The notes beneath the pieces are model-generated. The model was not told the origin of the DNA and made no database searches. It worked only from the letters and a program-made list of their open reading frames with translations. This document shows, in pieces, positions 1-64,000 of a stretch of 64,000 nt of DNA. Numbering within the stretch: the stretch's first letter is position 1; each line of letters starts with the position of its first letter. The position numbers were made by a program, and so were the translations under genes. This stretch comes from a virus: IMG/VR virus record IMGVR_UViG_3300045988_161046, positions 32,001 to 96,000 of that record, one strand, 5' to 3'.

Positions 1-25
1 GCCATTTTTGCTTTAACTTAAAGAT

Positions 26-60
26 GACCAGCGATAGAATCGCTGGGAACGGAGACGCAA
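26..60 (+). repeat. GAACGG-hairpin repeat copy 1 (stem CCAGCGAT/ATCGCTGG, 3-nt loop, then GAACGGAG)
   Basis: Read directly; hairpin 28-46; lies about 30 nt 3' of the minus-strand primase-helicase stop. Confidence 0.9.
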
Positions 61-73
61 AGGGGTTAAGGTT

Positions 74-94
74 CTTTTTACCATTTTACCTTTA
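74..94 (-). repeat. A-rich GGTAAAA(A)G junction repeat
   Basis: Minus strand reads TAAAGGTAAAATGGTAAAAAG starting at the stop codon of 92..3775. Confidence 0.7.
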
Positions 95-3000
95 AAAAGG
101 CAGGGTATCTTTATCTATTTCCTCTACCGTGGCTTCTGCGGTACTGCCATTCTGAGCATTCTGGGCGGCTACAAATCTGCCCTGCTTACGCTTCTGATAG
201 GCATTCCAGCGTTCTTCTTCTTCGGTTGTGAGCTGTACGATATGACCTTCATCATCACGATATGGTAATGGGTCTGGATTTTCTACAAACTCCTTGGCTA
301 TACGCTTCAGTTCCTTGTAGTCGGTCGGTATCGTATCCTTGCCAGGCCGATAGAAGAAGAACACATGCTTAGAGGTTTGAATGTAACGGATGAACTTCGG
401 TTCTATAGTGTTATCATTCTCCCACTCCCTACCTACGAAGTACTCCTGCGTTACCCATGCCTTCATCTTGAAGCAGTTGCGTTGCTTGTCGCTCACGTTC
501 TCGAAGAGATGTTCAGGGTTGCACTTGATATTCGCCGATTCACAATACTTATGAATTTTCTTCTTGAAGGTGGCTCGGCTATACTCCTTGCTTTTGCCCT
601 CACTGGCATCAGCCCAGTCACGGATAAACTCATTGAACATTTCATCGGCACAAATCGGAACACCGTAAACTTCTTCCCTAGAGAAGAAGAACTCGAAGTA
701 GCGCACGCAACTCTCCGTAATCTCCGAAATCATATTACGTCTTCGCAGGTTCAACTGAGGAGCCTTGCTCACTACGTGATAGCGCATCATAAACTGCACG
801 GCTAGAGCGGTGATGTAGATAGCCTGATTTCTTGCTATATCAGGTAATTTTTCGGGGTCTGGATTGAAACCCTTCAGAATGTCACCAGGTGATCTTGCCA
901 TCTTGCGCTTCAACGTATTTTCTCGTGCGAAGCGGTTAGAGAAGGCTATCTGCGGAAAACGTCCTGCCGTAGAATCTACTCCACCATCATAAGGAAAGTT
1001 GGATGATATGATATGCAGAGGCGAATCCTTTAGACTGAGCGTTTTTATATCCGCTCCCTTACACTCCAACGTAACACCAGTGGTTGCCATCACGTAGAAA
1101 TAGTCCATCGGAAAAGATTTCGGGCGGTCCTCCCAGTGTATCGCTCGATACATGCCAGGGTTATGCTGTATCTCGCCCAGACTGAAACGGGCATCGGCAG
1201 TGGTGATGAATCGCTTCATATCGATGTTCAGTACATTGACTGCCGAACCTACAAACACACGCACCACCATGGATTTACCCGAACCACCCGAAGCCTGCTT
1301 CTCGTCTTCAATCTGATCTTCCAGCAGATAAGGGATGCTCTGACTATCGGTACCCGAGAAATCTCTGTAACATACCCTACCTATACCGGAAACCATATTC
1401 ACGAAATGGGCATTGATGATTGACTTGTCTTCTTCCGATAGCTCATGCTTGCTTCTGTCGGCTTCCATCTCCTCCTGCCAAAGCACATTTGAGCAACCGC
1501 GCAGAATACGGAGCATAGGCCACAATTCTCTATCTTTCTTACCTCGCCAGTCAACATCCCACCTGTAAACGGTACCCCACTCTCGCAGGTCGTTTTTCAT
1601 CTGACTGATTTCAAAGATGCTGAATACTGGCGAACCGTCCTCATTCTTCTGCGCTTCCTTCTGCGCTATCTCGTTTTCCCTACGGGTATATTCATCACTT
1701 TGCTTGATGATGAACGGCGGGTCGAAATGACGCATAGTAAAGTCGTATGGCTTTCTGGCAGTGGCAGGGATAAAAAAGTTGCACTGGTCGTAACTGATAG
1801 GAGTGATATACTCCGGTGTTATCTTCAATGCCACGTTGCGGAAATAGAAATATTCTACGTTCTCGCTGTAACCTTCCGTAAAATCGATGACGATACTCTG
1901 CAATCCTCCGGCAGATTTTTCTGAGAAATTCTTGTCTATCAGATTGGCGCAATCGCTCATCAACTTCTGTTCCTGCTCGTTATGTCTCCAACTCTGTTCG
2001 CAAAACTCCAAGAGTTTTTCCTTTGTTGCCTGTATGATGCTCTTTCCGTCGATGTATTCGACAAAGCATCGGTCGAGGTGGATAAACTGACCTACGAGGT
2101 CATTGCTTTCCGGGTCGATTTTGCGGTAATATCCGTGACTCGTCATAAAAAGCCACACCTTAGTAGGCGAAATCTTACAGGTGCAAGGTTTTTGCTTGCC
2201 ACTGCGGGGGTCTCTCGGATATTCTATATCGAAGGGGTCGGTGTTCTTGGCTCCCCGAAGCTTGGAGAATAATGGCAGACGAATATCATGGTCGAACCGG
2301 AAATTGTCTTCATCAGACATACGATACGTGAGCATGTAATCTCTTACGCTCCTCGGTGTGCAACCATAGAGCCATTGCCAGCGCTGGTTATAGCGCACAC
2401 GGAAAGACTCAGGCAGCATGGCATAACAAATATCACTGAATTTGGTGGCGATGGCACCGCAGTTGCGCTGCGATGTAATATCATTTGGATAGATCATAAT
2501 AACCCTTTCGGCAAATCGCTTCATCTTTTGATATTGCACACCGCTGAAGTCCAGTTTTTCCTGCCTCCACTCACCTCTTTCTATATACCAGAAATAGCCT
2601 CTGCCAATAGAAAAGGCTACGTGGTACCAGCTATTCTTTTCAAAGAACTTGTCGCCAGCCTTATCCTTTCGTAAGGATTGCATGGCGTAATAGACGCTCA
2701 ATGCGTCTTCGGGTGTTCGGCAGAAAACGATGTTCTGAGCCTTAATGTCACCTACTTCTATAGGTTTCTTTTCAGGATGAAAAGTGCCTTTCGGTTCTCC
2801 ATCCTTGGTTTCGTTCTCTACCCATATTTCTTTTTCCTCTGTATAGACCTCATCAGGCTGATATTTCTTGATAGCAGCATAAACAGCGGTATTCTCAGCC
2901 GTTCTGTTTTCGGCTGCATGAACAAACACCGGGTCTCCCATGAGCCATTTGCTCACCTTCCTCACGCTATGCTCCTCACAGGTAGAGAAGACGATCGGGT

Positions 3001-3775
3001 CTTGCTGCATTGCCGGACGGAAAAAGCAGCCGCAGCTTCCCTGCGGGGCTATCACGTCTGTGGCGAAGCAGACGAACAGCGGATTCCAGGGCGTTCCGTA
3101 AATCACTTCACTTACCAGTTGCCCGTTTCTCACCACATTAGGCAGCGTTACCTGGTCCACGGCATAGATGCGGAAATCCTCGTTCAACATCTTGGTATTG
3201 AAGTCCTTTCCGAAGCCGTATTGCGGGATTCCCTTAACCGATGTGACTTCGCACCCCAGGGCTGCAAGCTCCTGGGGATTGAAATCTGTTTTTGGCATAA
3301 ATGAGAAAGTTTCTATCGTTTGTGGAGCGATTGTGCGATAATCCATCTTTGCAAAGAGCATCGGCCATTTGGCTCTCGTCTTCTCGTTGTCGCCATACAC
3401 CCTCACGATGAGGTCATGGCACAGACGCAGCAGACTGGCTCCGTGCATCGGCAGGTTGCGCATGGCGGCATAAAGCTCTAAGGCTCCATAGCCATACTTG
3501 CCGGTCTTGGTACACATCCAGCGCAGGGCACCATGCTCTGCCTTGGAATTGTCTTCCACCCCTACACCGTTATACATACCGCCTCGCTCATTATTGTAGA
3601 TAATGAGGTGAGGAGTCTGTTTTGCCTTGCCCTGCTCGCCATCGTCTGCCTCTTCCTTCTGGCAGAGCGGACAGAAACAGGCTGTCTGTCCCTCGATGCG
3701 CTGCTCATCGGCAGGTTTTACGAGGAATTGCATGTCGAGATTGGCAATCTGGTTCAATATAGGGTGAAATAACAT
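92..3775 (-). CDS. DNA primase/helicase fusion (zinc finger + TOPRIM-like N-half, P-loop SF3/D5-like C-half)
   Basis: 1227-aa ORF; 'CFCPLCQ...TPHLIIY' zinc-finger-like start; 'VIMIYPNDITSQ' TOPRIM-like patch; Walker A 'SGGSGKSM'. Confidence 0.55.
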   Translation of the reverse strand: MLFHPILNQIANLDMQFLVKPADEQRIEGQTACFCPLCQKEEADDGEQGKAKQTPHLIIYNNERGGMYNGVGVEDNSKAEHGALRWMCTKTGKYGYGALELYAAMRNLPMHGASLLRLCHDLIVRVYGDNEKTRAKWPMLFAKMDYRTIAPQTIETFSFMPKTDFNPQELAALGCEVTSVKGIPQYGFGKDFNTKMLNEDFRIYAVDQVTLPNVVRNGQLVSEVIYGTPWNPLFVCFATDVIAPQGSCGCFFRPAMQQDPIVFSTCEEHSVRKVSKWLMGDPVFVHAAENRTAENTAVYAAIKKYQPDEVYTEEKEIWVENETKDGEPKGTFHPEKKPIEVGDIKAQNIVFCRTPEDALSVYYAMQSLRKDKAGDKFFEKNSWYHVAFSIGRGYFWYIERGEWRQEKLDFSGVQYQKMKRFAERVIMIYPNDITSQRNCGAIATKFSDICYAMLPESFRVRYNQRWQWLYGCTPRSVRDYMLTYRMSDEDNFRFDHDIRLPLFSKLRGAKNTDPFDIEYPRDPRSGKQKPCTCKISPTKVWLFMTSHGYYRKIDPESNDLVGQFIHLDRCFVEYIDGKSIIQATKEKLLEFCEQSWRHNEQEQKLMSDCANLIDKNFSEKSAGGLQSIVIDFTEGYSENVEYFYFRNVALKITPEYITPISYDQCNFFIPATARKPYDFTMRHFDPPFIIKQSDEYTRRENEIAQKEAQKNEDGSPVFSIFEISQMKNDLREWGTVYRWDVDWRGKKDRELWPMLRILRGCSNVLWQEEMEADRSKHELSEEDKSIINAHFVNMVSGIGRVCYRDFSGTDSQSIPYLLEDQIEDEKQASGGSGKSMVVRVFVGSAVNVLNIDMKRFITTADARFSLGEIQHNPGMYRAIHWEDRPKSFPMDYFYVMATTGVTLECKGADIKTLSLKDSPLHIISSNFPYDGGVDSTAGRFPQIAFSNRFARENTLKRKMARSPGDILKGFNPDPEKLPDIARNQAIYITALAVQFMMRYHVVSKAPQLNLRRRNMISEITESCVRYFEFFFSREEVYGVPICADEMFNEFIRDWADASEGKSKEYSRATFKKKIHKYCESANIKCNPEHLFENVSDKQRNCFKMKAWVTQEYFVGREWENDNTIEPKFIRYIQTSKHVFFFYRPGKDTIPTDYKELKRIAKEFVENPDPLPYRDDEGHIVQLTTEEEERWNAYQKRKQGRFVAAQNAQNGSTAEATVEEIDKDTLPF

Positions 3776-4465
3776 ATCTTACAGTAAGAGTATTTATAGA
3801 GTTAAAAGAGAAGGGGAAGTCACCACTCTTTTCAGTTGATAGTTTATAGTTGATACTTTATAGGACCGGCCTATTAACTTTTAACTATCACTTATCAACT
3901 AAATGCGAAGGGTAGGCAAAACTTCAAGTGTTTACACCTTGCCGGCTTATATTCGGGGCGGGCGGTCGGAGCATTTGAAAATCTGTAGTACCCGTCCACT
4001 GAATATTCCTAACGCCAAGACGCGGCATAACGCTAATCACGTCTTTCCATAGCACCGGCAAAGATGCAGTGTACAGCGTAGTCGTGGAACATTGCTGCTT
4101 CCACTACCCTTGCATAAGAGCGTTTCCAGAATGCCTCCCCTATTCTCTTTATGTCAACGTTTCAAAGAAAGAAGAACTTTCGGGGCAATACCGCCAAAGT
4201 TCGAGGATGCCTTGTTACCGCATCGATAAGTATTCCCAGGCTTTTTAATCAGACTTTTTGCTTATCGTTCCGAGACTGCGGTGGAGGGTATCAACTTATC
4301 AGTGAAGCTTTGCAGCGTTCACTTATTACCCGTCCAGTTCTTCCTGTCATTTTAACCGATGGATCGGTTGTCTAACAAAATAAAAATCGGAAACGAAGTG
4401 TATATCGTACCAAAGTTTGCATGATGTCATGCAGAATATCTTTTATTTTTTCATATCTTTATGTT

Positions 4466-4882
4466 TTATAAATTCAGAAATGTTTCCAGGCGATAATGCC
4501 TTATCTTGCAGTTACAGATGGTTTCCATGCGGTGTACTATCATCTGCGAGAGACTTTCCATCGTGAGGAATTCGGTATCTAGACCGATAATCTGCACCTC
4601 CTGCCTCCAATAGATCTTGCCGTTCTTGCGGCGGCAACTGTGCGAAGGCGTAATAATCATATCTTCCACACTGCCCGTCATCATCCTGCAAAGATACTCA
4701 CAGGTATCTTTTAGCAAGGCAAAGGGCGCATAGAAGAGGAGAGTCGGAATATCATCCTTCAGTCCGCTCATCGTCTCGGTATAGGCGAAACGATGCAGCA
4801 TTCTGTATCGTGATAGGTTCCTATGCCTCTTCTGTATGCCATTCCGGTTAGGGATATAGGGCAAATCAAACAGTCTTGGCAT
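4466..4882 (-). CDS. hypothetical protein
   Basis: 138-aa ORF overlapping the upstream exonuclease gene's 3' end by 17 nt; no motif recognised. Confidence 0.4.
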   Translation of the reverse strand: MPRLFDLPYIPNRNGIQKRHRNLSRYRMLHRFAYTETMSGLKDDIPTLLFYAPFALLKDTCEYLCRMMTGSVEDMIITPSHSCRRKNGKIYWRQEVQIIGLDTEFLTMESLSQMIVHRMETICNCKIRHYRLETFLNL

Positions 4883-5579
4883 AGCCTTCTCTTATCTTTT
4901 TCATCATCTGCCAGGTGGAGTAGATACTTCGCTTGCAGTCGAAAATCGGGTCATGCGCCGCACTTTCATCCGTAATGTCCTTATAGTCCGTAGTCAGGGC
5001 ATTAGCCTTGTCTAGGTCAAAAGGTTCTTCGTTTGGCTCGGCTGAATCCCATACGATTCTCGCAAGTTCAAGATAGAACGTGCGATGATCTCTCAGTTGG
5101 GTATGCTTAATCTGGAACTTGATGCACAGCTTGTAGCAGATATATCTCAAGATCGCCACATCGAAGTCAGTACCCTGCGCCCAAAGGCAAAGTTCTTCAT
5201 CACCGAGCTTCTTTTTAATATAGGCTATCCATCCGAACAGGTCGTTCACGACCACATCTATTGGCTGGCAGGGTGCCTCGTCGCTGTCATTGCCGAGCAA
5301 GGCAGCTTTTGCATCATCGCTCTGTTTGCTCCACCAGTCTGCCGTCGATTGATCGAAGGTGAAGCCATTCAGGAACATGCTCCTCAGGTCAATGTGAGCA
5401 GAGAATGTAGAGTTTCTTAACACACCATCACCATTCTCAAAGAATGGTGATTCTTTACCGTAGCGCTTCCACGCCACCGCGCCGATACTCATCACGGCAG
5501 CGGTGGGCGAAAGCGAACAGGTTTCTAAATCAACAGTTACATCTATCATATATGTAGTTACGATTTCTTGGCTTAACAT
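4866..5579 (-). CDS. 3'-5' exonuclease, DnaQ/DEDDh superfamily
   Basis: Motifs in order: 'VDLET' (ExoI), 'GTDFDVAIL' (ExoII), 'HDPIFDCK' (ExoIII, H-x4-D). Confidence 0.6.
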   Translation of the reverse strand: MLSQEIVTTYMIDVTVDLETCSLSPTAAVMSIGAVAWKRYGKESPFFENGDGVLRNSTFSAHIDLRSMFLNGFTFDQSTADWWSKQSDDAKAALLGNDSDEAPCQPIDVVVNDLFGWIAYIKKKLGDEELCLWAQGTDFDVAILRYICYKLCIKFQIKHTQLRDHRTFYLELARIVWDSAEPNEEPFDLDKANALTTDYKDITDESAAHDPIFDCKRSIYSTWQMMKKIREGYAKTV

Positions 5580-6070
5580 TCAACATTGAACGCTTCTAAA
5601 AGCGTTCTGATTCCTTCCTTCTCCCATGGCTTCCAGTCGTCAGCGGTGAAACGCTTGATGATGGTGGTACGACTCATGCCCCGCTCCTCCATAAAGGCAA
5701 AGAACTTCATGCAGAGGCCATTGTTGGCTTTCTTCAGACAGGTGTAGAACACACCAGGCTCATCACTCTTGGCAAGTTCTGCCAGATAGCCTTTCTTACC
5801 TATCTCGTTGCCCAGCGCATCGGTTTCAACATACTCAGCCAATAGCTTACCTACTTCCGGTATAGCTAAAAACTGATTTTTGCAGTCGTTTATGCCCTGA
5901 ATCTCCCAGCCGTCGAAACCTTTCTGGAAGAAACGGAGATAAAATGTAGAAATAGTGAAGCCCTTAACTGATAAAAACTCAGCTAAATTCTTCTTTTCCT
6001 CCACCGAAATATCATTTACCTCTAATGGAGTGTTTTTTCTACATATTTTTTCTATAAATTCCTTTGTCAT
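5573..6070 (-). CDS. hypothetical protein
   Basis: Track ORF 5573..6127 trimmed to Met-20 because a TAAATTTG -7 box (6097-6104) lies inside the longer ORF. Confidence 0.45.
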   Translation of the reverse strand: MTKEFIEKICRKNTPLEVNDISVEEKKNLAEFLSVKGFTISTFYLRFFQKGFDGWEIQGINDCKNQFLAIPEVGKLLAEYVETDALGNEIGKKGYLAELAKSDEPGVFYTCLKKANNGLCMKFFAFMEERGMSRTTIIKRFTADDWKPWEKEGIRTLLEAFNVEC

Positions 6071-6096
6071 TTCGATTTTATTTCTTAATTTTGGTG

Positions 6097-6104
6097 CAAA
6101 TTTA
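6097..6104 (-). promoter_or_regulatory. Bacteroidota-type -7 box TAAATTTG
   Basis: Matches TAnnTTTG, about 27 nt upstream of the ATG at 6070. Confidence 0.45.
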
Positions 6105-6240
6105 AAGAATAAAATTATAGCTACCAAATGTTACCTATATTTTCTTTCAGAAATTATGGTAATTTAACATAGGCTACATATATTAATTAATTTCGAGATA
6201 AACAGATTAGAATTATTCACCTTTAAAATGTATTTGATAT

Positions 6241-6930
6241 ATGAAGTACTTTTATAATTACAGCTTCCTCGACAAGTGGATGGAAGCAAATAGGAAAATC
6301 ACCAATAGAGAAATTATGAAGGCTATGGGTACCACGAGCAATGCGTGCCTGGATAGCTGGATAAGAATGAAGTCTCCACTGCCTACCATCTCCCTGCTGC
6401 GCTTCTGCAATGCGTTTCATGTGCCGCTGTCGGCTTTTATTGTAGATGCGGATAAAGACCAACAAGGCAGTGAAGGATGCTGCGGTGCGGGGTATGTATG
6501 CCCTGGTATAGATGACCAGTTTGAGCCGGATGGGGGATATATAGATAATGATGAGAAGCGCAAACAGGGGACGAGGGCGCTGCGCAATCCCCTCGATGTG
6601 GAGAGGATGGAGTCGGTGGTACCTGGGTGGACCAGCGTTGGAAACGCTGGGAACGGAGGCGCAAAGGGACACAAGACAAGAGAAGAGGATAAGGAGGCTG
6701 CTGCTGCACCTATGAATGCTGCTGCGCCTACCCCGATGGCAGAAAAAGCTGCAAACGCAGAACCGGACATCAGCCTAAAGACCCTTAACCGCATGCTCGA
6801 TATTATTGCTGAACAGCAGAAACAGATAGGCGATCAGCAAAAGCTCATCAGCGAACTCACCCACCGTCTGGAATCTCAGCAGCCTAGCTACAACATGGTA
6901 GCAGAAGAGATACATCGTAACGAGGAATAA
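6241..6930 (+). CDS. HTH (XRE/Cro-like) DNA-binding protein
   Basis: 'ITNREIMKAMGTTSNACLDSWIRMKSPLPTISLLRFCNAFHVPLSAFI' helix-turn-helix pattern; a rare plus-strand gene; carries an in-frame hairpin-repeat copy. Confidence 0.5.
   Translation: MKYFYNYSFLDKWMEANRKITNREIMKAMGTTSNACLDSWIRMKSPLPTISLLRFCNAFHVPLSAFIVDADKDQQGSEGCCGAGYVCPGIDDQFEPDGGYIDNDEKRKQGTRALRNPLDVERMESVVPGWTSVGNAGNGGAKGHKTREEDKEAAAAPMNAAAPTPMAEKAANAEPDISLKTLNRMLDIIAEQQKQIGDQQKLISELTHRLESQQPSYNMVAEEIHRNEE
6630..6662 (+). repeat. GAACGG-hairpin repeat copy 2 (inside ORF 6241..6930)
   Basis: CCAGCGTT-GGA-AACGCTGG + GAACGGAGGCG; the stem carries a compensated A>T / T>A pair. Confidence 0.85.
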
Positions 6931-6937
6931 ATGAAAA

Positions 6938-6968
6938 CAGCCAGCTATCCATCACGGACGGCTGGCTG
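6938..6968 (+). terminator. hairpin after the HTH gene
   Basis: CAGCCAGC ... GCTGGCTG arms 8 nt after the stop; no clear T-run. Confidence 0.4.
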
Positions 6969-7057
6969 CAAATGTTTCAGCTTTAACTACTTTAAACCAA
7001 TAACGTTTATAAAAATATAGAAATAAATATATATAAAATATAAAGAACGAAATATGA

Positions 7058-7615
7058 TTAATGCTCGTTTACTGCTGCCATCTTACGGCGAAGGAACTCC
7101 CTCTCCGTGATTGTCTGGCAGTCCTCGCTTATGCTCTCGTAAGGCACATCGGTATAGAAAAATCCATGATGCAGGAAGAGGATAGGCGTTGTATTGCCAA
7201 AGGAGAACGGAAGCTGCACCTCCTTGCCTTCCTTGCCCTTTGCCATCTTAGGTTTGAACTGCAAGATAGCGATAAGAGCAGTTTCATTTACGATAGGCAG
7301 TGCCATCATCTCCTTCTCCAGGTCACTATTTTCATTAGGAACAAAGAGCGAAGTGCTCTGCATTCCGTCCTTGGTAGGAGTCTGAATGTTCGTCCAGCCT
7401 TCCTTGCTGATCGTGTTTTTGAACTCTACCATCGCCACACCACCTGCAAAGCCTTCGGGCGATTCGTAGTAGGTATCGGCTCCCTGCTTCTCTGCCCAGG
7501 CTCTCGCCTTCTCGCTTGCTTCACTACACTCAGCAAAAAAAGCCTTCAGCTTCTTGCCTGTCTCACTCTCCTCTGCTATCTTCAGATAGTTGTGAGGTCT
7601 GTTTTCTTTTTCCAT
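7058..7615 (-). CDS. hypothetical protein
   Basis: Track ORF trimmed to Met-20 (MEKENRP...); the longer N-terminus is encoded by the A-rich junction repeat. Confidence 0.45.
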   Translation of the reverse strand: MEKENRPHNYLKIAEESETGKKLKAFFAECSEASEKARAWAEKQGADTYYESPEGFAGGVAMVEFKNTISKEGWTNIQTPTKDGMQSTSLFVPNENSDLEKEMMALPIVNETALIAILQFKPKMAKGKEGKEVQLPFSFGNTTPILFLHHGFFYTDVPYESISEDCQTITEREFLRRKMAAVNEH

Positions 7616-7623
7616 AAATCCGT

Positions 7624-7659
7624 TTTTTACTTTTTTACCTTTTTGCTTTTTTACCTTTA
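7624..7659 (-). repeat. A-rich GGTAAAAAG junction repeat
   Basis: Minus strand TTAAAGGTAAAAAAGCAAAAAGGTAAAAAAGTAAAAAA between two ORFs. Confidence 0.7.
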
Positions 7660-7974
7660 AACTGCCCTGCAATAGATGACCGGCTCGCCGCTCTCATCAT
7701 TCTGCATACGGAAGCCCTGATAGCTTAACTCCTGCAGATAAAGAGAAAGCGGGTCGCCCAGCGGACAGACTATCGCCTTGAAATATTCACGAAGTCGGGC
7801 ATCATTGAATACCTCGCAGCCATCTACCCAATGATCCAACGGCTTATACTGATTACTGAAGGCTTCTATCTTTGCCGGGATAACGAAATCCTGCAGCGTA
7901 ACTTCTGCCTGTTCATCATTATCCACGATGTCGTAACCGTACTGCACGTGTTTCTTACTTTTTCCATTCCCCAT
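7657..7974 (-). CDS. hypothetical protein
   Basis: 105-aa ORF in a tight co-directional array. Confidence 0.45.
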   Translation of the reverse strand: MGNGKSKKHVQYGYDIVDNDEQAEVTLQDFVIPAKIEAFSNQYKPLDHWVDGCEVFNDARLREYFKAIVCPLGDPLSLYLQELSYQGFRMQNDESGEPVIYCRAV

Positions 7975-8575
7975 GGTCGGTATATTTATTAATTGCTGTA
8001 AGTGCCAGAACTATCACGATAAGCAGAAAAAGGGCAAGGGCGTTCTTTCTGGCTTTCTGAATCCAGTTAGCCTTTTTTATCTCTGCTGTATTCTTTTTCT
8101 GCGTATCTGATAAGCTGTCGGTGGCCTCCCAGCGGGTGCCAACATCACTGCGGTTGCTGATAGCGAGGCTATCGATGGTTTTCTGCATCTGATTGATTTC
8201 CTGCTGCTGATTTTGCAATCGCTCATCATAAGATGACTGCTTATCATAACTGCCCTTGCGCTGGGTGGTGCGGTCGATAGTCTTCTGCTTGTTTCCGGAA
8301 AAATCGGTGGTCTCGGTGATATGCTCCTGGATAGTCTCTTCATATTCGCCCGTTTCCGTCGATGTAGAAGTAGTATGCTTATCCTCGCTCACCTTCACGG
8401 CTGCGCTATCGCCCACCGTTACCTGCTTACGTACGCTGTCCTGCTGAATAACCGATACGCTATCCTTCACTTCCTGGTGGTTATTGCTAACCGCCCGTCG
8501 AGAGGTAGCACATGCCGTAAACATCATCGTCACTACTGCAATCAAGAGTAGTTGAATAATCTCTTTCCTTTTCAT
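7955..8575 (-). CDS. lipoprotein with C-terminal transmembrane anchor
   Basis: Lipobox 'VVTMMFTAC' at the N-terminus; 'ALALFLLIVIVLALTAI' near the C-terminus; S/T/Q-rich middle. Confidence 0.55.
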   Translation of the reverse strand: MKRKEIIQLLLIAVVTMMFTACATSRRAVSNNHQEVKDSVSVIQQDSVRKQVTVGDSAAVKVSEDKHTTSTSTETGEYEETIQEHITETTDFSGNKQKTIDRTTQRKGSYDKQSSYDERLQNQQQEINQMQKTIDSLAISNRSDVGTRWEATDSLSDTQKKNTAEIKKANWIQKARKNALALFLLIVIVLALTAINKYTDHGEWKK

Positions 8576-8605
8576 ACGTTTTCATTTCTTTTAATGTTTC
8601 TGACG

Positions 8606-8643
8606 CAAAGGTAAGAAAAAAAAGGGTTTATGGTTGGGACAAA
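8606..8643 (-). promoter_or_regulatory. N25-class promoter-like module TTTGTCCC-N21-TACCTTTG
   Basis: Minus strand TTTGTCCCAACC...TACCTTTG, about 30 nt upstream of the ATG at 8575. Confidence 0.5.
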
Positions 8644-8648
8644 CAAAT

Positions 8649-8726
8649 AAAGGTAAAAAAGTAAAAAGGTAAAAAAGTAAAAAAGCCTAGCGGGATAATG
8701 GCTTGCTTTTTACCTTTTTACCTTTA
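8649..8726. repeat. inverted pair of A-rich GGTAAAAAG repeats around a short hairpin
   Basis: 8649-8685 (GGTAAAAAAG units) faces 8706-8726 (the complement); immediately 3' of the Rep stop. Confidence 0.7.
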
Positions 8727-10016
8727 ACTTCTGTAGAACACAGGAGCAAAAGAGCCTTTGCAATCGAAAAACTCCTTTGCCTTCTCCTCGATACCCAACT
8801 TTCGGATCATTTCAAAATCATCATCGCTACACTCCACGCAGAACCTTCCGTTCTTCATGCCAATGAAGGAAATGCGGGAAAGCAGTAATTTCTCAGCATC
8901 GCCTATAATGAGCTTGCAGAATGCCTTCCACTTGTCAGCGCCTTGCCCGCTCTCGGTTACAATCTTACTTTCCGTAAGCTGATGCACATGGGCGAATATA
9001 TCACCCTCTACCGGTTTTCCAGTTTGCTGTGTGCTGTTCTGCTTATACCGCTCATTCAGAGTGGCAGCAATATCAGTGTTCTTATCCTTAGATAGATGAT
9101 TCTCGCCAACCACCGTGCGCCGTACATGAAACCTGATAAACTCCGGATCACCTTTTCGCTTGCCCGATTTATAGATGATGTCTTCATCTTTCAGCTCATC
9201 AAATACGATGTCCGTCTGGGATAACTTCTCCATCCTCTGCAAATCCTTACATACCACATCGAGGACCTGCTTTCTGAACTGCGAGAACTTGGGGTATTTG
9301 TTCATAACCGGTTCGCCCAGCTCATTCAATAGAATCTCCTTCTTGTTGTTATCTAGTTCTACCAAACCGAGATAAGACTTCAGTTCCAGGAAAGGCACCG
9401 ATATATCCATGCTGCGGTTCAAACCTATCTGACGCAAGAGATAGATATATACGCGTGGAGTGTTCACGTTCTTGGCAAACTTTGCTATCATGGATATATG
9501 GTGAATATACCCCTGCCCCATATCGAATACACGCTTAGAAAGTTTCGGGTCAATCTCAAGCAGGATATATCCCAGTATGCGGTCCACCTTCTTTCCGTCC
9601 TTAGTCGTATATCCGTTCTTCGACAATGGTATACGCATTCGGCTGAATATATGCGTAAATTCCTCGCTACCATCGGGCAGTGTACTCTTCACCGCCATAT
9701 CAAGAATACTTGTCTTCAGCTCCGCTCTCAACTTCTGATAGCTCATATTCTCGTAAGTAATGAAATCGTGAATATCTATCTTGATAGGCGGGATATTCAT
9801 AACAGCATGGTCCACGCCTTGCTCAAACAGAAAATCAGAACGAGCGTCGCCCAACTGTCTTTTCTCCAGGAAGTACTCATCCACAAATTTTTGGAGGTGG
9901 GTACTCGTTAGCATCAACACGTTCTGCTGGAACAAAGTGTATTGCTTATCCAGTTTCGTGAGCGAAAAAGGAGTATTTATCCAGGCTAAACCCTTGTTTT
10001 CATTATCTTCATTCAT
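8724..10016 (-). CDS. plasmid-type replication initiator candidate (iteron-binding Rep-like)
   Basis: 430-aa ORF whose ATG abuts four tandem 22-bp iterons; N-terminal 'LTKLDKQYTLFQQNVLMLTSTHL' recalls Rep winged-helix domains (from memory, no search). Confidence 0.45.
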   Translation of the reverse strand: MNEDNENKGLAWINTPFSLTKLDKQYTLFQQNVLMLTSTHLQKFVDEYFLEKRQLGDARSDFLFEQGVDHAVMNIPPIKIDIHDFITYENMSYQKLRAELKTSILDMAVKSTLPDGSEEFTHIFSRMRIPLSKNGYTTKDGKKVDRILGYILLEIDPKLSKRVFDMGQGYIHHISMIAKFAKNVNTPRVYIYLLRQIGLNRSMDISVPFLELKSYLGLVELDNNKKEILLNELGEPVMNKYPKFSQFRKQVLDVVCKDLQRMEKLSQTDIVFDELKDEDIIYKSGKRKGDPEFIRFHVRRTVVGENHLSKDKNTDIAATLNERYKQNSTQQTGKPVEGDIFAHVHQLTESKIVTESGQGADKWKAFCKLIIGDAEKLLLSRISFIGMKNGRFCVECSDDDFEMIRKLGIEEKAKEFFDCKGSFAPVFYRS

Positions 10017-10019
10017 ATA

Positions 10020-10107
10020 AAATCTGACTTTTCGTTTACCTAAATCTGACTTTTCGTTTACCTAAATCTGACCTTTCGTTTACCTAAATCTGACCTTTCG
10101 TTTACCT
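10020..10107 (+). repeat. four tandem 22-bp iterons AAATCTGACYTTTCGTTTACCT
   Basis: Counted directly: 10020-41, 10042-63, 10064-85, 10086-107, with no spacers. Confidence 0.95.
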
Positions 10108-10204
10108 AGAACTTTGTAAGTACTTAAATATCAGCACGTTAAGATTTTCCTAATATATATAATATAGATAATCTTATAATTTTCTATTTAAAGACTCCGT
10201 TTTT
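10108..10204. other. AT-rich stretch between iterons (possible DNA-unwinding element)
   Basis: 'AATATATATAATATAGATAATCTTATAATTTTCTATTTAAAG' lies between direct and inverted iterons. Confidence 0.45.
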
Positions 10205-10226
10205 AGGTAAACGAAAAGTCAGATTT
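10205..10226 (-). repeat. inverted iteron copy
   Basis: AGGTAAACGAAAAGTCAGATTT is the exact reverse complement of the iteron. Confidence 0.9.
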
Positions 10227-10314
10227 AGATAGGTAAATTGATACCAAGAACTATACCCCCTCGGTACTATTTCGGTACCTCGTCGAGGTAAAAGACTTTA
10301 GTAAGATTTTACCT

Positions 10315-10336
10315 AAATCTGACTTTTCGTTTACCT
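10315..10336 (+). repeat. isolated direct iteron copy
   Basis: Exact 22-mer just 3' of the RHH gene stop. Confidence 0.9.
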
Positions 10337-10339
10337 AGA

Positions 10340-10762
10340 TTATCCGTTCTTATGTCTATCCAGATACTCGATAACTGCCTGCAGAGCGATGTCCTTGATA
10401 GGCGTACCCGTCTCCATCTTCATCTGAAGAATCTGCATGTAATATTTCATCGGCACATAGATGGTGATACCGTTTTGCGTCTTCTTGCCAGCCTTTCTCA
10501 TAGGTGCAGAGTCGGGAGCAGAAAAAGGAGCGGCTGATGCAGGAGGAACCGGAGACTGCGAAGGTGCTTCAGCCTGGGGTGCAGGTTCCGGCTCTGCGGT
10601 ACCCTGCCCGTTCTGCTGTTTCTCCAATGCCTCGGCAGCCCGCTTCTGGCGAGCTTCCTCATTCGCCTCATAAATTTTCTCTATACCTTGGATAGCTGGA
10701 GAGTCTTCCAGTCCTTTAAACTTGTTTACACTATTATTCTTTGCTTGTCTTGCCATAATCAC
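10340..10762 (-). CDS. ribbon-helix-helix (ParG/CopG-like) DNA-binding protein, probable partition adaptor
   Basis: C-terminal 'ITIYVPMKYYMQILQMKMETGTPIKDIALQAVIEYL'; P/A/Q-rich linker; directly downstream of parA. Confidence 0.45.
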   Translation of the reverse strand: MIMARQAKNNSVNKFKGLEDSPAIQGIEKIYEANEEARQKRAAEALEKQQNGQGTAEPEPAPQAEAPSQSPVPPASAAPFSAPDSAPMRKAGKKTQNGITIYVPMKYYMQILQMKMETGTPIKDIALQAVIEYLDRHKNG

Positions 10763-10797
10763 TAAACATTAATCATTAATCACTAAAACACTAATCA

Positions 10798-11670
10798 CTA
10801 CTTCGGCATACTTGCCAATATCTCCTTCGTAAAGTTCTCATAGTCTTGCCCTACTCTACTGTAAGGCGAATAAGAAAATATATCCTGATTGATAGCCTGC
10901 GCTTCCACCATCTTCGTATCACGACGAGTATACGAGTCGAACATGTAGTCATCAAACTTATTGCCCAGATACTCCTTAAACTGCTTTGTGGCTCTCGTCT
11001 GATCATTACTCATTACCATAAACAGACCACGAATATCAATATCAGGGTTCAAGTCTTCTCGCGTTTCCTGTACCGCATTCAGAATTTCGGCAATACCTTT
11101 TGTTGCCAACATTTCAAGCTGGATAGGTATCACTACACCCGATGCAACCGATAGGGCATTATGCGTGAGAAGTGACAAAGCTGGTGGGCAGTCAATCAAT
11201 ACATAGTCGAAAGCCTCCAGGATAGAAGATACTCCCTCATTTATCAGTTCATCACCCCGAACTTCGGTCAAAGGCTTGCCGAATAACTTAAACAAAGCCT
11301 TGCGTGGTACCGGCATCTGATTGAGGAATGGTTCGATATTGATAAGGCGATAAGATGCTGGAGCAAGATAGATACCTTCCCTTACCTGGTAAACAGGCAA
11401 GCGGGATTGCTGTATCATCGCATCGTACATGGTAGGCTGCCCCATATTCTCTGCCTCACTCCATCCAAAGAGGAAGGAAAGGCTCGACTGCGGATCGAGG
11501 TCGATGAGCAAGATACGAGGCTTGCGCTCCTTGCCGTTTTCACCCTTGCCAAAGTAACCCTTGCCATAACGACGAAGACCAGTTGCTAAACTCTGTACGG
11601 TTGTTGTCTTACCAACTCCTCCCTTGTGATTTACGAAGGCGAGGATTTCTTTTAATCTTGTTTCTGCCAT
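10798..11670 (-). CDS. parA: ParA/Soj-family partition ATPase
   Basis: Deviant Walker A 'NHKGGVGKTTT'; 'LLIDLDPQ'; Walker B 'YVLIDCPP'. Confidence 0.85.
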   Translation of the reverse strand: MAETRLKEILAFVNHKGGVGKTTTVQSLATGLRRYGKGYFGKGENGKERKPRILLIDLDPQSSLSFLFGWSEAENMGQPTMYDAMIQQSRLPVYQVREGIYLAPASYRLINIEPFLNQMPVPRKALFKLFGKPLTEVRGDELINEGVSSILEAFDYVLIDCPPALSLLTHNALSVASGVVIPIQLEMLATKGIAEILNAVQETREDLNPDIDIRGLFMVMSNDQTRATKQFKEYLGNKFDDYMFDSYTRRDTKMVEAQAINQDIFSYSPYSRVGQDYENFTKEILASMPK

Positions 11671-11838
11671 AATCTTAAAAGTATTAATTCTTTTATATAT
11701 ATTAATGTATTCATTTCTTTGTTGAAAGAAAGAAAGCTATATTTTTTTCTTTCAATAAACACACTAACGCATCCACACATAAATACACATTTGTGCTTTT
11801 CTGCTTTTGTGGAAACATGCTTTTGTGTTTTAATGCCG

Positions 11839-11870
11839 CAAAGTTAAGATTTTAATTTTAAACCGCCAAA
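11839..11870 (-). promoter_or_regulatory. canonical TTTG-N20-TAACTTTG promoter
   Basis: Minus strand TTTGGCGGTTTAAAATTAAAATCTTAACTTTG, upstream of parA. Confidence 0.5.
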
Positions 11871-12007
11871 TGTTTTTAATATTTTTAATGCTTTTATGTA
11901 TGGATTGATGTATTGAAAGGAATAAACTAACAAATCAATCAAGAAATAAACCAATGAACGAACAAAGAAACAAACAAATGAAGAAACAAAGAAAGAAATT
12001 AATCAAT

Positions 12008-12075
12008 AAATACACAAACACATAAATACATAAACACATAAACGTGTGTTTATGTATGCTTTTATGTATTTGCGT
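12008..12075. repeat. CATAAA(T/C)AC repeat cluster with central palindrome (candidate centromere)
   Basis: 'ACACAAACACATAAATACATAAACACATAAACGTGTGTTTATGTATGC'; a related block lies at 11774-11795. Confidence 0.4.
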
Positions 12076-12132
12076 TTTTATGCTTTTCTGTTTTTTACCT
12101 TCTCATTTATCTTCTCAAAAGGAAAGGAAAAA

Positions 12133-12189
12133 GAAAACGTACCAAAGTATCGAAGTACGATAGTACTAAAGTGCTTTGGTACGTTTTCT
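12133..12189. terminator. long perfect-armed hairpin GAAAACGTACCAAAG...CTTTGGTACGTTTTC
   Basis: 15-nt arms read directly; A/T runs on both sides (bidirectional look). Confidence 0.45.
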
Positions 12190-12195
12190 TTTTCA

Positions 12196-12343
12196 GTGTT
12201 GAATGTTGAGTGTTAAATGTTGAATTTGGCTAGCGCCCTTGAGCCTGGTGGGGGACCAGCGATAGAATCGCTGGGGACGGGGGCGATAGGAAGAAACGCA
12301 ACCCCGATAGACTAATTCAACATTCAACACTCAACATTGAAAT
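12196..12343. repeat. low-complexity palindrome (GTTGAATGTTGAGTG... arms) enclosing hairpin-repeat copy 3
   Basis: Left arm 12196-12226 is near-complementary to right arm 12314-12343. Confidence 0.8.
12254..12285 (+). repeat. GAACGG-hairpin repeat copy 3
   Basis: CCAGCGATAGAATCGCTGG at 12256-12274, followed by GGACGGGGGCG. Confidence 0.9.
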
Positions 12344-13335
12344 CAAAACTCCACCACGCTCTGTTCTTCCTCCCACGCATCATTGAGTGATACCGAAATG
12401 GTGGAATGGTGATTATAGTAAGAGCCGCTTACTACCGTAACATGGTTGCGCTGCAAACTGATGTTCGATAGCTTAAACGAGGTGTAAGGCTCGGTGCTGC
12501 CCTTGCGGTTCATGGTGAAGGTGATGTCCGTAGTATAGCCATCCTTCGGCACCAGGAAATAGTAGAAGAGGGAAGAGGAGGTTTTGCCGGCATATCTCGT
12601 AACGTCAGCGATACGCAGGTTTGATACCTTGCCGGTGGCGGCAAAGGTCTGCCAGTCCCATTGTTTATATTCATCGAGCTGTAACTGCAGGGTACTGCAA
12701 TCTTCCGGATATGTTCCGGTGTTCTTTACCGTCAGTTTCGCTACGATACGTTCCAGTTGGATATTGATACTCTGGTTCTGACCGACGCTTATACTCACGT
12801 CCTGCACTGCGCCGAAGCTGTCAGAGTTCTTCGTGCTCGTAAGCACAGCAGGAAGGACACCATCGGCAGACACCGAAAAGGCAGTATTATCTGCCAGACT
12901 CCATAACGAGCCATCAGCAGAGAGTAGGGTAGGGGTTTCGCTTCTCGTAGCTATCACCTTCAGCGTATGATTGCCGTAATCGAGACTCAGGGATGGCTCT
13001 GCAAAATCCTCGGCATCGGCAGTCTGGTGCAACACCTGGAGCAGTTTGCCGCTTGCCTTGTCGTAATCGAAGATGTAGAGGTCGGTCATCGCCTTGCCGT
13101 TGGCAGCAAGCTCGGCACGCGTGATAGGGTAGGCGATCCGTCGGCACTGGCTCACGCTCACGTCACCGCCTTCTGGCGAAGTAAACCGCAGTCTTACCAT
13201 AGTCTTGCCCGTCATAGGCCGGCTGCCTCCGTTCTCTACTGCATCTTCCACATACTCGGTGCATGAGGTATTCATCATCATGCACGCTGCCATCATCGCA
13301 AAGGTGGTGGCAAACAAAAACTTCTTAGTTCTCAT
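12343..13335 (-). CDS. secreted lipoprotein (fimbrillin-like fold suspected)
   Basis: Signal + lipobox 'MMMNTSC'; beta-rich; 'ERIVAKLTVKN' recalls Bacteroidota fimbrillin/Mfa-like proteins (from memory). Confidence 0.4.
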   Translation of the reverse strand: MRTKKFLFATTFAMMAACMMMNTSCTEYVEDAVENGGSRPMTGKTMVRLRFTSPEGGDVSVSQCRRIAYPITRAELAANGKAMTDLYIFDYDKASGKLLQVLHQTADAEDFAEPSLSLDYGNHTLKVIATRSETPTLLSADGSLWSLADNTAFSVSADGVLPAVLTSTKNSDSFGAVQDVSISVGQNQSINIQLERIVAKLTVKNTGTYPEDCSTLQLQLDEYKQWDWQTFAATGKVSNLRIADVTRYAGKTSSSLFYYFLVPKDGYTTDITFTMNRKGSTEPYTSFKLSNISLQRNHVTVVSGSYYNHHSTISVSLNDAWEEEQSVVEF

Positions 13336-13440
13336 AAGCCAAAAATTTTAAAAGTTGTTATAGATATATTTTAAAGCTCTATTCCCTTTTGCATCGGCGA
13401 AACTCAGTGATATTTCGCCGATGCAATAACGTAGGGAAAA

Positions 13441-14271
13441 CTATTCCGTCAGGTTCGGGTACATATCGTATTTGCTGGCGGCTTCCTGCTGCCACTCGTA
13501 AGACTTACTTTTGTATGCTTCCTCCTGATACTCTTTATCCAGGAACTCGTTCCACTGCTTGTTAAATTCATCCTGCACGAATATCCTTATCATTCCGAGA
13601 TACTTCTTTTCTTTATCATAGATGATACGGTTTTCCTTTTTGCGGTCGTCAGCATTCGGAGAAGTTGATTTCCTGAAGAAAACTCCAAATTCAACCTTAG
13701 AACGAAACAGCTTGCGGTATTCTATCAGGAAAGGAACTAGGCGGTCTCTCAGCTTTTCTAATATCTCCTCTTCCTCATCCTCTAAACCACTAGCCGAAGA
13801 ACGTAGAATCTCATCTAAAGACATTACTACCACATTCCTGTCTGTCTCTACCGTCAGTTCACAATACCAACATTCATCTTCAGAATATCCGTCCTTATAA
13901 AAACAGTGGTTTACGAACACTTTTAAGGAACCAGTCATATTCGATTTATCTATATGAACATCATAATTTTCCAGATTAGGAATAAGTGATGAAATATATT
14001 TAGTATATCCAAAGATATAGCATAGATTTTCAAAAGGTATCGTTTCGCCACGATGGGCGATGACTGGGTTATCATCAAAGTCGTCCTTTGCACCTGCAGG
14101 GATATGCCAGTAGTCATCATCGCCGATATAATACGGCTCGTCTAATCTATCTGGAATATCTTTATCTTTCTTCCATGCTATACCAACACGCTCACTCAAT
14201 ATGCCATACTCATCAACGAAAATGGCATGATCATTATAAGGAATGGCTACTATTTCTTCATTATCTTTCAT
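13441..14271 (-). CDS. hypothetical protein
   Basis: 276-aa ORF; no motif recognised. Confidence 0.5.
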   Translation of the reverse strand: MKDNEEIVAIPYNDHAIFVDEYGILSERVGIAWKKDKDIPDRLDEPYYIGDDDYWHIPAGAKDDFDDNPVIAHRGETIPFENLCYIFGYTKYISSLIPNLENYDVHIDKSNMTGSLKVFVNHCFYKDGYSEDECWYCELTVETDRNVVVMSLDEILRSSASGLEDEEEEILEKLRDRLVPFLIEYRKLFRSKVEFGVFFRKSTSPNADDRKKENRIIYDKEKKYLGMIRIFVQDEFNKQWNEFLDKEYQEEAYKSKSYEWQQEAASKYDMYPNLTE

Positions 14272-14369
14272 GTTTCTTAGTTTTAAAATTGTTCTTTATA
14301 TATATCTAAGTAACGCAAGGGTTTCCGGAATTATTATATACCCTCACGTATTTTTTATTAAAATCTGCT

Positions 14370-14464
14370 CAAGCAGCACGCCCTGAAAAGGCAGCAGCTC
14401 CTAGCCCAGGGCAGCGCCCTGGGTAATCATAAGCGCGCCCCTTTCGCCCTGTAAGGGCAAAAGC
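14370..14464 (+). repeat. about 95-bp REP/MITE-like element, copy A (three nested hairpins)
   Basis: Near-identical to the reverse complement of 25904-25997; includes CCCAGGG-CAGCG-CCCTGGG. Confidence 0.85.
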
Positions 14465-16155
14465 TTTTTCTCGTTTCCAGGTGGTGGCATAGGCTGCGCA
14501 GCCACACCCACCAGATGGTGGATTTTTCTTGCGTCTATGCCCTTATCTCGCCCAGAAGGTGTAGTTGTAGGCGACGATACAAGATAGCCGCATACAGACT
14601 TAAAATCTCTGGTGTACGATGGTGATGCAAGCAACTCGGCAATATTCATCTTTACGATAGCCGCAGGAACGGAAGCATAAGGGTGTTTTATTTCTTTCTC
14701 TTCTTCCTCCTTATCCTGTGCCAAATCTGCATGCTCCTTCGCCTTCAATGCATCCTTGAACATTTTATCCAGCTTCACGCCCTTGTAGGCGAAGAAAGCG
14801 CAGCCACGATAACTGTTAGCCTTATTCCGTCTATCATCAGGCATGAACTCCTTGCAGAAACCGGAAAGGGTGTAAACCTTGCCCTGATATACCACCTTGT
14901 TATTGTCTATCGTGATAACCCTCTGCCCACCATGGATAAAAGTAATGATGTCGCCAGGCTCGATACCGATTTTATCAAAAGCAAACTTGCGGCTATCATC
15001 TACAGACTTCTTTTTCTTCTCTGAAGATAATGCAGCTTTCTCTTCTGCCGCAGGAGCAGTGATTTCGCAGGTCTTCTGTAATAGCTTAACACCTTTGCCT
15101 GGTTCCCCCGCATCATATACGCCATCAGCCACCTTTTCGCCGATATATGAATCACCATCCTTGCGAGGGCAGAGCAGATAAACGTTTCCGTTCTCACTCT
15201 CAGCCATCTTCAGAGTCTTCTCATTGATACCCAGATAGAGAATATCCAACTGAGGGATAGAGAGAAGATGCTCTGTGCCGAAACTAAGGGCAAAGCTATG
15301 TTTCAATACTTCATCGGTGGCAAAGGTGGCTACGTTCTCGCCCATCTTTACCGTGATAACCTTCTCGCCCTTCTTTCCGGAAAGAGAAACATATTCCTCT
15401 CCAGATACAGAATAGATCATCTTGCGGATAGCATCCCAGCTGCCGCCGATACGGACGCAATATCCGTCGAAGATGTTGCCGAAGCAGGATGCCCAGTCTA
15501 CGAACCGACAAGGAGAAGGTTCATAAGAAGTCATGCCATCAAACTCTATTACGGTAGTCTCTTCACGATTATCCAGTTTCACGGCCGCCAGTTCGTACAC
15601 TTCACCCGGCTTCATCTTTGCGCACATCTTCTTCCAGGTCTTCGCATTGATGAGCATTTCGCGGGTATCCCCCGATTTCTGGGTGATGGTAACAGGCATA
15701 GCCAGCAGCTTATGGCTATCAGTAGCCACCAGGCGGTTTCTCTCTGCATCTATAAATATACTGATTATTGCCTCCATATCATGCTTTTTATAGACGAAAT
15801 CGCAAAGTTCTGCCATCTCCTTGGTAGCCTGAAAACATACGCAGCCACGTTCCTTCTCGTTCTCTTCCTGATAAGTAAACATGCGCGCATTCTTGCCAAT
15901 GCCGGCAAGACCCTCGAACTTAGTAACAAGACGGAAGATATACGCAGCAGCAAACTCGCAGCGGAAGCTGCCTACCTCTATCTGGAATGACTGATCTTTA
16001 TCTGCATCACCCCAATAAAAAATCTTACCCATGTTCTTTGCTATCTCGCTGGCACGGAAACAACCGTGGTCGTTTCTTACCATCTTCTGCCAAATCATTT
16101 CGGCTATCTCATACAGTTTGTTGAGGATAGCCATATTCAGTTCCTTATTTGTCAT
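14401..16155 (-). CDS. sliding-clamp (DnaN)-like domain protein with extra N- and C-terminal regions
   Basis: 'NRLVATDSHKLLAMPV' and 'CRFVDWASCF' sit where DnaN has ATDGHRLA and FPDY; the last ~20 codons are supplied by REP copy A. Confidence 0.4.
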   Translation of the reverse strand: MTNKELNMAILNKLYEIAEMIWQKMVRNDHGCFRASEIAKNMGKIFYWGDADKDQSFQIEVGSFRCEFAAAYIFRLVTKFEGLAGIGKNARMFTYQEENEKERGCVCFQATKEMAELCDFVYKKHDMEAIISIFIDAERNRLVATDSHKLLAMPVTITQKSGDTREMLINAKTWKKMCAKMKPGEVYELAAVKLDNREETTVIEFDGMTSYEPSPCRFVDWASCFGNIFDGYCVRIGGSWDAIRKMIYSVSGEEYVSLSGKKGEKVITVKMGENVATFATDEVLKHSFALSFGTEHLLSIPQLDILYLGINEKTLKMAESENGNVYLLCPRKDGDSYIGEKVADGVYDAGEPGKGVKLLQKTCEITAPAAEEKAALSSEKKKKSVDDSRKFAFDKIGIEPGDIITFIHGGQRVITIDNNKVVYQGKVYTLSGFCKEFMPDDRRNKANSYRGCAFFAYKGVKLDKMFKDALKAKEHADLAQDKEEEEKEIKHPYASVPAAIVKMNIAELLASPSYTRDFKSVCGYLVSSPTTTPSGRDKGIDARKIHHLVGVAAQPMPPPGNEKKLLPLQGERGALMITQGAALG

Positions 16156-16199
16156 AGTCTTATAATCTTTAAAAACGAAAGTATTAAAATTGATATATT

Positions 16200-16322
16200 T
16201 TATTTGAATGCTCCAGCCAGAAGTGGCAGGAAGAACACAGCTACGCCGATGGTAGAGAATAGCAGCACGGCTACACCTACCAGGGCGATGGCTGCAACGG
16301 AATATGTAATTACTTTTTTCAT
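16200..16322 (-). CDS. 40-aa small membrane protein (not in the ORF track)
   Basis: My translation: MKKVITYSVAAIALVGVAVLLFSTIGVAVFFLPLLAGAFK; its leader resembles that of the neighbouring gene. Confidence 0.35.
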   Translation of the reverse strand: MKKVITYSVAAIALVGVAVLLFSTIGVAVFFLPLLAGAFK

Positions 16323-16397
16323 AATGCTATAATCTTTTTAAAGTATTAAAATTGATGTTTATAATTTTATCTCAGCATCGGTAAAGTTTTGCCGATG

Positions 16398-16583
16398 CTA
16401 TAATGAAGGGTTTTCCTGCGCCTTTAAGGTCGCAGCCTCGATAGCGCGTACAATATCCGTGATATATCTGCTGCCTCCATGTTTTCTTATCCAGTTGTGA
16501 ACGTCATTGGGTACTACGTATTTATGCACGCTGCCCTCGGCTGCGCGTCTGCCTCTCTTATTCGTTGTTTTAATATTCTCCAT
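16398..16583 (-). CDS. hypothetical small basic protein
   Basis: 61-aa ORF; leader shared with 16876..17268. Confidence 0.4.
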   Translation of the reverse strand: MENIKTTNKRGRRAAEGSVHKYVVPNDVHNWIRKHGGSRYITDIVRAIEAATLKAQENPSL

Positions 16584-16689
16584 AAAAATCCGCTTATCCG
16601 TGATGCAGTAGGGCTGTAAATTTATTAAAATTCTATAATAATTCGGGTGAAATGATACAATGTATCGTTTTATTCCTTAAATTTGCACT

Positions 16690-16895
16690 CGTCTTCGGAA
16701 GGCTTTTAATCGTACCTTTATGGATATTGATTTAATCGTACCTTTATGGAATGGAAAGAGCAATAAAAACTTCCGTTGACGGTCAGACTTTCAAAAGTCT
16801 GTGGATTTAAACGCTCTTAATGAGCCAAATTTCTACTATAGTAGATTCGAGACGCCAGACTCGCAGTGCCCCGGCTTAGGTCGGGGCTTTTTCGT
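16690..16895 (+). ncRNA. candidate ~200-nt plus-strand RNA
   Basis: TAAATTTG -7 box at 16678-16685; two 19-nt direct repeats (16706-24, 16732-50); hairpin 16786-16803; palindrome CTACTATAGTAG; GCCCCG...CGGGGC + T5 terminator at 16870-16894. Confidence 0.3.
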
Positions 16896-17268
16896 TTCGT
16901 GCATAAACGCCAATTTTATGAAACTCCAACGTCGTGTGGTTATCAGGATAACTACAGTCCTCAAACATAACCCAATAACCTTGCTTGTCCAGGAATATCT
17001 GACCGATTGAGCTTGCAAAGTCCTTTGGTTCGCCTGCCAATCTATTGCATATTATCCTAGTCAAGTCTTTATAAGGCTGTCTTTGTTCGTCTATGATACG
17101 GAAAGAGTATATATTCTTATCTCTTCCGGTAATCGTCAGCGTGGTTATTAACCCTTCGATCGTTCCAACTCTTTTGTATGTATCACCCTTACACTCCAAA
17201 GACTCACCATTATCAAACAATCGTCTTGCAAGAAACGTTGTCGTATTGCTACAAATAATCTCAGACAT
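16876..17268 (-). CDS. hypothetical protein
   Basis: 130-aa ORF. Confidence 0.45.
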   Translation of the reverse strand: MSEIICSNTTTFLARRLFDNGESLECKGDTYKRVGTIEGLITTLTITGRDKNIYSFRIIDEQRQPYKDLTRIICNRLAGEPKDFASSIGQIFLDKQGYWVMFEDCSYPDNHTTLEFHKIGVYARNEKAPT

Positions 17269-17309
17269 AATTATTCCGCTTAACCGTGATGCGCCTAGGG
17301 CTGAAATGA

Positions 17310-17840
17310 TTATTCCTTAAAATTTACACCTTTGAGCGGATCATTATCACCGCTGTTCTCAATCCTGATGCCTTCCGGCTTTTCCAGAAGGAGTTTTCTC
17401 GTAGCCTCCAGCATCATAATGGTGTGGATGGTGGCCTGTCTTGCGTGATAATCTGAGCCGGCATCATCCACATACTGCTTATTCATGCGGACCAACGTGT
17501 TCAGGAAGTCAGCGCACTCCTCGCGGCTCGGATTCTTCACGTGAACCTCGCAGGTAACAGCCTTCATGAAGTACTCCATACCCTTCTTCAATAAGGTTCT
17601 TATTCTGCCCGTATCAGGGTGCTGTCCTATCATCTGGTGAATCTTGATTCTCAGGCTGCACCCATGGCGAGGGAAACCGATGCGGTAATCATCGCCTACC
17701 TCCTCCTTTTCCTCGTCGATGTAATCTACCTTTGCGATAAAACCGCAATCCTTATCAGTGCAGACAAGGAAGTCGCACTCACCACGCTTGTGATTTCGCA
17801 GCGTGTCTATAATAAACAGGGGAATTTCTCTTTTTGCCAT
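17310..17840 (-). CDS. hypothetical protein
   Basis: 176-aa ORF. Confidence 0.5.
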   Translation of the reverse strand: MAKREIPLFIIDTLRNHKRGECDFLVCTDKDCGFIAKVDYIDEEKEEVGDDYRIGFPRHGCSLRIKIHQMIGQHPDTGRIRTLLKKGMEYFMKAVTCEVHVKNPSREECADFLNTLVRMNKQYVDDAGSDYHARQATIHTIMMLEATRKLLLEKPEGIRIENSGDNDPLKGVNFKE

Positions 17841-17853
17841 ATCTCCAAGTATT

Positions 17854-18078
17854 TTATGATTCTTTGTACAGCTGACAGTACAGCTCTGATCTCATGCGCT
17901 TGATATAGAAGACCACTTCGCCGGGTGCTGGCTGATAGTCTGATTTTACAAACATTGCATTTTCGCCATCTGTGGCTACATACTTTTCCATCCCGTAAGT
18001 ATTCTTAGGGATGCTACCCTCATAGTAGCTTTTAGCTACAGAGGATAGCTGCAAAGGTGATAATATCATTTTTTCCAT
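17854..18078 (-). CDS. hypothetical protein
   Basis: 74-aa ORF, tightly spaced. Confidence 0.4.
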   Translation of the reverse strand: MEKMILSPLQLSSVAKSYYEGSIPKNTYGMEKYVATDGENAMFVKSDYQPAPGEVVFYIKRMRSELYCQLYKES

Positions 18079-18082
18079 ATTC

Positions 18083-18307
18083 TTATAAATCTATATTAGT
18101 ACCAGGAAGACCGAACCATTCTGGATAAAGCTTTTCTATCGGATCTCCCTCGCCCCAATTATTCAACATATTAATATCATTGTCGCAGTAAATATCCCAA
18201 CCTTTTTCACGAAGGTAAGTTTTTACATGTTTCTTAGATGTTGCTGTAATGTGCATATACGCACGGCTTGCGTGATTATATACAGAGTAAGTTCTAATTC
18301 TTGCCAT
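18083..18307 (-). CDS. hypothetical protein
   Basis: 74-aa ORF, tightly spaced. Confidence 0.4.
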   Translation of the reverse strand: MARIRTYSVYNHASRAYMHITATSKKHVKTYLREKGWDIYCDNDINMLNNWGEGDPIEKLYPEWFGLPGTNIDL

Positions 18308-18327
18308 AATCTATAAATCTTTAAACG

Positions 18328-18933
18328 TTAAAAAATAAGCGAAAAACGCTGCTTAACATCGAGTTCAAACTTTTCCTTGCTCACAGGATCGATGTCAGCA
18401 TGCTCGTCGCACCAAAATTCCCAAGCCTCGAAAGCTTCATCTTCATCGTCAAAACCATCAAAACTGAATGATGTAACACTCTTAGATGTTGATACTTCGA
18501 TGTTGGCAGGGTAGAACTTAATTCCGTGAATGCGGGTAAGACCTTTCTTGTTGACTGCATAGTCTTTGATGTCCTCGGAATTGTCGATGTATGAAGGAAT
18601 CTTGTCATACACATAAGCCTGATAAAGCGCCTCAATCTCCTCCTCGTTGCAGTCTTCGAGTTCCTTTACTCGCCAGGTACCGTAATCGTTGTCGTAATCA
18701 ATCTGGCCAGTCTCATCCTCGATATTGTCGCGACCTTCCAAAAGAACATTACCAGCACGATCAAGAAGCTGCCACTGCTCATTAGGAAGCGGATTGCCGT
18801 CGATGTCGGTATCATTGATGATGTCATCCTCTCTGATAACGTCAGCCAATGATTGTACGCTAGGTACGAAAATAATTTTTCTACCGTTGAGGTTCTTGAT
18901 GTTAAAAGCTACGATAATCTTATCTGTTGTCAT
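18328..18933 (-). CDS. hypothetical, strongly acidic protein
   Basis: 201 aa, D/E-rich throughout; first gene after an N20 promoter. Confidence 0.5.
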   Translation of the reverse strand: MTTDKIIVAFNIKNLNGRKIIFVPSVQSLADVIREDDIINDTDIDGNPLPNEQWQLLDRAGNVLLEGRDNIEDETGQIDYDNDYGTWRVKELEDCNEEEIEALYQAYVYDKIPSYIDNSEDIKDYAVNKKGLTRIHGIKFYPANIEVSTSKSVTSFSFDGFDDEDEAFEAWEFWCDEHADIDPVSKEKFELDVKQRFSLIF

Positions 18934-19024
18934 ATTTCTCTGCTCATGCCCTTGAGACTTATTTGGCTATCTGGCACAGCCTGTTATTATTATTGTTGTT
19001 ATTATCTTCTTGTTTTATCTGATG

Positions 19025-19056
19025 CAAAGGTACTAATAATTTTTGAAACTACCAAA
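19025..19056 (-). promoter_or_regulatory. canonical TTTG-N20-TACCTTTG promoter
   Basis: Minus strand TTTGGTAGTTTCAAAAATTATTAGTACCTTTG; the -33 block TTTGGTAGTTTC is shared with 27275-27306. Confidence 0.5.
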
Positions 19057-19225
19057 TAAAATGCACTTTAATTGCATATTTAGGTGCGTTTTTAACGTTT
19101 TATTACGTTTCTAATGCTCAATACCCCGTTTATCAGTCATTTGTTCGCCGTGAAGTGTCGATCCTCACATCTTCTATAGATGTTGCCAGCCGTGGCAGCG
19201 ATAAGCAAAGGCAAGGTGGTTAAGG

Positions 19226-19255
19226 CTTTTTTACCTTTTTACCCTTTTACCTTTA
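19226..19255 (-). repeat. A-rich GGTAAAAG junction repeat
   Basis: Minus strand TAAAGGTAAAAGGGTAAAAAGGTAAAAAAG in a 540-nt ORF-free gap. Confidence 0.65.
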
Positions 19256-19473
19256 AAAATCTGCTGCTATCCTCACGGACCGCAGACAGCTGAGTTAAAC
19301 TAAAACAAATGCGAACGCCTTCGCACATAAACATTTAATTTTTAAAGTTATTTAAAAGAATAATTGCACCCCGCCGTGGTGTCGCTCCACCTTTTGCCGG
19401 TCTGCCGGACGGGGTAGGGGAAGGCTCTCAGGCTTCCCCTGATATGATTGATTTTGCATGATGGATAAACATC

Positions 19474-20049
19474 CTATGCCGCATCACCTTGCGCATAGCG
19501 CTTATTGTGGCAGGCCTTATATTCCTCCTCGGTCATACCTTTCTCAGTAAGATAATTCTCCCATTGACCTTCACGGATGTACTCCTCTTTCTTTTCCTCG
19601 AAGGTATGAGGAGCGAAGCTCTCAGCAACGTAATAAGCCTCACATCGCAGTTCGATGCCATCGCCTATCCACTGTCCTGATAATAGACGGTTCTCCTCGT
19701 CCGGGTCTTCCTCATCCTCCTCCATCTGCTCATCGAAATGCTCGATAGCGTATTTAATTATCGTGCGGATGTCCTTCGCCCATGAGCTGGTATCGTCAGG
19801 GCTGATATTGCATTCCTGCAGTACCATATTCACCAGCTCGTCGATACCCTTGCGACTCTTGATGTATGCGTTGTGATAGAAGTCGAAAGGGATGATGTGA
19901 TCCAACTTCCAGTCCTTCTCCTCATTGACCGATGGTCGGCCGTATGCCTTGCGGCTCTCTTCTGTTACCTGCACTTCTTCTACATTCTCAATAACGTTCA
20001 TACCGTTCTCTTTATTATTCTTTGCTTCCATAATTTCTAAATTTTTCAT
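19474..20049 (-). CDS. hypothetical acidic protein
   Basis: 191-aa ORF. Confidence 0.5.
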   Translation of the reverse strand: MKNLEIMEAKNNKENGMNVIENVEEVQVTEESRKAYGRPSVNEEKDWKLDHIIPFDFYHNAYIKSRKGIDELVNMVLQECNISPDDTSSWAKDIRTIIKYAIEHFDEQMEEDEEDPDEENRLLSGQWIGDGIELRCEAYYVAESFAPHTFEEKKEEYIREGQWENYLTEKGMTEEEYKACHNKRYAQGDAA

Positions 20050-20097
20050 GTTGTTATAAATATTGTGATTGATATATTGCCCTATAATTTGGGAGAT

Positions 20098-20421
20098 TTA
20101 GAAATCTCCCTCCATATAGACTTCGCCCTCCTGGGAGTAATCGCGATATAATTTCTTCGTGATAGTCATTCCAGATGTTTCTATCTTCCTAGGGATGATT
20201 AATCGGGAATCAATATCGCAATCATCGCAGAACACCCACAGGTCGGAATCTTTTTCCTTTTCGTACACCAGTATGCCCGCCGTTTTTCTGAAGGCTCTGG
20301 CAGCCGTGCCCATGCCACACCTGATTACTACCATATCTTCCTCGGTTGACCACCAGCCTACAGCCACCGGCTTCACTACCTTGTTGCCGATAGTCAATAT
20401 ATAAGTATATTCTTTTCTCAT
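20098..20421 (-). CDS. hypothetical protein
   Basis: Trimmed to Met-16 so that the conserved leader (20441-20452) lies upstream. Confidence 0.45.
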   Translation of the reverse strand: MRKEYTYILTIGNKVVKPVAVGWWSTEEDMVVIRCGMGTAARAFRKTAGILVYEKEKDSDLWVFCDDCDIDSRLIIPRKIETSGMTITKKLYRDYSQEGEVYMEGDF

Positions 20422-20426
20422 AACTT

Positions 20427-20783
20427 CTAATTTTTTACACGTTCTATAATATTCGTATAATACCACACTACTGCCTGCGCCATCGCATCTTTCAATGCCT
20501 CCAGATACTTGTCGATAGCTGCCGGCGTATCGGTATTGATATGCTTATCTGGATATTTGTCGCCCTGGTCGCCACTGCCCAGATGGATGATGCAGAAGGA
20601 GCGGTCCGTGTCGTGGGTAGCTACCATACCACGGCGCTTGCAAAGTGACACTACCTTGTCGAAATATTGTGGCTCGAAGGTGATTACCTGGAGCACACTC
20701 CAGGGATATTCCTGGGCAGTCAGCAGGATTTTGCCCTGCTGCTGCGAAATAGCGAAATTATATATAACCGATGATTTCTTCAT
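20427..20783 (-). CDS. hypothetical protein
   Basis: 118-aa ORF with the conserved leader. Confidence 0.45.
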   Translation of the reverse strand: MKKSSVIYNFAISQQQGKILLTAQEYPWSVLQVITFEPQYFDKVVSLCKRRGMVATHDTDRSFCIIHLGSGDQGDKYPDKHINTDTPAAIDKYLEALKDAMAQAVVWYYTNIIERVKN

Positions 20784-20845
20784 TTTCTATCTGTTCTATA
20801 ATGAGTGATTTCTAATTTTTCCGATGGGCAATAATAGGGCAGCGC

Positions 20846-21484
20846 TCAGGCTGCCTTATTATTGCCAGGGTATGTGATAAACTCGGAGATGCTCATCTGC
20901 TCGAAGATGTTGTAATAAGCCATTATTTCCAGGCGATCATCGCCGTTCTTAGCCCCGATTTCAGCCTTCACTATATAATACAGCATGTAGGCAAGATAGG
21001 CTTCCTGACAGTCGCTCGTATGGTTAAATAAGGCTGCACGGTTCCAGTCTTTAATATCATTACTCAGAAAGGACCAGAACCCATCGCTGGAAGAGTGATT
21101 TTCCTTGATCCAGACGGCTATCTCTTCACGGTGATTTCTTACCTTTGCTATAATTGCCTTCTTTGCCTCGCTAGATAACCCGATTTTAACCTGGATGGTA
21201 TCGGTGCTGAAATTATAAGCCAGTGGGTGCTGAACACCTACGAAGGATAATTTAATATCTTTGCAAACATACTGCTGGAGCCAGCGTTCCCACTGCTTGG
21301 TGTATGCCTCGCAAACTGCCTTCTGGTAACTGTCTTCATTGAAGGTGAAATCCTCATCCTCTACAACTTCGTTCCGGTACTCGTAATCTGATACCTCAAA
21401 AGAAGAATCCCAGATAGTCTGATACAAGCCTTCGAAGCTTACCAGGTCGATGTTTGATACATCTAATTTCTTTTTCTTTTCCAT
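20846..21484 (-). CDS. hypothetical protein
   Basis: 212-aa ORF with the conserved leader. Confidence 0.5.
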   Translation of the reverse strand: MEKKKKLDVSNIDLVSFEGLYQTIWDSSFEVSDYEYRNEVVEDEDFTFNEDSYQKAVCEAYTKQWERWLQQYVCKDIKLSFVGVQHPLAYNFSTDTIQVKIGLSSEAKKAIIAKVRNHREEIAVWIKENHSSSDGFWSFLSNDIKDWNRAALFNHTSDCQEAYLAYMLYYIVKAEIGAKNGDDRLEIMAYYNIFEQMSISEFITYPGNNKAA

Positions 21485-21541
21485 AACCTTAAAATTTTAA
21501 ATGTTCTATAATATGTTATTTTTCTTTATTCCCAGGGAATC

Positions 21542-22249
21542 CTACTTTTGAGGATTCCCTGATACGATACGCACGCTATAATAAGGCGTACTGAAAGGGT
21601 ATCTTACTTCGTTAACGAAGTACTCGACAGACGGTGTACTCATTGCCAGGGTATCCTGGCAAATTACCCGTCCATTCATACCATGCACCATCATGTTAAG
21701 TGCACACATTTTACATACCAGCGGATCTGAGTCTTGAGCAATATACTGGAATGGTCGCCCAGCTGAATTGTCCAGTTTACTAGCCTCGATAAAATGAGCC
21801 AAGAGGAGTCTGCCACTGCCAGCTGCACAATCATACACCGTGATGCCTTCTATTTTCGTGCTAGTGGCTTCGTTTTTGCCAGAGCCTATAATGGAGCTCA
21901 TCAGGGTAGAAGCACTCTGAGGAGTGAAAAATTGCCCCGTTTTCGATGCCTTGCCAGCGGTTAAATACATATCCTCATACAGCATACCGAAAACGTCGAG
22001 CCACTGGCCGCGGTCCATAGTCTGGCTAACATCATTCAACCAAGCCACAGCCAAAACGCCAAACTTTGGTTTAGCCTGAAGGCGCTTCTGCTGCCAGTTT
22101 TTAAAACCGTCCAGAGTACCGTCAAAAGCCTTCACGCTGAACAGGTCAAGCAGATAGTCACAAAAATCACTGAGCGCCGTTTCGTATGGTCGCCCGTCTG
22201 CCTTCGTCTGCTGGCTCAGATAATCAATATAAAATTTCTTGTTTATCAT
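21542..22249 (-). CDS. N6-adenine methyltransferase-like SAM-binding module that stops at motif IV
   Basis: 'GQFFTPQS' (motif X), 'VYDCAAGSGRLL' (motif I); ends 'IVSGNPQK*' where NPPY/F is expected. Confidence 0.5.
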   Translation of the reverse strand: MINKKFYIDYLSQQTKADGRPYETALSDFCDYLLDLFSVKAFDGTLDGFKNWQQKRLQAKPKFGVLAVAWLNDVSQTMDRGQWLDVFGMLYEDMYLTAGKASKTGQFFTPQSASTLMSSIIGSGKNEATSTKIEGITVYDCAAGSGRLLLAHFIEASKLDNSAGRPFQYIAQDSDPLVCKMCALNMMVHGMNGRVICQDTLAMSTPSVEYFVNEVRYPFSTPYYSVRIVSGNPQK

Positions 22250-22337
22250 AAATCCTCAAAAATTTAAACGTTCTATAATAAGTAATATTTCACTCGTTCT
22301 ATAAACAGATGCCCTGGATAGTCTCCAGGGCTAGCTG

Positions 22338-23162
22338 CTAGCATTCCCAGACGTGACTAACAAGCGGGTATTTTTCCAGGTCGTGTTCACGTGCCCAGCT
22401 TTTTATTGTACCGTCGGTTTTTATCAATTCATGAAATGCAGCCTCAATTTTGCGTACCTGTTCCACGTACTTTGCATAATGTTTGATACTTTCTTTATAT
22501 TTGGCTATATCCTGTCTTTTATCCAAGATATACCCGTCGATCACCCCCAGGGCTTTTTCTGCCTCCATACGGTCGCCCGTGGTCCATTCCCACGCCTCAT
22601 ATATCTTAGAGCATGCAGTAGGATAGAGTGTAATACCTGGAGCATACTCCCCGTATGAATTAATCGCAAACATAAACAGGCAGTCTTCACAAAAGCTACA
22701 ATTAAAGCCCGTCGCCTTCGTTGCAGCGTCCAGGAAGCGCTTATTTATCACTTTGCCGTCGAAGGTACTGCAAACGTCCTTAAGCGCCTTCAGGGCTATA
22801 ATTTCTTTATTTGTGCGGTCCACGAGTTTATCGACGTGTTCGCGGTACTTTCTTACTTCCTCGTTTTTCTTGCGCCGCTGCCAGGCCTTCACGGCGTTCT
22901 GGTAATCTTTTTTCGTGCCTATAATATAATTTTTTGGCTTATCTCGTTCAATAAAGCCACGGCGCATGCAAAACTCATTTCTCAGGATTCCATACTCTTT
23001 CGCGTTTTCTTCACTGCTGAAGGTTTTTGATGTTGGGACAGAAAGAGTATCATAAAACCACAGGAAAACATCTCCTGAGTCTTCAGACAAAACGCCCAGG
23101 CGGTCCGCGATATTCACGATATTTTCTTTCTCTAAATTATTTAAATCTATCTTTGTTTCCAT
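22338..23162 (-). CDS. hypothetical protein
   Basis: 274-aa ORF with the conserved leader. Confidence 0.5.
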   Translation of the reverse strand: METKIDLNNLEKENIVNIADRLGVLSEDSGDVFLWFYDTLSVPTSKTFSSEENAKEYGILRNEFCMRRGFIERDKPKNYIIGTKKDYQNAVKAWQRRKKNEEVRKYREHVDKLVDRTNKEIIALKALKDVCSTFDGKVINKRFLDAATKATGFNCSFCEDCLFMFAINSYGEYAPGITLYPTACSKIYEAWEWTTGDRMEAEKALGVIDGYILDKRQDIAKYKESIKHYAKYVEQVRKIEAAFHELIKTDGTIKSWAREHDLEKYPLVSHVWEC

Positions 23163-23212
23163 AATTCCTCAAAATTTAAATTGTTCTATAATATAGTGAT
23201 ATTTTACACGTT

Positions 23213-23593
23213 TTATAATTTAAAGCCTTCCTTCTCGAAATCTGAAACGAACTCTTCACGAATCGAAGTCCACACCTGAATATTACGCCTTTTATAGGTG
23301 CAATCAAATTCAACCTCAGTGCGCGCCTTAAAAACAAGGCCTATTTGTTCCGCTCCTTCGTCGGTATCTCGATACATACCTGTAGCGGTTTTAATGCCGT
23401 TTTTGGTCAAATCGACACACCATTCACGGCTTAAAATCTCGCTGAATGCCTGGCACGCCTCCTTCAGGTTTTCTGCCTGGATCTCGCTGTGCTGATTTCT
23501 TATATCGATCCAAAAATCAGCTCTCTTAATATTACCTTCTTTGTCATATGATTCTGAAGGTGTCACTGTGTAGCAAAAATGAAAAGTCTTCAT
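23213..23593 (-). CDS. hypothetical protein
   Basis: 126-aa ORF with the conserved leader. Confidence 0.5.
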   Translation of the reverse strand: MKTFHFCYTVTPSESYDKEGNIKRADFWIDIRNQHSEIQAENLKEACQAFSEILSREWCVDLTKNGIKTATGMYRDTDEGAEQIGLVFKARTEVEFDCTYKRRNIQVWTSIREEFVSDFEKEGFKL

Positions 23594-23766
23594 AACCTTA
23601 AAAATTTAAATGTTCTATAATATATATTTATTAATTCCTAGTGATATTTTACACCCACTATAAAAGCGGATTTTATCACCTTATTAGAAGGTGCCGGAAG
23701 TCCGCGAACCGCCTGGAGATCTCAAAATCTTTGCACCTTAATGTAAAAGCTTAGAAAAGAATATCA

Positions 23767-24027
23767 TTATAAAGAAATTGATAACAACACACACACCGCC
23801 GCGGTAATTAGATTAATACCTATAATTTGAAGCCCGGTAACTGTCACGCCTTCACCGTCGCTTGCAAAGTAAGTTTCAGGCTTAAAAAGCCACTGCCAGG
23901 CGGCTTTTATAGCCGCAAAGGTACTTTTGTTCAGGCGTGCAAAAAGAAGGGCACACACCGCGAATAAAATGCTTACTAGTTCGGCCGTACCTGGACGGCG
24001 TGAAAAAATGATATTATAATTATTCAT
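23767..24027 (-). CDS. small membrane protein (two hydrophobic helices)
   Basis: 'LVSILFAVCALLFA' and 'IIGINLITAAVCVLLSI'. Confidence 0.5.
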   Translation of the reverse strand: MNNYNIIFSRRPGTAELVSILFAVCALLFARLNKSTFAAIKAAWQWLFKPETYFASDGEGVTVTGLQIIGINLITAAVCVLLSISL

Positions 24028-24126
24028 GATCCTAATATTTTAAATGTTCTATAATAGAGGGTGCCGGCGGGAACGATCCACCGTTTAAGGCCTCAAACCT
24101 TAGCACCCCGAAATCTTTAAATTATA

Positions 24127-24564
24127 TTATAGCGCTGCCATCATAGCAACGGCCGCGTTAACGGTTTTAGCCTGGTTCATGTTTGTGATTTCTGGAGTGT
24201 GATCTTGAACGAATTTCTTTTGTTCAGTACTCAACGCCGCAAAATTAGCCGCGAACGCCTGGACAAACGCCTCCACCTTCTCGTGTTCGTTTTGTGCTAC
24301 TGCCTGGATCTCCAGGCATAAAGGTTCACGCATACTTTTAGGGAATTTATCTACAGCGTGCAAAAGCGCCGTTTCGTACTGGAAAGATTCCCAGGTTCTA
24401 TTTAAATAAGACACGCGGGAATGTTCGTAATATTTACCGCCTCCACTTGCAAAAACATGGTGACAGAAGCCGTTTTTTGTGTTGGTCGTGTCACAAGTAA
24501 AATAAACGTGTTCGCCGTTTACTACAAAATTAAATGTTTTAGTATTATATCTTTTTGTTGCCAT
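24127..24564 (-). CDS. hypothetical protein
   Basis: 145-aa ORF with the conserved leader. Confidence 0.5.
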   Translation of the reverse strand: MATKRYNTKTFNFVVNGEHVYFTCDTTNTKNGFCHHVFASGGGKYYEHSRVSYLNRTWESFQYETALLHAVDKFPKSMREPLCLEIQAVAQNEHEKVEAFVQAFAANFAALSTEQKKFVQDHTPEITNMNQAKTVNAAVAMMAAL

Positions 24565-24627
24565 AATTTTTTAATTTTAAAATGTTCTATAATAAGGGCC
24601 GCCGGAACGGCCCCCGTTAACTATATA

Positions 24628-24996
24628 TTACAGACGGATCTCCTCTAATTTTCCAAGGTCGAAAATTGCAATTTGTTCATTTGCACGACCCGCCTCGATA
24701 GCTTCAGCGCGATTCTCAAAAATCACTGTTGCATCATAATAATAAAAACCGCTTTCGGAATCATACCACCCGCCGAATGCTAAGGTACGGCCGTTTAAAT
24801 CATCTAAAGCCTGTAGTTTCTCAATGACATTTGCCACCTTTGCCAGACCTTCAGCCCCGAAACTGTTTTGGGTCTTCTTTAATGCTACGGCATAGCCTGT
24901 AGTTACAGGCTGCAGAGTTGCAGCGTTAACGGTAAAACCTTCTGGGTTTAAAGCTGCAATTGCAGCAACACTTGAGATAATTAAATTCTTTTTCAT
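24628..24996 (-). CDS. hypothetical protein
   Basis: 122-aa ORF; first gene after the N20 promoter at 25043-25074. Confidence 0.5.
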   Translation of the reverse strand: MKKNLIISSVAAIAALNPEGFTVNAATLQPVTTGYAVALKKTQNSFGAEGLAKVANVIEKLQALDDLNGRTLAFGGWYDSESGFYYYDATVIFENRAEAIEAGRANEQIAIFDLGKLEEIRL

Positions 24997-25042
24997 AACT
25001 TTAATTTTTTAAATGTTTGTACTATGTTTTATTTTTATGCTG

Positions 25043-25074
25043 CAAAAGTAATAATAAAATATTGAACCGCCAAA
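25043..25074 (-). promoter_or_regulatory. canonical TTTG-N20-TACTTTTG promoter
   Basis: Minus strand TTTGGCGGTTCAATATTTTATTATTACTTTTG. Confidence 0.5.
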
Positions 25075-25254
25075 TATTTTGCAAAGAAAATACTTAAAAG
25101 ATAGTATTTTTAACCTTTATTTGCAATAACATGATAGTATCTTTACAAAATAAATACTATTATATGGTTACAAACAAATAATAGCTATTATATTATATTA
25201 TTATATATACCTTATTATATATAGAGAAAGAACAAAAGCAAGAAGAAGGGAAGG

Positions 25255-25705
25255 AAGAGAGAGAACCAGGGCGAAGGATGCCGCCGCCATCTTCGCCCGT
25301 TCCTCGCCTCTCTTCCTGTTCTGTCTGCTGCCCCACCGTCCACACCATCGCCAGCGCTCACCCTCTCGCCACGTCGCACAAGCAGCCAGGGCGAGAGGAA
25401 GGGCGAGCACCTCGTCCGGTTCTGGGCGATACCATCGCCACACCTCGCCACACCTCGCCACCGATTGACCAGCAGCCACAGGGCAGCGCCTCGACGGTCT
25501 GCCATCCTGCCCGCCTCGTCCCCGCCTCTCTTCCAATCCGTCAGATGGTGAGGGTAGGGCAGCGAGCCAGCCAGGGCGGCGATCCTCTCCAGCTCACCCC
25601 GTCGACCCTCTCGCCCGTCCTCGGCAATGTGGAGGGCATATTACAGGGACGACAAAAAGAGGTTAGAGGGGGAAGCTAACCAGTGTGGCGGCGCAGTCTT
25701 CCTTG
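25255..25705. other. GC-rich, strand-skewed non-coding island
   Basis: Plus strand C-rich with many TCGCC units and the direct repeat CGCCACACCT x2; overlapping ORFs on both strands have implausible composition. Confidence 0.6.
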
Positions 25706-25903
25706 CGAATCAAAGTTCTCAGGATAGACCGCACAAATGTATCGCTCTAAATATCAATTATTTAATTTCTCCGCTAGGCTATGCCGTGCAAAGCCGGTGT
25801 AGCGGGGAAATGGTAATTGTACTTAAAGTGTAAAAGATAACTAATTAAAACACAAATAGTTATAGGGGTGAATAAATAATTCGTTTTAGTAGTTTAGGTA
25901 AGA

Positions 25904-25997
25904 CTTTTGCCATTACAGGGCGAATCGAAACCGCACGCCTATACCCAGGGCGATGCCCTGGGCTAGGAGCTTCTGCCACTTCAGGGCGTGCAGCTTG
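25904..25997 (-). repeat. about 95-bp REP/MITE-like element, copy B (inverted relative to copy A)
   Basis: Aligned by eye to the reverse complement of 14370-14464. Confidence 0.85.
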
Positions 25998-26049
25998 AAA
26001 TAGCCAATGCTTCCATGGCGTGCGGCTTATATTCTTCCTATTCTGCCGA

Positions 26050-26808
26050 TTAATAATCATACAGCGAAAAGGCAGTGGGACCTTCCAGTTTGAAAGCGGT
26101 CTCTACATATACCAGCTGACTTATGTAGTTTCGATAAGCTTTATATTCGGTACGGCAAGCATTAGCGGCATAAGTCAAGGAGCCATGCTCATTTACGCCG
26201 CCATCCTCTATGCCGGCATTGGTTAACGCGCCTCTTACTATATCAAAGCGGTCTTCTATCATCGCATTATAGCGAGCCAAAGGTGCAAGAGTCTCCTCTA
26301 GGCTCATAGGTACCGACTGAAATACCTGGTTGCCGAGACTGATGCCGCCACCTGCTACCTTATGAAATACCTGACGATATACCTCGAATACCGGACGAAC
26401 CCTGCGGGCGATAAAAAACTCAAGGCATGGAACACTAAGCATGTAAGCATTCTGCGGGCGGCCCATCACGCTTTTACCGTCAGTTTGCGTGTCATCAGAC
26501 TTTTCCCCATTTTGGGGGAAAACTCCCGACTTTTTGCCATTTTGGGCAAAAACTCCAGACTTTTGAGCATTCTGGGAGAAAACTCCAGACTTTTGAGCAT
26601 TTGTGCTCAAAACCTGATAATCAATGTCTTTCACGAATAAATTACTCTTTGCTAATGCTCTTACAGCATCGGAGCGGAACTTAAATACCAATGGCCACAC
26701 CTCATCCAAATTCACTGGAAATTCCTCTTTGCTTCTTGAAAGGTTCAACACTTGGATAAAGTAAGCCTTTACCTCACTATCACTACTCTGTTTTGTTAGC
26801 TGAATCAT
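26050..26808 (-). CDS. DNA-binding protein of Bro-N/KilA-N antirepressor type (tentative) with internal 10-aa tandem repeats
   Basis: Trimmed to 'MIQLTKQ'; 'PVNLDEVWPLVF...DIDYQVL' and 'YMLSVPCLEFFIARRVRPVFEVYRQVF' pattern (from memory); 30-bp x 3.9 coding repeat at 26493-26610. Confidence 0.35.
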   Translation of the reverse strand: MIQLTKQSSDSEVKAYFIQVLNLSRSKEEFPVNLDEVWPLVFKFRSDAVRALAKSNLFVKDIDYQVLSTNAQKSGVFSQNAQKSGVFAQNGKKSGVFPQNGEKSDDTQTDGKSVMGRPQNAYMLSVPCLEFFIARRVRPVFEVYRQVFHKVAGGGISLGNQVFQSVPMSLEETLAPLARYNAMIEDRFDIVRGALTNAGIEDGGVNEHGSLTYAANACRTEYKAYRNYISQLVYVETAFKLEGPTAFSLYDY

Positions 26809-26836
26809 AATCTTAATCTTTTTAAAAGGTGAAACT

Positions 26837-27025
26837 TCATGCTTGCACAAAAGTGGAGCGCAAACACGCAAAAAGAATACTCAAGCCCATATTATAGGAT
26901 ATGGACTGTTCTTGACTCATGCTCCCAGTATCGGGTGGTGCAGTGGCAAGCTGCTCGATTACTGCCGTGGCTGCCTCCTGGAGGTCAGCTTTACCCATTG
27001 GTAGGGTAATGGTTGTTTCTTTCAT
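26837..27025 (-). CDS. small ORF at the head of the leftward operon
   Basis: 62 aa; follows a ~250-nt structured leader. Confidence 0.3.
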   Translation of the reverse strand: MKETTITLPMGKADLQEAATAVIEQLATAPPDTGSMSQEQSISYNMGLSILFACLRSTFVQA

Positions 27026-27274
27026 TCTACATTACTAATTTTAATCAGACATTGGTACACATATTTATATATAAAAAGAGGCAGTGTGCCCTTAACCCCT
27101 TGTCTAATGACATAAAACGCTCGAATGTAGGAAAGAGCTTGCCACGATAGCGACATTACATCGCAATCAGGGGAGTTCACACTGCCATATATGTATACGC
27201 AGCCTCTGTATCAGAGACACATCACGTGCTTCGATACTTCCCACATTTCCGAATTTTTATTTTTTTAGACGGTG

Positions 27275-27306
27275 CAAAGATAAGGAGATTTATCGAAACT
27301 ACCAAA
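27275..27306 (-). promoter_or_regulatory. canonical TTTG-N20-TATCTTTG promoter (leftward)
   Basis: Minus strand TTTGGTAGTTTCGATAAATCTCCTTATCTTTG. Confidence 0.5.
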
Positions 27307-27377
27307 CTTTTTCCAAGAAAATTCCATTTTATAAGTAATTTTTCGCCAAAAAACTTGCGTAAATCAATATTTTGTTA

Positions 27378-27385
27378 TACTTTTG
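27378..27385 (+). promoter_or_regulatory. -7 box TACTTTTG (rightward, repressor gene)
   Basis: About 32 nt upstream of the ATG at 27417. Confidence 0.45.
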
Positions 27386-27416
27386 CATCCGAACAATAAT
27401 ATATCAGATAAAGATT

Positions 27417-28082
27417 ATGAAGAAACTGGATATAAAAAGAGCCTTGCGTGAACATCACATGACGCAGGTTGAACTTTGCAAGAGAACCGGATTGCTTACT
27501 CAGAACATGAGTCCGATCATAAACGGCAATCCTACCATCTCTAAACTCTTCCAAGTAGCCGAAGGCATCGGCTGCGACATCACCGACCTCTTCTATCCCG
27601 ACCCTGCGGAAGAAGCAGAGGAGAGAGACAAGGCACTCGAAAACGCAAAGAATAGCAAGATGCCGCTGGAACTTATTCTGCGTGACCTGACAAGAAGAGC
27701 CTATCCTAGCATCACGAAAGAGGAAATGGAGGAATGGATGGATGTCATCAGAAATAAGAATATGGTTCCTTGGTTTGATATAAATCCAAGCCAAATGGGT
27801 CTGCAGAATGCGATGGATAAGCTAAGACAATTCGAAGAGGCTAGAAAGAAGCATGAGGGCGAAACTCTGAACGAAACGCTGCGGGGCGATTTGCCGGAAG
27901 GTATCATCAGCAGAGATGTGAAGTTTGTGCAGCAGGGAGCAGGGAGCGAGCCATCCTATCAGGTTCACGAAAACGGACTGGAATCAGAAAACCAGCAGCA
28001 AATAATTCAGACTTCCACCTTCTGCCCTCACTGCGGCAAGAAAGTAAGGGTAGGAGTGGTATTATTAAATGTTGAATGTTGA
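27417..28082 (+). CDS. XRE/CI-like HTH repressor candidate
   Basis: 'MTQVELCKRTGLLTQNMSPIINGNPTISKLFQVAEGIGCDITDLF'; C-terminal 'CPHCGKK'; divergent from the leftward operon. Confidence 0.6.
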   Translation: MKKLDIKRALREHHMTQVELCKRTGLLTQNMSPIINGNPTISKLFQVAEGIGCDITDLFYPDPAEEAEERDKALENAKNSKMPLELILRDLTRRAYPSITKEEMEEWMDVIRNKNMVPWFDINPSQMGLQNAMDKLRQFEEARKKHEGETLNETLRGDLPEGIISRDVKFVQQGAGSEPSYQVHENGLESENQQQIIQTSTFCPHCGKKVRVGVVLLNVEC

Positions 28083-28122
28083 GTGTTGAATGTTGAATGA
28101 TTTAAACAAAAATTAGAAGAAT

Positions 28123-28974
28123 ATGAAAAAGAATTTTTTATCTATGATGAAACGTTCCATGATGGCTATCTGCACAGTGGTGGCCATGGGAATAATTACG
28201 GCTTCGCTGGCGGCTTGCAGCAGCAGCGAGGACGAGAGCGAGAGCGAGAAGAATGCGGCTAAGGTGAAGGAATATCTTGCCGGAAATGAGTGGACCATCA
28301 ACAGCACCAGCGGTACTTATTCTTACTACAAGAACCACATGGTTTACTATGAGGGCGAAGGAAGCTGGTCATCGGGCGGTCTCTTCGGAGAGCCTAACAC
28401 AGCCTTCGGCTACTGGCAGATGGATGGCGACAGGCTTACTACCCGCTTCGAGGTAGGTACTCCCGAAAGCTTCAATATCAAGAATCTGCTGAACGAGACG
28501 ATTTCGGGCGTGCATCTGCAGGAGAGCAACAAGCTTACGGGAAGCAGGGTATCGGTAAGCATCGATATGAGACCGCTGATTGTGGGTACCTTCGCCAACG
28601 GCAATGAATGCCAGATGAGATGCGGCAATACGCTGAATGATATTTCGGATGAGACGAGCCATGATGCGGCGCTGCGGGGTACCTGGTATTGCATCGTAAC
28701 GATTACAAAGGACGGAAAGAAGAGGGGTTGCATGGGGTCCATGACGTTTAATGAGGATGGCACCATGCACATGGTGATAGAGGGTGAGAAGGACTTCACT
28801 ACCACCTATTCTACGAAGAACGGAAAGGTTACTATCAATGGTTATCTGGTAAAGGATCATGTAGCTACCTTCTATTATACGAACCTTAACGGTATAGAGA
28901 TTAAGCTGTATAGCTGCGAGAACGGCTATCTTTCGTCTATATGGTTTAAAAATAGGGAAGACGCGAAGCGATAA
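28123..28974 (+). CDS. secreted lipoprotein
   Basis: Signal + lipobox 'ITASLAACSSSED'; co-directional with the repressor. Confidence 0.6.
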   Translation: MKKNFLSMMKRSMMAICTVVAMGIITASLAACSSSEDESESEKNAAKVKEYLAGNEWTINSTSGTYSYYKNHMVYYEGEGSWSSGGLFGEPNTAFGYWQMDGDRLTTRFEVGTPESFNIKNLLNETISGVHLQESNKLTGSRVSVSIDMRPLIVGTFANGNECQMRCGNTLNDISDETSHDAALRGTWYCIVTITKDGKKRGCMGSMTFNEDGTMHMVIEGEKDFTTTYSTKNGKVTINGYLVKDHVATFYYTNLNGIEIKLYSCENGYLSSIWFKNREDAKR

Positions 28975-29135
28975 AGGTAAAAAAGTAAAAAGGTAAAAAG
29001 GTAAAAAGAGCCTAGCGGGAGATAGGGACTCCTGCTAGGCTCTTTTCTTTTAGGACCAGCGATAGAATCGCTGGGGACGGAGGCAAGGGGGTAAGGTTCT
29101 TTTTACCTTTTTACTTTTTTACCTTTTTACCTTTA
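28972..29135. repeat. large inverted pair of A-rich GGTAAAAAG repeats enclosing a terminator hairpin and hairpin-repeat copy 4
   Basis: 28972-29008 faces 29099-29135; inner hairpin GAGCCTAGC...GCTAGGCTC at 29009-29042. Confidence 0.8.
29054..29084 (+). repeat. GAACGG-hairpin repeat copy 4
   Basis: Hairpin 29056-29074, followed by GGACGGAGGC. Confidence 0.9.
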
Positions 29136-29141
29136 ATAGGG

Positions 29142-29618
29142 TTAAGCATCGCCGCCGTCACCATCGGTGGTGCCGCTGCCTTGAGTGCCGCTGCCGCTTG
29201 CACCGGGTTTAACACCTGCGCCGCCACCTGCAGAAGGAGCAGATACATCGCCCGTTATGTCGAGGTCGCCCAGCTTCACCTTCAGATCTTCGGTTACGAG
29301 AGAGCACAGATAGCTGTAAGGATTGCCTATCTTGTGCTGACCCTTGTAGGCCTTCATCACAAGCAGGTAATGCTCGCTGCCCTTAGGCTTCTCTGTAGAT
29401 GGCTTGTTAGCCTTCCACCATGCGGCGGCAAACTTGCCTTTCGATACGAAAGTCTTGCGAACGGCCTGCTGTGCCTCGGTGTTAGCGTCGGTGAACTCGT
29501 GACGCTCCAATCGGTGAGTAATGCCCGTCTGCTTGTTGACAGCGTAGATAACTCCGCTTCTTGAGCAGAGTTTGCCTGAAATGCTCTCCACATCAGGCGC
29601 AAATTTTACTTTTGCCAT
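29142..29618 (-). CDS. hypothetical protein with G/S/T-rich tail
   Basis: 158-aa ORF; last gene of the long minus-strand array. Confidence 0.5.
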   Translation of the reverse strand: MAKVKFAPDVESISGKLCSRSGVIYAVNKQTGITHRLERHEFTDANTEAQQAVRKTFVSKGKFAAAWWKANKPSTEKPKGSEHYLLVMKAYKGQHKIGNPYSYLCSLVTEDLKVKLGDLDITGDVSAPSAGGGAGVKPGASGSGTQGSGTTDGDGGDA

Positions 29619-29790
29619 AACTTTTTAAGAGTTTAAAAGTACAATAAAATAGTTTTTGAGACAGAGACGGGGTTGTTGTGGGCGAGATTTCAACAGGGCG
29701 TGAAACATTCTGCTTTCCTGCTCTATGAAAAGCCGGAAAAGAACCGGTAAGATGAGGGATGAGTTTTCTAGAAAAAGGCTCCTATCTATC

Positions 29791-29833
29791 TTTCGGTATT
29801 GTTTCGGGAATGTTTCGGGATTGTTTCGGGATT
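29791..29833 (+). repeat. tandem TGTTTCGGGA(A/T) x3 (+1 degenerate)
   Basis: Read directly. Confidence 0.85.
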
Positions 29834-30040
29834 GGTGTTCCTTCTACAAGCCAAACTTTCGTCCGGAAATCTCTCGGAATCATGCTCCGGGTTTTCTCAT
29901 AAGCAAAGATACGAAAAAGCTGCGTGAAACATCGGACAACATCTGTTTGATTCCCAACGGAAGCTGCCATTATCTGTATGATTTTTATCAAATATTTCCA
30001 GATAATTCTTACGGATATGCCCAGAAATTTACAGATAATT

Positions 30041-30084
30041 CTCTGATTTTCTCTGATTTTCTCTGATTTTCTCTGAATTTCTCT
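30041..30084 (+). repeat. tandem 10-bp CTCTGATTTT x4.4
   Basis: Read directly; 30041-50, 51-60, 61-70, 71-80 (variant). Confidence 0.9.
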
Positions 30085-30105
30085 ACATATCTCGGTTTTT
30101 CTTCG

Positions 30106-30113
30106 TATCTTTG
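30106..30113 (+). promoter_or_regulatory. -7 box TATCTTTG
   Basis: The context TTCGTATCTTTGC is duplicated at 30261-30273. Confidence 0.45.
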
Positions 30114-30119
30114 CACCCG

Positions 30120-30229
30120 AAATTCCGCTGCCCGTAAAAAAGGTGGCGGTGTTATAATCTTTATAAAAGTATTAAAAAACGATGCAGCCCTGCCGTCCGC
30201 GATGGATAGCAGGGCTTTTATCGTTTTTT
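30120..30229 (+). ncRNA. candidate ~110-nt sRNA
   Basis: Between the -7 box at 30106 and a strong terminator; internal hairpin CCGCTGCC/GGTGGCGG; no credible ORF. Confidence 0.3.
30186..30229 (+). terminator. intrinsic terminator
   Basis: AGCCCTGC...GCAGGGCT followed by TTTTATCGTTTTTT. Confidence 0.7.
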
Positions 30230-30264
30230 GGTAACAGAAACATTGCGCTTTCAGATCATTTTCG

Positions 30265-30272
30265 TATCTTTG
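30265..30272 (+). promoter_or_regulatory. -7 box TATCTTTG
   Basis: 26 nt upstream of the ATG at 30298. Confidence 0.5.
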
Positions 30273-30297
30273 CGGCAGAAAATAAAATATTAAGATT

Positions 30298-30657
30298 ATG
30301 AAAAAATTAGAACCATACGAAAATCAAATGATGTACCTGGTAGGTGGCAGTAGGTTGCCATCAACTCCTGGAGAGCGAGAGTTGGAGCACAAGTGTAATC
30401 CGCACCCTAACGACTGGATAGATGGTATCTATGATTTCAACAAACTTCCTTTCGCTGTTATAATGCAGAAAGGTCTTGTAACGCAAGCAGAGGATGAACG
30501 AAGGAAAGGTAGATATGGCTATCTTAGTGATTTAATTCCATCTTTCGGCGGCTCTGATGCTCCATATTTCTCTGACATGATATTAGAACCTATAGAGAAG
30601 TTCAATGCAACACACTTCCCTGACGGACGAGAAAAGAATAAGGCGGTCACCATGTAG
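30298..30657 (+). CDS. hypothetical protein
   Basis: 119-aa plus-strand ORF with its own promoter box. Confidence 0.5.
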   Translation: MKKLEPYENQMMYLVGGSRLPSTPGERELEHKCNPHPNDWIDGIYDFNKLPFAVIMQKGLVTQAEDERRKGRYGYLSDLIPSFGGSDAPYFSDMILEPIEKFNATHFPDGREKNKAVTM

Positions 30658-30676
30658 TGAACCGCCTTATCTGTTC

Positions 30677-31003
30677 CTATCCTTCTAGTAAATCAACTAT
30701 CTGACCATAACCACCTACAGCCATCACAGGACAGAGTATCTTCTTGATAAGAATAATGTCCTCGGCTTCGATGTCTACGTTCTCAGCATCCTTGCCTATC
30801 TTGCAAGCTACCCGATAAGCACGTAGCTTTTCTTCGCCCGATAGCTGAATACTCTGATTGTCTATCACCTCGAAGAGCACCTTTCCTACAATATCGCCCA
30901 TAATCTGTGGCTTGTAGGTTTCCTCTCCGTTCTCGTTCTTTACTGGTGATACTATCACCTCACCCTTCCAATTCTTGAAAGGTACATTGAAATTCTTTTT
31001 CAT
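30677..31003 (-). CDS. hypothetical protein
   Basis: 108-aa ORF. Confidence 0.45.
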   Translation of the reverse strand: MKKNFNVPFKNWKGEVIVSPVKNENGEETYKPQIMGDIVGKVLFEVIDNQSIQLSGEEKLRAYRVACKIGKDAENVDIEAEDIILIKKILCPVMAVGGYGQIVDLLEG

Positions 31004-31030
31004 ATTTCTTACTTTTTAATAATTATATTG

Positions 31031-32143
31031 CTATTTCCCAATAAACCAATTTACGTTCCAATTATTACCATCATATATTAATTCTGTTCTCTGGTTGTAT
31101 GCACCCGAAGTGAAGCTATTTCTAGAAACTCCGTACCAAGACATATTATTAAGTGATGATTTAATAACAAAGTTGTCACCAGCTTGTATAAACTTATAAT
31201 ATTGACCTCTCTGAGGTTTATCGGGGAGTGTTAGCGTTACGCCTCTTGTTACTATAATGAAGCAATCCATCTCAGATAATGTAATACTCTTATTGACTTT
31301 TCTTGTCACAGGACGTAATCCAGCATACATTCCTCTAGATGCGCATATTGCAAAGTTGCCTGATGGTTCATCGGAATAGCTACTTTGTTCCCTTGTTCCA
31401 CCTTCGGCATGCAATACTAAACATGCCTTAGAATCGTCTGGTCGGTACTCTCGGTCGTCTATCCTTATATCAGATATTAGATTACTAATACCATAAATTG
31501 GGGAGACACGCTTTGTAGTACCAATCCAGATAATTCTATCATTAGTTGTATGGTCAGTTGTGTGTGTGAAGAATAAACTATTCTCTGATAATTGCATTGG
31601 TTTGTGCGTGGTGTTATAACCATCGTCATATTCTAAGATTCCATTGTCTGTCAATGTGAATCTACCTATTCTTCCCATTAACGCATAGATTGCTCCATCT
31701 TGCGTCACATGGAATGGAGCATTTTTAGCATTATCCGCACCAACAAAGAGAGGAGCATAGGTAGTATCATCTACCTTGCAAGCTTCCATATTCTCGGTAT
31801 TTCCGAAATATCCCACATTGGCAGTTCCGTCCTCGGACTTCGCCCAAAGATGCTTAACCTCGATTTTATCTGCATCAATCAGGTTAGCATTGAGCTTACC
31901 ATTACTGAACATGGCAATGGTGTTATTGTTCTCATCAATAACGCTCGTCTGCTTCGCCTTGATAGCAACACTATCCGAACCGATTACAATACCAGCCGCC
32001 GTCATGTCCTTAACCAACTGAGTAAAGTTCCCGATAGGCGTACTCTCATTCGTTGCAGTAATGAGACGAACAATCTCCGTCTCACTCGCTGTTTTGGGCT
32101 TTCTGCCTACCTTTACAACACCTTGCGCACTATGTCCAGCCAT
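31031..32143 (-). CDS. tail-fibre-like protein
   Basis: 370 aa; 'NLIDADKIEVKHLWAK' fibre-shaft-like segment; located in the fibre module. Confidence 0.4.
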   Translation of the reverse strand: MAGHSAQGVVKVGRKPKTASETEIVRLITATNESTPIGNFTQLVKDMTAAGIVIGSDSVAIKAKQTSVIDENNNTIAMFSNGKLNANLIDADKIEVKHLWAKSEDGTANVGYFGNTENMEACKVDDTTYAPLFVGADNAKNAPFHVTQDGAIYALMGRIGRFTLTDNGILEYDDGYNTTHKPMQLSENSLFFTHTTDHTTNDRIIWIGTTKRVSPIYGISNLISDIRIDDREYRPDDSKACLVLHAEGGTREQSSYSDEPSGNFAICASRGMYAGLRPVTRKVNKSITLSEMDCFIIVTRGVTLTLPDKPQRGQYYKFIQAGDNFVIKSSLNNMSWYGVSRNSFTSGAYNQRTELIYDGNNWNVNWFIGK

Positions 32144-32161
32144 AGTATACCTCCTTTCTTT

Positions 32162-32581
32162 TTATACGTTAGCGTTAATTATCTCAACTGCCTTTCTAGC
32201 AATTTCCTTTGCGTGGATGCGCCACTCTTGCATCGCCTTATACTCTGCAATATACTCCTCACGCTTGCTATCATCCAAGGAAATTGATGCCACAGCACTA
32301 TTCTGAGCCAACTCGAAGTTAAGACGAATGGCATCCATCTTGTCTGAAGGGTACTTGTCTTCGATGATTGCAGACGCGATTGCATCATAGCTACGGATGC
32401 CGCCACGAAGCTCGATGTATTCGGCACTATACGCATTATCACCAACAACTACATTACCTTCACTATCATTCTTAGGCTCGGACTTCACGTAGTCGAAAGT
32501 AACACGCATCCAATCACTACTAACCTTTACTGAGACGTTCTCCTTTGGAGCTTCGCCAACCAAATCAAAATATGTTTTCAT
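32162..32581 (-). CDS. hypothetical acidic protein downstream of the DGR RT
   Basis: 139-aa ORF. Confidence 0.45.
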   Translation of the reverse strand: MKTYFDLVGEAPKENVSVKVSSDWMRVTFDYVKSEPKNDSEGNVVVGDNAYSAEYIELRGGIRSYDAIASAIIEDKYPSDKMDAIRLNFELAQNSAVASISLDDSKREEYIAEYKAMQEWRIHAKEIARKAVEIINANV

Positions 32582-32615
32582 ATCTGTCTTTATTTTTAAT
32601 GTTTAACAATCCTGT

Positions 32616-34064
32616 TTAATCCAAGTCGTAAGTAAAGTTACCACCACGAAGGAAGACTATAGATGCGAAAGTTTCCAATGGGTAGATGTTTTGTTGCCTT
32701 CCCAAATTAAGTTTTTCAATGATGCGCTTGCTTGTAGTACAGAACTTATATTTCTCACTATTAGCATCATCCTTGAAAGAAAACATCACCCAACAGCGAC
32801 CACTTTTATTTGCTATCGTCACATTATCCTCGAAATCGTGAATGATTATCGGTACATGTGTCTGTGCCAACTCTGCAAGTTTCTTCTCCAGTACGTCAAA
32901 GACACGCTTACCATCCTTATCCACATTTACTTGACTTGTAGTAATTCCATGTTCTTTAAAACTCATGTTATTTTCCTTTAATATCGTATTCCATAAATTA
33001 TTACATTTTCCCCATTTAGCTATTCCCCAATAGGAAGCATACAACTCTTTCCTTCTTTTGCGGCTCTTTACTCCATGAAAGCTTTTCACCATGTTGAGTT
33101 TGGTACGCTTACGCATTCTCATGTTTTTACGGGAAAATACATATCCCACAAAGTCGATGCTGCGACCATCTATCAGCTTACTCTCATCCATCAATGGTGC
33201 AACATAGCTACTACATTTCACTACCATTCCAATACGACTAAGAATATCATCAAAGCACCTCAATAACTCATTGGCTTCTTCCTTGGTTCTAACCATCGCA
33301 ACTATATCATCGCAATGCCTATGATAAAACTCTATGTGCAATTTCTGCTTGGCATATCTGTCAACTTCCGAAAGTACGAGATTGCCGATTATCTGCTTGA
33401 TGCAGTTACCTAGTGTTATACCTCGTTCTTCACCTACATAAGCAAGTGGAGTATTCGAAGTCCAAGGACACGTTGCACGTTTCTTGGCATCTTCTTCCAG
33501 CAACAAAGGCTCAATATCCGATTCATAGTCTAAAACCGTCTTCTCTATTAGTTCTAAGAATAGGTCATCATCAATGTACCTTCTCAACGCATTCATTACA
33601 ACCTTGTGAGGCAAAGACGGATAGAACTTCCTTATATCTAGCTTTACTACGTAATGAAGATTAGGATGCTTACGCAATAGCTGTTGGGTTCTCAAAGCTG
33701 CGAATACTTGACCCTTACCCTTTCTTCCTGCCGAAGAATCGTATATCAGAATCTTCTCAACTATAGGCTCGAACACTACCTTAATGGCATGATAGAGGAT
33801 ATTCCAAGGCATGAAGTGTTGTGGATATATCACTCTGTCCTTATCCTTTGCGTGAAGAACCCTGGGACGATAAGGCTTCGTAGGATATTCTCGCAAAATT
33901 ATCATACTTTGAATCTTTTCGAGATTTGCAGTCTCATTTTTAAGAAACTGCTTCACGTACCAAGCTTCCTTATCTTTTACCACACTTGTTGCATCATTCG
34001 CACCTTCCAATAAGGTTTCCATCTTTATCACCTTGTCAATAAGATGCCTTGCTTTCTTTGTCAT
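32616..34064 (-). CDS. DGR-type reverse transcriptase
   Basis: 'LDIRKFYPSLPH', 'GITLGNCIKQIIGNL' (DGR-like [LI]GxxxSQ-type motif), 'HRHCDDIVAM' (xxDD), 'DFVGYVF'; adjacent TR. Confidence 0.85.
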   Translation of the reverse strand: MTKKARHLIDKVIKMETLLEGANDATSVVKDKEAWYVKQFLKNETANLEKIQSMIILREYPTKPYRPRVLHAKDKDRVIYPQHFMPWNILYHAIKVVFEPIVEKILIYDSSAGRKGKGQVFAALRTQQLLRKHPNLHYVVKLDIRKFYPSLPHKVVMNALRRYIDDDLFLELIEKTVLDYESDIEPLLLEEDAKKRATCPWTSNTPLAYVGEERGITLGNCIKQIIGNLVLSEVDRYAKQKLHIEFYHRHCDDIVAMVRTKEEANELLRCFDDILSRIGMVVKCSSYVAPLMDESKLIDGRSIDFVGYVFSRKNMRMRKRTKLNMVKSFHGVKSRKRRKELYASYWGIAKWGKCNNLWNTILKENNMSFKEHGITTSQVNVDKDGKRVFDVLEKKLAELAQTHVPIIIHDFEDNVTIANKSGRCWVMFSFKDDANSEKYKFCTTSKRIIEKLNLGRQQNIYPLETFASIVFLRGGNFTYDLD

Positions 34065-34270
34065 TATTTCAAAGAGTCGCTTATTTTTCCTCGCCCTAGG
34101 CTTTTCTCCATACTGGCTGCATGGCTACATCACCTAGCTTGTCTGTAATTTAATACTGACCTTTCTGCGTATATGTTTTGGCAGTCCACTAAAGACCGCC
34201 AAGGTTCACGAAACTCAATCGAAAATGGTTTCTCTCTATAGGAGAGACTACTTTTCTGCCTTGATTGATT

Positions 34271-34389
34271 TTATAAGTTAGACGAGCCCCGTAATTCGTC
34301 CTGCGGTTATCGAAAGCGTTATTCGAATTGACGCAACCGAGACCGCTGTGCGACTGGTTGTTGGAATTGCCACCCCAGATACAGAGCTT
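34271..34389 (-). repeat. DGR template repeat (TR)
   Basis: 119 bp matching 34584-34702 except at 18 coding-strand adenines; contains 8 AAY codons in the VR frame. Confidence 0.9.
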
Positions 34390-34536
34390 ATGTTTCGTTC
34401 CACCTTTTATGCGAGTTGTTTGCGAATTTATGTGAATGTTAATAATTTAATTATTTAACTCTTATGCTCGCTCGCTACGGCTCGCTCGGTTTTTAATTGC
34501 CTTGCTTGCCATAGCTTGCTTGCGTTTTTTGGTGCT

Positions 34537-34555
34537 GCTGACCCTAAAGGTCAGC
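34537..34555 (-). promoter_or_regulatory. hairpin just 3' of VR (7-bp stem, 5-nt loop) overlapping the target stop codon
   Basis: GCTGACC-CTAAA-GGTCAGC read directly; placed like DGR homing-associated hairpins. Confidence 0.5.
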
Positions 34556-35845
34556 TCCGTTTACGATTTTCGGTAATGCGCCATAATAAGCGAGACGAGC
34601 CCCGCAATCCGCCCTGCGGATATCGAAAGCGTTACTCGAATGGACGCAACCGAGACCGCCGCGCGACCGGGCGCCGGAATAGCCACCCCAGATACAGAGC
34701 TGCCCAACAGGCTTATTATTGCCGTCATAGCACCAATACTTATCTCCCCAACGGCTACCAGAGCCACCTCCACCTTGTGAAGGAATGAGGTCGAAATGTT
34801 CACCAATCGCCATCTTTGCTATCCACATTTCTTGACTTCCCAATCGTTGAATAGTACGATATGTTCCTGTAGGATGGCTAATAAGTTCCGCATCGGTCGG
34901 CAGTCGATTACCTTCGTATATAAACGCCTCTAGTCCAGTCTGTCCTTCATTGTTTACATTACCGAAATAGATACCTTGTCTCATTTCCCATTGCCAGTTG
35001 TACCAGTCCTCGACACCAAAGAGAGATACACGACAAGCATTCGGTGCATTAGTTAACGTGATAGGTATCTTACCGCAACTATCTCCAAGTGATATTGTTG
35101 CACCCGTCTTCAACTGAGAAACTCCACCCCAGTTGTCTGCCCATTCACCTTCACCGCCAACACCATTTCCGATATTAGCTTGTACGTTAGGATTGCCATA
35201 CTCGGATAGGTTTGTCATCATTCCCCATTGACCATGCTCGTAGCAAGTGATACCATAATCCTTACCATTGTTTCTAGCGAGATTCCAGAAATCACGGATA
35301 AATCTGCTTCCTGATACATCAATGTTCTTACCGCTACGAGAATGAAGAGCATTACCAGCAACACTACCCATGTATGCACCAATCATCGGATGCTCGATAT
35401 AATAGCCACCAATAGGATATTGTGACTGCCATACAACATTGCATCCCATTGATGCATCATACTTAACGACAAAATAAAGGCGTGGAGCTACCACGAATAC
35501 ATCACCTTTCGATTCATCAACGGTCGTACCATCCGCAAAAATCGAACTATTGATAGATGATAGTTTTGCCATCTTCTCACCTCCAGTCTTCACAAGGTAG
35601 CGACCGATAGCTCTCTTGTACTCTTCCCATAAGGAGAGATTACCTATTCTTCCCCAATTTTGACTATCTTCGTCTTGTTTGATAGGTGTACCCCACGCTA
35701 TCAGAGCCAAATCAAGTTGATTAGTCTGAATAGAGTTAGCCAAATCAGACAGCTTGATACGTCTGAGCGAGCCACCAACCTCTATCAATAAAGTATCACC
35801 CTTAACCATTGATGATACCAATGCTACTGTTGCAAGATTTTTCAT
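34544..35845 (-). CDS. DGR target protein (C-type-lectin-fold-like variable C-terminus), receptor-binding candidate
   Basis: VR covers the last ~40 codons: 'QLCIWGGYSGARSRGGLGCVHSSNAFDIRRADCGARLAYY'. Confidence 0.8.
   Translation of the reverse strand: MKNLATVALVSSMVKGDTLLIEVGGSLRRIKLSDLANSIQTNQLDLALIAWGTPIKQDEDSQNWGRIGNLSLWEEYKRAIGRYLVKTGGEKMAKLSSINSSIFADGTTVDESKGDVFVVAPRLYFVVKYDASMGCNVVWQSQYPIGGYYIEHPMIGAYMGSVAGNALHSRSGKNIDVSGSRFIRDFWNLARNNGKDYGITCYEHGQWGMMTNLSEYGNPNVQANIGNGVGGEGEWADNWGGVSQLKTGATISLGDSCGKIPITLTNAPNACRVSLFGVEDWYNWQWEMRQGIYFGNVNNEGQTGLEAFIYEGNRLPTDAELISHPTGTYRTIQRLGSQEMWIAKMAIGEHFDLIPSQGGGGSGSRWGDKYWCYDGNNKPVGQLCIWGGYSGARSRGGLGCVHSSNAFDIRRADCGARLAYYGALPKIVNGADL
34584..34702 (-). 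repeat. DGR variable repeat (VR)
   Basis: See TR; 11 T>C, 4 T>G and 3 T>A differences on the plus strand relative to TR. Confidence 0.9.
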
Positions 35846-35870
35846 ATTTTGCTATTTTTATGTTACTAAA

Positions 35871-37076
35871 TCAGTTACCAATTAAGTATTCTCCGTTCTC
35901 ATCAACGAGGGGTTCAGAACCATCAGAGAAGAAGTCGAAGCTCGGCTTGTATTCAGCATCACATCTTATCTCCAACTCATCATCAGCAGTTTCGCCTAAA
36001 CCAGTATCAGAGATATTGAAGATTGCCGTATCGCCCTCTTGCCATTGCCTTGTAGTTGTAGCACCGCCATTTTCGGCAATAGTGCTCCAATTGAGTTTGA
36101 GGACATTAGCAGGGCAGTCCACGATGTTACCCTCTGAATTGACTAGAGCAATCTGTTGTCGGTTGTCAACTCCAGGAGATATGTCTACGTTCTGTCCTGC
36201 CGATACGCTATACTTCGGATAGGTTCGGGAGACAGATATTTGCTTGTTGCATACTTCCGTATCGCCCACAAATGCCCTAATTACGTATAATGCCGAATTA
36301 ATCAGTCTTAAATCAAGTGCGATGTAACTTGTGTTGATTGCTGCCACCTCATTCATTCCTACGCTTATCTGTGTCATCGAAGAACCGCTCATCTTGTAGA
36401 GCTTGATAGTGTAGCCAGAAGTAATACTCTTTGCGCCCTTGTAGATGTGGAGAGGAATATTTCTCAGATAAGCCTTCTCATCAATGCAAGCGTTCCTAAC
36501 AGCATCGGATGCAGCTATCATTCCATGAGCTACCTTGTAGTCGTACAGAAGCAATCTATCTAACATCGGATTGTAGATGATAGTCTCATCATCATCAATA
36601 GCCATTGAATAGGCATCATCGCTCTTTGCAACCGTGTTCAGAACTACCTCATCTGTAAGGATAGGAACATTGATTTTGGTTCGATAGTCAACGATGTCAG
36701 CCTTGAACCTCAGAGCAAATCGTTCTGTTACTGCTACATTACGGAATATGGTAAGGTCTCCACGTGTAGCACCATCCTGATTAATTGAGTAATCCGATGC
36801 AGCCCATACATTGCTTATATCCTCGCCGTTGACAAGCCACACCATGTTGGCAAGTACCGCATTTGCTTGCTGATACTTCCACGTTCCATCGCTTGCATAA
36901 GCTGTGATGTCTGGGTGTAACACACAAGGTGTGTTGGCTCGGTTCGGCTCGAAGCTACTATTAACCACGTTCCACACTTGCGTTGTAGGAGAGCCGCCCG
37001 ACACACATACGATTGATTTTGCCGTATTGAGAGGTGCAAAAGACCTTCTTATTCTTACTGCGTTGTTTGTTGCCAT
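35871..37076 (-). CDS. virion (tail/fibre module) protein
   Basis: 401 aa, beta-rich, N/S/T-rich; assigned by position only. Confidence 0.4.
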   Translation of the reverse strand: MATNNAVRIRRSFAPLNTAKSIVCVSGGSPTTQVWNVVNSSFEPNRANTPCVLHPDITAYASDGTWKYQQANAVLANMVWLVNGEDISNVWAASDYSINQDGATRGDLTIFRNVAVTERFALRFKADIVDYRTKINVPILTDEVVLNTVAKSDDAYSMAIDDDETIIYNPMLDRLLLYDYKVAHGMIAASDAVRNACIDEKAYLRNIPLHIYKGAKSITSGYTIKLYKMSGSSMTQISVGMNEVAAINTSYIALDLRLINSALYVIRAFVGDTEVCNKQISVSRTYPKYSVSAGQNVDISPGVDNRQQIALVNSEGNIVDCPANVLKLNWSTIAENGGATTTRQWQEGDTAIFNISDTGLGETADDELEIRCDAEYKPSFDFFSDGSEPLVDENGEYLIGN

Positions 37077-37093
37077 AATTGTTTCCTCCTATT

Positions 37094-38104
37094 TTACCAG
37101 GTTGCCGTAAACATAACATAAGCATCATGCTCTGTACCGCCATAGTCGCTCTCAGATTTTGCGATTGTGATAACGTTAGAATTTACTTCCTTGATAAGCT
37201 CATTATTGTCCTTGTAGGCTTTAGCGTTCCACGAAACATTTGTTGGCGTTACAATAGCATTTGTTCTTGTATTCTTGATACTTCCTGTTATCGTTGCAGC
37301 CTTATCGCCTATAAGGTTTGAAACTTCACCGACAATTACGTATTCGTCCGCGTTATCAGTCATTACCTTACCAGCTCTGAAACAAGCATTCTGAGCATCC
37401 TTGTGGTAGAACTCGCAAGTAATGAGGGTAGAACCGTTCACCATATCACGAGTAACCGTGAGGGTCTTATCACTTCCAAGTACTTTACCTGCCGAGTTCT
37501 TCCACTTAACTGAGAAGTCGGTAAGTTCCGTTGTGGATAACCACAATCTTGCCGAGAGTGTAGCCGTATTCTCATTCTGAGCATCTGTCAGTATCGAGCG
37601 GTTGGCGGTTATCCATCCCATGTATGAGTTATTGCCCATAGGTTGTATGAGAATCGTAACGAATCCACTAACGTCCTGAGTGCTGCTGTCACCTATTGTG
37701 GCAGTACCGCTATATGTAAGCGTATCTGAGCTTGTAGAACTGCTTGATGCAAGGTTTTTGAATATCTTCAATCTTCCGTATTCATCCATACCGAACTTTC
37801 CATCACTAGTGAGCCAAAACGTTCCACTTTTACTATCGGTAAACACAAGCAACGTATCACCATACTTCCAATGATGGTTGCTGAGAGATACGATATTACC
37901 TTTCGCACTCTTAACCACAGGAGTAAGGATAGGTCGAGCCGCATCGTCAGTCTCCCAGTTAGGGAATGGTGTAGCGTTGTCATTGTTGGCATCCACGCCT
38001 TGAAATAGAGGCTGCGAACTCTCGATTGAAATTGACAAAGAATCGTTGTTACGAACTCTTCGTACAGGTATACAACCTTGTGCTGAGTAATTAGTATTTG
38101 CCAT
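37094..38104 (-). CDS. virion (tail/fibre module) protein
   Basis: 336 aa; assigned by position only. Confidence 0.4.
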   Translation of the reverse strand: MANTNYSAQGCIPVRRVRNNDSLSISIESSQPLFQGVDANNDNATPFPNWETDDAARPILTPVVKSAKGNIVSLSNHHWKYGDTLLVFTDSKSGTFWLTSDGKFGMDEYGRLKIFKNLASSSSTSSDTLTYSGTATIGDSSTQDVSGFVTILIQPMGNNSYMGWITANRSILTDAQNENTATLSARLWLSTTELTDFSVKWKNSAGKVLGSDKTLTVTRDMVNGSTLITCEFYHKDAQNACFRAGKVMTDNADEYVIVGEVSNLIGDKAATITGSIKNTRTNAIVTPTNVSWNAKAYKDNNELIKEVNSNVITIAKSESDYGGTEHDAYVMFTATW

Positions 38105-38106
38105 CT

Positions 38107-38322
38107 TTATTCCTCCGTATTTTTAAATTGTTCCAACTCTTGCTCGGTCATAGCTTTGCCACCGATATTCTTAACACGCTCATCCAAGGTATTACCTTGA
38201 ATATTGTTGCTCATCAACACTTCCTTCTCGTTGAGAATCATCTTGCCGTGAGCAGTGATGTGGGTGTGCAGGTTGAATCCGAGACCCAAAGCCTGCACCT
38301 TGTCTAATATTACATACATCAT
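38107..38322 (-). CDS. hypothetical small protein
   Basis: 71 aa; overlaps the upstream gene end by 4 nt. Confidence 0.4.
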   Translation of the reverse strand: MMYVILDKVQALGLGFNLHTHITAHGKMILNEKEVLMSNNIQGNTLDERVKNIGGKAMTEQELEQFKNTEE

Positions 38323-40382
38323 ACGCTTATTGTTCCTTTTGCTAGTTCAACTTTATTACCCCAAAAAGCAGTGATGGTGAAGATACAGCTATTGGAATCA
38401 CCGATGTCATCTTCATCATCCGTCCACGCAATATCTATCGTTCCATCAAAGTTCTTGACCTTATCCTTATTCTGCCAAGCCGCATCATTGACAGCATCAC
38501 CACTATCACGCACGATGTTCCACGATGTAACTTGGGCTGTTATATCCTCAAAACCACGTATCACGGAACATACTACATGGTTTGTCTCTCCCTTGTCTAT
38601 CCATTCTCCTGTGCTCTGCGTGATATTGAGTGTAGCATCAAGGATGGCATTCTGCGCCTTCCAGAAATCATTACCCCTTGCAGGTTCACTCGTTACATTT
38701 GTTCCTTCTGGTGCAACACATAACCAAGTTGTTCCGTTGTGTGTCACTTGGTCGTAGTACGTGTAGGTATCTCCTTGTTTCCAATCGCCACGATAGTTTA
38801 TGGTCTTAACAATACTTCCGTCTACGTTAACTTGCTCGTAGTACTTAGTATAGAACCGCACCTTCTTCGGGCTTATCTCATATACAAGATTATCATTGCC
38901 GAGCGTGTAGCTATGAACGTTGGTATATCCTACCTCTCTAGGAGCGTTGTCACCATAGGTTTCTTTAACCACGAAGCTCATTCGGTTAGTGTTCGTGCGA
39001 TTACCCATGAGAACGATTGTGTCTCCAGCAGCAGGGTTATCACTACCTTCTGCCTTATCACTTGCAGAGATAACTATCCATGAAAATTTCTTTCCATCAT
39101 AGAGGATATTGTTGTTAGAATCCCTTATCTCCTCATTATCAGTAGACACATCAGTAATCCTGCGCCAATAGAACTTGTTCGATACATTCTCATATACGCC
39201 AGCCTTGATGTTAAAGGTCTCACATCGAACTTGGTCATCAACCTCAAACATATTTGTTGTTGCGGTTGTACCATCATCTGCTAACAGGTAGCACTTCCAA
39301 CCAGTCAGTTCATTTGTGGTCTCGTTATTAATCTCTCTCACCTCGAATATTTTACCTGCCGAAGGAGAGAAAACAAGATTGCCGCCTACATAGGTCAGTT
39401 CTCGGATAGTGAGGTTATTGAAGTACGCCTTACCCCATACTGAGAGGTCAGTAACATTCAGTCCGTACTTTCCATCCTTTCGCTTATAGAAGCCGAAACC
39501 CGACTGCATGGCATCATCGTAATCGGCAGAGTTTAGAAGGTTGATGGTTACGTTTCCGTCGGCATCTATGTAGTATTTGGTCGATTTACCTAAACGCAAG
39601 CCTTTCAGGAAGGTGATTAATCCTGCAGCCGTATCATCCTTATCCTTAGCAAGGAAATGCTTTACACCGAACTGACCGAGATAATGAGGGGTAACTACGG
39701 TATCATCGCTTGTTTCCAGAGTGCCGTTACTGTCAGCAATGCCCTTCAGTTCATGCCCACCTAAGAAAAGACTGGTTACACGGGCTACCTTTGCCGACAA
39801 TTCACTGAAAGTTGCCTTCAGAATTTCCTTCAGAAAGGTGATGGTATCTGATACGGAATTATACCGCCACCATGCGCCTTCACCACCGCTGGCTATTGCC
39901 TCGTCGGTAGCCAGTTTGCCGCATTCAAAATGCTGTTCCCATTCTCGCTTTCTGGTATTGTCGGCATCGGTCTTTACAGCAGATATGATACCGCCTGTAA
40001 AGATATAGTAATAAGCCTCATTACCTATCTGTTCACCCCCAGTTCTTGAAGCTGTTATAGCCTTTCCGTAAATATCTATCTTCTGACCAGGGAACACGAC
40101 GGTAGCCTGGTTATTATCGGTGGTAGACTGTCGTGGAATGGCGATATACACATACTTCCGTTCGCTATCAGGAAAGATAGAAGGGTAGGCAGCAAGCGTC
40201 CAGCGCTGATAGTTGTGACCGGCATCATAGCCCAAGCCGGGCACATCGCTCATATAGCAGAGAACGGAAGCACCCGATACTACACTACACTGGATGTAGT
40301 CAGGCTCTCCCATCGCATTGAGCTGGATATATAGAGCAGTGCTCGAGATCCAATAGTTTGTACTTTTTGCTTCTGTTGCCAT
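38319..40382 (-). CDS. large virion (fibre/baseplate) protein
   Basis: 687 aa; first gene after an N25 promoter module. Confidence 0.45.
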   Translation of the reverse strand: MATEAKSTNYWISSTALYIQLNAMGEPDYIQCSVVSGASVLCYMSDVPGLGYDAGHNYQRWTLAAYPSIFPDSERKYVYIAIPRQSTTDNNQATVVFPGQKIDIYGKAITASRTGGEQIGNEAYYYIFTGGIISAVKTDADNTRKREWEQHFECGKLATDEAIASGGEGAWWRYNSVSDTITFLKEILKATFSELSAKVARVTSLFLGGHELKGIADSNGTLETSDDTVVTPHYLGQFGVKHFLAKDKDDTAAGLITFLKGLRLGKSTKYYIDADGNVTINLLNSADYDDAMQSGFGFYKRKDGKYGLNVTDLSVWGKAYFNNLTIRELTYVGGNLVFSPSAGKIFEVREINNETTNELTGWKCYLLADDGTTATTNMFEVDDQVRCETFNIKAGVYENVSNKFYWRRITDVSTDNEEIRDSNNNILYDGKKFSWIVISASDKAEGSDNPAAGDTIVLMGNRTNTNRMSFVVKETYGDNAPREVGYTNVHSYTLGNDNLVYEISPKKVRFYTKYYEQVNVDGSIVKTINYRGDWKQGDTYTYYDQVTHNGTTWLCVAPEGTNVTSEPARGNDFWKAQNAILDATLNITQSTGEWIDKGETNHVVCSVIRGFEDITAQVTSWNIVRDSGDAVNDAAWQNKDKVKNFDGTIDIAWTDDEDDIGDSNSCIFTITAFWGNKVELAKGTISV

Positions 40383-40415
40383 TTTTATTGTTTGGATTTT
40401 TATTTATTTATAAGG

Positions 40416-40452
40416 CAAAGATAAAGGGTTTCGATTTTTTAGTTGGGACAAA
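40416..40452 (-). promoter_or_regulatory. N25-class promoter-like module TTTGTCCC-N21-TATCTTTG
   Basis: Minus strand TTTGTCCCAACTAAAAAATCGAAACCCTTTATCTTTG. Confidence 0.55.
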
Positions 40453-40455
40453 AAA

Positions 40456-40486
40456 CCCAGCGATGGAATCGCTGGGAACGGAGGCG
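40456..40486 (+). repeat. GAACGG-hairpin repeat copy 5
   Basis: CCCAGCGAT-GGA-ATCGCTGGG; on the minus strand it is followed by T6 (terminator-like). Confidence 0.9.
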
Positions 40487-40513
40487 AGAGGGAGACACGC
40501 AGCTCGCGCTGGG

Positions 40514-41575
40514 CTAGATGGAGGCGAAGGGGTTGCCGTTGATACCTAGAGTGGCGGTAAAGGAAACGGAATACATATTCTTGTTGGTTTCGTCCTTGAT
40601 GGTTATCTCATCTTCAAGATTGATGATACAAGGAAACCAGGCATCATTTGCTTTCAGCCATACGTGCCCAGACATCAGGAACTCATGGAGATACCACTGC
40701 TGCCATGCCTTGGTGAGCGGGTCACTCTGATAGAGCCAACTTTCACGATCATTCTGCTTATGAATAGCCGAACGGGAGAACTCATTGAAGGTTTCCTGAA
40801 TAGCTTTCGTATATTGCGTGCTCTCGACACTCATATTCTGAGAATAGGATTTCGGAACACTGATGCTCTCCATACAACCGAAGCGGTTAATGAAACGGAA
40901 GGTGGTACGGTCTTCAGCTTCAGAGGATGGCAGGGCATAGATAGGGTGTCCATGAATGCTCTGCGCACCCTCCTTCGTGATTTCCTGCTCCCTAGATACA
41001 GGGGCGGTCAGTGAGCTGCTGGTAGCTAAGTTCTGCCCTTCGCTATAGGAGACAGGATAAACAAAGCTCTCGCCTACAACGGCTATTTCGTGGGTATCAG
41101 TCGGTTTGCAGGAGAGAAGGGTGACAGCCTTCGTTACGCCCGATTTCAGGCGCTCTATATCGCTGAAGGCACCAGCTATGCAGCGAAGGTTGGTGCTTCC
41201 TCCATTCTTTGAGCCATCAGCTGGATAATAGACTTCGCCTACACCGGTATGCACCTCGCCGTTGTTATCCATATACTCATCGTAGGCTTTGATGTACCAG
41301 CTTACTACCGGATAGGTAGATGGAGTAGCAGTATACTTATAGCTATCCAGCGTAATGCGGAGAGCAGAGGATATATCGAGCGATACATCTCTTTCCTCGG
41401 TGGTAACAGGAATGGTGAGCTTATTGGTTTCGTAACTTCCCGTACCATCATCGAAATGCACCTCTACAATGACCCGATGGAAAGATGGCTTCGTAGCCAA
41501 GGAAGGGGTGATGGTAAAGGTTATCGGGTTTCCGGCAAAGACCGAACCCGATGTGAGATTGATTTTCAGTGCCAT
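40514..41575 (-). CDS. virion module protein
   Basis: 353-aa ORF. Confidence 0.45.
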   Translation of the reverse strand: MALKINLTSGSVFAGNPITFTITPSLATKPSFHRVIVEVHFDDGTGSYETNKLTIPVTTEERDVSLDISSALRITLDSYKYTATPSTYPVVSWYIKAYDEYMDNNGEVHTGVGEVYYPADGSKNGGSTNLRCIAGAFSDIERLKSGVTKAVTLLSCKPTDTHEIAVVGESFVYPVSYSEGQNLATSSSLTAPVSREQEITKEGAQSIHGHPIYALPSSEAEDRTTFRFINRFGCMESISVPKSYSQNMSVESTQYTKAIQETFNEFSRSAIHKQNDRESWLYQSDPLTKAWQQWYLHEFLMSGHVWLKANDAWFPCIINLEDEITIKDETNKNMYSVSFTATLGINGNPFASI

Positions 41576-41594
41576 AGTTATTCTTTTTTTTGAA

Positions 41595-41695
41595 GGGTAA
41601 AAAGGTAAAAGAGTAAAAAGGTAAAAAGAACCTTAACCGCTCTTTTGCCTTTTACTATTTTTTACCTTTTTACCTTTTTACTTTTTTACTTTTAA
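41595..41695. repeat. inverted pair of A-rich GGTAAAAAG repeats
   Basis: 41595-41628 faces 41648-41695; the right arm encodes the ACP C-terminal 'KVKK*'. Confidence 0.8.
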
Positions 41696-41926
41696 AATCA
41701 CAAGATTGACTACATCAGAAACGAGTTTGCAATCTTTCGCCTCTTCCGGAGTAATCTTGATGTGGAACATCATTTCCACCTGCTGGATCATATCGAGAAA
41801 ATCAATAGACTCAAGTTCTACCTCGTCACGAAGATTAGAGTGCTCTGTTACCTCGTGTTTTACCCATTCAGTTTTCACGCTGTTCACGATGGTAATAATG
41901 CGAGATGTTATTTCTTCTTTTTTCAT
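41678..41926 (-). CDS. acyl carrier protein
   Basis: 82 aa, acidic; 'ELESIDFLDMIQQVEMMF' matches the ACP DSL-helix pattern, with Ser as the phosphopantetheine site. Confidence 0.7.
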   Translation of the reverse strand: MKKEEITSRIITIVNSVKTEWVKHEVTEHSNLRDEVELESIDFLDMIQQVEMMFHIKITPEEAKDCKLVSDVVNLVILKVKK

Positions 41927-41928
41927 AA

Positions 41929-43131
41929 CTATACTTTTGAAATAATAAATGAGGAGTTTGTACCGCCAAAGCCGAAGGCATTACAGAGAATATGGTGAGG
42001 GGAGTACCACTTAGGGCGCATTACCAGGTTAAGATGAGGGAAAGCATTCTCATCGGTGGTGGCTGCATGGAACAGACGGCCATAAGCGAACATCGCTACG
42101 GCTTGCACGGCTTGAGATACGCCCGCCATCCAACACTCGTGACCCGTCATCCCTTTTGTAGCTACTACGTTCGGACAGATAGGGAAAATTCTCTCTATTG
42201 CCTTTGCCTCGGCTTCATCGCCCATCGGTGTACCCGTAGCATGAGCAAGTACTACGTCTATCATACCTTCGTCCAATCCTGCGTCCTCGATAGCATTCAG
42301 CATCGACACTTCTTCCTGATAGCTATCAGGGGTAGTGATGGCCTTGCCGTTTGAAGAGAAACCATAACCGGAAAGGGAAGCGAAGGAAGGCACCTTCTCT
42401 TCTTTCAATCGAAGACTATCCGATGGTTCGAGGATGATGCAGGCTGCACCACCAGATGGGGCGAGTCCGTTTCTATTCTTGCCAAACGGCTGCACCTTAT
42501 CGGGTGAGAAGACACGCAGCGCATCGAATGCCTCCATGCTATAAAGTGATGTCGTTTCCTGCGTACCAACAACGATAACCATCTCGGTCTGTTTGCTATC
42601 AAGAAGCATCTTGGCAAGACCGATTGCATGGCCACCTCCTGCACAGGCCGCACTTACGGTAAGTGATAGGCCATGAATACCGAGGATAGTAGCCAGGTTC
42701 ATACTGATAGCGGAATTAAGTGTTTTGAACAGAGTTCCTGTCTCCAGGTATCTATTATTGAGATCATAATCTACATGATGAACTACCTCTCTTGTTTCGT
42801 AACACTCAGAGTCGTTACTAACGATGACAGAAACATTATGGTTCTGAAGGAAATCATCGCTTATCTTTGCTTTCCTCAAAGCTTCAAAAACGGCATCAAG
42901 TGCATAAAAACCATGTAAGGGCATACTATTGAGTTGTGTCCGAGTTAACTTTTTCGAGTAATCTCCTTTCCAACCAGTCACACGACCGCACAACTCCGAA
43001 AGATAATGCTCTCTGATTTTGTCGTGATATAGTCCGCATTTGCCCTTGTAGAGGTTCATGGCTACTTCTCTTGTATTTCTACCCATGGCAGAAATAATAC
43101 CGGTTCCGGTAATCAATATCTTTTTATCCAT
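41929..43131 (-). CDS. beta-ketoacyl-ACP synthase, FabB/FabF (Cys-His-His) type
   Basis: 'SAACAGGGHAIG', 'AHATGTPMGD', 'KGMTGHECWMAG', 'NAFGFGGTNSSFII'. Confidence 0.85.
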   Translation of the reverse strand: MDKKILITGTGIISAMGRNTREVAMNLYKGKCGLYHDKIREHYLSELCGRVTGWKGDYSKKLTRTQLNSMPLHGFYALDAVFEALRKAKISDDFLQNHNVSVIVSNDSECYETREVVHHVDYDLNNRYLETGTLFKTLNSAISMNLATILGIHGLSLTVSAACAGGGHAIGLAKMLLDSKQTEMVIVVGTQETTSLYSMEAFDALRVFSPDKVQPFGKNRNGLAPSGGAACIILEPSDSLRLKEEKVPSFASLSGYGFSSNGKAITTPDSYQEEVSMLNAIEDAGLDEGMIDVVLAHATGTPMGDEAEAKAIERIFPICPNVVATKGMTGHECWMAGVSQAVQAVAMFAYGRLFHAATTDENAFPHLNLVMRPKWYSPHHILCNAFGFGGTNSSFIISKV

Positions 43132-43185
43132 TTTTATTTTCTTTTTATGTTATAAAACATATTTTCTATTTAAAAGCTTTTGCCC

Positions 43186-45990
43186 TTACAGGGCGTACAC
43201 TGTTAACTCAACCTCGCCCATTCCCGTCTTGGCATCGATGGTGGTGTTTACCTTGTCTATGAGGCATTTCATACCGCCTATATTCCACCATTCCTGCCAG
43301 TGGTTCGGTATATCGGCCACTTGCGCTACGGTGGTGGTACATCTCACCATAAACTTCTTTCTGTTTAAGAGGAAGTAAGCGTAGGGGAGGACGAAGGTAT
43401 CAAAGAGGCCACGGGAGCGAACCTTCTTAACCACCTTACCATTTTTATCTACCTCATCTTTATCACAAAGTACTACATTTTGATACTTCGGATCACTCAA
43501 CCACGATGGTTCCTTGAAAGCACGTATCTTGAGTGAGAATTTTTCACCTTCGCCCGTTCCTTCCTGAATACCATTATAGTCAAATTCATTACCCATCATA
43601 TCCAATGAATCGCATGCCAGGGCATACTTACCAGATACGGTACGCCATTTGGACGTTCCGAAGTGGTCGTAATTATAATCGTAAGACTGGCGGGTAGCAT
43701 CGCTACCACCGCCTCGCATCAAAGCAACCGCATATCCCCAGCGTGAATCATCCTGCAACGGAGAGTTGCCATCATCGGTGCTCGAAGGGTCGTAGCTTTC
43801 TACGAGTGATAGTGTCTGCTGCATGTAGAAATCACAGAAAGCAGTAGAGATAGTCTGATTGATAATCTGCTCCACAAACTCATGCTCCATATCCTCATCT
43901 ACATAAGCACAGAGGATAGGCTGACCGTCAGCGATAGTTACACCATATTTCTTGCCGTTGTAGGAGTCGATTGCCTCGTGAGAGCCATAGGCAGCTTCTA
44001 TCTCTTTGAAATAGTTCACGTCATTAAACGGAACAGGAGTAAAATCTACCGAAATATCGTGAACGAAATCTTTGTTCTCATCACTGCAATCTCCATATTC
44101 TACACCCTTGAACTGACCTACTTCAAAGAGTACCGGTTTCAAGTCGGCTGTCGTGGTTGCATCACTATTCACTTTTACGCGATAAGCGTTGCCAGTCTTG
44201 CGGTCGATATAGCAGTGCTTATCTCCACTACTCAGATTATGGAAGAAATCGATGTAGTCGAGATTGTAGACCGTGGAATTATCGCCACTATCGGGCGCAG
44301 GGTAATCGATGTAGTCGTAATCGGTAGAGTAACCCATATTCTTGTTTCTACGGCTATCGAGTACATTCTGACGCTGATCTTTTGCATCACTCTCTGCAGA
44401 ATAGCGCATACGCACACCTGTAATTTTCTCTGTCACCGGAATCATTGAATGAATATTGGCATGAAATGTTCTTGCCTTATCGCCACTCTTGCGCAGCACA
44501 TCACGGGTGAGATAGGCTGTTACCTTCTTTTGTTCGTAATCATACGAAAACTTGATACCAAAGGCGCTTTCCAGCGAAGAGATAATGGTGCTTACACTCT
44601 CGTCGGGGAAATTCCCGCTGTTGGCTACCATATTGAGCACGTTCGCCTGAACATTGAACTTGCTGATTTTAGCCTCGATGCTGATACCGGTTACCTTGCC
44701 GCCATCATCGCGTACCTCACCTACCTGCACATGCTCGGTCGTACCCTCTGGTGTACGGAGGGTCAACTCCTGCACATCCTTATCCTCGGCTTTCACGATA
44801 TTAATCTTTCCACCGCAACCGCGGCTTTCGAGCCATGAATTGATATGCTCCTGACTTTGAAAATAACCTGTCTTTATTTCACCAGCTTTCTTCTTCTTGG
44901 CGATGACTTCGGCATCAGTTTCGCTGTAATAAGTACCATGATGAGGATGTTGAATGGTATCGTAGCTGCATACGGTCGTGAAGAAGCAGAGGTGTTTCAA
45001 ATCCTCTATCTCCATTAATGCCTTCTTGTCGAATGTAACACCAAGATAGTCAAAGAGGCAATCGAGGAAATAAAGCACATAGAAGCAGATACCAGACTGC
45101 GGGCGTTTTGCATCCAATACCCAATAAGGATAAAGGTCTTCATTCGTCCAGGTACAATCCTTCATGCTGATAATGCCGCTATCAGTTTTTTTTCCTTCTT
45201 CGTCCAAACCATGATGTTTATAACAGATACGTGCGTTGCAATAAGAAGCGGCTCTACCCGCGCCGTCGGTTTCACCATAGGCTGCGGCGGTATTGATGTA
45301 GTTTCCGTTACTAGCGATGGCAGGCTCATTTACAATGTGGTTCTGGGGATAGGAGCGCTCTGACATAATCTTAGCATCTCCTTTTTTGTGATGGGTGCCT
45401 GTAGTAGTCCATTCCACGCAATTAGCAGGATAAGAGAAACCGAGTGCCTGCGGTTCGAGAACCTTGCTTACGCTTACGTGGGCGGCTCTGATTTCGTGGA
45501 TTTCCGTCTTATCATCCTTATGCTTACCTCCGGTAACAAAAACATTTACCTTTACCACAGGGTCGCTCTCTATATCCACCCTCACATTACCTATCTTCTC
45601 GCCGATGATAATCTGGTCCTTGACCGGAATATCACGACATTGCAGGTCGCTGATAAGCTCGCTGAAACTCTGGGTGCTGGCATCGATGTTCATACTGAGG
45701 GAATCGGTTATCTCCTCATCGTCCTGCATGACCAAGGTACCGCTGCGGAATGGCAGTCCGTCGGCATGAATGCGGGTAGGCAGGTGCTCCATGTTTACGG
45801 CTTTTACCGCTGCATGCACGTCTTCTATGTTCTTTACCAGCCAGCGGTTGCCATCTAGCGGAATAGAGAAAGGATAGGAGAACATTTCCGTATCGTTGAA
45901 CACAGGGTTCTGGTCCTCTATATCTATAGAGAAATCATCGGGCAAAGCTACCGGCTTGTCATTGATTAATATCGTAAGATGCGAGTTCAT
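43186..45990 (-). CDS. large virion (baseplate/tail) protein
   Basis: 934-aa ORF; assigned by position only. Confidence 0.4.
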   Translation of the reverse strand: MNSHLTILINDKPVALPDDFSIDIEDQNPVFNDTEMFSYPFSIPLDGNRWLVKNIEDVHAAVKAVNMEHLPTRIHADGLPFRSGTLVMQDDEEITDSLSMNIDASTQSFSELISDLQCRDIPVKDQIIIGEKIGNVRVDIESDPVVKVNVFVTGGKHKDDKTEIHEIRAAHVSVSKVLEPQALGFSYPANCVEWTTTGTHHKKGDAKIMSERSYPQNHIVNEPAIASNGNYINTAAAYGETDGAGRAASYCNARICYKHHGLDEEGKKTDSGIISMKDCTWTNEDLYPYWVLDAKRPQSGICFYVLYFLDCLFDYLGVTFDKKALMEIEDLKHLCFFTTVCSYDTIQHPHHGTYYSETDAEVIAKKKKAGEIKTGYFQSQEHINSWLESRGCGGKINIVKAEDKDVQELTLRTPEGTTEHVQVGEVRDDGGKVTGISIEAKISKFNVQANVLNMVANSGNFPDESVSTIISSLESAFGIKFSYDYEQKKVTAYLTRDVLRKSGDKARTFHANIHSMIPVTEKITGVRMRYSAESDAKDQRQNVLDSRRNKNMGYSTDYDYIDYPAPDSGDNSTVYNLDYIDFFHNLSSGDKHCYIDRKTGNAYRVKVNSDATTTADLKPVLFEVGQFKGVEYGDCSDENKDFVHDISVDFTPVPFNDVNYFKEIEAAYGSHEAIDSYNGKKYGVTIADGQPILCAYVDEDMEHEFVEQIINQTISTAFCDFYMQQTLSLVESYDPSSTDDGNSPLQDDSRWGYAVALMRGGGSDATRQSYDYNYDHFGTSKWRTVSGKYALACDSLDMMGNEFDYNGIQEGTGEGEKFSLKIRAFKEPSWLSDPKYQNVVLCDKDEVDKNGKVVKKVRSRGLFDTFVLPYAYFLLNRKKFMVRCTTTVAQVADIPNHWQEWWNIGGMKCLIDKVNTTIDAKTGMGEVELTVYAL

Positions 45991-45997
45991 ATTCTGA

Positions 45998-46034
45998 TTT
46001 TTTACCTTTTTACCTTTTTACTTTTTTACCTTTA
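45998..46034 (-). repeat. A-rich GGTAAAAAG junction repeat
   Basis: Minus strand TAAAGGTAAAAAAGTAAAAAGGTAAAAAGGTAAAAAA between two ORFs. Confidence 0.8.
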
Positions 46035-46044
46035 AATAGCCTTT

Positions 46045-46698
46045 TTACCCTCTTAACATTATCTGTGCACTATCGTACAAATCTATGAGTCGATCGGTAA
46101 AAGTTTCGATGGTTGCCGTGCCAAAGGCATTGATTTTCTGATGCCCATGGTCGTGAAGGGTGCCATCGGTAATGAAGACTACACTCTGGTCGTAGCTCTC
46201 TGCCTCGCTGCCCGTCACCAGGTGGGCATAGTTTCGGGCGATACCGTAACCTGCCTTGATGGTTGCCTTGCTGCCATCCAATAACTCTATCTTGCAGCCT
46301 TCATTCATTACGAGGGCGGTAGCGGCATTATGAAGGATGACGTGCGCCTTGCCGAGGACGTATATCTTTCGGGAGGAGTAGAGATGTATCACCTCGTCTG
46401 TATCGCCCACAAGGACGGTTCCGGTAGGCGAATCTTCGTTGTAGAAGATGCCACCCTGATTTATATCTGCCTTGAACTCCGGATATACGGCTTTGAAGGC
46501 ATCGATTACCTGCTGCGGTACCTCGGTGATTAAGCCATGCCAGTACTTGCGCCACGCCTCGCACATATCCGGAATGCTCTGCGTGCTTTTGAAGGCATGC
46601 TGGGATTCCTGGCAGTTCCCGCTCTGGGCGAGGATATTGACGCAAAGGGTTTTAAAACGCTGCGTGCGCTGTTCTTGGGTTTCTTTATTCTTTGCCAT
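46045..46698 (-). CDS. hypothetical protein
   Basis: 217-aa ORF after an N25 promoter module. Confidence 0.5.
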   Translation of the reverse strand: MAKNKETQEQRTQRFKTLCVNILAQSGNCQESQHAFKSTQSIPDMCEAWRKYWHGLITEVPQQVIDAFKAVYPEFKADINQGGIFYNEDSPTGTVLVGDTDEVIHLYSSRKIYVLGKAHVILHNAATALVMNEGCKIELLDGSKATIKAGYGIARNYAHLVTGSEAESYDQSVVFITDGTLHDHGHQKINAFGTATIETFTDRLIDLYDSAQIMLRG

Positions 46699-46723
46699 TG
46701 CTTTTTTCTTTTTATTTATATGG

Positions 46724-46760
46724 CAAAGATAGGGGGTTTTTTCTTATTAGGGGGGACATA
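46724..46760 (-). promoter_or_regulatory. N25-class promoter-like module (TATGTCCC variant)-N21-TATCTTTG
   Basis: Minus strand TATGTCCCCCCTAATAAGAAAAAACCCCCTATCTTTG. Confidence 0.5.
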
Positions 46761-46769
46761 AAAAAAGAA

Positions 46770-46800
46770 CCCAGCGATTGAATCGCTGGGAACGGGGGCG
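46770..46800 (+). repeat. GAACGG-hairpin repeat copy 6
   Basis: CCCAGCGAT-TGA-ATCGCTGGG; followed by a T-run on the minus strand. Confidence 0.9.
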
Positions 46801-46808
46801 AGATGGAA

Positions 46809-47921
46809 TTATGCTTCGGGATCCTCTTTGGCTTCTTCTATAGTCTTTGTGAGAATAGCTTCATAGCCGGAAAGCTCCTCTTCGGTCACGATGTCAGAGT
46901 AATCCTGGCGAAGTTGGTCTATGCGCTCCTTGATGCCTTTCACTCTCGTCTGGGTAGATGGCTTATCCTTGCGAAGGATATACTTGATGCGGGCATCGGC
47001 TTCTGCCTTGTGCTTGGCGGCTGCATCACGGGCTGCCTTTACTTCCGGACGATCGTTGGCTATCTTCTCGGCTACCTGCTCGGCAAAATGAGGGTCACGA
47101 GACTGCGCCTTCTCATAGAACGGCTTGAACTGGGTGCGGAGGGTCTGAGGGTCGATAGTAAAGGCTTTCTTTGCATAGGCGATATACTCAGGGTCTCCGG
47201 TCTTCTCGCTCAGTCGCAGGTAACACTCACCCATCTCTCTATCTACTGCCTTAAATATCTCCGGAAGAATATCGCTTTCGATTTCTACGGCTCTTGTGGC
47301 GAGAGCGGCAATCTCATCCTCGGTATAGATGGCGCTTTTGCCTTGTGAGATGGCTTTCTCGTTGGCTTCTGCCACCGTCTTAGCCTGCTCTGCTTTACTT
47401 GCCATCTCGTTGCGGAGTTCACACACGGTGTTCACCTGCTCCTGAAGGGCTGTAGAGAGGAACGGGCGCAACTGCATCAGGTTTGGCATTGTGGCAGCGA
47501 TACTTTCGCCATTAGGGTTGGCTACGATACCGTTGTAAGTGAGTGGCTGCAGGGTGGTGTCCGGTTTCAGGCTAGGGAAGAGAGACTGCTTCGCCTCTTC
47601 CAGGGCTTTCTGCTTCTGAAGTTCTGCATAGGCAGCCTGTTCCTGCTTGGTAGGTCGGCCAACACGCCGCTTGTCGGTAGCAGATGATGCAGCGTTGACT
47701 TGAGAGTTGCTGTAGCTGTTGAGATAGGCTATCATCTGTCGGGTACGGCGATGATAATCTTTAAACTTGCGAGAGTTCTCAATAAACGAACGTGCGTTAC
47801 TTGCACCTTCCAGTAGAGACAATCCCTGCTCATAGGCATCTTTCTGTTCCTGAGTAAGCATTCTTGCGCCGATAGCTGGCTTCAAGATACTGATGATTTC
47901 CTGTAAAGATAAATTTTCCAT
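46809..47921 (-). CDS. hypothetical helical protein
   Basis: 370 aa, A/E/K/Q-rich. Confidence 0.5.
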   Translation of the reverse strand: MENLSLQEIISILKPAIGARMLTQEQKDAYEQGLSLLEGASNARSFIENSRKFKDYHRRTRQMIAYLNSYSNSQVNAASSATDKRRVGRPTKQEQAAYAELQKQKALEEAKQSLFPSLKPDTTLQPLTYNGIVANPNGESIAATMPNLMQLRPFLSTALQEQVNTVCELRNEMASKAEQAKTVAEANEKAISQGKSAIYTEDEIAALATRAVEIESDILPEIFKAVDREMGECYLRLSEKTGDPEYIAYAKKAFTIDPQTLRTQFKPFYEKAQSRDPHFAEQVAEKIANDRPEVKAARDAAAKHKAEADARIKYILRKDKPSTQTRVKGIKERIDQLRQDYSDIVTEEELSGYEAILTKTIEEAKEDPEA

Positions 47922-48051
47922 AAATCCTTGTTGTTGTTATTTATTTGAAAATTAAGAATATTTTTTGCCTGTTTTAGGCTTGATTCCAGATTAAACGTCA
48001 AATTAAGCGGTTTTTGAAACGCTTGATATGACATTAATGCGGAAATAAGTC

Positions 48052-49215
48052 TTAGCACAGGATAGGAGTAACGAAGATACGAGAACCTTTTTGGTTGTTG
48101 TCGTAACCTTCGCTGCCACCTTTGTTATCCGATGATGAAACAATGGAGGCGTTACTCATCGATGATGAAGAGGTACTGCCTTCTACGGCACTCTCAGCTT
48201 TGACTGCATCGAGTTTGGCTTGCTTCTCGGCTTCCTCTTTCTTCAGCAACCGATGAATGCTTTCCCTTACGGTGATGACATCATTGTGCGCTGTGGAGCG
48301 GGTCAATTTATCAAAATTGATAACTGATGTACGCTCCTTGAGATAGGCGGCTACAAGCTGGCGTGCCTTCTTCAGCATCTTGTCGTTCTCATCGGCTTGC
48401 AGGAGACGAGGAATGAAGTCTTCGCCAAAAGCTTCTTCCAGATACTCGCTCTGAATGAAAAGCATATCTGGGATGAGACGGACGAACTTATCTCTGTTGC
48501 CGTAAATATCAAGATATGGCTGCAAAGACTCGCAGGTAGGGAAAAGCAGATTCCGATGATAGTAATAGTACTTGCTCTCCTGCCAAAGGGTTACGATTTT
48601 CTCTATCGCTTCATGCTGCTTTGCCTCGGTTTCAGCTGCATTATCTTTGCCGCTATCGGTTCCTTCATCTGTTCCTTCAGATGAGGAACCCTGGTTACTG
48701 CCATCTGAAGGGGTGCTGCCTTCTACACCATCGCCCGCTGTATCGATAGGCATAGGGGTATTCACTTCCTTTGCCCATCCCTCCAAGAGGGAAAGCAGGT
48801 TATTGAGCGAGGTCATTGCTGACTGGCGATAGCTTTCCTTGCCTTGAGCAATCTGCTTGTCGGTGGCTACGGCATAGTCGTTGCTGGAGGCTACGTTGAT
48901 ACCGGAGCCATTCACAGAAAGGGCTTGCTTCTCGATGTTCTGCGCCATCGCATCATTCACAATCATGCGCTGGGCTAAAAGCAGAAGCTCATTCCATGGG
49001 TCGTTGACGTAGGTACCATCAGCAACCGCATCGCAGAAGACTGAGGGTTCTATGCTCGCATACTGCTTGCAGAGACGGTCGTATAGGGATGCTCCCAAGC
49101 GAGGCTTCAAAAAGTCCTTTTCGCTGTTGTCGAGCATACCCTGCAGGTTGGCTACATCGTCCACGGCATTGCTGGGGAGATGGAGCCTAAGTTCTTGATT
49201 CGTAAAGAGTATCAT
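48052..49215 (-). CDS. hypothetical protein
   Basis: 387-aa ORF. Confidence 0.5.
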   Translation of the reverse strand: MILFTNQELRLHLPSNAVDDVANLQGMLDNSEKDFLKPRLGASLYDRLCKQYASIEPSVFCDAVADGTYVNDPWNELLLLAQRMIVNDAMAQNIEKQALSVNGSGINVASSNDYAVATDKQIAQGKESYRQSAMTSLNNLLSLLEGWAKEVNTPMPIDTAGDGVEGSTPSDGSNQGSSSEGTDEGTDSGKDNAAETEAKQHEAIEKIVTLWQESKYYYYHRNLLFPTCESLQPYLDIYGNRDKFVRLIPDMLFIQSEYLEEAFGEDFIPRLLQADENDKMLKKARQLVAAYLKERTSVINFDKLTRSTAHNDVITVRESIHRLLKKEEAEKQAKLDAVKAESAVEGSTSSSSMSNASIVSSSDNKGGSEGYDNNQKGSRIFVTPILC

Positions 49216-49222
49216 ATCCTTA

Positions 49223-49260
49223 TTTTTTTACCTTTTTACTTTTTTACTTTTTTACCTTTA
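49223..49260 (-). repeat. A-rich GGTAAAAAG junction repeat
   Basis: Spans the stop of 49258..51075 to just before the ATG at 49215. Confidence 0.8.
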
Positions 49261-51075
49261 AGAGACCTCTTGTTTCGCCACTCCGGTCTTCGAGTTATCG
49301 AGGGTAGTCAATACCTCCCGGTCAACCTGCCATACCAGGTGCTCGTCCCAATCGTTGAAGCGGCTCAAGACTTCCAGCGGGCGTATCATCAACTGCTGCA
49401 ATGGGGCAAACTGAATCTGCTTGACCAGGAAACGCTCTCTCAGGTCGGTACCGCCAGAGGACGCTGTATCACCAGGGGTGTTGCCGATGAGCTTTGCATC
49501 GAGACCCATGGCAAAGAAGATGATGCTGCTTATTTCCTGTAACTCGGTCTTGTCGGCATTCGCCTGATCATTTGCCTTGGTTTCGATTTCCACGATTTCC
49601 CAAGCCTTGTGCTCCTTTCCGTCGCTTCCCGTAAAGGCAGAAGAGATGAGTGCCTGACCTGCATTATCAGGGTTGGCGAGCCATGTATTGATGGAAGTGA
49701 AGATTTCATTCTGAATCTCACCCTGGGTTTTCTTTTTCTTCTCACCCTGCTGCTGATAGAGCCTGCTGATATAGTCCTGGTGGATATAGATGACACGACC
49801 GATGATGTTGCTGTTGCGCTTTCGGGTGAGGCGGTCATCTACGATGGTGAAGGCATATTCAAAGATGCTGCCGGCAAAGATGGAGTGCCAAAGGGCATCG
49901 GCATAATACGGACCACCGAAATCACGTGGCGACATGATGAAGCGGGTAGGGCGTTTCTTGCGGCTTACCTGCTTCTGACGTGCCTCACGTATCTTGCGCT
50001 GCAAATCCTTTACGGCTGATGTGGTAGGGAGATAAGGGATAGCCGCTATCTTGCGGTCTTCCTCCTTCTGCACACCGACGTATTGGGTTGGGTCGAGCCA
50101 CTGGTTGCTGACGTAGGCATAGTTGATGCGGTAGTTCTCGTCCATTCGTTCCAGTCGGGTGGTGAAAATACTGCGATGCTTCAGACCGATTACCTTCGGG
50201 GTCCATTGAGCGGTAGGAACAGCCTTGCCGTTTTCGTCGAGGGAACGCTGATTAAGCTGAAGTTCTACAAAGCATTGTGACATCAGAGCCATATCTCCTG
50301 CCAGGTCGAGGAAGGTCTGCATCAGGTCGTTATTCTCTATGAAATCACGAAGCTGGGTATTGGTTTCTTCCCATTTGTGGAGGGCTTCTTTCAGAGATTT
50401 CATCTCCTCGCTTTCCTCTTCATCGGAGGATAAGACCTGCGATGAAATCGCAGGGAACGGAGTCTCCTCTTGCTGAGACTGCCCGTTCTGGCTCTGCTGC
50501 TCGCTCTGGCGCTTGGCTTCGGCGGCTGCCTCTTCCTTGGCTTTGAGGTCGGCTATCTGACCACGGAGCAGAACTCCTGCACTCTCGTAGGGGATATATT
50601 TCTCTGTGATGTTTCCGCCTACATACTGGGTATAGTGATACTTTGGGGCGGGACCGCGACCTACCAGTATCTTCTTGATGTAATCAACTCCTGCTGCCGT
50701 AAAGGGCGACATACGGGAGAGCATCCAGATAAGGTTTGGCAGTCGGTTGGACATACCCCATTCCATAAAGCCTAAGCCTTCGGTACCTACGTCTTTCGGT
50801 TTACCCATGTTCTCGCCGCCACTTGATGCAAAGATTGTGGAGACTTGCTGACGTGCTGCAGAACCGCTTGCGTCGCCACCGCTTGCCGACATACCGGCTG
50901 TGGTCAGGAGCATGCTGTGAACGTAGTCGTTCCAGGAGAAGACTTTACCGCCACCATTCTTAAGCGGCGTAAAGGCATCCGGGCGAACGGCTACATAGCC
51001 TGCATCTTTCAGTTCCTCACTACGCTGTTGGAGCTGCTGCAGGTTGGTTACTCTGTTTCTGTTTTTGCTTGCCAT
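49258..51075 (-). CDS. portal-like protein (low confidence)
   Basis: 605 aa; heads an operon behind an N25 module; the C-terminal third has a portal-like pattern (from memory); the acidic insert contains hairpin-repeat copy 12. Confidence 0.35.
   Translation of the reverse strand: MASKNRNRVTNLQQLQQRSEELKDAGYVAVRPDAFTPLKNGGGKVFSWNDYVHSMLLTTAGMSASGGDASGSAARQQVSTIFASSGGENMGKPKDVGTEGLGFMEWGMSNRLPNLIWMLSRMSPFTAAGVDYIKKILVGRGPAPKYHYTQYVGGNITEKYIPYESAGVLLRGQIADLKAKEEAAAEAKRQSEQQSQNGQSQQEETPFPAISSQVLSSDEEESEEMKSLKEALHKWEETNTQLRDFIENNDLMQTFLDLAGDMALMSQCFVELQLNQRSLDENGKAVPTAQWTPKVIGLKHRSIFTTRLERMDENYRINYAYVSNQWLDPTQYVGVQKEEDRKIAAIPYLPTTSAVKDLQRKIREARQKQVSRKKRPTRFIMSPRDFGGPYYADALWHSIFAGSIFEYAFTIVDDRLTRKRNSNIIGRVIYIHQDYISRLYQQQGEKKKKTQGEIQNEIFTSINTWLANPDNAGQALISSAFTGSDGKEHKAWEIVEIETKANDQANADKTELQEISSIIFFAMGLDAKLIGNTPGDTASSGGTDLRERFLVKQIQFAPLQQLMIRPLEVLSRFNDWDEHLVWQVDREVLTTLDNSKTGVAKQEVS
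50436..50464 (+). repeat. GAACGG-hairpin repeat copy 12 (inside ORF, diverged)
   Basis: CCTGCGAT-GAA-ATCGCAGG + GAACGGAG; compensated A>T / T>A in the stem. Confidence 0.75.
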
Positions 51076-51173
51076 TTTTTTTGCGTTTCTTTTTTTTATG
51101 TTATCCTGAATATGATTGAAAGAGAGAAGGGTGGCGATATACGCACACCCGCTTTATCTCCTTGTTTCTGAGT

Positions 51174-51211
51174 GTAAAGTTAGGGCTTTTTATGGTTTTG
51201 GTGGGGACAAA
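51174..51211 (-). promoter_or_regulatory. N25-class promoter-like module TTTGTCCC-N21-TAACTTTA
   Basis: Minus strand TTTGTCCCCACCAAAACCATAAAAAGCCCTAACTTTA. Confidence 0.45.
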
Positions 51212-51223
51212 GAGGGGAGGGGA

Positions 51224-51253
51224 CCAGCGATAGAATCGCTGGGAACGGAGGCT
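51224..51253 (+). repeat. GAACGG-hairpin repeat copy 7
   Basis: Hairpin 51224-51242. Confidence 0.9.
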
Positions 51254-51260
51254 CCTCTTC

Positions 51261-51400
51261 TTATTCATAATTAATAATGATCATAAAATCTTTGGCGATG
51301 GAGGAGATGGCGTTACTGATACCCCCCCCGATTTCTAACCTTTGGGAGTGAGGGTTGGAGTACCAATCACCATCGGCTCTGCCTCTGCTTGCGCAGGTTC
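51261..51400 (-). pseudogene. C5-MTase TRD remnant (no usable start; internal TAG/TGA; G8 tract)
   Basis: My translation gives 'VIGTPTLTPKG*' and, in another frame, 'RLEIGGGISNAISSIAKDFMIIINYE*'. Confidence 0.4.
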
Positions 51401-51583
51401 TTATTCGTATTGTTGCCATAAAAGATTATCTTTCGTTACGGTGGAAATGCAGTTACTCCAGGGGTAGGAGCTTGGGCGATGATACTTATCCTGATAGCGG
51501 CAACCGCCTCTGTCGCCGTGTATCTTGCGATATGCCTTCGCTTCCTCGGTGCGATAGTGGGTAATGATGGCTTGCTTAATCAT
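51401..51583 (-). pseudogene. C5-MTase TRD mini-ORF e (RTEEAK...TKDNLL type)
   Basis: MIKQAIITHYRTEEAKAYRKIHG...NCISTVTKDNLLWQQYE*. Confidence 0.45.
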
Positions 51584-51740
51584 ACTCCACAAATATTTTG
51601 GGATGAAGTCCACCTCCCCCACATGTATTACAAGCAGGGGCTATGCCTTTTACCGAATACACTCGTTTTGCCAGTTGAAAGCGCTTATCAAAAGGAGGCG
51701 TATTCAGCAAGCCTACTACTATCGTATGTATTTCGTTCAT
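51576..51740 (-). pseudogene. C5-MTase TRD mini-ORF d (RVYS..GIAP..GGGG..PKI type)
   Basis: MNEIHTIVVGLLNTPPFDKRFQLAKRVYSVKGIAPACNTCGGGGLHPKIFVEYD*. Confidence 0.45.
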
Positions 51741-51749
51741 AACTTTTCT

Positions 51750-51926
51750 TTATTCATATCTGAAGGCAAGGAGATTATCCTTCGTGTGGAAGGTACCGAT
51801 GCACTGCATCAGGAAGCTGTCACGGAAGAAGATGGCTTTATCACGATAATCGTTGGTGCCAGTCTGCTTGCGTACTTCCTTGGCGTGCTCTGTTCTTGCC
51901 TCGTGAATGGCTAATATCTTAATCAT
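51750..51926 (-). pseudogene. C5-MTase TRD mini-ORF c (RTEHAK...TKDNLL type)
   Basis: MIKILAIHEARTEHAKEVRKQTGTNDYRDKAIFFRDSFLMQCIGTFHTKDNLLAFRYE*. Confidence 0.45.
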
Positions 51927-52020
51927 ATTCTATTAATACAAGGGGTGGCATATCATTAGGGTCATTCTCTTTCTCTTCGGAAGGAGGAATACTGCCTTTA
52001 TCTATTATAACCTTATTCAT
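51919..52020 (-). pseudogene. 33-aa linker mini-ORF b ending LIEYD*
   Basis: MNKVIIDKGSIPPSEEKENDPNDMPPLVLIEYD*. Confidence 0.35.
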
Positions 52021-52162
52021 ACTCTAATAATATTTTCGGTTTATCAACATCATGCCCTTTGCCCCCCCCACAAAGGCATAGGGCAATACCTTTCGGATGC
52101 ACGATAATGCCATTTTGGGATGGACTATAAGAACCGAGGATAATAGGACGATTACAAATCAT
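52013..52162 (-). pseudogene. C5-MTase TRD mini-ORF a (contains G8 tract)
   Basis: MICNRPIILGSYSPSQNGIIVHPKGIALCLCGGGKGHDVDKPKILLEYE*; ATGA overlap with the upstream ORF. Confidence 0.45.
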
Positions 52163-53460
52163 TTCTTCTCCAAAAACTGATGATACAAATTATCTAACTT
52201 TGGATTTTGGAACTTGCCGTTCTCTTTCCAGTCATTGAACAGCGGCATGATGATGTCCTCGTGAGCAGAAGAAATCTCCTCCTGCAGTTCTTTTAGAGTG
52301 CAATTCCAAAGATGCGCCTCTTCTATATAAAGAGTGAGGATGGCTTTCAATGCCATTGCATTCTCGTGGCTCGGCTCTATCTCGAACTGATGGAAGACGC
52401 AGGTGTCTTTATCGTTTGCCTGGAGGAATTTGCTGACGGCTTCATCTTTCAGGAAGAACCTTGTATCTACTTCTTCCTGCAACACATCTTCCAGCTTTCT
52501 CTTCAGCGGAATAGGGTCGGGGAACTGGTAATCGAAGGCTACATCTTTTCTCATCGAGAGGCAGAATACTCGGTCGCGGTTCTGCGGAACACCATAGTCT
52601 TTGGCATTGAGTCTTGCCCATCGGCTTACGTAACCGAGAGATGAGAGCTTATCAAGCCACTTCTGAAAATCGGGCATAAACTTCTCACTTACCAGGGCTG
52701 CCACATTCTCCTGGAGTAGATACTTCGGTCGCAATACTTCCACGGCATCGGCTACTCGCCACAATAATGCCGAGCGGGTATCGGAACCTTCCTTCAAACC
52801 CATCTGCTTGCCGGCTTGCGATATATCCTGACAAGGTGAGGAATAGGTAAAGAGGTCGATTTCTTGCCCCCCCACATTACGCTTTACCTGTTGCCAGTCG
52901 ATTTTGGTTATATCGCCCAAGGCTTTGTCGGCAAACTGCGGAAAGATGAGATTGTGCATCTGACAGGCATACTTATCTATATCGCTCCAGCCTACACACG
53001 TCCAGCGGAAATCAGGGTGCTGCTGGGCGAGGACATCGGCTGCCATCAACTGCGAGTCGTAACCGGAGAAGGTGGTGAGGATAAGTTTCTCGCCATGGTT
53101 CTTATCTACCGGATAGGTAGGGAGTTGGTCTTCTGGGAAGAAATCGGCAAAAAATGAAGTCTGCGCCTCATGCTTCGGTTCTTTCGGGTACCAGAGTTGC
53201 TGATAGATGGCTGCGAGCACATCTACCACGATGGAGTTACCTGCCTGCTTGTATTGCTGACTGGCTGATACTGCCATATCTTCTGCCTTTCCCTTGCTCT
53301 TATAGCCGGCTACTCGCTCGGCTGCCTGGGCGTTGGTACTTTGCATCGTGCGGATCACATCATCACGCACACCCATCAGTCGAAAACACTCGAAGGGTGT
53401 CAGCTTTCGGATGGCATAAGACTTAATGGTCTTATCCTTGAAATTGAACTTTGTTATCAT
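52159..53460 (-). CDS. cytosine-C5 DNA methyltransferase, circularly permuted motif order (IX-X then I-IV-VI-VIII)
   Basis: 'IRKLTPFECFRLMGV' (IX), 'YKQAGNSIVVDVL' (X), 'LTTFSGYDSQ' (I), 'SSPCQDIS' (IV), 'LLQENVAAL' (VI), 'VPQNRDRVF' (VIII). Confidence 0.8.
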   Translation of the reverse strand: MITKFNFKDKTIKSYAIRKLTPFECFRLMGVRDDVIRTMQSTNAQAAERVAGYKSKGKAEDMAVSASQQYKQAGNSIVVDVLAAIYQQLWYPKEPKHEAQTSFFADFFPEDQLPTYPVDKNHGEKLILTTFSGYDSQLMAADVLAQQHPDFRWTCVGWSDIDKYACQMHNLIFPQFADKALGDITKIDWQQVKRNVGGQEIDLFTYSSPCQDISQAGKQMGLKEGSDTRSALLWRVADAVEVLRPKYLLQENVAALVSEKFMPDFQKWLDKLSSLGYVSRWARLNAKDYGVPQNRDRVFCLSMRKDVAFDYQFPDPIPLKRKLEDVLQEEVDTRFFLKDEAVSKFLQANDKDTCVFHQFEIEPSHENAMALKAILTLYIEEAHLWNCTLKELQEEISSAHEDIIMPLFNDWKENGKFQNPKLDNLYHQFLEKK

Positions 53461-53490
53461 CTTGTTTTGCTCTATAAATCTTTTCTTTGT

Positions 53491-53817
53491 TTATAATTCT
53501 ACGAATACAAACGGATTGCTGCTGGCTGCCGTGAGTGTATTCACCATTTTACCCCCCCCAACTGTGCGGCTGCGTCTTAGGGCAGAGGTAGGGTAGTTCA
53601 AATCGGCTACACCGGGTGCAGGGCAATCGGTATAGCCTTGCTCTGTAGCCTGACGGATGCGCAGGAATGTTTCTCCTTCTATATCCACGATTTCAAGAAA
53701 CGGACGGTCGGAGGTGGAGTATATCCGATAGAGAGAACCATCTGGATAAAAGCCATATCTCTTTCCGTTCAAGATAATCGTTCCTCGCTTGTATTGAGGT
53801 TGGTTATTGCTACTCAT
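53491..53817 (-). CDS. stand-alone C5-MTase TRD-like ORF, in frame with the MTase across one TAA
   Basis: 'IRQATEQGYTDCPAPGVADLNYPTSALRRSRTVGGGKMVNTLTAASS'; the stop at 53491-93 is 33 nt (11 codons) upstream of the ATG at 53460. Confidence 0.55.
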   Translation of the reverse strand: MSSNNQPQYKRGTIILNGKRYGFYPDGSLYRIYSTSDRPFLEIVDIEGETFLRIRQATEQGYTDCPAPGVADLNYPTSALRRSRTVGGGKMVNTLTAASSNPFVFVEL

Positions 53818-53938
53818 ACTCTATCATTATGCAGTGTGGGCATTTATAATCGGTGGCTCTGAGCGCAGAAGAAAGCTCCCCCCCATTTCTTCCATTCCTG
53901 TTTACGGCTCAAAGGGTGTACAGATGCCTTTACATCTA

Positions 53939-55045
53939 TCATTTGTTCCTCCTCATCTTTTCCATTTCCTCATTCTCTTTCGACAACCTTTCGAGATGTT
54001 CGAGAACGAGGGAATAAGACTGAGTATTGACCTGATCTTCCGTTAGGCCGACATACTTCTGCATCGTAGCGGTGGTGACGGTGTAGATCTCCATCGGGGT
54101 TTGCGGCTTGGTGTTGTTTGCCTTCTGTACCTTGAACACGTGAGGGTAGCGATGAGCTAGGGTGTGCATGATGCCCGTCCACCAGAAGAGGATGACCTGC
54201 CAGTTTGCCTCTGGGAAATTGACGAAATACTTTGCGTTCTCGGTGAACTGCTTTGACTCGTAATGAAAATCGTATTTCGTGATGCCTGTTGTCGGATCGA
54301 CGTACTGGGTGGTGGTGTTGAAGATGGTGGCAAGGAACATGTTTCTGGCGCTAGCTACGCTCTGAGCTTGCGTCTGAAGTTGCTCCTCGATGAACTTATC
54401 CATCTGCTTCATCTTTACCAGGTTATTGCTTAACTTGGTGTAGGTCTGCATCATATCGCTAGCAAAACGGTATTGCTGCCAGGAAAAGCCATCGAGGTCT
54501 GTACTCGGACCGCGGAAGGCTTTGGCACGACGATACCACTTGGCTTTCTGTCCGATGAGCGGATAGGGGAAGAGGGTGAGGAAATTGCCGCTGTCTGCAT
54601 CCAGCCAGTCGAGAAGACCTGCGCCCTGAGCGATATACTCAGGGGAGGTTTTATCCTTGGTCTTGGCTTTCGGAGAGAGCCAATAGTTGAGCTGCCAAAG
54701 ATAGAGGGGAAAGTGGCTGCCGGACTGCGGACCAGCGATAGAATCGCTGGGAACGGGGGCGCAGAGGGAGAGGAGCTTCTTCAGAAGGCTCTTCTTCTGC
54801 GGCTCTATGCTTACCAGGTAGTGCTGCTCATTGATAGGCATGCGAGGGTCGGGATAGGCATTGATGCCTATTCCGGCAAAAAGGAAGAAAACGGCTATCT
54901 TCACCTTCTGCATATCGAAGGGGTGATAGCGGTCTGCCTTGGCTATCTGCTCCAGCATGATGAGGGCAATCTGCTCCAGCTGGGTAGGGGTGCATTGGTT
55001 CCAGCCGCGGGGGATGGTGAGGTTTATCTGTTCTTGCATAATCAT
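53939..55045 (-). CDS. hypothetical protein (carries in-frame hairpin-repeat copy 8)
   Basis: 368-aa ORF. Confidence 0.5.
   Translation of the reverse strand: MIMQEQINLTIPRGWNQCTPTQLEQIALIMLEQIAKADRYHPFDMQKVKIAVFFLFAGIGINAYPDPRMPINEQHYLVSIEPQKKSLLKKLLSLCAPVPSDSIAGPQSGSHFPLYLWQLNYWLSPKAKTKDKTSPEYIAQGAGLLDWLDADSGNFLTLFPYPLIGQKAKWYRRAKAFRGPSTDLDGFSWQQYRFASDMMQTYTKLSNNLVKMKQMDKFIEEQLQTQAQSVASARNMFLATIFNTTTQYVDPTTGITKYDFHYESKQFTENAKYFVNFPEANWQVILFWWTGIMHTLAHRYPHVFKVQKANNTKPQTPMEIYTVTTATMQKYVGLTEDQVNTQSYSLVLEHLERLSKENEEMEKMRRNK
54730..54762 (+). repeat. GAACGG-hairpin repeat copy 8 (inside ORF)
   Basis: Consensus hairpin at 54732-54750, encoding 'APVPSDSIAGP'. Confidence 0.9.
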
Positions 55046-55052
55046 TTTTTTT

Positions 55053-55146
55053 AGTGTTGATTGTTGAGTGTTGAATGTTGAATTGCCTCACGGACTCGAT
55101 GGCGTATTCCTAATTCAACATTCAACACTCAACATTCAACACTCAA
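55053..55146. repeat. low-complexity palindrome (GTGTTGAATGTTGAATT / AATTCAACATTCAACAC arms)
   Basis: Arms 55053-55085 and 55111-55146, between the endolysin stop and the next start. Confidence 0.8.
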
Positions 55147-55153
55147 TTTACCT

Positions 55154-55708
55154 TTAAAATATGATTTTCTTGCCGCCATTGGCGATGAGGGAGCCGTATT
55201 TGATGGCTTCTAATCTGCGGAGCCAGCCTTTCTCAAATACCTTCTGACTAGGGTGCTTGGCGATGATGCCGGAGATGTATTGCTTGCGGCGTACCTTGAT
55301 GCGGGCGAAGAACTGACTAGGGTTCTGGGCGTTGAGGGCAGCGAGGGTCTGCTTGCCTACGATGCCATCGGCTGTTACGCCCAGCATGGCTTGCACGAGG
55401 GTGATGCCTGGAGTACCGCTAGACCATACCCAATCTACCAGAATGTTGGCAATGCTCTGGTCTTTGATGCCATCGGCTTTCCATCGGTTCCAATAACAGC
55501 GGCGAAGGATGGCAGTGAAATCGGCTTTGGTGATAAGCTTTACATCCTTTGCATCGATGCGGCCATCATGGTTCTTGTCATAACCTTGGGTTTGCCAGGT
55601 TTTCAGCGTTACGCCCATGTTGGTAGGGCCGCCCTTGTCGTTGGGGTGGTTTACGTAACCTCCTTCAAAGGAGAGAATGAAATCTGCAAGAGGTTGAATC
55701 TTTGCCAT
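55154..55708 (-). CDS. endolysin, GH108 N-acetylmuramidase with peptidoglycan-binding C-domain
   Basis: 'FEGGYVNHPNDKGGPTNMGVT' GH108 signature; 'GVTADGIVGKQTLAAL' PG-binding-like. Confidence 0.8.
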   Translation of the reverse strand: MAKIQPLADFILSFEGGYVNHPNDKGGPTNMGVTLKTWQTQGYDKNHDGRIDAKDVKLITKADFTAILRRCYWNRWKADGIKDQSIANILVDWVWSSGTPGITLVQAMLGVTADGIVGKQTLAALNAQNPSQFFARIKVRRKQYISGIIAKHPSQKVFEKGWLRRLEAIKYGSLIANGGKKIIF

Positions 55709-55744
55709 ATATTTTCTGTTTTATCGTTTTTATTTCTTCTGAGG

Positions 55745-55782
55745 GCAAAGATAGGGGTTTCTATTTTATTCGAGGGGACAAA
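55745..55782 (-). promoter_or_regulatory. N25-class promoter-like module TTTGTCCC-N21-TATCTTTG
   Basis: Minus strand TTTGTCCCCTCGAATAAAATAGAAACCCCTATCTTTG. Confidence 0.55.
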
Positions 55783-55902
55783 GAAAGCCTCCCTACGACT
55801 TTCACAGTCGCAAAGAGGCTTCAAAAAATGTTATCCCAATCTTTTTACTTTAAAAACTTGCACTCGCTAGTGCGAAATCCATATCACCTATATCAAAACA
55901 AA

Positions 55903-56403
55903 CTACATCGTAGCGTGAGCGAACATATAGTCCCATATCTTGGTACAATCGTCTTCTTCGGGTTGCCAGTCTGCATCCTGGAAATAGAAGAGATAAGCTG
56001 CCTTGATGATTTCATCTTCTGTCATATCGCTGCACAGGTCAGCATACATGGCATTGAAGGCAACATACTTATCCCAATCGTTCACCTTATTATGGAACTT
56101 CATGCCCTTGGTAACATTCGCTATCTGCGATTTGGTCCAGTGTGCGCCGCTTCCTACAAATTCGCCATTCTCACCTTTCTTGTTATACACAAGATGGCAG
56201 ACATCATGGTTGGCCATTTTCTCGCTGTAATGACGGTCATAGAACACTGCGTGCTGATGACGGAGAATGCACCAGTACAATTCCGGATTTGTTTCCTCTA
56301 AGGAGGCGAGGTCGCAGCTCAACTGTTCCATCGCCTCCATCATCTTCTTCTCGGTAGCCACGCCGTGAGCGCGGGCTTGATCTATCAACTGAATATACTT
56401 CAT
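55903..56403 (-). CDS. hypothetical protein
   Basis: 166-aa ORF. Confidence 0.5.
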   Translation of the reverse strand: MKYIQLIDQARAHGVATEKKMMEAMEQLSCDLASLEETNPELYWCILRHQHAVFYDRHYSEKMANHDVCHLVYNKKGENGEFVGSGAHWTKSQIANVTKGMKFHNKVNDWDKYVAFNAMYADLCSDMTEDEIIKAAYLFYFQDADWQPEEDDCTKIWDYMFAHATM

Positions 56404-56435
56404 CGTTTCTTACCTTTCCTTTTGTTGGTGGATAG

Positions 56436-56990
56436 TCATGCGATGGCGAATGTTAAAGGAGCATCGCACACGAAAGTCTTGCTACAGGAGCAGCAGGCTA
56501 CCTTGACAAGACGGTTTTTCACGCTGTCAAGAGATGTGGTAACGTTCGTGAAAAGTGAAGCTACCTGCGATTTAAGCACGTCGATGTTGGCGTTGGCAGC
56601 GGCATTGTATGCCATCTGCTCTGCGTTGACCGCCTGTTGCGCATCCTTGTTGGCATCCACTTTGTTTTCGAGCTGGCGAATCTTACCGTCGAGATACTGA
56701 GTTACCTCTACCAACTTCTTGTCGGCATAGTTCTCGCTCTTTGGGATAGCAAGTTCCGTCTTCAATGTAGCGTTCTCCTGCATAAGGTTGGTCTCACCCT
56801 TGGTTGCAAAGCGTGAATCCGAGTCACCTGGGGTGGCTGCCATGCCATTGTTGCCTCTACCGAGGTTGAACAAGGAAGCACCGCCACCCAGTAAACTGGT
56901 AGCCAAACCTGCGATACCAATTCCAAGGGCGGTATTACCCAATCCCTTGCTGGCAACATCATAGTTGCCATCATTCGTTTTTACCTGCAT
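56436..56990 (-). CDS. hypothetical protein with one N-terminal hydrophobic segment and a coiled-coil
   Basis: 'ALGIGIAGLATSLLGGG', then a heptad-like region. Confidence 0.45.
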   Translation of the reverse strand: MQVKTNDGNYDVASKGLGNTALGIGIAGLATSLLGGGASLFNLGRGNNGMAATPGDSDSRFATKGETNLMQENATLKTELAIPKSENYADKKLVEVTQYLDGKIRQLENKVDANKDAQQAVNAEQMAYNAAANANIDVLKSQVASLFTNVTTSLDSVKNRLVKVACCSCSKTFVCDAPLTFAIA

Positions 56991-57269
56991 AGTTTTTTGT
57001 GTTTAAATTCTTCCAATATCGGAATCGTATGCAAAGGTAATAGGAATGAAGTAAACAGAAAAGCCCCGGTATCTTGCCTTATCTTACTAAGGCGCAATAC
57101 CGAGGCTTTGATTTATAGAGTAAATTGCCAATGGAACTCATTGGATAGGGGAGCGATTATTCATCGTTTTCGCCGGGCGTAGAGGTTTCATCATTGACAG
57201 ATGCTACCTGCTTACTCCGCTTAGATGACTGCCGTGAAGCGGAATTGGTATCGCTCTTTTCAGTTCCGC

Positions 57270-57848
57270 TTACGCTCCCCCCGGTGTGCCTGCACCGTTA
57301 AGGAGAGAATCCCAGCCATCTTCTGGTGCGGCAATCTCATAGCGGCCATACATGGTCGGACTGAGAGAACCGCTCAGTGCCACTGTACGGTCATCCTCAG
57401 GTTTTTTGCCCGTGTCTCCCTTAATATTACCGGAGTCGTACTTGAAGTCGTGCTGCTTGTCATAAACGATGATAGATTTATCACCATCCTCAATGATGTA
57501 ACCACACTTGAGGTTATTGAGACCACGAGCCACAAAAGCAGTGGGGGCGTTTACGCTCTCAAGAACGTAGTCCAAGGTCTGCTTGAAACCCTTCTTGAAA
57601 CCGAGGTTCTCCCAGGTGTGACCCTGACCGCCATCCTGGCACTCAAACTTGTAGAGACCCTTACCTGGCTTGAAGGACGCACGAGTCAGCGCTGCATAGG
57701 TGTTCTTACCTGCCTCTGGTGAGAGAGGGGCAGCAAGATCACTCTTGATAAAGACATATACGTTTACGCCAAGACCGCCGAAGTTTTCCAAGCAATCGTT
57801 CTCGGAAAGCAGATCCTTGATCTCTGGGCATGTTACTGTTTCTGCCAT
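57270..57848 (-). CDS. virion protein (follows the capsid gene)
   Basis: 192-aa ORF; assigned by position only. Confidence 0.4.
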   Translation of the reverse strand: MAETVTCPEIKDLLSENDCLENFGGLGVNVYVFIKSDLAAPLSPEAGKNTYAALTRASFKPGKGLYKFECQDGGQGHTWENLGFKKGFKQTLDYVLESVNAPTAFVARGLNNLKCGYIIEDGDKSIIVYDKQHDFKYDSGNIKGDTGKKPEDDRTVALSGSLSPTMYGRYEIAAPEDGWDSLLNGAGTPGGA

Positions 57849-57959
57849 AATTGTATCTTTTTTGATGATTAAACGAAATGGCGGCGGAAGCCATATTCCG
57901 CCAGGTCAGGCGACCGCCGCCGAGGATTTATAGAGGGAATACCTTTTCTGCCTGTTGGA

Positions 57960-57989
57960 CCAGTGATGGAATCGCTGGGGACGGGGGCA
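57960..57989 (+). repeat. GAACGG-hairpin repeat copy 9
   Basis: CCAGTGAT-GGA-ATCGCTGG (one T.G pair on the plus strand); just 3' of the capsid gene stop. Confidence 0.85.
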
Positions 57990-57997
57990 GGAGAGGG

Positions 57998-59290
57998 CTA
58001 ACCCTGCTTCTTGAAGAAGGCGGTGAAGCCCTGGCTCATGCCCGTTGCAGCGAACTGGATCTTCTTCACCTTGCTGCCGGTGCTCCAGTGGTCGAAGATG
58101 TAGCTGGTACCATCTACTGCCTCAAGAGTAACAATAGCGTTAGGAGTTGTCTCCACTGGCTTAGTGTAATCAGCATCGTTCACCTTCACATGACCATCAA
58201 TCTCTCCCTCTGCGCTAGCTACGGTCTTGGCAAGAGTAACGGTAATGTTAGACTCGGTGTAGTCGCCTGAAACGAACTCTGCGCTTTCGAGGGCACCGTC
58301 TGTCATTGCGAAGGCCCAAGAGAATGGATTCTCTACATAACAGCCCTGAATACTTTGTGCCTGAATAGTGATGTCTCTCAGGTCGTCTGGACTGCCTTCA
58401 CCAATCATAACCCTAGTGTCGTTACCCTCAGAATCTACTGCGTAAACAAGGTTGTTTTCGATAGAGAAGAGGATGCGATCACCGACACCCAAGCCCTCAA
58501 CTGGAACGATGGTACACTTAGGAAGCTCTGGGATAACGTAATTACCGCCATCTACCACATTGAGCTTATGAGTGCCGTATGACTGGAGTGCGTAAGCATC
58601 AGAGATAGCGATGGCTGTCTCAGGAGTCATGTAAGCGAGAACCTTCTGACGACGCATGCGTGGGTCCAGTTTCATGTAAACATCACGGAAGATCTTGTAT
58701 GCAGAGCTGTCTGTTGCATCAGCTGGTGCAGAGATAGCTTCGCAGTGAATGAGGTTGTGGTTAGCCTCGCTGATAAGACCGTCCTCAATATCGTGCTTAA
58801 TACCGGTAAGGAAGCCATCATAGAGAGCCATAGACTTCTCCAGATTTGAAGCGCCAGGAACGTCTCTATCAATGTCACCCCACCAGAGGTTGTTGTAAAG
58901 GTCGTCGGCGTAAGTCTTCAATACCGCTTCGATAGCTACGGTAGAAAGAGGATAAGCGCCATGTGAGTCTGTACCAAGGTTTGTCTCACAATAGCGGTCT
59001 ATGTTATCGGTACCGTGGAACCAAGCGAGCTTGGCTGTCAACTTACGTTCCTTGAGGAAACCGATTTCACTGTTCAACTTAGGATTTACATCCTTACGGC
59101 GAGTAGTACCACCCTTACGGATAAATACATTAATAGTGCGCTGATACTGGATGCCGCTGATAGTCTTGATGCCAAGACGCTTCATCTCCTCAGGGTTAGC
59201 GTAAGATGGACCCTGAACAACGCTCTTGAATACCTGGTTAGCGACCTCTCTAAGGGCGCTGATACCAATAAAGTTGTTTGGTATTGCCAT
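57998..59290 (-). CDS. major capsid protein candidate
   Basis: 430 aa, immediately downstream of the protease-scaffold gene; assigned by position and size. Confidence 0.55.
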   Translation of the reverse strand: MAIPNNFIGISALREVANQVFKSVVQGPSYANPEEMKRLGIKTISGIQYQRTINVFIRKGGTTRRKDVNPKLNSEIGFLKERKLTAKLAWFHGTDNIDRYCETNLGTDSHGAYPLSTVAIEAVLKTYADDLYNNLWWGDIDRDVPGASNLEKSMALYDGFLTGIKHDIEDGLISEANHNLIHCEAISAPADATDSSAYKIFRDVYMKLDPRMRRQKVLAYMTPETAIAISDAYALQSYGTHKLNVVDGGNYVIPELPKCTIVPVEGLGVGDRILFSIENNLVYAVDSEGNDTRVMIGEGSPDDLRDITIQAQSIQGCYVENPFSWAFAMTDGALESAEFVSGDYTESNITVTLAKTVASAEGEIDGHVKVNDADYTKPVETTPNAIVTLEAVDGTSYIFDHWSTGSKVKKIQFAATGMSQGFTAFFKKQG

Positions 59291-59341
59291 AATTAAAATT
59301 CAAATTTTGCTTATTTATGTATGTGATTTAAATTTCAAAAA

Positions 59342-60940
59342 CTAGAGGAGACCATTTTCTCTCTTGTACTCCTCGATAGCTTTCTTTGAACCTACTGGGT
59401 CGGCTGGATTCCAGGTTGGGTAGCCTGTCTTTGCGGTTTCTACCTTTGCGCCCTCACCGTTGTTCTGAGGTGCGGCACCCTGCGCTGGCTCCTCACCTGG
59501 GTTCTCGTTCAGCTCGGCAATCTGAGCGTCCTTGTCGGCGATGGTCTGCTGGGCAGTCGCGAGTGAAGCCTGGGCAGTCTTCAACTCCTCATCTGCCTTT
59601 GCCTTCTCCTCATCGGCCTTAGCCTTTGCCTCTTTCAGGTTCTTGATTTCCTCGTCCTTCTGGGCGATGGTTTCAGCGAGTGCGTCGTGCTTTGCCTGAA
59701 GGTCAGCAAGATTCTGCTCTGCTGTGGTGGCTTTCTGCTTGGCATCAGCCACAGCCTGCTCCTGCGATGCGAGATGAGCTTCGAGGGTATCGAGCAACGG
59801 GGCATTCATGAATGCGCCTTCCTCCTTTACCTCAATCTGCTGACCATCCTGCATACCGCAAGCGGCATTGATCTTTGAATAATTTGCCATATTGATTGAT
59901 TTTTGTGAAATAGTATGTTGATGATTTTCTTGTACAATAGATGCAGATGCCTGCTCCGGCTCGTTCTCTTCCGGTTCAGGCTTTTGGATAGAAGCCTCTC
60001 GATTGATAGGCTCGGCTGTGCCGTTGTAGAGAGCGAAGCAACGCTGAACGCACCCCATAAAGGTAGACTGGTCGTCCATAAGGATTCCCTTTACGTCTTC
60101 AGCATTGAATACCTTACCTTTCAGGTGAACATCCTCGATAGCGTTAGGACAGGCTTTCTTCACATCGGCTCTGAACTCCACGCCCAACTCGGAAAGCTCT
60201 TTGATAAGCTCCTTGTTGTCATTCTTGTTGGCGATGTCACGGTAAGCCTTATTCTTGTCGAAAGACTCTGGATCGTACTCCTCGTGATAAGTCTCATCGG
60301 TATATTTATCCTTTGAGCCATTAGCCAAAGTATAGAAGGCAGCCATCACGCCGATGCAACCAACCTGGTCTTTCGGATTCAAGTAATATCGCTCATCGCA
60401 AAGAGAAGCGAGATACATACCTGCACTGGCACACATTCCATCTACCAGGGCGATGACCTTCTGACCCTTGGAGTGGGCATAGTCGATAGCAAGTGCATAA
60501 TCGTTTTTAGCCCAAGCCGAACCGCCAGGAGTATTAATGATAAAAAGATGACCTCGGCAAAGCGGATGGTCAGCTGCACGCATCATCATATCGCGATGGT
60601 CGATAGAACCATAAGAGCAATATCCACCATTTCGAGTGATAGGACCATCTACGGTGAGAACCGAAACAAACGGGAAGTTCTGTGCCCGCTCATCCTCCTC
60701 CGGATAGTCGAGCTGATAGTTAGCTCTCACCTGCTTGCCATCCTCGGAAATCTGATATTCCTCCGGATAGTAGGTGTTGCCTTCAGCATCCTCCGCAGTG
60801 ACGAATCCACAAGTCCTTTCCGGTTTGGTAAACTCTGTGTGAGTATTTAGGTTCTGCTCAATCGATTTACGAATGCCATGCACGAAATCGGGGTTCACCA
60901 TCCACTTCTTCTCGGTCAGAATTTCATAAAGACCTTTCAT
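59342..60940 (-). CDS. prohead protease (S49/ClpP-like) fused to a coiled-coil scaffold
   Basis: 'FIINTPGGSAWAKND...ALVDGMCASAGMYLAS...VGCIG'; C-terminal 'ADLQAKHDALAETIAQKDEEIKNLKEAKAKADEEKAKADEELK'. Confidence 0.7.
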   Translation of the reverse strand: MKGLYEILTEKKWMVNPDFVHGIRKSIEQNLNTHTEFTKPERTCGFVTAEDAEGNTYYPEEYQISEDGKQVRANYQLDYPEEDERAQNFPFVSVLTVDGPITRNGGYCSYGSIDHRDMMMRAADHPLCRGHLFIINTPGGSAWAKNDYALAIDYAHSKGQKVIALVDGMCASAGMYLASLCDERYYLNPKDQVGCIGVMAAFYTLANGSKDKYTDETYHEEYDPESFDKNKAYRDIANKNDNKELIKELSELGVEFRADVKKACPNAIEDVHLKGKVFNAEDVKGILMDDQSTFMGCVQRCFALYNGTAEPINREASIQKPEPEENEPEQASASIVQENHQHTISQKSINMANYSKINAACGMQDGQQIEVKEEGAFMNAPLLDTLEAHLASQEQAVADAKQKATTAEQNLADLQAKHDALAETIAQKDEEIKNLKEAKAKADEEKAKADEELKTAQASLATAQQTIADKDAQIAELNENPGEEPAQGAAPQNNGEGAKVETAKTGYPTWNPADPVGSKKAIEEYKRENGLL

Positions 60941-61042
60941 GTGGGTAATAAATTTTTAAAAATAAATGTATGTTATCGTTATCCTGAATACAAATCTCCT
61001 TACCTTATTTAGCAAAAGAAGACCTTTCAATATTTCTGACGG

Positions 61043-61080
61043 CAAAGGTAAAGGAAATACATGGGCATATAGGGACAAAA
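61043..61080 (-). promoter_or_regulatory. N25-class promoter-like module TTTGTCCC-N21-TACCTTTG
   Basis: Minus strand TTTGTCCCTATATGCCCATGTATTTCCTTTACCTTTG. Confidence 0.5.
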
Positions 61081-61103
61081 TAAAGGTAAAAAGGTAAAAA
61101 AAC
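61081..61103 (+). repeat. A-rich GGTAAAAAG repeat
   Basis: TAAAGGTAAAAAGGTAAAAAAAC. Confidence 0.7.
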
Positions 61104-61137
61104 AAAAAGCCCTGCGATCCTCACGGACAGCAGGGCT
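61098..61137 (-). terminator. intrinsic terminator after 61222..61710
   Basis: AGCCCTGC...GCAGGGCT, followed on the minus strand by TTTTTGTTTTTTT. Confidence 0.65.
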
Positions 61138-61221
61138 AAAATTAATATAAAATTTCGATACTTATGAATTATATGTTTTCAAAAACTAGAAGATAATTAA
61201 GTACTATAAATTTATGATTGA

Positions 61222-61710
61222 TTAAGCAATCGTTATCGGAATAAACTCTGACATCGCCTGACAGGTAGCCGTGATGCTGCGGGTCTCAGCATCCATCTGG
61301 ATAGTTACCGATGGAGCGATACTGAAGGTACCAGGTATCGTATGGCACAGATAAAGTGAATCATCCTGCTTACGCAAGACTATATAATAGTCCTTTCCGT
61401 GCATATTCTTGATGATTTCGGGCATATTCGCCTTGCCATCACTGATATTGGCGGTAATCTCGAACTTGAAGACGGTACCATTGCCTCCCTCTGAAGAGGT
61501 CTCTTTGGCAGTAATGCTGTCAGATATTACATAATTGTCGCCTTCGCTGGTGGCAAGATGGAGTGCTTCGCCGGCAAACTTGCAGCCATTCATATTCAAT
61601 ATCAGCGGTATGCTGAAGGGGATAGGAACGGAACTTTCCCTTACGGCATAAAAATAAGCATCGGTTACTCCATCCAGAAATAACTCTCTGCAACTATCAG
61701 GTAACTTCAT
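61222..61710 (-). CDS. hypothetical protein
   Basis: 162-aa ORF. Confidence 0.5.
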   Translation of the reverse strand: MKLPDSCRELFLDGVTDAYFYAVRESSVPIPFSIPLILNMNGCKFAGEALHLATSEGDNYVISDSITAKETSSEGGNGTVFKFEITANISDGKANMPEIIKNMHGKDYYIVLRKQDDSLYLCHTIPGTFSIAPSVTIQMDAETRSITATCQAMSEFIPITIA

Positions 61711-61784
61711 ATCTTTTCCTTGATTTAGCTATTATTTAGCTTTTGTTTATATATAAATTAACACCTATTATACAAGATGTAAAA

Positions 61785-62573
61785 TCATAGCCACTGCACT
61801 TCGTCGATGCGGTTAGGCTTGTCACGACTATCTTTATATTGCATATCCACACAGGAATAGCTCTTGAAGAAGCAATGCTCCGTGCGGAACCATCTGCCGA
61901 TGATTCGGCGCAATACGTCTTTCTCTTCCTCGCTGACTTCTATACCGTAGCGCATTAAATAACGCTCCAGCATGGCGTTATGGGAACGGGCGATAACCCT
62001 TCCTTTGGAGGTACAGAAGTCGAAGGTGGAGAGTGCCCATTCTACCAGACTGCGCTTGAAATCATTGTTCAATGAGACCGCCAGGGCCCGCATGCCGTTC
62101 GTATCGAGTGTAAAGGTAGGCTTTACCGGATAAACAGTATCGACAACTTCTACCTCGCTCGGCAAGCGGATGCAGAGATAATCATCGTGTGAACCCTTGC
62201 CATCGGTAAGGCGGCCATTGAGCTGCTGAACTTCCTGGAAGGTGAGCCAGCTTCCGACATCACGGCGCATCATTACCTTGCCTCCGGCAGGATGCCTACC
62301 CGTGAGCATATTGCACCATTGCTGCTGCGAGAAACAGCCGAGGTCAATACGGTTGCTTTTCGCAGGGGCGCTAATAAGCGAATTGCGCATGATGAACTGC
62401 TCGTGTGAGTAGTTGCTGAACACCACCGGCTCATCCTTTGCCAGGGTGAACTTAGGGTCGCGGTGCCGGAAAAACTGGCAGCGGGATGTGGGGAGACGGA
62501 GATAGATATTTGGCACCTTTTCTAATTTATAATTTATAGTTGATAGGGCAGGCTTGCTAAAAGAACCTAGCAA
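61785..62573 (-). CDS. hypothetical protein (start uncertain; the ORF N-terminus runs into repeat copy 10)
   Basis: 262-aa ORF; alternative Met at 62390. Confidence 0.45.
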   Translation of the reverse strand: MLGSFSKPALSTINYKLEKVPNIYLRLPTSRCQFFRHRDPKFTLAKDEPVVFSNYSHEQFIMRNSLISAPAKSNRIDLGCFSQQQWCNMLTGRHPAGGKVMMRRDVGSWLTFQEVQQLNGRLTDGKGSHDDYLCIRLPSEVEVVDTVYPVKPTFTLDTNGMRALAVSLNNDFKRSLVEWALSTFDFCTSKGRVIARSHNAMLERYLMRYGIEVSEEEKDVLRRIIGRWFRTEHCFFKSYSCVDMQYKDSRDKPNRIDEVQWL

Positions 62574-62596
62574 TGGAATTGCTGGGAACGGGGGCT
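62566..62596 (+). repeat. GAACGG-hairpin repeat copy 10
   Basis: CCTAGCAAT-GGA-ATTGCTGGG: one compensated pair and one T.G pair; flanked by TATAGTTGATAG / CTATCAACTAT arms. Confidence 0.85.
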
Positions 62597-62640
62597 AGAT
62601 AGCGCTAGCCTTCTATCAACTATTAATTGTTAACTGTTAA

Positions 62641-63615
62641 CTATTTCATTGCGATGCCTTTCTCCATGGCGTAATGGAGCATGATGGCATCGGTGATGTA
62701 GAGAAAATATTTCTGCATGCTGTTGCCTTCCTTCGGGCGTGGTACCAGCTTATCAAGCTTGGCAGTCTGGTCCTCGCTGAGATTAGCGATGAGTTTCATG
62801 CCGTCGATATAGCAGCCGCCGGATTCCGTCTTGGCGATGAAACTTTCGTTGAACTTCTTGTCTTCTCCGAAGAAGAGGTTGATGGCTTCCACCATCTGAT
62901 CCTGTGTGAAACCGGGAAGGGTAGGATGCAGCTTGCGGTACTTCTGCGAATAGGTCTTCATACGCTTATCCATATAGATATTGATGCTGTCGGCATACTC
63001 ATAGTAGAGGGCGTAATCTTTCGATTTCTCGTCTTTCTTACGGGCAAAATCGAAGAAACCGCTCAACTGACGGAGGCTTGCCATCACGCCGTCAAACTGC
63101 TGAAACTCACTGGCACCTTTGAAGATTTCCAGCATATCGCCCTTCACCTGGGTAAGCAGGTTTTCGAGCATTTCAGAGAGGAACGTTATCTTATCGAGAT
63201 TGGTATTCAGCTGGTCTACCTTCGCCTGTATGCCCGGACGGCTGTAGTCTACGTAGTAACGTATCAGATGGCCGAAGTTAAGGAAGTCGTAAGTTACCTC
63301 ACTATGCAGATTTACCTGTACTAGCAGGTCATAGATGGAATTTGCCAGTTTGCTATCCTTATCCTGGATAGCCTTAATGAGTGATAACATCTGAGGCGAA
63401 CCCTGCGGTATGCGGTTGGCAGCACGTACCAGTTCGTTTCGGTTGCGCACGGCATCGGCAAACTTCGGATCTGCGAAGAGCGTCTCCAGGGTTTTAACGT
63501 ATACATCAGCAGGCACATCCTTGAAGTTGAAGGTGTAGATGGTAGGGAGGTTTCTTATTTGCGCCTCACGCTTGGCCATCGCCTGCTGCTGGTGTTTCTT
63601 GTTTTTTGTTCCCAT
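62641..63615 (-). CDS. hypothetical protein
   Basis: 324-aa ORF. Confidence 0.5.
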   Translation of the reverse strand: MGTKNKKHQQQAMAKREAQIRNLPTIYTFNFKDVPADVYVKTLETLFADPKFADAVRNRNELVRAANRIPQGSPQMLSLIKAIQDKDSKLANSIYDLLVQVNLHSEVTYDFLNFGHLIRYYVDYSRPGIQAKVDQLNTNLDKITFLSEMLENLLTQVKGDMLEIFKGASEFQQFDGVMASLRQLSGFFDFARKKDEKSKDYALYYEYADSINIYMDKRMKTYSQKYRKLHPTLPGFTQDQMVEAINLFFGEDKKFNESFIAKTESGGCYIDGMKLIANLSEDQTAKLDKLVPRPKEGNSMQKYFLYITDAIMLHYAMEKGIAMK

Positions 63616-63641
63616 TGCTTTTTACTTTTTTTGCTTACGGA

Positions 63642-63670
63642 CCAGCGATAGAATCGCTGGGAACGGAAGC
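63642..63670 (+). repeat. GAACGG-hairpin repeat copy 11
   Basis: Consensus hairpin at 63642-63660. Confidence 0.9.
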
Positions 63671-63717
63671 TCTATTTATCATAATGAGCGTTAGAGATAT
63701 TGAGGAGAGGGGAGCGG

Positions 63718-64000
63718 TTATCGCTCATCGCCTTCACCGGCTATCACATGACGCTCCTTGCGGGAGGCAAGCTTTGCCAGGTTCTCCTCGGCTACTTCTT
63801 CGAGGCTTACACCCATCACATGGGCGAGTCCTGCGGTCTGCCAGAGAATATCTCCGATTTCGGAAAGCATCAGCTTGCGCTCTTCCTCGGTTACATTCCA
63901 GATTTGGGTGTGGCAGATTTTGCCATCCTCGTCACGCTCGGTGGTGGTGATATGAAGCTTGCCTTTGCGCATGTGCTTGCCAGCCTTGCTTGCAAATTCT
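63718..64000 (-). CDS. mazG: MazG-like nucleotide pyrophosphohydrolase (5' end beyond the window)
   Basis: 'EIGDILWQTAGLAHVMGVSLEEVAEENLAKLASRKER' MazG helix pattern; the frame stays open to the window edge. Confidence 0.55.
   Translation of the reverse strand, partial: EFASKAGKHMRKGKLHITTTERDEDGKICHTQIWNVTEEERKLMLSEIGDILWQTAGLAHVMGVSLEEVAEENLAKLASRKERHVIAGEGDER

Follow-up and report, generated by a model that had tools for sequence, protein, structure and literature searches.

A ketosynthase and acyl carrier protein pair carried by Bacteroidota phages and its possible role in outer-membrane lipid synthesis

A 64,000-nt stretch of a viral genome (positions 32,001 to 96,000 of IMG/VR record IMGVR_UViG_3300045988_161046; hereafter the window) encodes a ketosynthase (KS) and an acyl carrier protein (ACP) between two conserved late genes, and raises the question of what such a pair does for a phage. 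A preliminary description of the window had proposed a FabF-type KS and an ACP embedded in a baseplate/tail operon. The KS ORF (400 aa, 41929..43131, (-) strand) contains SAACAGGGHAIG, AHATGTPMGD, KGMTGHECWMAG and NAFGFGGTNSSFII, the four motifs from which a Cys-His-His signature in canonical order had been read. Both ketoacyl-synthase domains were recognized well above the Pfam cutoff of 20.8 bits (N domain PF00109, 1.1e-26, 94.4 bits; C domain PF02801, 2.6e-18, 66.6 bits), as was the PP-binding domain of the ACP (see below), so the searches proposed earlier gave matches for all three. FabB/FabF structures aligned with the phage KS from end to end and placed Cys163, His297, Lys326, His331 and Phe388 in register. 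The top PDB match was the FabB 4xox (2.5e-39), and the best solved-structure matches were FabB proteins with ~28% identity. Loss of active-site residues on proper alignment, which would have spoken against the earlier reading, was not seen: C163, H297 and H331 are all in place. SAACAG, HATGT, KGxTGHECWM and FGFGGTN were invariant in the KS of 121 homologues (57-95% identity), the catalytic residues are kept in other viral lineages too, and the dN/dS of 0.11 was on par with that of neighbouring core genes. Judged by its sequence, the phage KS is a member of the elongating beta-ketoacyl-ACP synthase superfamily (KAS I/II-like) with the triad Cys163-His297-His331, and the comparison of homologues shows it to be under purifying selection with its catalytic residues intact.

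The designation as FabF-type did not hold. The KS reached none of the NCBIfam equivalog cutoffs (176.8 bits against 493.75 for FabF, TIGR03150; 166.1 bits against 630 for FabB, NF005935), carries GHECWMAG after the second His instead of GHLLGA(A/T)G, and belongs to a separate clade, which is recognized by GHECWM(A/S)G at this place and had 99-100% bootstrap support in a neighbour-joining (NJ) tree. Within this 'HECWM' clade, the viral KS copies from several phage lineages formed one subclade (93-95% bootstrap, NJ). The phylogeny called for in the preliminary description hence gave the KS a clade of its own, but not one with FabF or FabB. With FabF/FabB (KAS II/KAS I) and AcpP the pair shares a thiolase-fold Cys-His-His elongating KS with conserved Lys326, Thr299/Thr301 and gating Phe in FGFGG; it differs from them in the scores far below the family cutoffs, the motif after the His, the separate clade and the lack of a fab-operon context. 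A type II PKS minimal set (KS-alpha/CLF/ACP) was also considered and rejected, as there is one KS gene and no adjacent Cys-less CLF; neither a second KS nor a CLF gene was found in the window and most of the remaining genome of a relative. The KS matched no PHROG family, and no close relative was found in an annotated phage collection. Most of the matches with ~25% identity to the KS in that collection were evidently host fabF/fabB genes on mislabelled records.

The ACP ORF (82 aa, 41678..41926, (-) strand) starts 2 nt downstream of the KS stop codon and has the phosphopantetheine Ser in ELESID. The earlier assignment of an acidic, ACP-like protein was borne out by the PP-binding match (PF00550, 8.4e-6, 26.4 bits against a cutoff of 20.8), by the match to PHROG 5934 'acyl carrier protein', by a pI of 5.3, and by solved ACPs in the PDB, which matched at 2.8e-6 and placed the ELESID Ser on the serine of their DSL motif. 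The Ser motif is present at all loci of the family, and the dN/dS of 0.14 was again on par with that of neighbouring core genes. Housekeeping AcpP (TIGR00517) was rejected as its identity, with 28.5 bits against a cutoff of 70.45; among characterized ACPs, E. coli ApeF was nearest (38% identity over 53 aa). By these matches, the protein is an ACP with a predicted phosphopantetheine Ser.

The KS-ACP pair is genuinely phage-borne. It was present at the same position in ~62 IMG/VR viral contigs of ~50-110 kb (the complete genome has ~104 kb), and the TGHECWM motif was found in 76 IMG/VR contigs. Mislabelled records of the kind mentioned above could make one suspect that a bacterial fabF-acpP locus had been mis-joined to phage sequence. 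However, gene order is strictly syntenic in 61 independent related viral loci from many samples, the KS forms 120+ protein clusters with 83-95% identity on contigs of up to ~150 kb, GC content is uniform, and the nearest cellular KS are only 37-39% identical. The viral flanks in the 61 loci and the low cellular identity exclude near-identity to a host fabF-acpP locus, and an assembly chimera or host contamination has a vanishingly small probability. Two contigs were binned in Prevotella metagenome-assembled genomes (MAGs), and from these and the Bacteroidota promoter boxes described below we infer a Prevotella/Bacteroidota host; the host of this ~100-kb gut phage is probably Prevotella. Relatives of the pair occur in several phage lineages. 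In sister lineages they adjoin a tape-measure gene, replication genes or a ketoreductase (KR) gene; the latter is found next to the pair in the phage-like contig L070, which would fit a genuine role in chain elongation. Literature searches on Flandersviridae, on phage and aryl polyene, on phage-encoded ACP or ketoacyl functions and on auxiliary metabolic genes (AMGs) with ketoacyl functions returned no description of the pair, in agreement with the earlier statement that no function had been described.

We compared the surroundings of the pair in related genomes. As stated before, the pair is co-directional with and tightly packed between two ORFs, from which 54 and 102 nt separate it. Directly upstream of the KS lies g934 (934 aa, 43186..45990, (-) strand), which is conserved and a presumed virion protein; directly downstream of the ACP lies g353 (353 aa, 40514..41575, (-) strand), which is conserved and mostly beta. 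Neither had a match in Pfam, PHROG, PADLOC or PDB profiles, their homologues were found only in the same phage group and have no domains, and the AlphaFold models were unusable (pLDDT of 28 for g934 and 47 for g353). In the distant relatives L351, L354, L363 and L366, whose g934 has 38-48% identity to that of our phage, g934 abuts g353 with a gap of 6-13 nt and the pair is missing; the pair is therefore an inserted cassette and not an ancestral component of a tail module. This gene order shows that the pair entered between two ancestrally adjacent late genes in this phage family, and insertion between two genes that adjoin each other in related phages is the arrangement by which moron/AMG cassettes are recognized. 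Tail-protein PHROGs and a receptor-binding protein diversified by a DGR are encoded 4-7 kb downstream. Since the pair lies next to tape-measure, replication or KR genes in sister lineages, the link to tail genes is not conserved. The synteny that the preliminary description proposed to survey was strict in the 61 loci but was not kept in sister lineages, and the pair is an added rather than an integral element of what had been read as a baseplate/tail operon. Endolysin and methyltransferase genes are interspersed upstream of the pair.

The pair apparently belongs to a five-gene transcription unit, g217-g934-KS-ACP-g353, on the late-gene strand. The first gene of this putative unit, g217 (46045..46698, (-) strand), is syntenic in all related loci and has a dN/dS of 0.08. 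Upstream of it we found a -7 promoter box of the Bacteroidota type (TATCTTTG, 46722..46731, (-) strand), the likely promoter of the unit, and the same type of box is present at 40414-40423, after the next terminator and upstream of g687. The upstream boundary is a conserved intrinsic terminator hairpin with T-run (46770..46790, (-) strand) and the downstream boundary a near-identical copy of it (40456..40476, (-) strand); the window has nine copies of this element, all on the coding strand. The pair itself has no promoter or terminator of its own, as judged by the lack of a conserved box before the KS and of a U-tract in the downstream hairpin. The A-rich leader/spacer between g934 and KS (43132..43185, (-) strand) varies among relatives, with ~20 nt in L008, a copy of the hairpin in L020/L034 and octamer arrays in L052/L055, and a candidate dedicated promoter in front of the KS (TATGTTTT) was dropped because it is not conserved. 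A scan for sigma-70 promoters, which is unsuited to Bacteroidota, gave no enrichment, and neither an Rfam family nor a tRNA was detected in the window. Of the earlier proposal that the pair is expressed with late genes, the strand and the apparent co-transcription with the neighbours stand, and the timing of expression, presumably late, is extrapolated from them.

We next consider where the pair came from. The nearest cellular KS relatives are all encoded in clusters with an ACP, ApeP/ApeI-like dehydratases, a KR, a 4HBT thioesterase, MMPL, LolA and an amine oxidase, and never in fab operons. The cellular members of the HECWM clade belong to aryl-polyene-like gene clusters, both in Bacteroidales and in other phyla; those from Bacteroidales, Desulfobacterota and Planctomycetota MAGs share GHECWM(A/S)G and the joint 99-100% NJ clade with the phage KS, but are only 34-40% identical to it. 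The order of KS followed by ACP is as in the phage in the cellular clusters L064-L066 and on pig-gut Bacteroidota-like contigs. Cellular HECWM genes always adjoin a KR, dehydratase, oxidase, thioesterase or exporter gene, whereas the phage copies, the L070 lineage apart, adjoin none of these. A bacterial pathway for outer-membrane lipids is thus the apparent source of the pair.

The best-studied counterpart is the aryl polyene (APE) pathway with ApeR and ApeF (E. coli CFT073, Acinetobacter baumannii). In this pathway for an outer-membrane lipid, the stand-alone, FabB-like ApeR works as a homodimer without a chain-length factor and with a small dedicated ACP, and its addition raises APE throughput (PMC8358021). 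The phage pair would be comparable in joining a stand-alone, putatively homodimeric KS to a small ACP, and the absence of a second KS or CLF gene from the parts of the genome searched is consistent with this. ApeR shares 35% identity with the cellular sister KSs of the phage enzyme. However, the phage KS has only 24.5% identity to either E. coli ApeR or ApeO, it has GHECWMAG in the place of GHTLGACG of ApeR, and the aryl-stacking Tyr135 of ApeR is replaced by Leu, Val or Ile in phage and cellular HECWM KSs; Phe202 of the ApeR cavity is conserved in the phage KS, as in all KSs. The further members of an Ape cluster (ApeC, D, H, I, K, L, M, P and Q) are all missing from the ~96% of the phage genome that was searched. 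Orthology to ApeO or ApeR was therefore rejected on identity, motif and the missing Tyr, and because of the low identity and the absence of the aryl-stacking Tyr an aryl-polyene product in particular is not indicated. In rhizobia, NodE and NodF form a two-gene unit of a specialized KS and ACP that makes an unusual acyl chain with the housekeeping fatty acid synthase (FAS) doing the remaining steps. NodEF are bacterial symbiosis genes, and their known product is the polyunsaturated acyl chain of Nod factors. The phage pair likewise consists of a specialized KS and ACP as two genes, and differs in that NodE/NodF are bacterial and have a known product.

Which enzymes could work with the pair? No member of the phosphopantetheinyl transferase (PPTase), acyltransferase, reductase or dehydratase families was found among the 73 ORFs of the window, as noted before, and ~37 of the ~41 kb beyond the window, as searched in the most closely related complete genome, yielded no PPTase, FabD, KR, DH, ER or PlsC. 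These were family searches over ~96% of the genome, so that the other ~3.7 kb of the relative's genome, or ORFs of the window or the relative without a family match, could still encode partner enzymes. A GNAT acetyltransferase in the relative's genome was rejected as a partner using acyl-ACP; its gene lies between small radical-SAM ORFs in a nucleotide/DNA-modification region, far from the pair. With viral synteny in 61 loci, these searches upheld the notion of a phage-borne minimal KS+ACP pair without partner enzymes. For the PPTase, malonyl transferase, reductase and dehydratase steps the pair would, on this result, need enzymes of the host.

The reading towards which we lean, though only by a little, is that of an auxiliary metabolic cassette, in which a catalytically active KS of the homodimer type works with its own ACP and diverts malonyl units to a specialized envelope lipid. 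According to this reading, an ancestor of several Bacteroidota-phage lineages would have acquired the pair from an aryl-polyene-like pathway for outer-membrane lipids, of which KS and ACP are the core, and the pair would now be expressed by read-through within the late unit. The phage ACP would become holo-ACP through a host PPTase and be charged with malonate by host FabD, and the phage KS would condense an acyl starter with malonyl-ACP. The product might be finished by host FAS II or by APE-like host enzymes (ketoreductase, dehydratases, thioesterase, MMPL/LolA export). Malonyl units on the private carrier could thus make or boost a specialized acyl/polyene lipid of the infected cell's envelope. 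The steps assigned to particular host enzymes, the kind of lipid formed and the gain for the phage are all inferred. A more far-reaching proposal, that a virus-specific KS-ACP module shared by several lineages of gut and rumen Bacteroidota phages reprograms outer-membrane lipids late in infection, by driving or retuning an antioxidant or envelope lipid pathway of the aryl-polyene-like kind, is tentative and on balance doubtful. If it were true, the virocell could be protected from oxidative stress, superinfection could be blocked, or the behaviour of outer-membrane vesicles or of lysis could change, and it would be a case of phage-directed specialized-lipid biosynthesis, which has not been described before.

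The pair might alternatively be an extra FabF/AcpP that keeps up the phospholipid supply during infection. A Cys-His-His elongating KS with an ACP could in principle run with host FAS II, the ACP belongs to a recognized phage AMG family (PHROG 5934), and fabG-acpP-fabF has been reported in putative Rhodobacteraceae prophages (PMC8224337), where phage-associated ACP and KS genes are read as auxiliary metabolic genes, as they are here. Those prophage sets keep the gene order and type of host housekeeping genes, unlike the phage pair, the KS of which forms a viral subclade among KSs of specialized lipid pathways and which is seen repeatedly, as just these two genes, in several Bacteroidota-phage lineages. 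The bit scores of both proteins far below the housekeeping cutoffs (177 against 494 for fabF and 166 against 630 for fabB; 28.5 against 70.45 for the ACP), the position of the KS away from FabF/FabB and the absence of its nearest cellular homologues from fab operons make such a generic booster unlikely.

Two other functions are still less probable. The preliminary description had suggested acylation of a virion component, and an ACP-built chain could be moved to g934 or g353 to give a lipidated tail or receptor-binding protein; the shared transcription unit, the tail and receptor-binding genes 4-7 kb downstream and the pair beside a tape-measure gene in a second viral lineage would all fit. 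We found no specific support for this role and consider it quite improbable: there is no acyltransferase in ~96% of the genome, g934 and g353 work without the pair in relatives and no family or PDB match marks them as virion proteins, and in sister lineages, which lack a g934 or g353 homologue next to it, the pair adjoins replication genes or a KR gene. Interference, with KS and ACP as decoys that trap malonyl, acyl intermediates or host partners and so shut down a host APE-like pathway or FAS, would account for the presence of just two 'core' parts, derived from a host specialized pathway, without finishing enzymes. Yet a decoy does not need every catalytic residue, and all of them are invariant in the 121 homologues and kept in other viral lineages, and the KR that one lineage has in addition speaks for productive chemistry; interference is accordingly as improbable to us as virion acylation.

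Auxiliary lipid genes of viruses are known patchily, as desaturases of cyanophages, sphingolipid genes of algal viruses, isoprenoid enzymes of some gut phages and scattered acpP/fabF. The present pair is divergent, with catalytic residues intact, has its own viral subclade and is shared by several lineages of ~100-kb phages, which are abundant in human-gut and other metagenomes. Its origin leads back to the core of an outer-membrane lipid pathway of Bacteroidota that is widespread and poorly understood. If the pair is active, these phages would alter the envelope chemistry of a dominant group of gut bacteria, and oxidative-stress tolerance, phage-phage exclusion and the view of these cells by the immune system could change. 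The phage pair also offers a compact two-gene handle on the product of the uncharacterized 'HECWM' ketosynthases.

The ~100-bp inverted repeat that had been noticed after the pair is real but not specific to it. It is a long hairpin of two inverted GGTAAAAAG octamer arrays between ACP and g353 (41576..41690, (-) strand), which overlaps the last ACP codons and folds over ~100 nt with -34 kcal/mol (z = -5.65). A further GGTAAAAAG array lies directly upstream of the g934 start codon (46000..46030, (-) strand), and the octamer-array element occurs genome-wide, with 29 pattern matches against 0.33 expected.

The ketosynthase (KS; positions 41929-43131, minus strand, 400 aa) matched both ketoacyl-synthase domains in Pfam (1.1e-26 and 2.6e-18) and aligned over its full length with the solved FabB and FabF structures at ~28% identity. 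A multiple alignment placed Cys163, His297, Thr299, Thr301, Lys326, His331 and the gating Phe388 in the same columns as their counterparts in E. coli FabB and S. aureus FabF. No PHROG family was matched by the KS. The acyl carrier protein (ACP; 41678-41926, minus strand, 82 aa), which starts 2 nt past the KS stop, scored above the PP-binding threshold and matched the PHROG 'acyl carrier protein' family, and the phosphopantetheine Ser of solved ACPs aligned with the Ser in ELESID. The pair is flanked by the presumed virion proteins g934 (43186-45990, minus strand, 934 aa) and g353 (40514-41575, minus strand, 353 aa). The sequence observations in the preliminary description on the KS, the ACP and the inverted repeat were all correct, as judged by Pfam, PHROG, structure alignments and folding.

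The KS had also been labelled as FabF-type, and here it was mis-typed. Its score was 177 bits with the fabF equivalog, where the cutoff is 494, and 166 bits with fabB, where it is 630; the ACP reached 28.5 with the AcpP equivalog (cutoff 70.45). The diagnostic motif after the second catalytic His reads GHECWMAG in the phage KS, GHSLGAAG in FabB, GHLLGATG in FabF and GHTLAASG in paralogous KSs of the cellular clusters that also encode GHECWM-type KSs. The GHECWM-type sequences formed a single clade (the HECWM clade) with 100% and 99% bootstrap in successive neighbour-joining trees with Kimura-corrected distances, and FabB, FabF and the paralogues fell outside it. The scores below the equivalog cutoffs, the post-His motif and the separate clade rule out a FabF or FabB type.

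Every cellular member of the HECWM clade with readable context lies in a specialised lipid cluster. On contigs from pig gut, where the flanking genes are Bacteroidales-like, the KS is followed in turn by ACP, ApeP-like and ApeI-like dehydratases, MMPL exporter, phytoene-desaturase-like oxidase, ketoreductase, LolA-like protein and 4HBT thioesterase; the KS-then-ACP order is common to these clusters and the phage pair. Variants with additional KS/CLF genes, acyltransferases and radical-SAM enzymes are present in MAGs of rumen Bacteroidales, Desulfobacterota and Planctomycetota. These cellular clusters are aryl-polyene (APE)-like. In a direct comparison with the APE cluster of E. coli CFT073, ApeR was 35% identical to the cellular HECWM KS, whereas ApeR and ApeO were each only 24.5% identical to the phage KS; the closest match of the phage ACP was ApeF (38% over 53 aa). 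ApeR is reported to be a homodimeric FabB-like KS that raises APE throughput and stacks the aryl group by Tyr135 and Phe202 (PMC8358021). Since Leu, Val or Ile replaces this Tyr135 in the phage KS and the whole HECWM clade, an aryl starter is not indicated for the phage KS, which for the same reason cannot be counted in the ApeR family proper. The ACPs of the cellular clusters, like ApeE and ApeF, have DS(L/I)D at the phosphopantetheine Ser, whereas most viral ACPs (L062, L071, L391 and the window ACPs) have Glu in place of the usual Asp, (F/M/L)ES(I/L)D. A 6.8-kb GenBank record named 'Bacteriophage sp.' (L088, MT837464.1) encodes a KS 38% identical to the window KS; this KS falls together with cellular KSs of Bacteroidales (100% bootstrap), outside the viral clade, and the record may be bacterial DNA with a cellular cluster.

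Within the HECWM clade, the KSs of the window family (phages with the same gene order around the pair) and of other phage-like contigs formed a viral subclade with 95% and then 93% bootstrap. A census of IMG/VR for DNA encoding TGHECWM returned 76 contigs, ~62 from the window family and 14 others. In the main second lineage, on ~100-kb contigs, a tape-measure gene encoding up to 1,933 aa comes first, followed in order by an ACP of 87 aa, a KS of 410-416 aa and a primase region. Other contigs show methyltransferase-ACP-KS-primase (L068/L069) or ketoreductase-KS-ACP (L070), and one of 161 kb (L391) has KS-ACP. The catalytic residues of the KS are likewise intact in the other viral lineages, and none of the contigs examined from them carried other APE-cluster genes. 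The pair apparently originated in lipid clusters of the APE-like kind, and it is found repeatedly, in several lineages of Bacteroidota phages.

The pair could in principle have been bacterial DNA joined to phage sequence in a chimeric assembly, for example a host fabF-acpP locus with host flanks. This is refuted by 61 related loci in IMG/VR, most of them on contigs of 50-110 kb, which carry KS copies at 57-95% identity and, wherever there is enough flank, the identical order g370-g217-g934-KS-ACP-g353-g687; the best cellular KS copies are just 37-39% identical. Public assemblies contain more than 120 KS protein clusters at 83-95% identity, and the best stand-alone KS beyond the window phage family has 43%. 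The window itself encodes an S49 head-maturation-protease homologue, a GH108 endolysin, tail-protein PHROGs, DNA methyltransferases, ParA and a reverse transcriptase, with nearly all genes on a single strand. The KS-ACP pair is real, conserved and phage-borne.

We searched for remoter relatives with g934 as the query because it is better conserved than the KS. In four loci, with g934 48% identical (L351) or 38% identical (L354, L363 and L366), g353 begins 6-13 nt after g934 and neither KS nor ACP lies between them (0/4); g687 follows g353 in the latter three, and the L351 sequence stops at g353. The ancestral order was therefore g934-g353, and the cassette was inserted in the ancestor from which the window's clade descends and has been kept since. 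Among 16 family members, KS and ACP have pairwise Nei-Gojobori dN/dS values of 0.109 and 0.139, and the neighbours g217, g934, g370 and g353 have 0.084, 0.104, 0.109 and 0.151, respectively. SAACAG, HATGT, KGxTGHECWM and FGFGGTN are kept in 121 of 121 KS homologues, and every window-family locus has an ACP ORF with (L/F)ES(I/L)D. The insertion history and the differing positions of the pair in sister lineages speak against a role linked to specific tail proteins. The real phage-borne pair of the preliminary description stands, with 61 related loci and intact motifs, and its FabF-like typing and tail-module role do not, the latter being over-interpreted. Identities to the window for g934, KS, ACP and g353 are 98%, 86%, 96% and 97% in L003 and 93%, 94%, 87% and 93% in L001 (at about 7000-12700 of these loci); such a mosaic of alleles within the cassette implies that family members have recombined inside the unit.

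A Pfam scan of all 73 window ORFs found no PPTase, malonyl/acyl transferase, ketoreductase, dehydratase or enoyl reductase, as previously noted. To look beyond the window ends we used the closest complete relative, IMGVR_UViG_3300029717_000002, in which ~37 of the ~41 kb outside the window, with 43 further ORFs, likewise contained none of the PPTase, transferase, ketoreductase, dehydratase and enoyl reductase families. The pair must therefore rely on enzymes of the host. Judged from sequence, it is best explained as an auxiliary metabolic cassette comprising a KS predicted to be active and of homodimer type, with a private ACP, both expressed with late genes, and is a viral version of two known kinds, KS-ACP pairs of type II and auxiliary metabolic genes of phages. 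Host PPTase would activate the phage ACP and host FabD would malonylate it, the KS would extend an acyl starter on it, and host FAS II or host APE-like enzymes would carry out reduction, dehydration, release and export, such that a specialised envelope lipid would be made or boosted in the infected cell. Rival explanations are that the pair is a generic FAS booster, that it lipidates the virion, or that it acts as a decoy or inhibitor. For an envelope lipid, two papers describe APEs as outer-membrane lipids that guard against oxidative stress and promote biofilm formation (PMC13532178, PMC8253772); such protection or biofilm formation is one plausible benefit of the candidate lipid, and an aryl head group is not supported.

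The intergenic DNA is structured by two repeat families, a 21-nt hairpin and octamer arrays. The conserved hairpin CCCAGCGATTCNATCGCTGG occurs in nine copies, all on the coding strand (27-47, 12255-12275, 29055-29075, 40456-40476, 46770-46790, 51223-51243, 54731-54751, 57959-57979 and 63641-63661). T-runs follow only some of them, among these the copies at 46770-46790 and 40456-40476, which scored as intrinsic terminators and are each followed by a TATCTTTG box (46722-46731 and 40414-40423). Bacteroidota-type -7 promoter boxes TAnnTTTG (TATCTTTGCC or TACCTTTGCC) lie downstream of terminators at these two positions and at 55744-55753 and 61041-61050; they support a Bacteroidota host and would mark the starts of transcription units. 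We infer a unit of promoter, g217, g934, KS, ACP, g353 and terminator. No TAnnTTTG box is present in the 54-nt spacer ahead of the KS, and a TATGTTTT near-match is confined to the closest relatives. Among relatives this spacer ranges from ~20 nt to versions with hairpin or octamer repeats, with a CCCAGCGATTCNATCGCTGG copy between g934 and KS in L020 and L034. The ~100-nt inverted repeat after the ACP (-34 kcal/mol, z = -5.65) consists of two inverted arrays of the GGTAAAAAG octamer and has no U-tract after it. The octamer is present at about 11 intergenic sites of the window (29 pattern matches vs 0.33 expected), with tandem arrays at 76-90, 7625-7655, 8652-8722, 19229-19251, 28976-29131, 41596-41690, 46000-46030, 49226-49256 and 61085-61099, often directly upstream of start codons and sometimes as inverted pairs forming long hairpins. 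The ACP-side hairpin is a genome-wide element and not specific to the pair; the arrays may serve in regulator binding or in translation.

The probable host is Prevotella or a relative of it within Bacteroidales, based on MAG binning and promoter motifs: two contigs with close KS copies were binned into uncultured Prevotella MAGs, and TAnnTTTG boxes are present in intergenic regions of the window. In line with such a host, a 330-aa protein (12343-13335) has weak similarity to DUF6562 and Mfa2, a Bacteroidales fimbrial anchor; it may be a host-derived surface lipoprotein. A C5 DNA methyltransferase (52159-53460) and the GH108/PG_binding_3 endolysin (55154-55708) are interspersed among presumed head and tail genes, and the long array of minus-strand genes is a late region of mixed content rather than a purely structural operon. 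A ParA-type ATPase (AAA_31/CbiA, 10798-11670) and a Cro/C1-type HTH protein (27417-28082), with no match to an integrase family in the window or the scanned out-of-window genome of one relative, suggest possible phage-plasmid carriage. A complete diversity-generating retroelement (32616-35845) comprises a reverse transcriptase (32616-34064, minus strand), a 116-nt template repeat (34273-34388) and a variable repeat (34586-34701) that encodes aa 382-420, in the C-terminal part of tail protein g433; the repeats differ at 16 positions, every one a template adenine. The out-of-window ORFs of the complete relative encode ThyX, PAPS reductase, DNA polymerase III beta, MazG, guanylate kinase, GNAT and a 2,085-aa tape-measure protein (PhageMin_Tail, PHROG 28; L212 8660-14917, beyond window position 64000). 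The tape-measure gene lies upstream of the head-protease region, and this phage's module order is therefore unconventional. In the same relative, the GNAT acetyltransferase is located between two ~205-aa radical-SAM-like ORFs (L292 13983-16111), with the PAPS-reductase-family gene elsewhere; this group may be a DNA-modification module of the deazaguanine type, seemingly unrelated to the KS-ACP pair.

Follow-up and report, generated by a model that had tools for sequence, protein, structure and literature searches.

C5-cytosine methyltransferases (C5-MTases) are regarded as single-chain enzymes with their specificity built in. The locus described here lies in a stretch of phage DNA of 64,000 nucleotides that was analysed as a whole (hereafter the window), and raises the question of whether the target-recognition domains (TRDs) of such an enzyme can be encoded as free-standing peptides. 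A catalytic core gene is accompanied by a train of mini-ORFs, situated on both sides of it and each having its own start and stop codon (Table 1). The DNA is from a gut phage with a genome of about 100 kb, probably infecting Prevotella.

Here, we compared the locus with its relatives and with characterised enzymes, and propose, with a probability of roughly 60%, that it is a disassembled multispecific C5-MTase in which translationally coupled, phase-variable TRD micro-subunits would serve one core in trans. If a peptide of 50 residues can set specificity in trans, the single-chain picture of C5-MTases changes, and the locus would represent the first C5-methylase with exchangeable trans-acting specificity subunits, a functional parallel to Type I HsdS. 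Its recognition modules, being swappable, would also form a natural toolkit for 5mC methylation that is targeted or programmable, and the design would illustrate how abundant gut phages keep pace with the highly diverse restriction systems of Prevotella-like hosts, namely through cassette turnover and hypermutable switches.

Table 1 Genes, poly-G tracts and junctions of the methylase locus, with their positions in the window
Feature	Position	Strand	Basis or remark
Family 7 TRD mini-gene, frameshifted (OFF) at G7 tract	53810..53942	-	Intact form in L001 and L010
G7 tract placing family 7 cassette out of frame	53878..53884	-	Tracts of 6 or 7 G with the same flanks
Family 4 TRD mini-gene, 108 aa, ends FVFVEL	53491..53817	-	LY1 match, database homologues, dN/dS
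G8 tract in family 4 (T-V-G-G-G-K), ON	53552..53559	-	Length versus frame across relatives
Core C5-cytosine methyltransferase, 433 aa, circularly permuted	52159..53460	-	Pfam PF00145, PDB alignments, homologues
G7 tract in core gene (codons N-V-G-G-Q), ON	52867..52873	-	G8 alleles in relatives
Family 0 TRD mini-gene, 49 aa	52013..52162	-	Homologue searches, dN/dS
G8 tract in family 0, ON	52062-52069	-	Inside 52013..52162
Family 9 mini-gene, 33 aa, acidic, ends LIEYD	51919..52020	-	Conserved in 19 loci, dN/dS = 0.17
Family 1 TRD mini-gene, 58 aa, RTEHAK...TKDNLL type	51750..51926	-	dN/dS = 0.13
Relay ORF, six codons, MNKEKL	51737..51757	-	Read directly from sequence
Family 6 TRD mini-gene, 54 aa, RVYSVKGIAP...GGGG...PKIFVEYD	51576..51740	-	Profile and LY1 match
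Family 1 TRD mini-gene, second copy, 60 aa, ends QQYE	51401..51583	-	Sequence, relatives
Family 3 TRD mini-gene, 52 aa	51261..51419	-	Javan179 and LY1 matches, G-run/frame survey
G8 tract in family 3, ON	51322-51329	-	Inside 51261..51419
Junction 12-mer, example GAGTATGAATAA	52013..52024	-	Encodes E-Y-E-stop; next ATG in +1 frame
Other junctions	51919-51930, 51750-51761, 51576-51587, 51401-51412, 51261-51272, 53810-53821	-	

A permuted core without a recognisable TRD

All C5-MTase motifs searched for by consensus (I FxGxG-like, IV PCQ, VI ENV, VIII QxRxR, IX RxLTxxE, X GNS/A) were found in the core, in the order RKLTPFE (IX), GNSIV (X), FSGYDS (I), SPCQD (IV), ENV (VI) and QNRDR (VIII), followed by a helical C-terminal extension. 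An earlier note on this DNA had read the motif order as a circular permutation or a fusion of two MTase parts and called for a comparison with C5-MTase HMMs, which confirms the permuted order: the PF00145 match (E = 1e-50; Pfam) is split over two stretches, and in the PDB alignments core residues 13-47 correspond to M.MpeI 331-365, from motif IX onward, and residues 187-358 to M.MpeI 112-286 (M.MpeI and M.HhaI both being matched at E = 1e-28 to 1e-21). By motifs and domain, the core is a C5-cytosine methyltransferase, with 5mC as its predicted product. Full-length homologues with 66-97% identity are present in 136 IMG/VR contigs.

Motif IX begins 12 residues after the start of the core, the TRD that enzymes of the M.BssHII type have N-terminal to motif IX is not part of this polypeptide, and neither Pfam nor the PDB alignments detected a recognisable TRD in the 433 aa. 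Fold matches of the core model, which is of low confidence, were C5-MTases only. The AlphaFold2 model of a natural core and TRD fusion reached a pLDDT of 64 overall and less than 40 in the TRD part.

Mini-genes on both sides of the core

The 108-aa ORF upstream of the core and all downstream mini-ORFs of the earlier note were found again at the same positions. The note counted five of the latter plus a remnant, but six are intact (49, 33, 58, 54, 60 and 52 aa), and the supposed remnant, 51261..51419, belongs to a family found at 52 loci and is itself intact. Besides family 9, the window holds six intact modules and one that is frameshifted.

The idea that the mini-ORFs are TRD modules is upheld by their kinship to the TRDs of multispecific phage MTases. 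Families 6, 4 and 3 match consecutive TRDs (residues 408-437, 444-498 and 495-532, respectively) in the MTase of Bacillus phage vB_BceS_LY1 (LY1), a single chain of 595 aa and the closest sequence relative examined, with E = 2e-8, 6e-7 (residues 52-108 of the family 4 member of L009) and 2e-7. Family 3 also matches the TRD of the beta subunit of Streptococcus phage Javan179 (E = 5e-16). The PDB matches of the family 6 profile are weak (E = 0.4-0.9) and comprise C5-MTases only, where the aligned stretches, M.MpeI 301-329 and M.HhaI 239-257, are the recognition loops right before motif IX; as the core aligns from M.MpeI 331, the break falls exactly at the boundary between TRD and motif IX. No fold match was obtained for the predicted structure of family 4.

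Families 0 and 4 were found almost solely as small proteins. All 120 family 4 homologues listed, out of 171 in the database, are 83-154 aa long and none contains a DNA_methylase Pfam domain. For family 0, all 89 homologues from a word search measure 36-83 aa, and an exhaustive profile search of 1.84 billion proteins gave 72 matches, nearly all of 33-178 aa and none a canonical MTase. Family 9 and some other cassettes show no obvious TRD likeness; zinc-ribbon-like ORFs that occur in relatives are not TRD-like. The arrangement recurs in a second phage lineage, whose core is only 24% identical but has the same permutation; its mini-ORFs end in YEK, and its core contains poly-G tracts of its own, in another position.

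The mini-proteins might nevertheless be real without serving the core, for instance as regulators, or as decoys for or inhibitors of the host's restriction or methylation enzymes, while the core is inactive, non-specific or otherwise partnered. We know of no precedent for trans-acting free TRDs, and family 9 and the zinc-ribbon-like ORFs do not resemble TRDs. Set against this are the strict linkage of the mini-genes to a TRD-less core in both lineages, the homology of families 3, 4 and 6 to bona fide TRDs immediately before motif IX, and the presence of poly-G switches in the core as in the cassettes. We consider a role apart from the core unlikely, though the least unlikely of the alternatives.

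Junctions and translational coupling

The junction 12-mer encodes the end of a TRD (hydrophobic-E-Y-E/D-stop) together with an overlapping ATG, and EYE is the native module end even in fused TRDs ('PKVIEY' in LY1, 'NFIMEYE' in L207). Both the repeated junction and the shared h-E/Q/N-Y-E/D endings, as first described in the earlier note, hold up when counted. TATGAWTAA occurs six times in the 64-kb window (2.24 expected per 64 kb), five times on the minus strand within 51261-52021. Among the small plus-strand ORFs of 81 related loci, 504 terminate in YD, YE or YA, endings that fall outside the 15 commonest of minus-strand ORFs (n = 52 for the commonest of those). The Tyr codon at junctions is TAT in 91%. 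Stop and start overlap by exactly 8 nt in 241 of about 360 junctions and by 4 nt in 32, which is consistent with expression by translational coupling, one of the modes considered earlier; other junctions have overlaps of 19 or 14 nt or gaps of 3-9 nt.

Within the window, the family 0 ATG overlaps the core stop codon (ATGA), family 3 starts 19 nt ahead of the preceding stop codon, and the relay ORF has its ATG inside a junction and its TGA overlapping the ATG of the next cassette. The second family 1 copy lacks an overlapping ATG because TAC replaces TAT in QQYE; its ending, CAATACGAATAA, occurs 21 times in relatives. The junction noted before at 53813 is present, but it closes a previously unrecognised cassette, 53810..53942, frameshifted at G7, whose ATG overlaps the TGA of a 368-aa gene upstream. 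The second part of this family 7 cassette reads ...ALRATDYKCPHCIMIEYE, then TAG; L001 and L010 contain the intact form of 43 aa, MIDVK...ALRATDYKCPHCIRIEYE, and, as read from the sequence, G6 would restore the frame.

Programmed recoding, be it a +1 frameshift at the stop codon, hopping or read-through, could join mini-ORFs and core into a single multispecific chain in which TRDs flank the core. In its favour, the commonest junction places the following ORF in frame +1 as counted from the stop codon, the same TRDs occur in tandem in single-chain enzymes, and one natural frameshift fusion of core and family 0 was found (P0090). However, a single programmed frameshift, as the earlier note had allowed, is not supported, given heterogeneous junctions whose overlaps (8, 4, 14 or 19 nt) and gaps (3-9 nt) differ; nor is read-through, given the use of all three stop codons (TAA, TAG and TGA), successive ORFs lying in different frames and a frame relation that is not conserved. 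The 108-aa ORF does lie in frame with the core across a TAA in the window, with a 30-nt spacer to the core ATG, but this is coincidental: in all relatives a stop codon and 29-134 nt of spacer (29, 30, 31, 32, 68, 133 or 134 nt) separate the 108-aa TRD-like ORF from the core, and the two are in frame in 6 of 20 loci only. A slippery site is absent, 6-12 successive events would be required, fusions are very rare among thousands of homologues, and the 64-kb window encodes no suppressor tRNA. Joining by recoding is improbable on this evidence.

Cassette turnover and selection

About 30 mini-ORF families occur across the 136 related contigs, 29 of them with at least five members, and the set of cassettes differs in almost every genome (median 8 intact, range 2-12). 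Position independence is only partial, as most families are found preferentially on one side of the core. In 20 of 20 families tested, dN/dS was 0.07-0.33 (0.10 for family 0 and 0.11 for family 4), indicating purifying selection, with a shifted-frame control of about 1-2 for most families (range 0.38-5.8). Given these ratios and an architecture shared by 136 contigs and the second lineage, the mini-ORFs are conserved genes rather than the decaying array that the earlier note had envisaged.

The note had also suggested comparing the locus across related genomes and had raised cassette exchange at the junction; the gains and losses of cassettes relative to L010 and L001 indeed have their breakpoints on TATGA or ATGA. 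Such breakpoints exactly on the junction repeats, and an array content that differs in nearly all genomes, would also be expected of a silent store from which only the cassette recombined into an expression position beside the core is used, comparable to pilS/pilE or the hsdS shufflons. Yet purifying selection acts on every cassette, each of which has an ATG and a stop codon of its own, cassettes are found on both sides of the core, a cassette-core fusion was never seen in the normal state, neither a recombinase nor inverted repeats were noticed in passing, and the wobble positions of the junction vary as in coding sequence, unlike a fixed recombination site, which makes a silent store more improbable still.

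Poly-G tracts and reading frame

Poly-G tracts, which the earlier note does not mention, are concentrated in the locus, as all five G runs of at least 7 in the 64-kb window lie inside it. In related loci, such runs number 177 versus 10 C runs. GGG makes up 20% of the Gly codons in the locus versus 3% elsewhere in the phage, and GGG-GGG pairs number four versus 0 of 48 Gly-Gly pairs elsewhere.

A G7 tract leaves the core intact whereas G8 splits it, and both states were found in independent samples, the G8 allele having been assembled separately in several ENA and Logan samples. G8 was the sole indel in 4/4 contigs checked (L081, L082, L085 and L087), splitting the core into 269 and 172 aa, and the identical 172-aa fragment was present in 24 contigs looked up. 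Relatives of family 4 were intact in 54/55 cases when they had no G run of at least 5 or had G5, G8 or G11, and frameshifted in 12/12 cases with G6, G7 or G9; family 3 copies were intact with G5 or G8 (20/20) and frameshifted with G6 or G7 (8/8), so that tract length and intact frame follow a period-3 rule in these two families. Tracts with identical flanks range from 6 to 9 G between contigs, where some differences could be assembly errors because the lengths were read from consensus metagenome assemblies. Frameshifts affect 49% of copies with at least 6 G versus 9% of the rest (odds ratio 9.4, p = 1e-30), and 91% of copies without long tracts are intact.

As in phase-variable loci, then, homopolymers within ORFs differ in length between contigs and set the frame, in the cassettes as well as in the core. 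Because the G-run lengths vary between genomes in step with the frame, we propose that the phage could probably vary which DNA motifs are methylated and thereby escape host restriction. That a multispecific methylase gene is simply decaying, with sequencing or assembly errors behind the poly-G length differences, fits the many frameshifted copies and the exclusive use of metagenome assemblies, but is very improbable in view of the low dN/dS, the concentration of frameshifts at G tracts, the period-3 rule, the independently assembled G8 core allele, the rare GGG codons used specifically in the locus and a second lineage that converged on the same design; among the relatives compared, we found neither the one intact colinear MTase gene that the earlier note would have taken as evidence against an unusual arrangement nor random indels elsewhere in the cassettes.

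Proposed mechanism

In the trans-acting system that we favour, one gene would supply the permuted core (IX-X-I-VIII) without a TRD, and each mini-gene of 33-108 aa, on either side of it, one TRD module. The mini-genes may be translated in succession by termination-reinitiation, which we propose because the next ATG sits within the last codons of the preceding ORF. We infer that free TRD peptides assemble with the core in trans and that the complexes methylate DNA: each peptide would dock non-covalently between the C-terminus of the core (after VIII) and its N-terminus (before IX) by means of its conserved C-terminal strand (hydrophobic-E-Y-E/D), the counterpart of which runs straight into motif IX in single-chain enzymes. 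The shared core would be guided to a different DNA motif by each TRD, and the phage genome would thus be methylated at many motifs and evade several host restriction enzymes.

Poly-G slippage in many cassettes and in the core would switch either single specificities or the enzyme as a whole on and off, so that methylation repertoires would be mixed within a phage population, whereas recombination at the short junction repeats would add or remove cassettes over evolutionary time. The odds are about even that free specificity micro-subunits of ~50 aa plug into the TRD-less permuted core and that, with a poly-G switch in each of them and in the core, combinatorial and reversible methylomes result. 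Such methylomes would bet-hedge between methylation-sensitive and methylation-dependent host restriction.

Relation to known methyltransferases

SPR-type enzymes combine one core with several short TRDs, each for a different target, and have an anti-restriction role in phages. Multispecific C5-MTases of Bacillus phages include M.SPRI, M.phi3TI, M.rho11sI, M.H2I and M.phiBssHII (literature cited in PMC8936443). The present locus likewise has several TRD modules of ~40-60 aa per catalytic core, with multi-target methylation predicted, and the module ends of the LY1 enzyme coincide with families 6, 4 and 3. Unlike in the SPR type, where all TRDs are contiguous in one polypeptide between motifs VIII and IX, each TRD here is encoded by a separate ORF, the core is permuted, and poly-G tracts are present in cassettes and core.

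Natural circular permutation is described for M.BssHII, M.Alw26I, M2.Eco31I, M.Esp3I and M2.BsaI, with the variable region as the site of permutation and motifs IX-X ahead of I-VIII, as here (PMC5944983). In contrast to the M.BssHII type, the present core lacks a TRD and begins beyond the place of one, directly at motif IX. In split C5-MTases, i.e., M.AquI and engineered fragments, activity arises from separate polypeptides broken in the variable region (PMC3404938 and references in PMC5944983). The M.AquI alpha/beta and Javan179 pairs, the latter with a family-3-like TRD in its beta subunit, share with our locus the separate polypeptides and the site of the break, activity being predicted in our case. 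Whereas M.AquI has I-VIII in alpha and part of the TRD with IX and X in beta, here IX-X and I-VIII are in one 433-aa chain, and instead of two fixed subunits only the TRD is detached, with many alternatives. To our knowledge, the natural split precedents keep the TRD fused to motifs IX-X.

Phase-variable methyltransferases are known from phasevarions, e.g., the poly-G Type IIG enzyme Cj0031 of Campylobacter. Hypermutable poly-G tracts are also reported for Campylobacter phages (Sorensen et al. 2021, Cell Rep 35:109214, as cited in PMC12823448). Like these systems, our locus has poly-G tracts within ORFs that differ in length between isolates (here, between consensus assemblies) and set the frame. 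Theirs, however, have one switch per enzyme, or switches in receptor-binding genes, whereas here several independent switches lie on specificity modules and one on the catalytic core of a phage methylase. Type I HsdS and shufflons offer an analogy only, with a separate specificity polypeptide whose specificity is varied by recombination or repeats; they belong to a different class (N6-adenine, HsdM2S1), with TRDs of ~150 aa, invertase-driven shuffling and no homology.

If the proposed system operates, the G-tract genotype would predict the methylated motifs on the same DNA molecule. The mini-genes are currently annotated as hypothetical or not called, and the phages that carry such loci are abundant: their contigs number in the hundreds, and their protein clusters comprise from hundreds to more than 1,000 sequences.

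Organization of the locus and its permuted core

The locus is encoded entirely on the minus strand between a 368-aa gene and a 605-aa ORF. Its center is a permuted C5-cytosine methyltransferase (MTase) without a target-recognition domain (TRD) of its own, here called the core (Pfam PF00145, E = 1e-50, in two stretches). Core residues 13-47 align with residues 331-365 of M.MpeI, from motif IX onward, and residues 187-358 with M.MpeI 112-286, so that these alignments to solved structures bear out the motif order IX-X-I-IV-VI-VIII described in the earlier note. On both sides the core is flanked by mini-ORFs, the cassettes, which are numbered by their sequence family among relatives. The upstream 108-aa ORF had already been recognized, whereas the frameshifted cassette farther upstream had been overlooked. 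The mini-ORFs of the window end in hydrophobic-E/Q/N-Y-E/D-stop, except for the 108-aa ORF, which ends in VEL-stop. The first cassette, which is frameshifted, begins with an ATG that shares bases with the TGA of the 368-aa gene; translation of the train thus appears to be coupled to this gene.

Features of the methyltransferase locus and its surroundings in the window
Feature	Position	Strand	Remarks
Endolysin gene	55154-55708	minus	PHROG 315, E = 1e-36; two genes upstream of the locus
368-aa gene	53939..55045	minus	No Pfam or PHROG match; conserved neighbor of the locus in relatives
TGA/ATG overlap	53939-53942	minus	368-aa gene and first cassette
Frameshifted cassette, family 7	53810..53942	minus	Broken at a run of seven G (G7)
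108-aa ORF, family 4	53491..53817	minus	Upstream of the core
Core, 433 aa	52159..53460	minus	Permuted C5-MTase
Six intact ORFs of 49, 33, 58, 54, 60 and 52 aa		minus	Downstream of the core
33-aa acidic peptide, family 9	51919-52020	minus	Train member, not TRD-like
Six-codon ORF MNKEKL	51737-51757	minus	Starts at the ATG inside the AGATATGAATAA junction
Hairpin CCAGCGA-ttcta-TCGCTGG	51224-51242	minus	Perfect, 7 bp; directly after the last cassette; C/T-rich stretch downstream, no U run
ORF from the last junction ATG	51101..51268		Frame not conserved in relatives
605-aa ORF	49258..51075		No database match found; provisionally the portal gene

Back-translated searches recovered the full-length permuted core at 66-97% identity from 136 IMG/VR phage contigs, many of them of about 100 kb. 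The protein database contains thousands of C5-MTase homologues, and the best 120 are nearly all full-length with 70-98% identity, some in clusters that comprise from hundreds to over 1,000 sequences; a DNA search of the GenBank phages (50,697 records) with the locus gave no match. The only names attached to core homologues are “Caudoviricetes sp.” and “Prevotella sp.” MAGs. In the genome collection, the bins of two of eight matches carry the Prevotella label, the others being assigned to Oscillibacter, Clostridium, Oscillospiraceae, Anaerobutyricum, Clostridia, or left unclassified. Prevotella is therefore only a tentative host, the other bins being perhaps mis-binned. A PHROGs search of the neighboring genes matched an endolysin and a head maturation protease and nothing else, which leaves the phage uncharacterized, and most large ORFs of the window have no PHROG match. 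The window contains no tRNA genes, hence no suppressor tRNA, and no Rfam families; a scan for sigma-70 promoters and terminators gave nothing above chance, and the coding strand of the train showed no terminator-like site.

A rare exception to the separation of core and TRD is a 482-aa protein found in four contigs (P0090), a natural fusion in which a frameshift near the core C-terminus joins the core to the family 0 TRD, the 49-aa ORF that overlaps the core stop in the window, through a 20-residue out-of-frame linker. Its AlphaFold2 model, taken as a single-chain proxy for the complex, reaches a pLDDT of 64 as a whole and stays below 40 in its TRD part, and a fold search with this low-confidence model confirmed the C5-MTase fold and nothing further. 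The model predicts a beta-hairpin at the core N-terminus just before motif IX.

Free-standing recognition-domain cassettes under selection

Mini-ORF trains flank the core in every relative examined. Among the small plus-strand ORFs of 81 loci, 504 end in YD, YE or YA and 132 in EL, endings that are missing from the 15 commonest on the opposite strand, the most frequent of which occurs 52 times. Clustering of the 653 ORFs collected gave about 30 recurrent families, of which 29 have five or more members. Genomes carry a median of 8 intact cassettes (range 2-12) in a combination that differs in almost every genome, and most families favor one side of the core, with families 2, 4, 19, 21, 24 and 30 found on either. 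Purifying selection was detected in the own frame of all 20 families tested (dN/dS 0.07-0.33, pS up to 0.56), compared with about 1-2 in most families for a frame-shifted control (range 0.38-5.8). The comparison used intact ORFs only, which introduces some ascertainment bias, and the selection signal is strong despite it. A decaying array, one of the options raised earlier, is thus not borne out: the system is conserved over 136 contigs with dN/dS of 0.07-0.33. Not all train members are TRD-like. Besides the acidic family 9 peptide, relatives encode two zinc-ribbon-like ORFs (contig L010, 5299-5490 and 5629-5802), one of 63 aa bearing two CxxC pairs, the other of 57 aa bearing CxxC...H motifs; all of these train members are conserved.

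Three families, 6, 3 and 4, match known TRDs. The family 6 profile, RVYS.KG..P....GGG...K(I/V)...E(Y/L), matched only C5-MTases in the PDB, with weak E-values (0.4-0.9), and aligned with M.MpeI 301-329 and M.HhaI 239-257, where the recognition loops of the TRD lie. This alignment stops at M.MpeI 329 and that of the core begins at 331, so mini-ORF and core N-terminus together reconstitute the canonical TRD-to-motif IX sequence. In Streptococcus phage Javan179, the beta subunit of a split MTase (128 aa, TRD-IX-X) has a TRD that family 3 matches (E = 5e-16); against the PDB, the family 3 profile found only spurious lectin repeats. A single-chain MTase of 595 aa from Bacillus phage vB_BceS_LY1 matches families 6, 4 and 3 in consecutive segments (408-437, 444-498 and 495-532, respectively) that directly precede its motif IX. 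This enzyme is organized as the classical multispecific MTases of Bacillus phages are. The “EYE” ending recurs where TRDs are fused, as in “...HPKVIEY|VNGE...” of LY1 and “...NFIMEYE|IIPILRISEATKTGY...” of contig L207, and is a native module boundary even there. AlphaFold2 gave an all-beta model for family 4 alone (62 homologues, pLDDT 69), for which no significant fold match was found in the PDB.

Separation from the core is the normal, long-standing state of families 0 and 4, given the small size of their homologues. All 89 word-search homologues of family 0 are of 36-83 aa, and an exhaustive HMM search covering 1.84 billion representative proteins returned 72 matches, almost all of 33-178 aa, with no canonical MTase among them. 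For family 4, the 120 listed of 171 matches are all of 83-154 aa, none with a DNA_methylase domain.

Junctions, coupling, and cassette turnover

The junction motif TATGAWTAA occurs six times in the 64-kb window, five of them within 760 nt of the locus, against a chance expectation of 2.24 for the whole window. Among about 360 pairs of adjacent cassettes, 241 share exactly 8 nt (ATG-NNN-stop) and 32 share 4 nt (ATGA). In the remaining pairs the overlap is 14 or 19 nt or there is a gap of 2-15 nt (mostly 3-9), except that about 30 have longer overlaps or gaps. An ATG overlapping the upstream stop is the standard geometry for termination-reinitiation. The junction Tyr codon is TAT, which creates the ATG, in 91% of cases, and where it is TAC, for example at 51401, the next ORF begins 19 nt upstream. 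Stop codons at the endings are TAA (359), TGA (93) and TAG (52), and the E and D codons of the junction vary at their wobble positions. Geometry and wobble variation therefore show that what is conserved in the repeated 12-mer is the coding sequence together with the start codon overlapping it, and the 12-mer is not a rigid DNA site. The MNKEKL ORF ends in a TGA that overlaps the start codon of the following cassette (ATGA), and it resembles a relay by which re-initiating ribosomes would cross a 9-nt gap.

The mixed junction geometries do not fit uniform frameshifting or read-through, which had been suggested as modes of expression. The earlier note was correct that a single TAA separates the 108-aa ORF from the core in frame in the window, but this is a coincidence, because the spacer varies from 29 to 134 nt and keeps the frame in no more than 6 of 20 loci. 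The idea that this TAA marks a read-through site or a recent nonsense mutation was rejected on the homologues and spacers of relatives.

Cassettes turn over at the junctions. Where the window is compared with contigs L010, L001 and L004, every extra or missing cassette is bounded at either end by a loss of homology placed exactly at TATGA or ATGA, with sometimes about 30 nt duplicated. Cassettes are thus gained and lost at the junction, as had been envisaged in the idea of cassette exchange through this repeat.

Length-variable poly-G tracts

The earlier account of the locus had missed its poly-G tracts. All five G/C homopolymers of at least 7 nt in the 64-kb window lie within 51322-53884, with G on the coding strand, and the 81 loci contain 177 G runs of this length versus 10 C runs, concentrated in the core and arrays. 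The tracts encode Gly-Gly(-Gly), often in the Gly-rich TRD loop, with the GGG codon, which supplies 20% of Gly codons in the locus versus 3% across 17 large genes elsewhere in the phage; GGG-GGG accounts for none of 48 Gly-Gly pairs in those genes versus four in the locus.

These length-variable tracts set the reading frame. At identical 8-nt flanks they have 6, 7, 8 or 9 G in different contigs, as judged from consensus assemblies, and the frame follows tract length with a period of three. Family 4 copies with G5, G8, G11 or no G run of at least 5 are intact in 54 of 55 cases and those with G6, G7 or G9 broken in 12 of 12, and family 3 copies are intact with G5 or G8 (20/20) and broken with G6 or G7 (8/8). 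Frameshifts affect 90 of 182 copies with at least 6 G versus 65 of the 689 others (odds ratio 9.4, p = 1e-30). The core has G7 in the window, and G8 is the only indel relative to it in all four contigs checked (L081, L082, L085, L087; ENA and Logan, different samples), splitting the core into 269 + 172 aa; the same 172-aa fragment is present in at least 24 contigs. In the window the core and families 4, 0 and 3 are in the intact (ON) and family 7 in the broken (OFF) state. Such tracts bear the signature of simple-sequence contingency loci, and Campylobacter phages are known to have poly-G tracts that are hypermutable (Sorensen et al. 2021, as cited in PMC12823448).

Proposed mechanism and comparison with known enzymes

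We propose that the mini-proteins are produced by re-initiation and that each would bind the core non-covalently at the usual TRD position. The docking site would be the open gap of the permuted enzyme, between its N-terminus before motif IX and its C-terminus, which lies beyond motif VIII and a helical extension, with the conserved C-terminal strand of the mini-protein serving in docking. A different target for each TRD could provide multi-motif protection against host Type II restriction, and G-tract slippage may diversify the repertoire, a diversity that could be a hedge against methylation-dependent restriction or against methylation costs. Action of the TRD mini-proteins in trans on the core, the main uncertainty, is plausible because fragment complementation and circular permutation of C5-MTases have been established experimentally (PMC5944983, PMC3404938).

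The locus would work similarly to a multispecific Bacillus phage C5-MTase, to the TRDs of which families 3, 4 and 6 are homologous, although those enzymes carry all TRDs in one chain and the locus does not. M.BssHII-type enzymes (PMC5944983) have a TRD in their permuted chain, which is lacking here, as is the alpha/beta split of M.AquI. The locus thus lacks a defining feature of each of these near neighbors, and it adds multiple putative phase-variation switches. We know of no case of a free TRD. Neither a free TRD nor this architecture was found described in the literature searched, which covers few subscription journals.

Second lineage and related architectures

A search with family 3 led to a second lineage of phages (L132, L137-L142) whose core is only 24% identical yet collinear (IX-X-I-IV-VI-VIII; PF00145, E = 1e-39). 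Its neighbors are ORFs of 41-65 aa whose ...YE(K)-stop ending overlaps an ATG (TATGARAARTAR), and poly-G tracts are present in these loci. The core tract is placed differently, in the motif I region FDGISGGQ, and leaves the core intact with G6 (L145, L147) and broken with G7 (L153) or G8 (L157). That the same three features were kept or re-invented at 24% identity argues for a function.

Contigs L163-L205 (e.g., L174, 4001-6108) carry a tandem pair of canonical C5-MTase genes, the first with several TRDs, in which the IX-X tail of gene 1 and the I-VIII head of gene 2 are collinear with the permuted core, suggesting a plausible evolutionary route to the permutation. The architecture of L207 (3986-5661) is intermediate: it comprises an alpha subunit of 246 aa that has motifs I-VIII, a TRD-like ORF of 69 aa, and a beta subunit of 180 aa whose motifs IX-X are preceded by two TRDs joined in frame (...NFIMEYE followed by the next one). 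Poly-G switching of TRDs may also reach beyond this phage group, since a G7 run inside the TRD (TIRRGGE...) shifts the frame of a canonical, non-permuted C5-MTase on a Clostridia MAG contig from rabbit gut (L096, 4043-5181).
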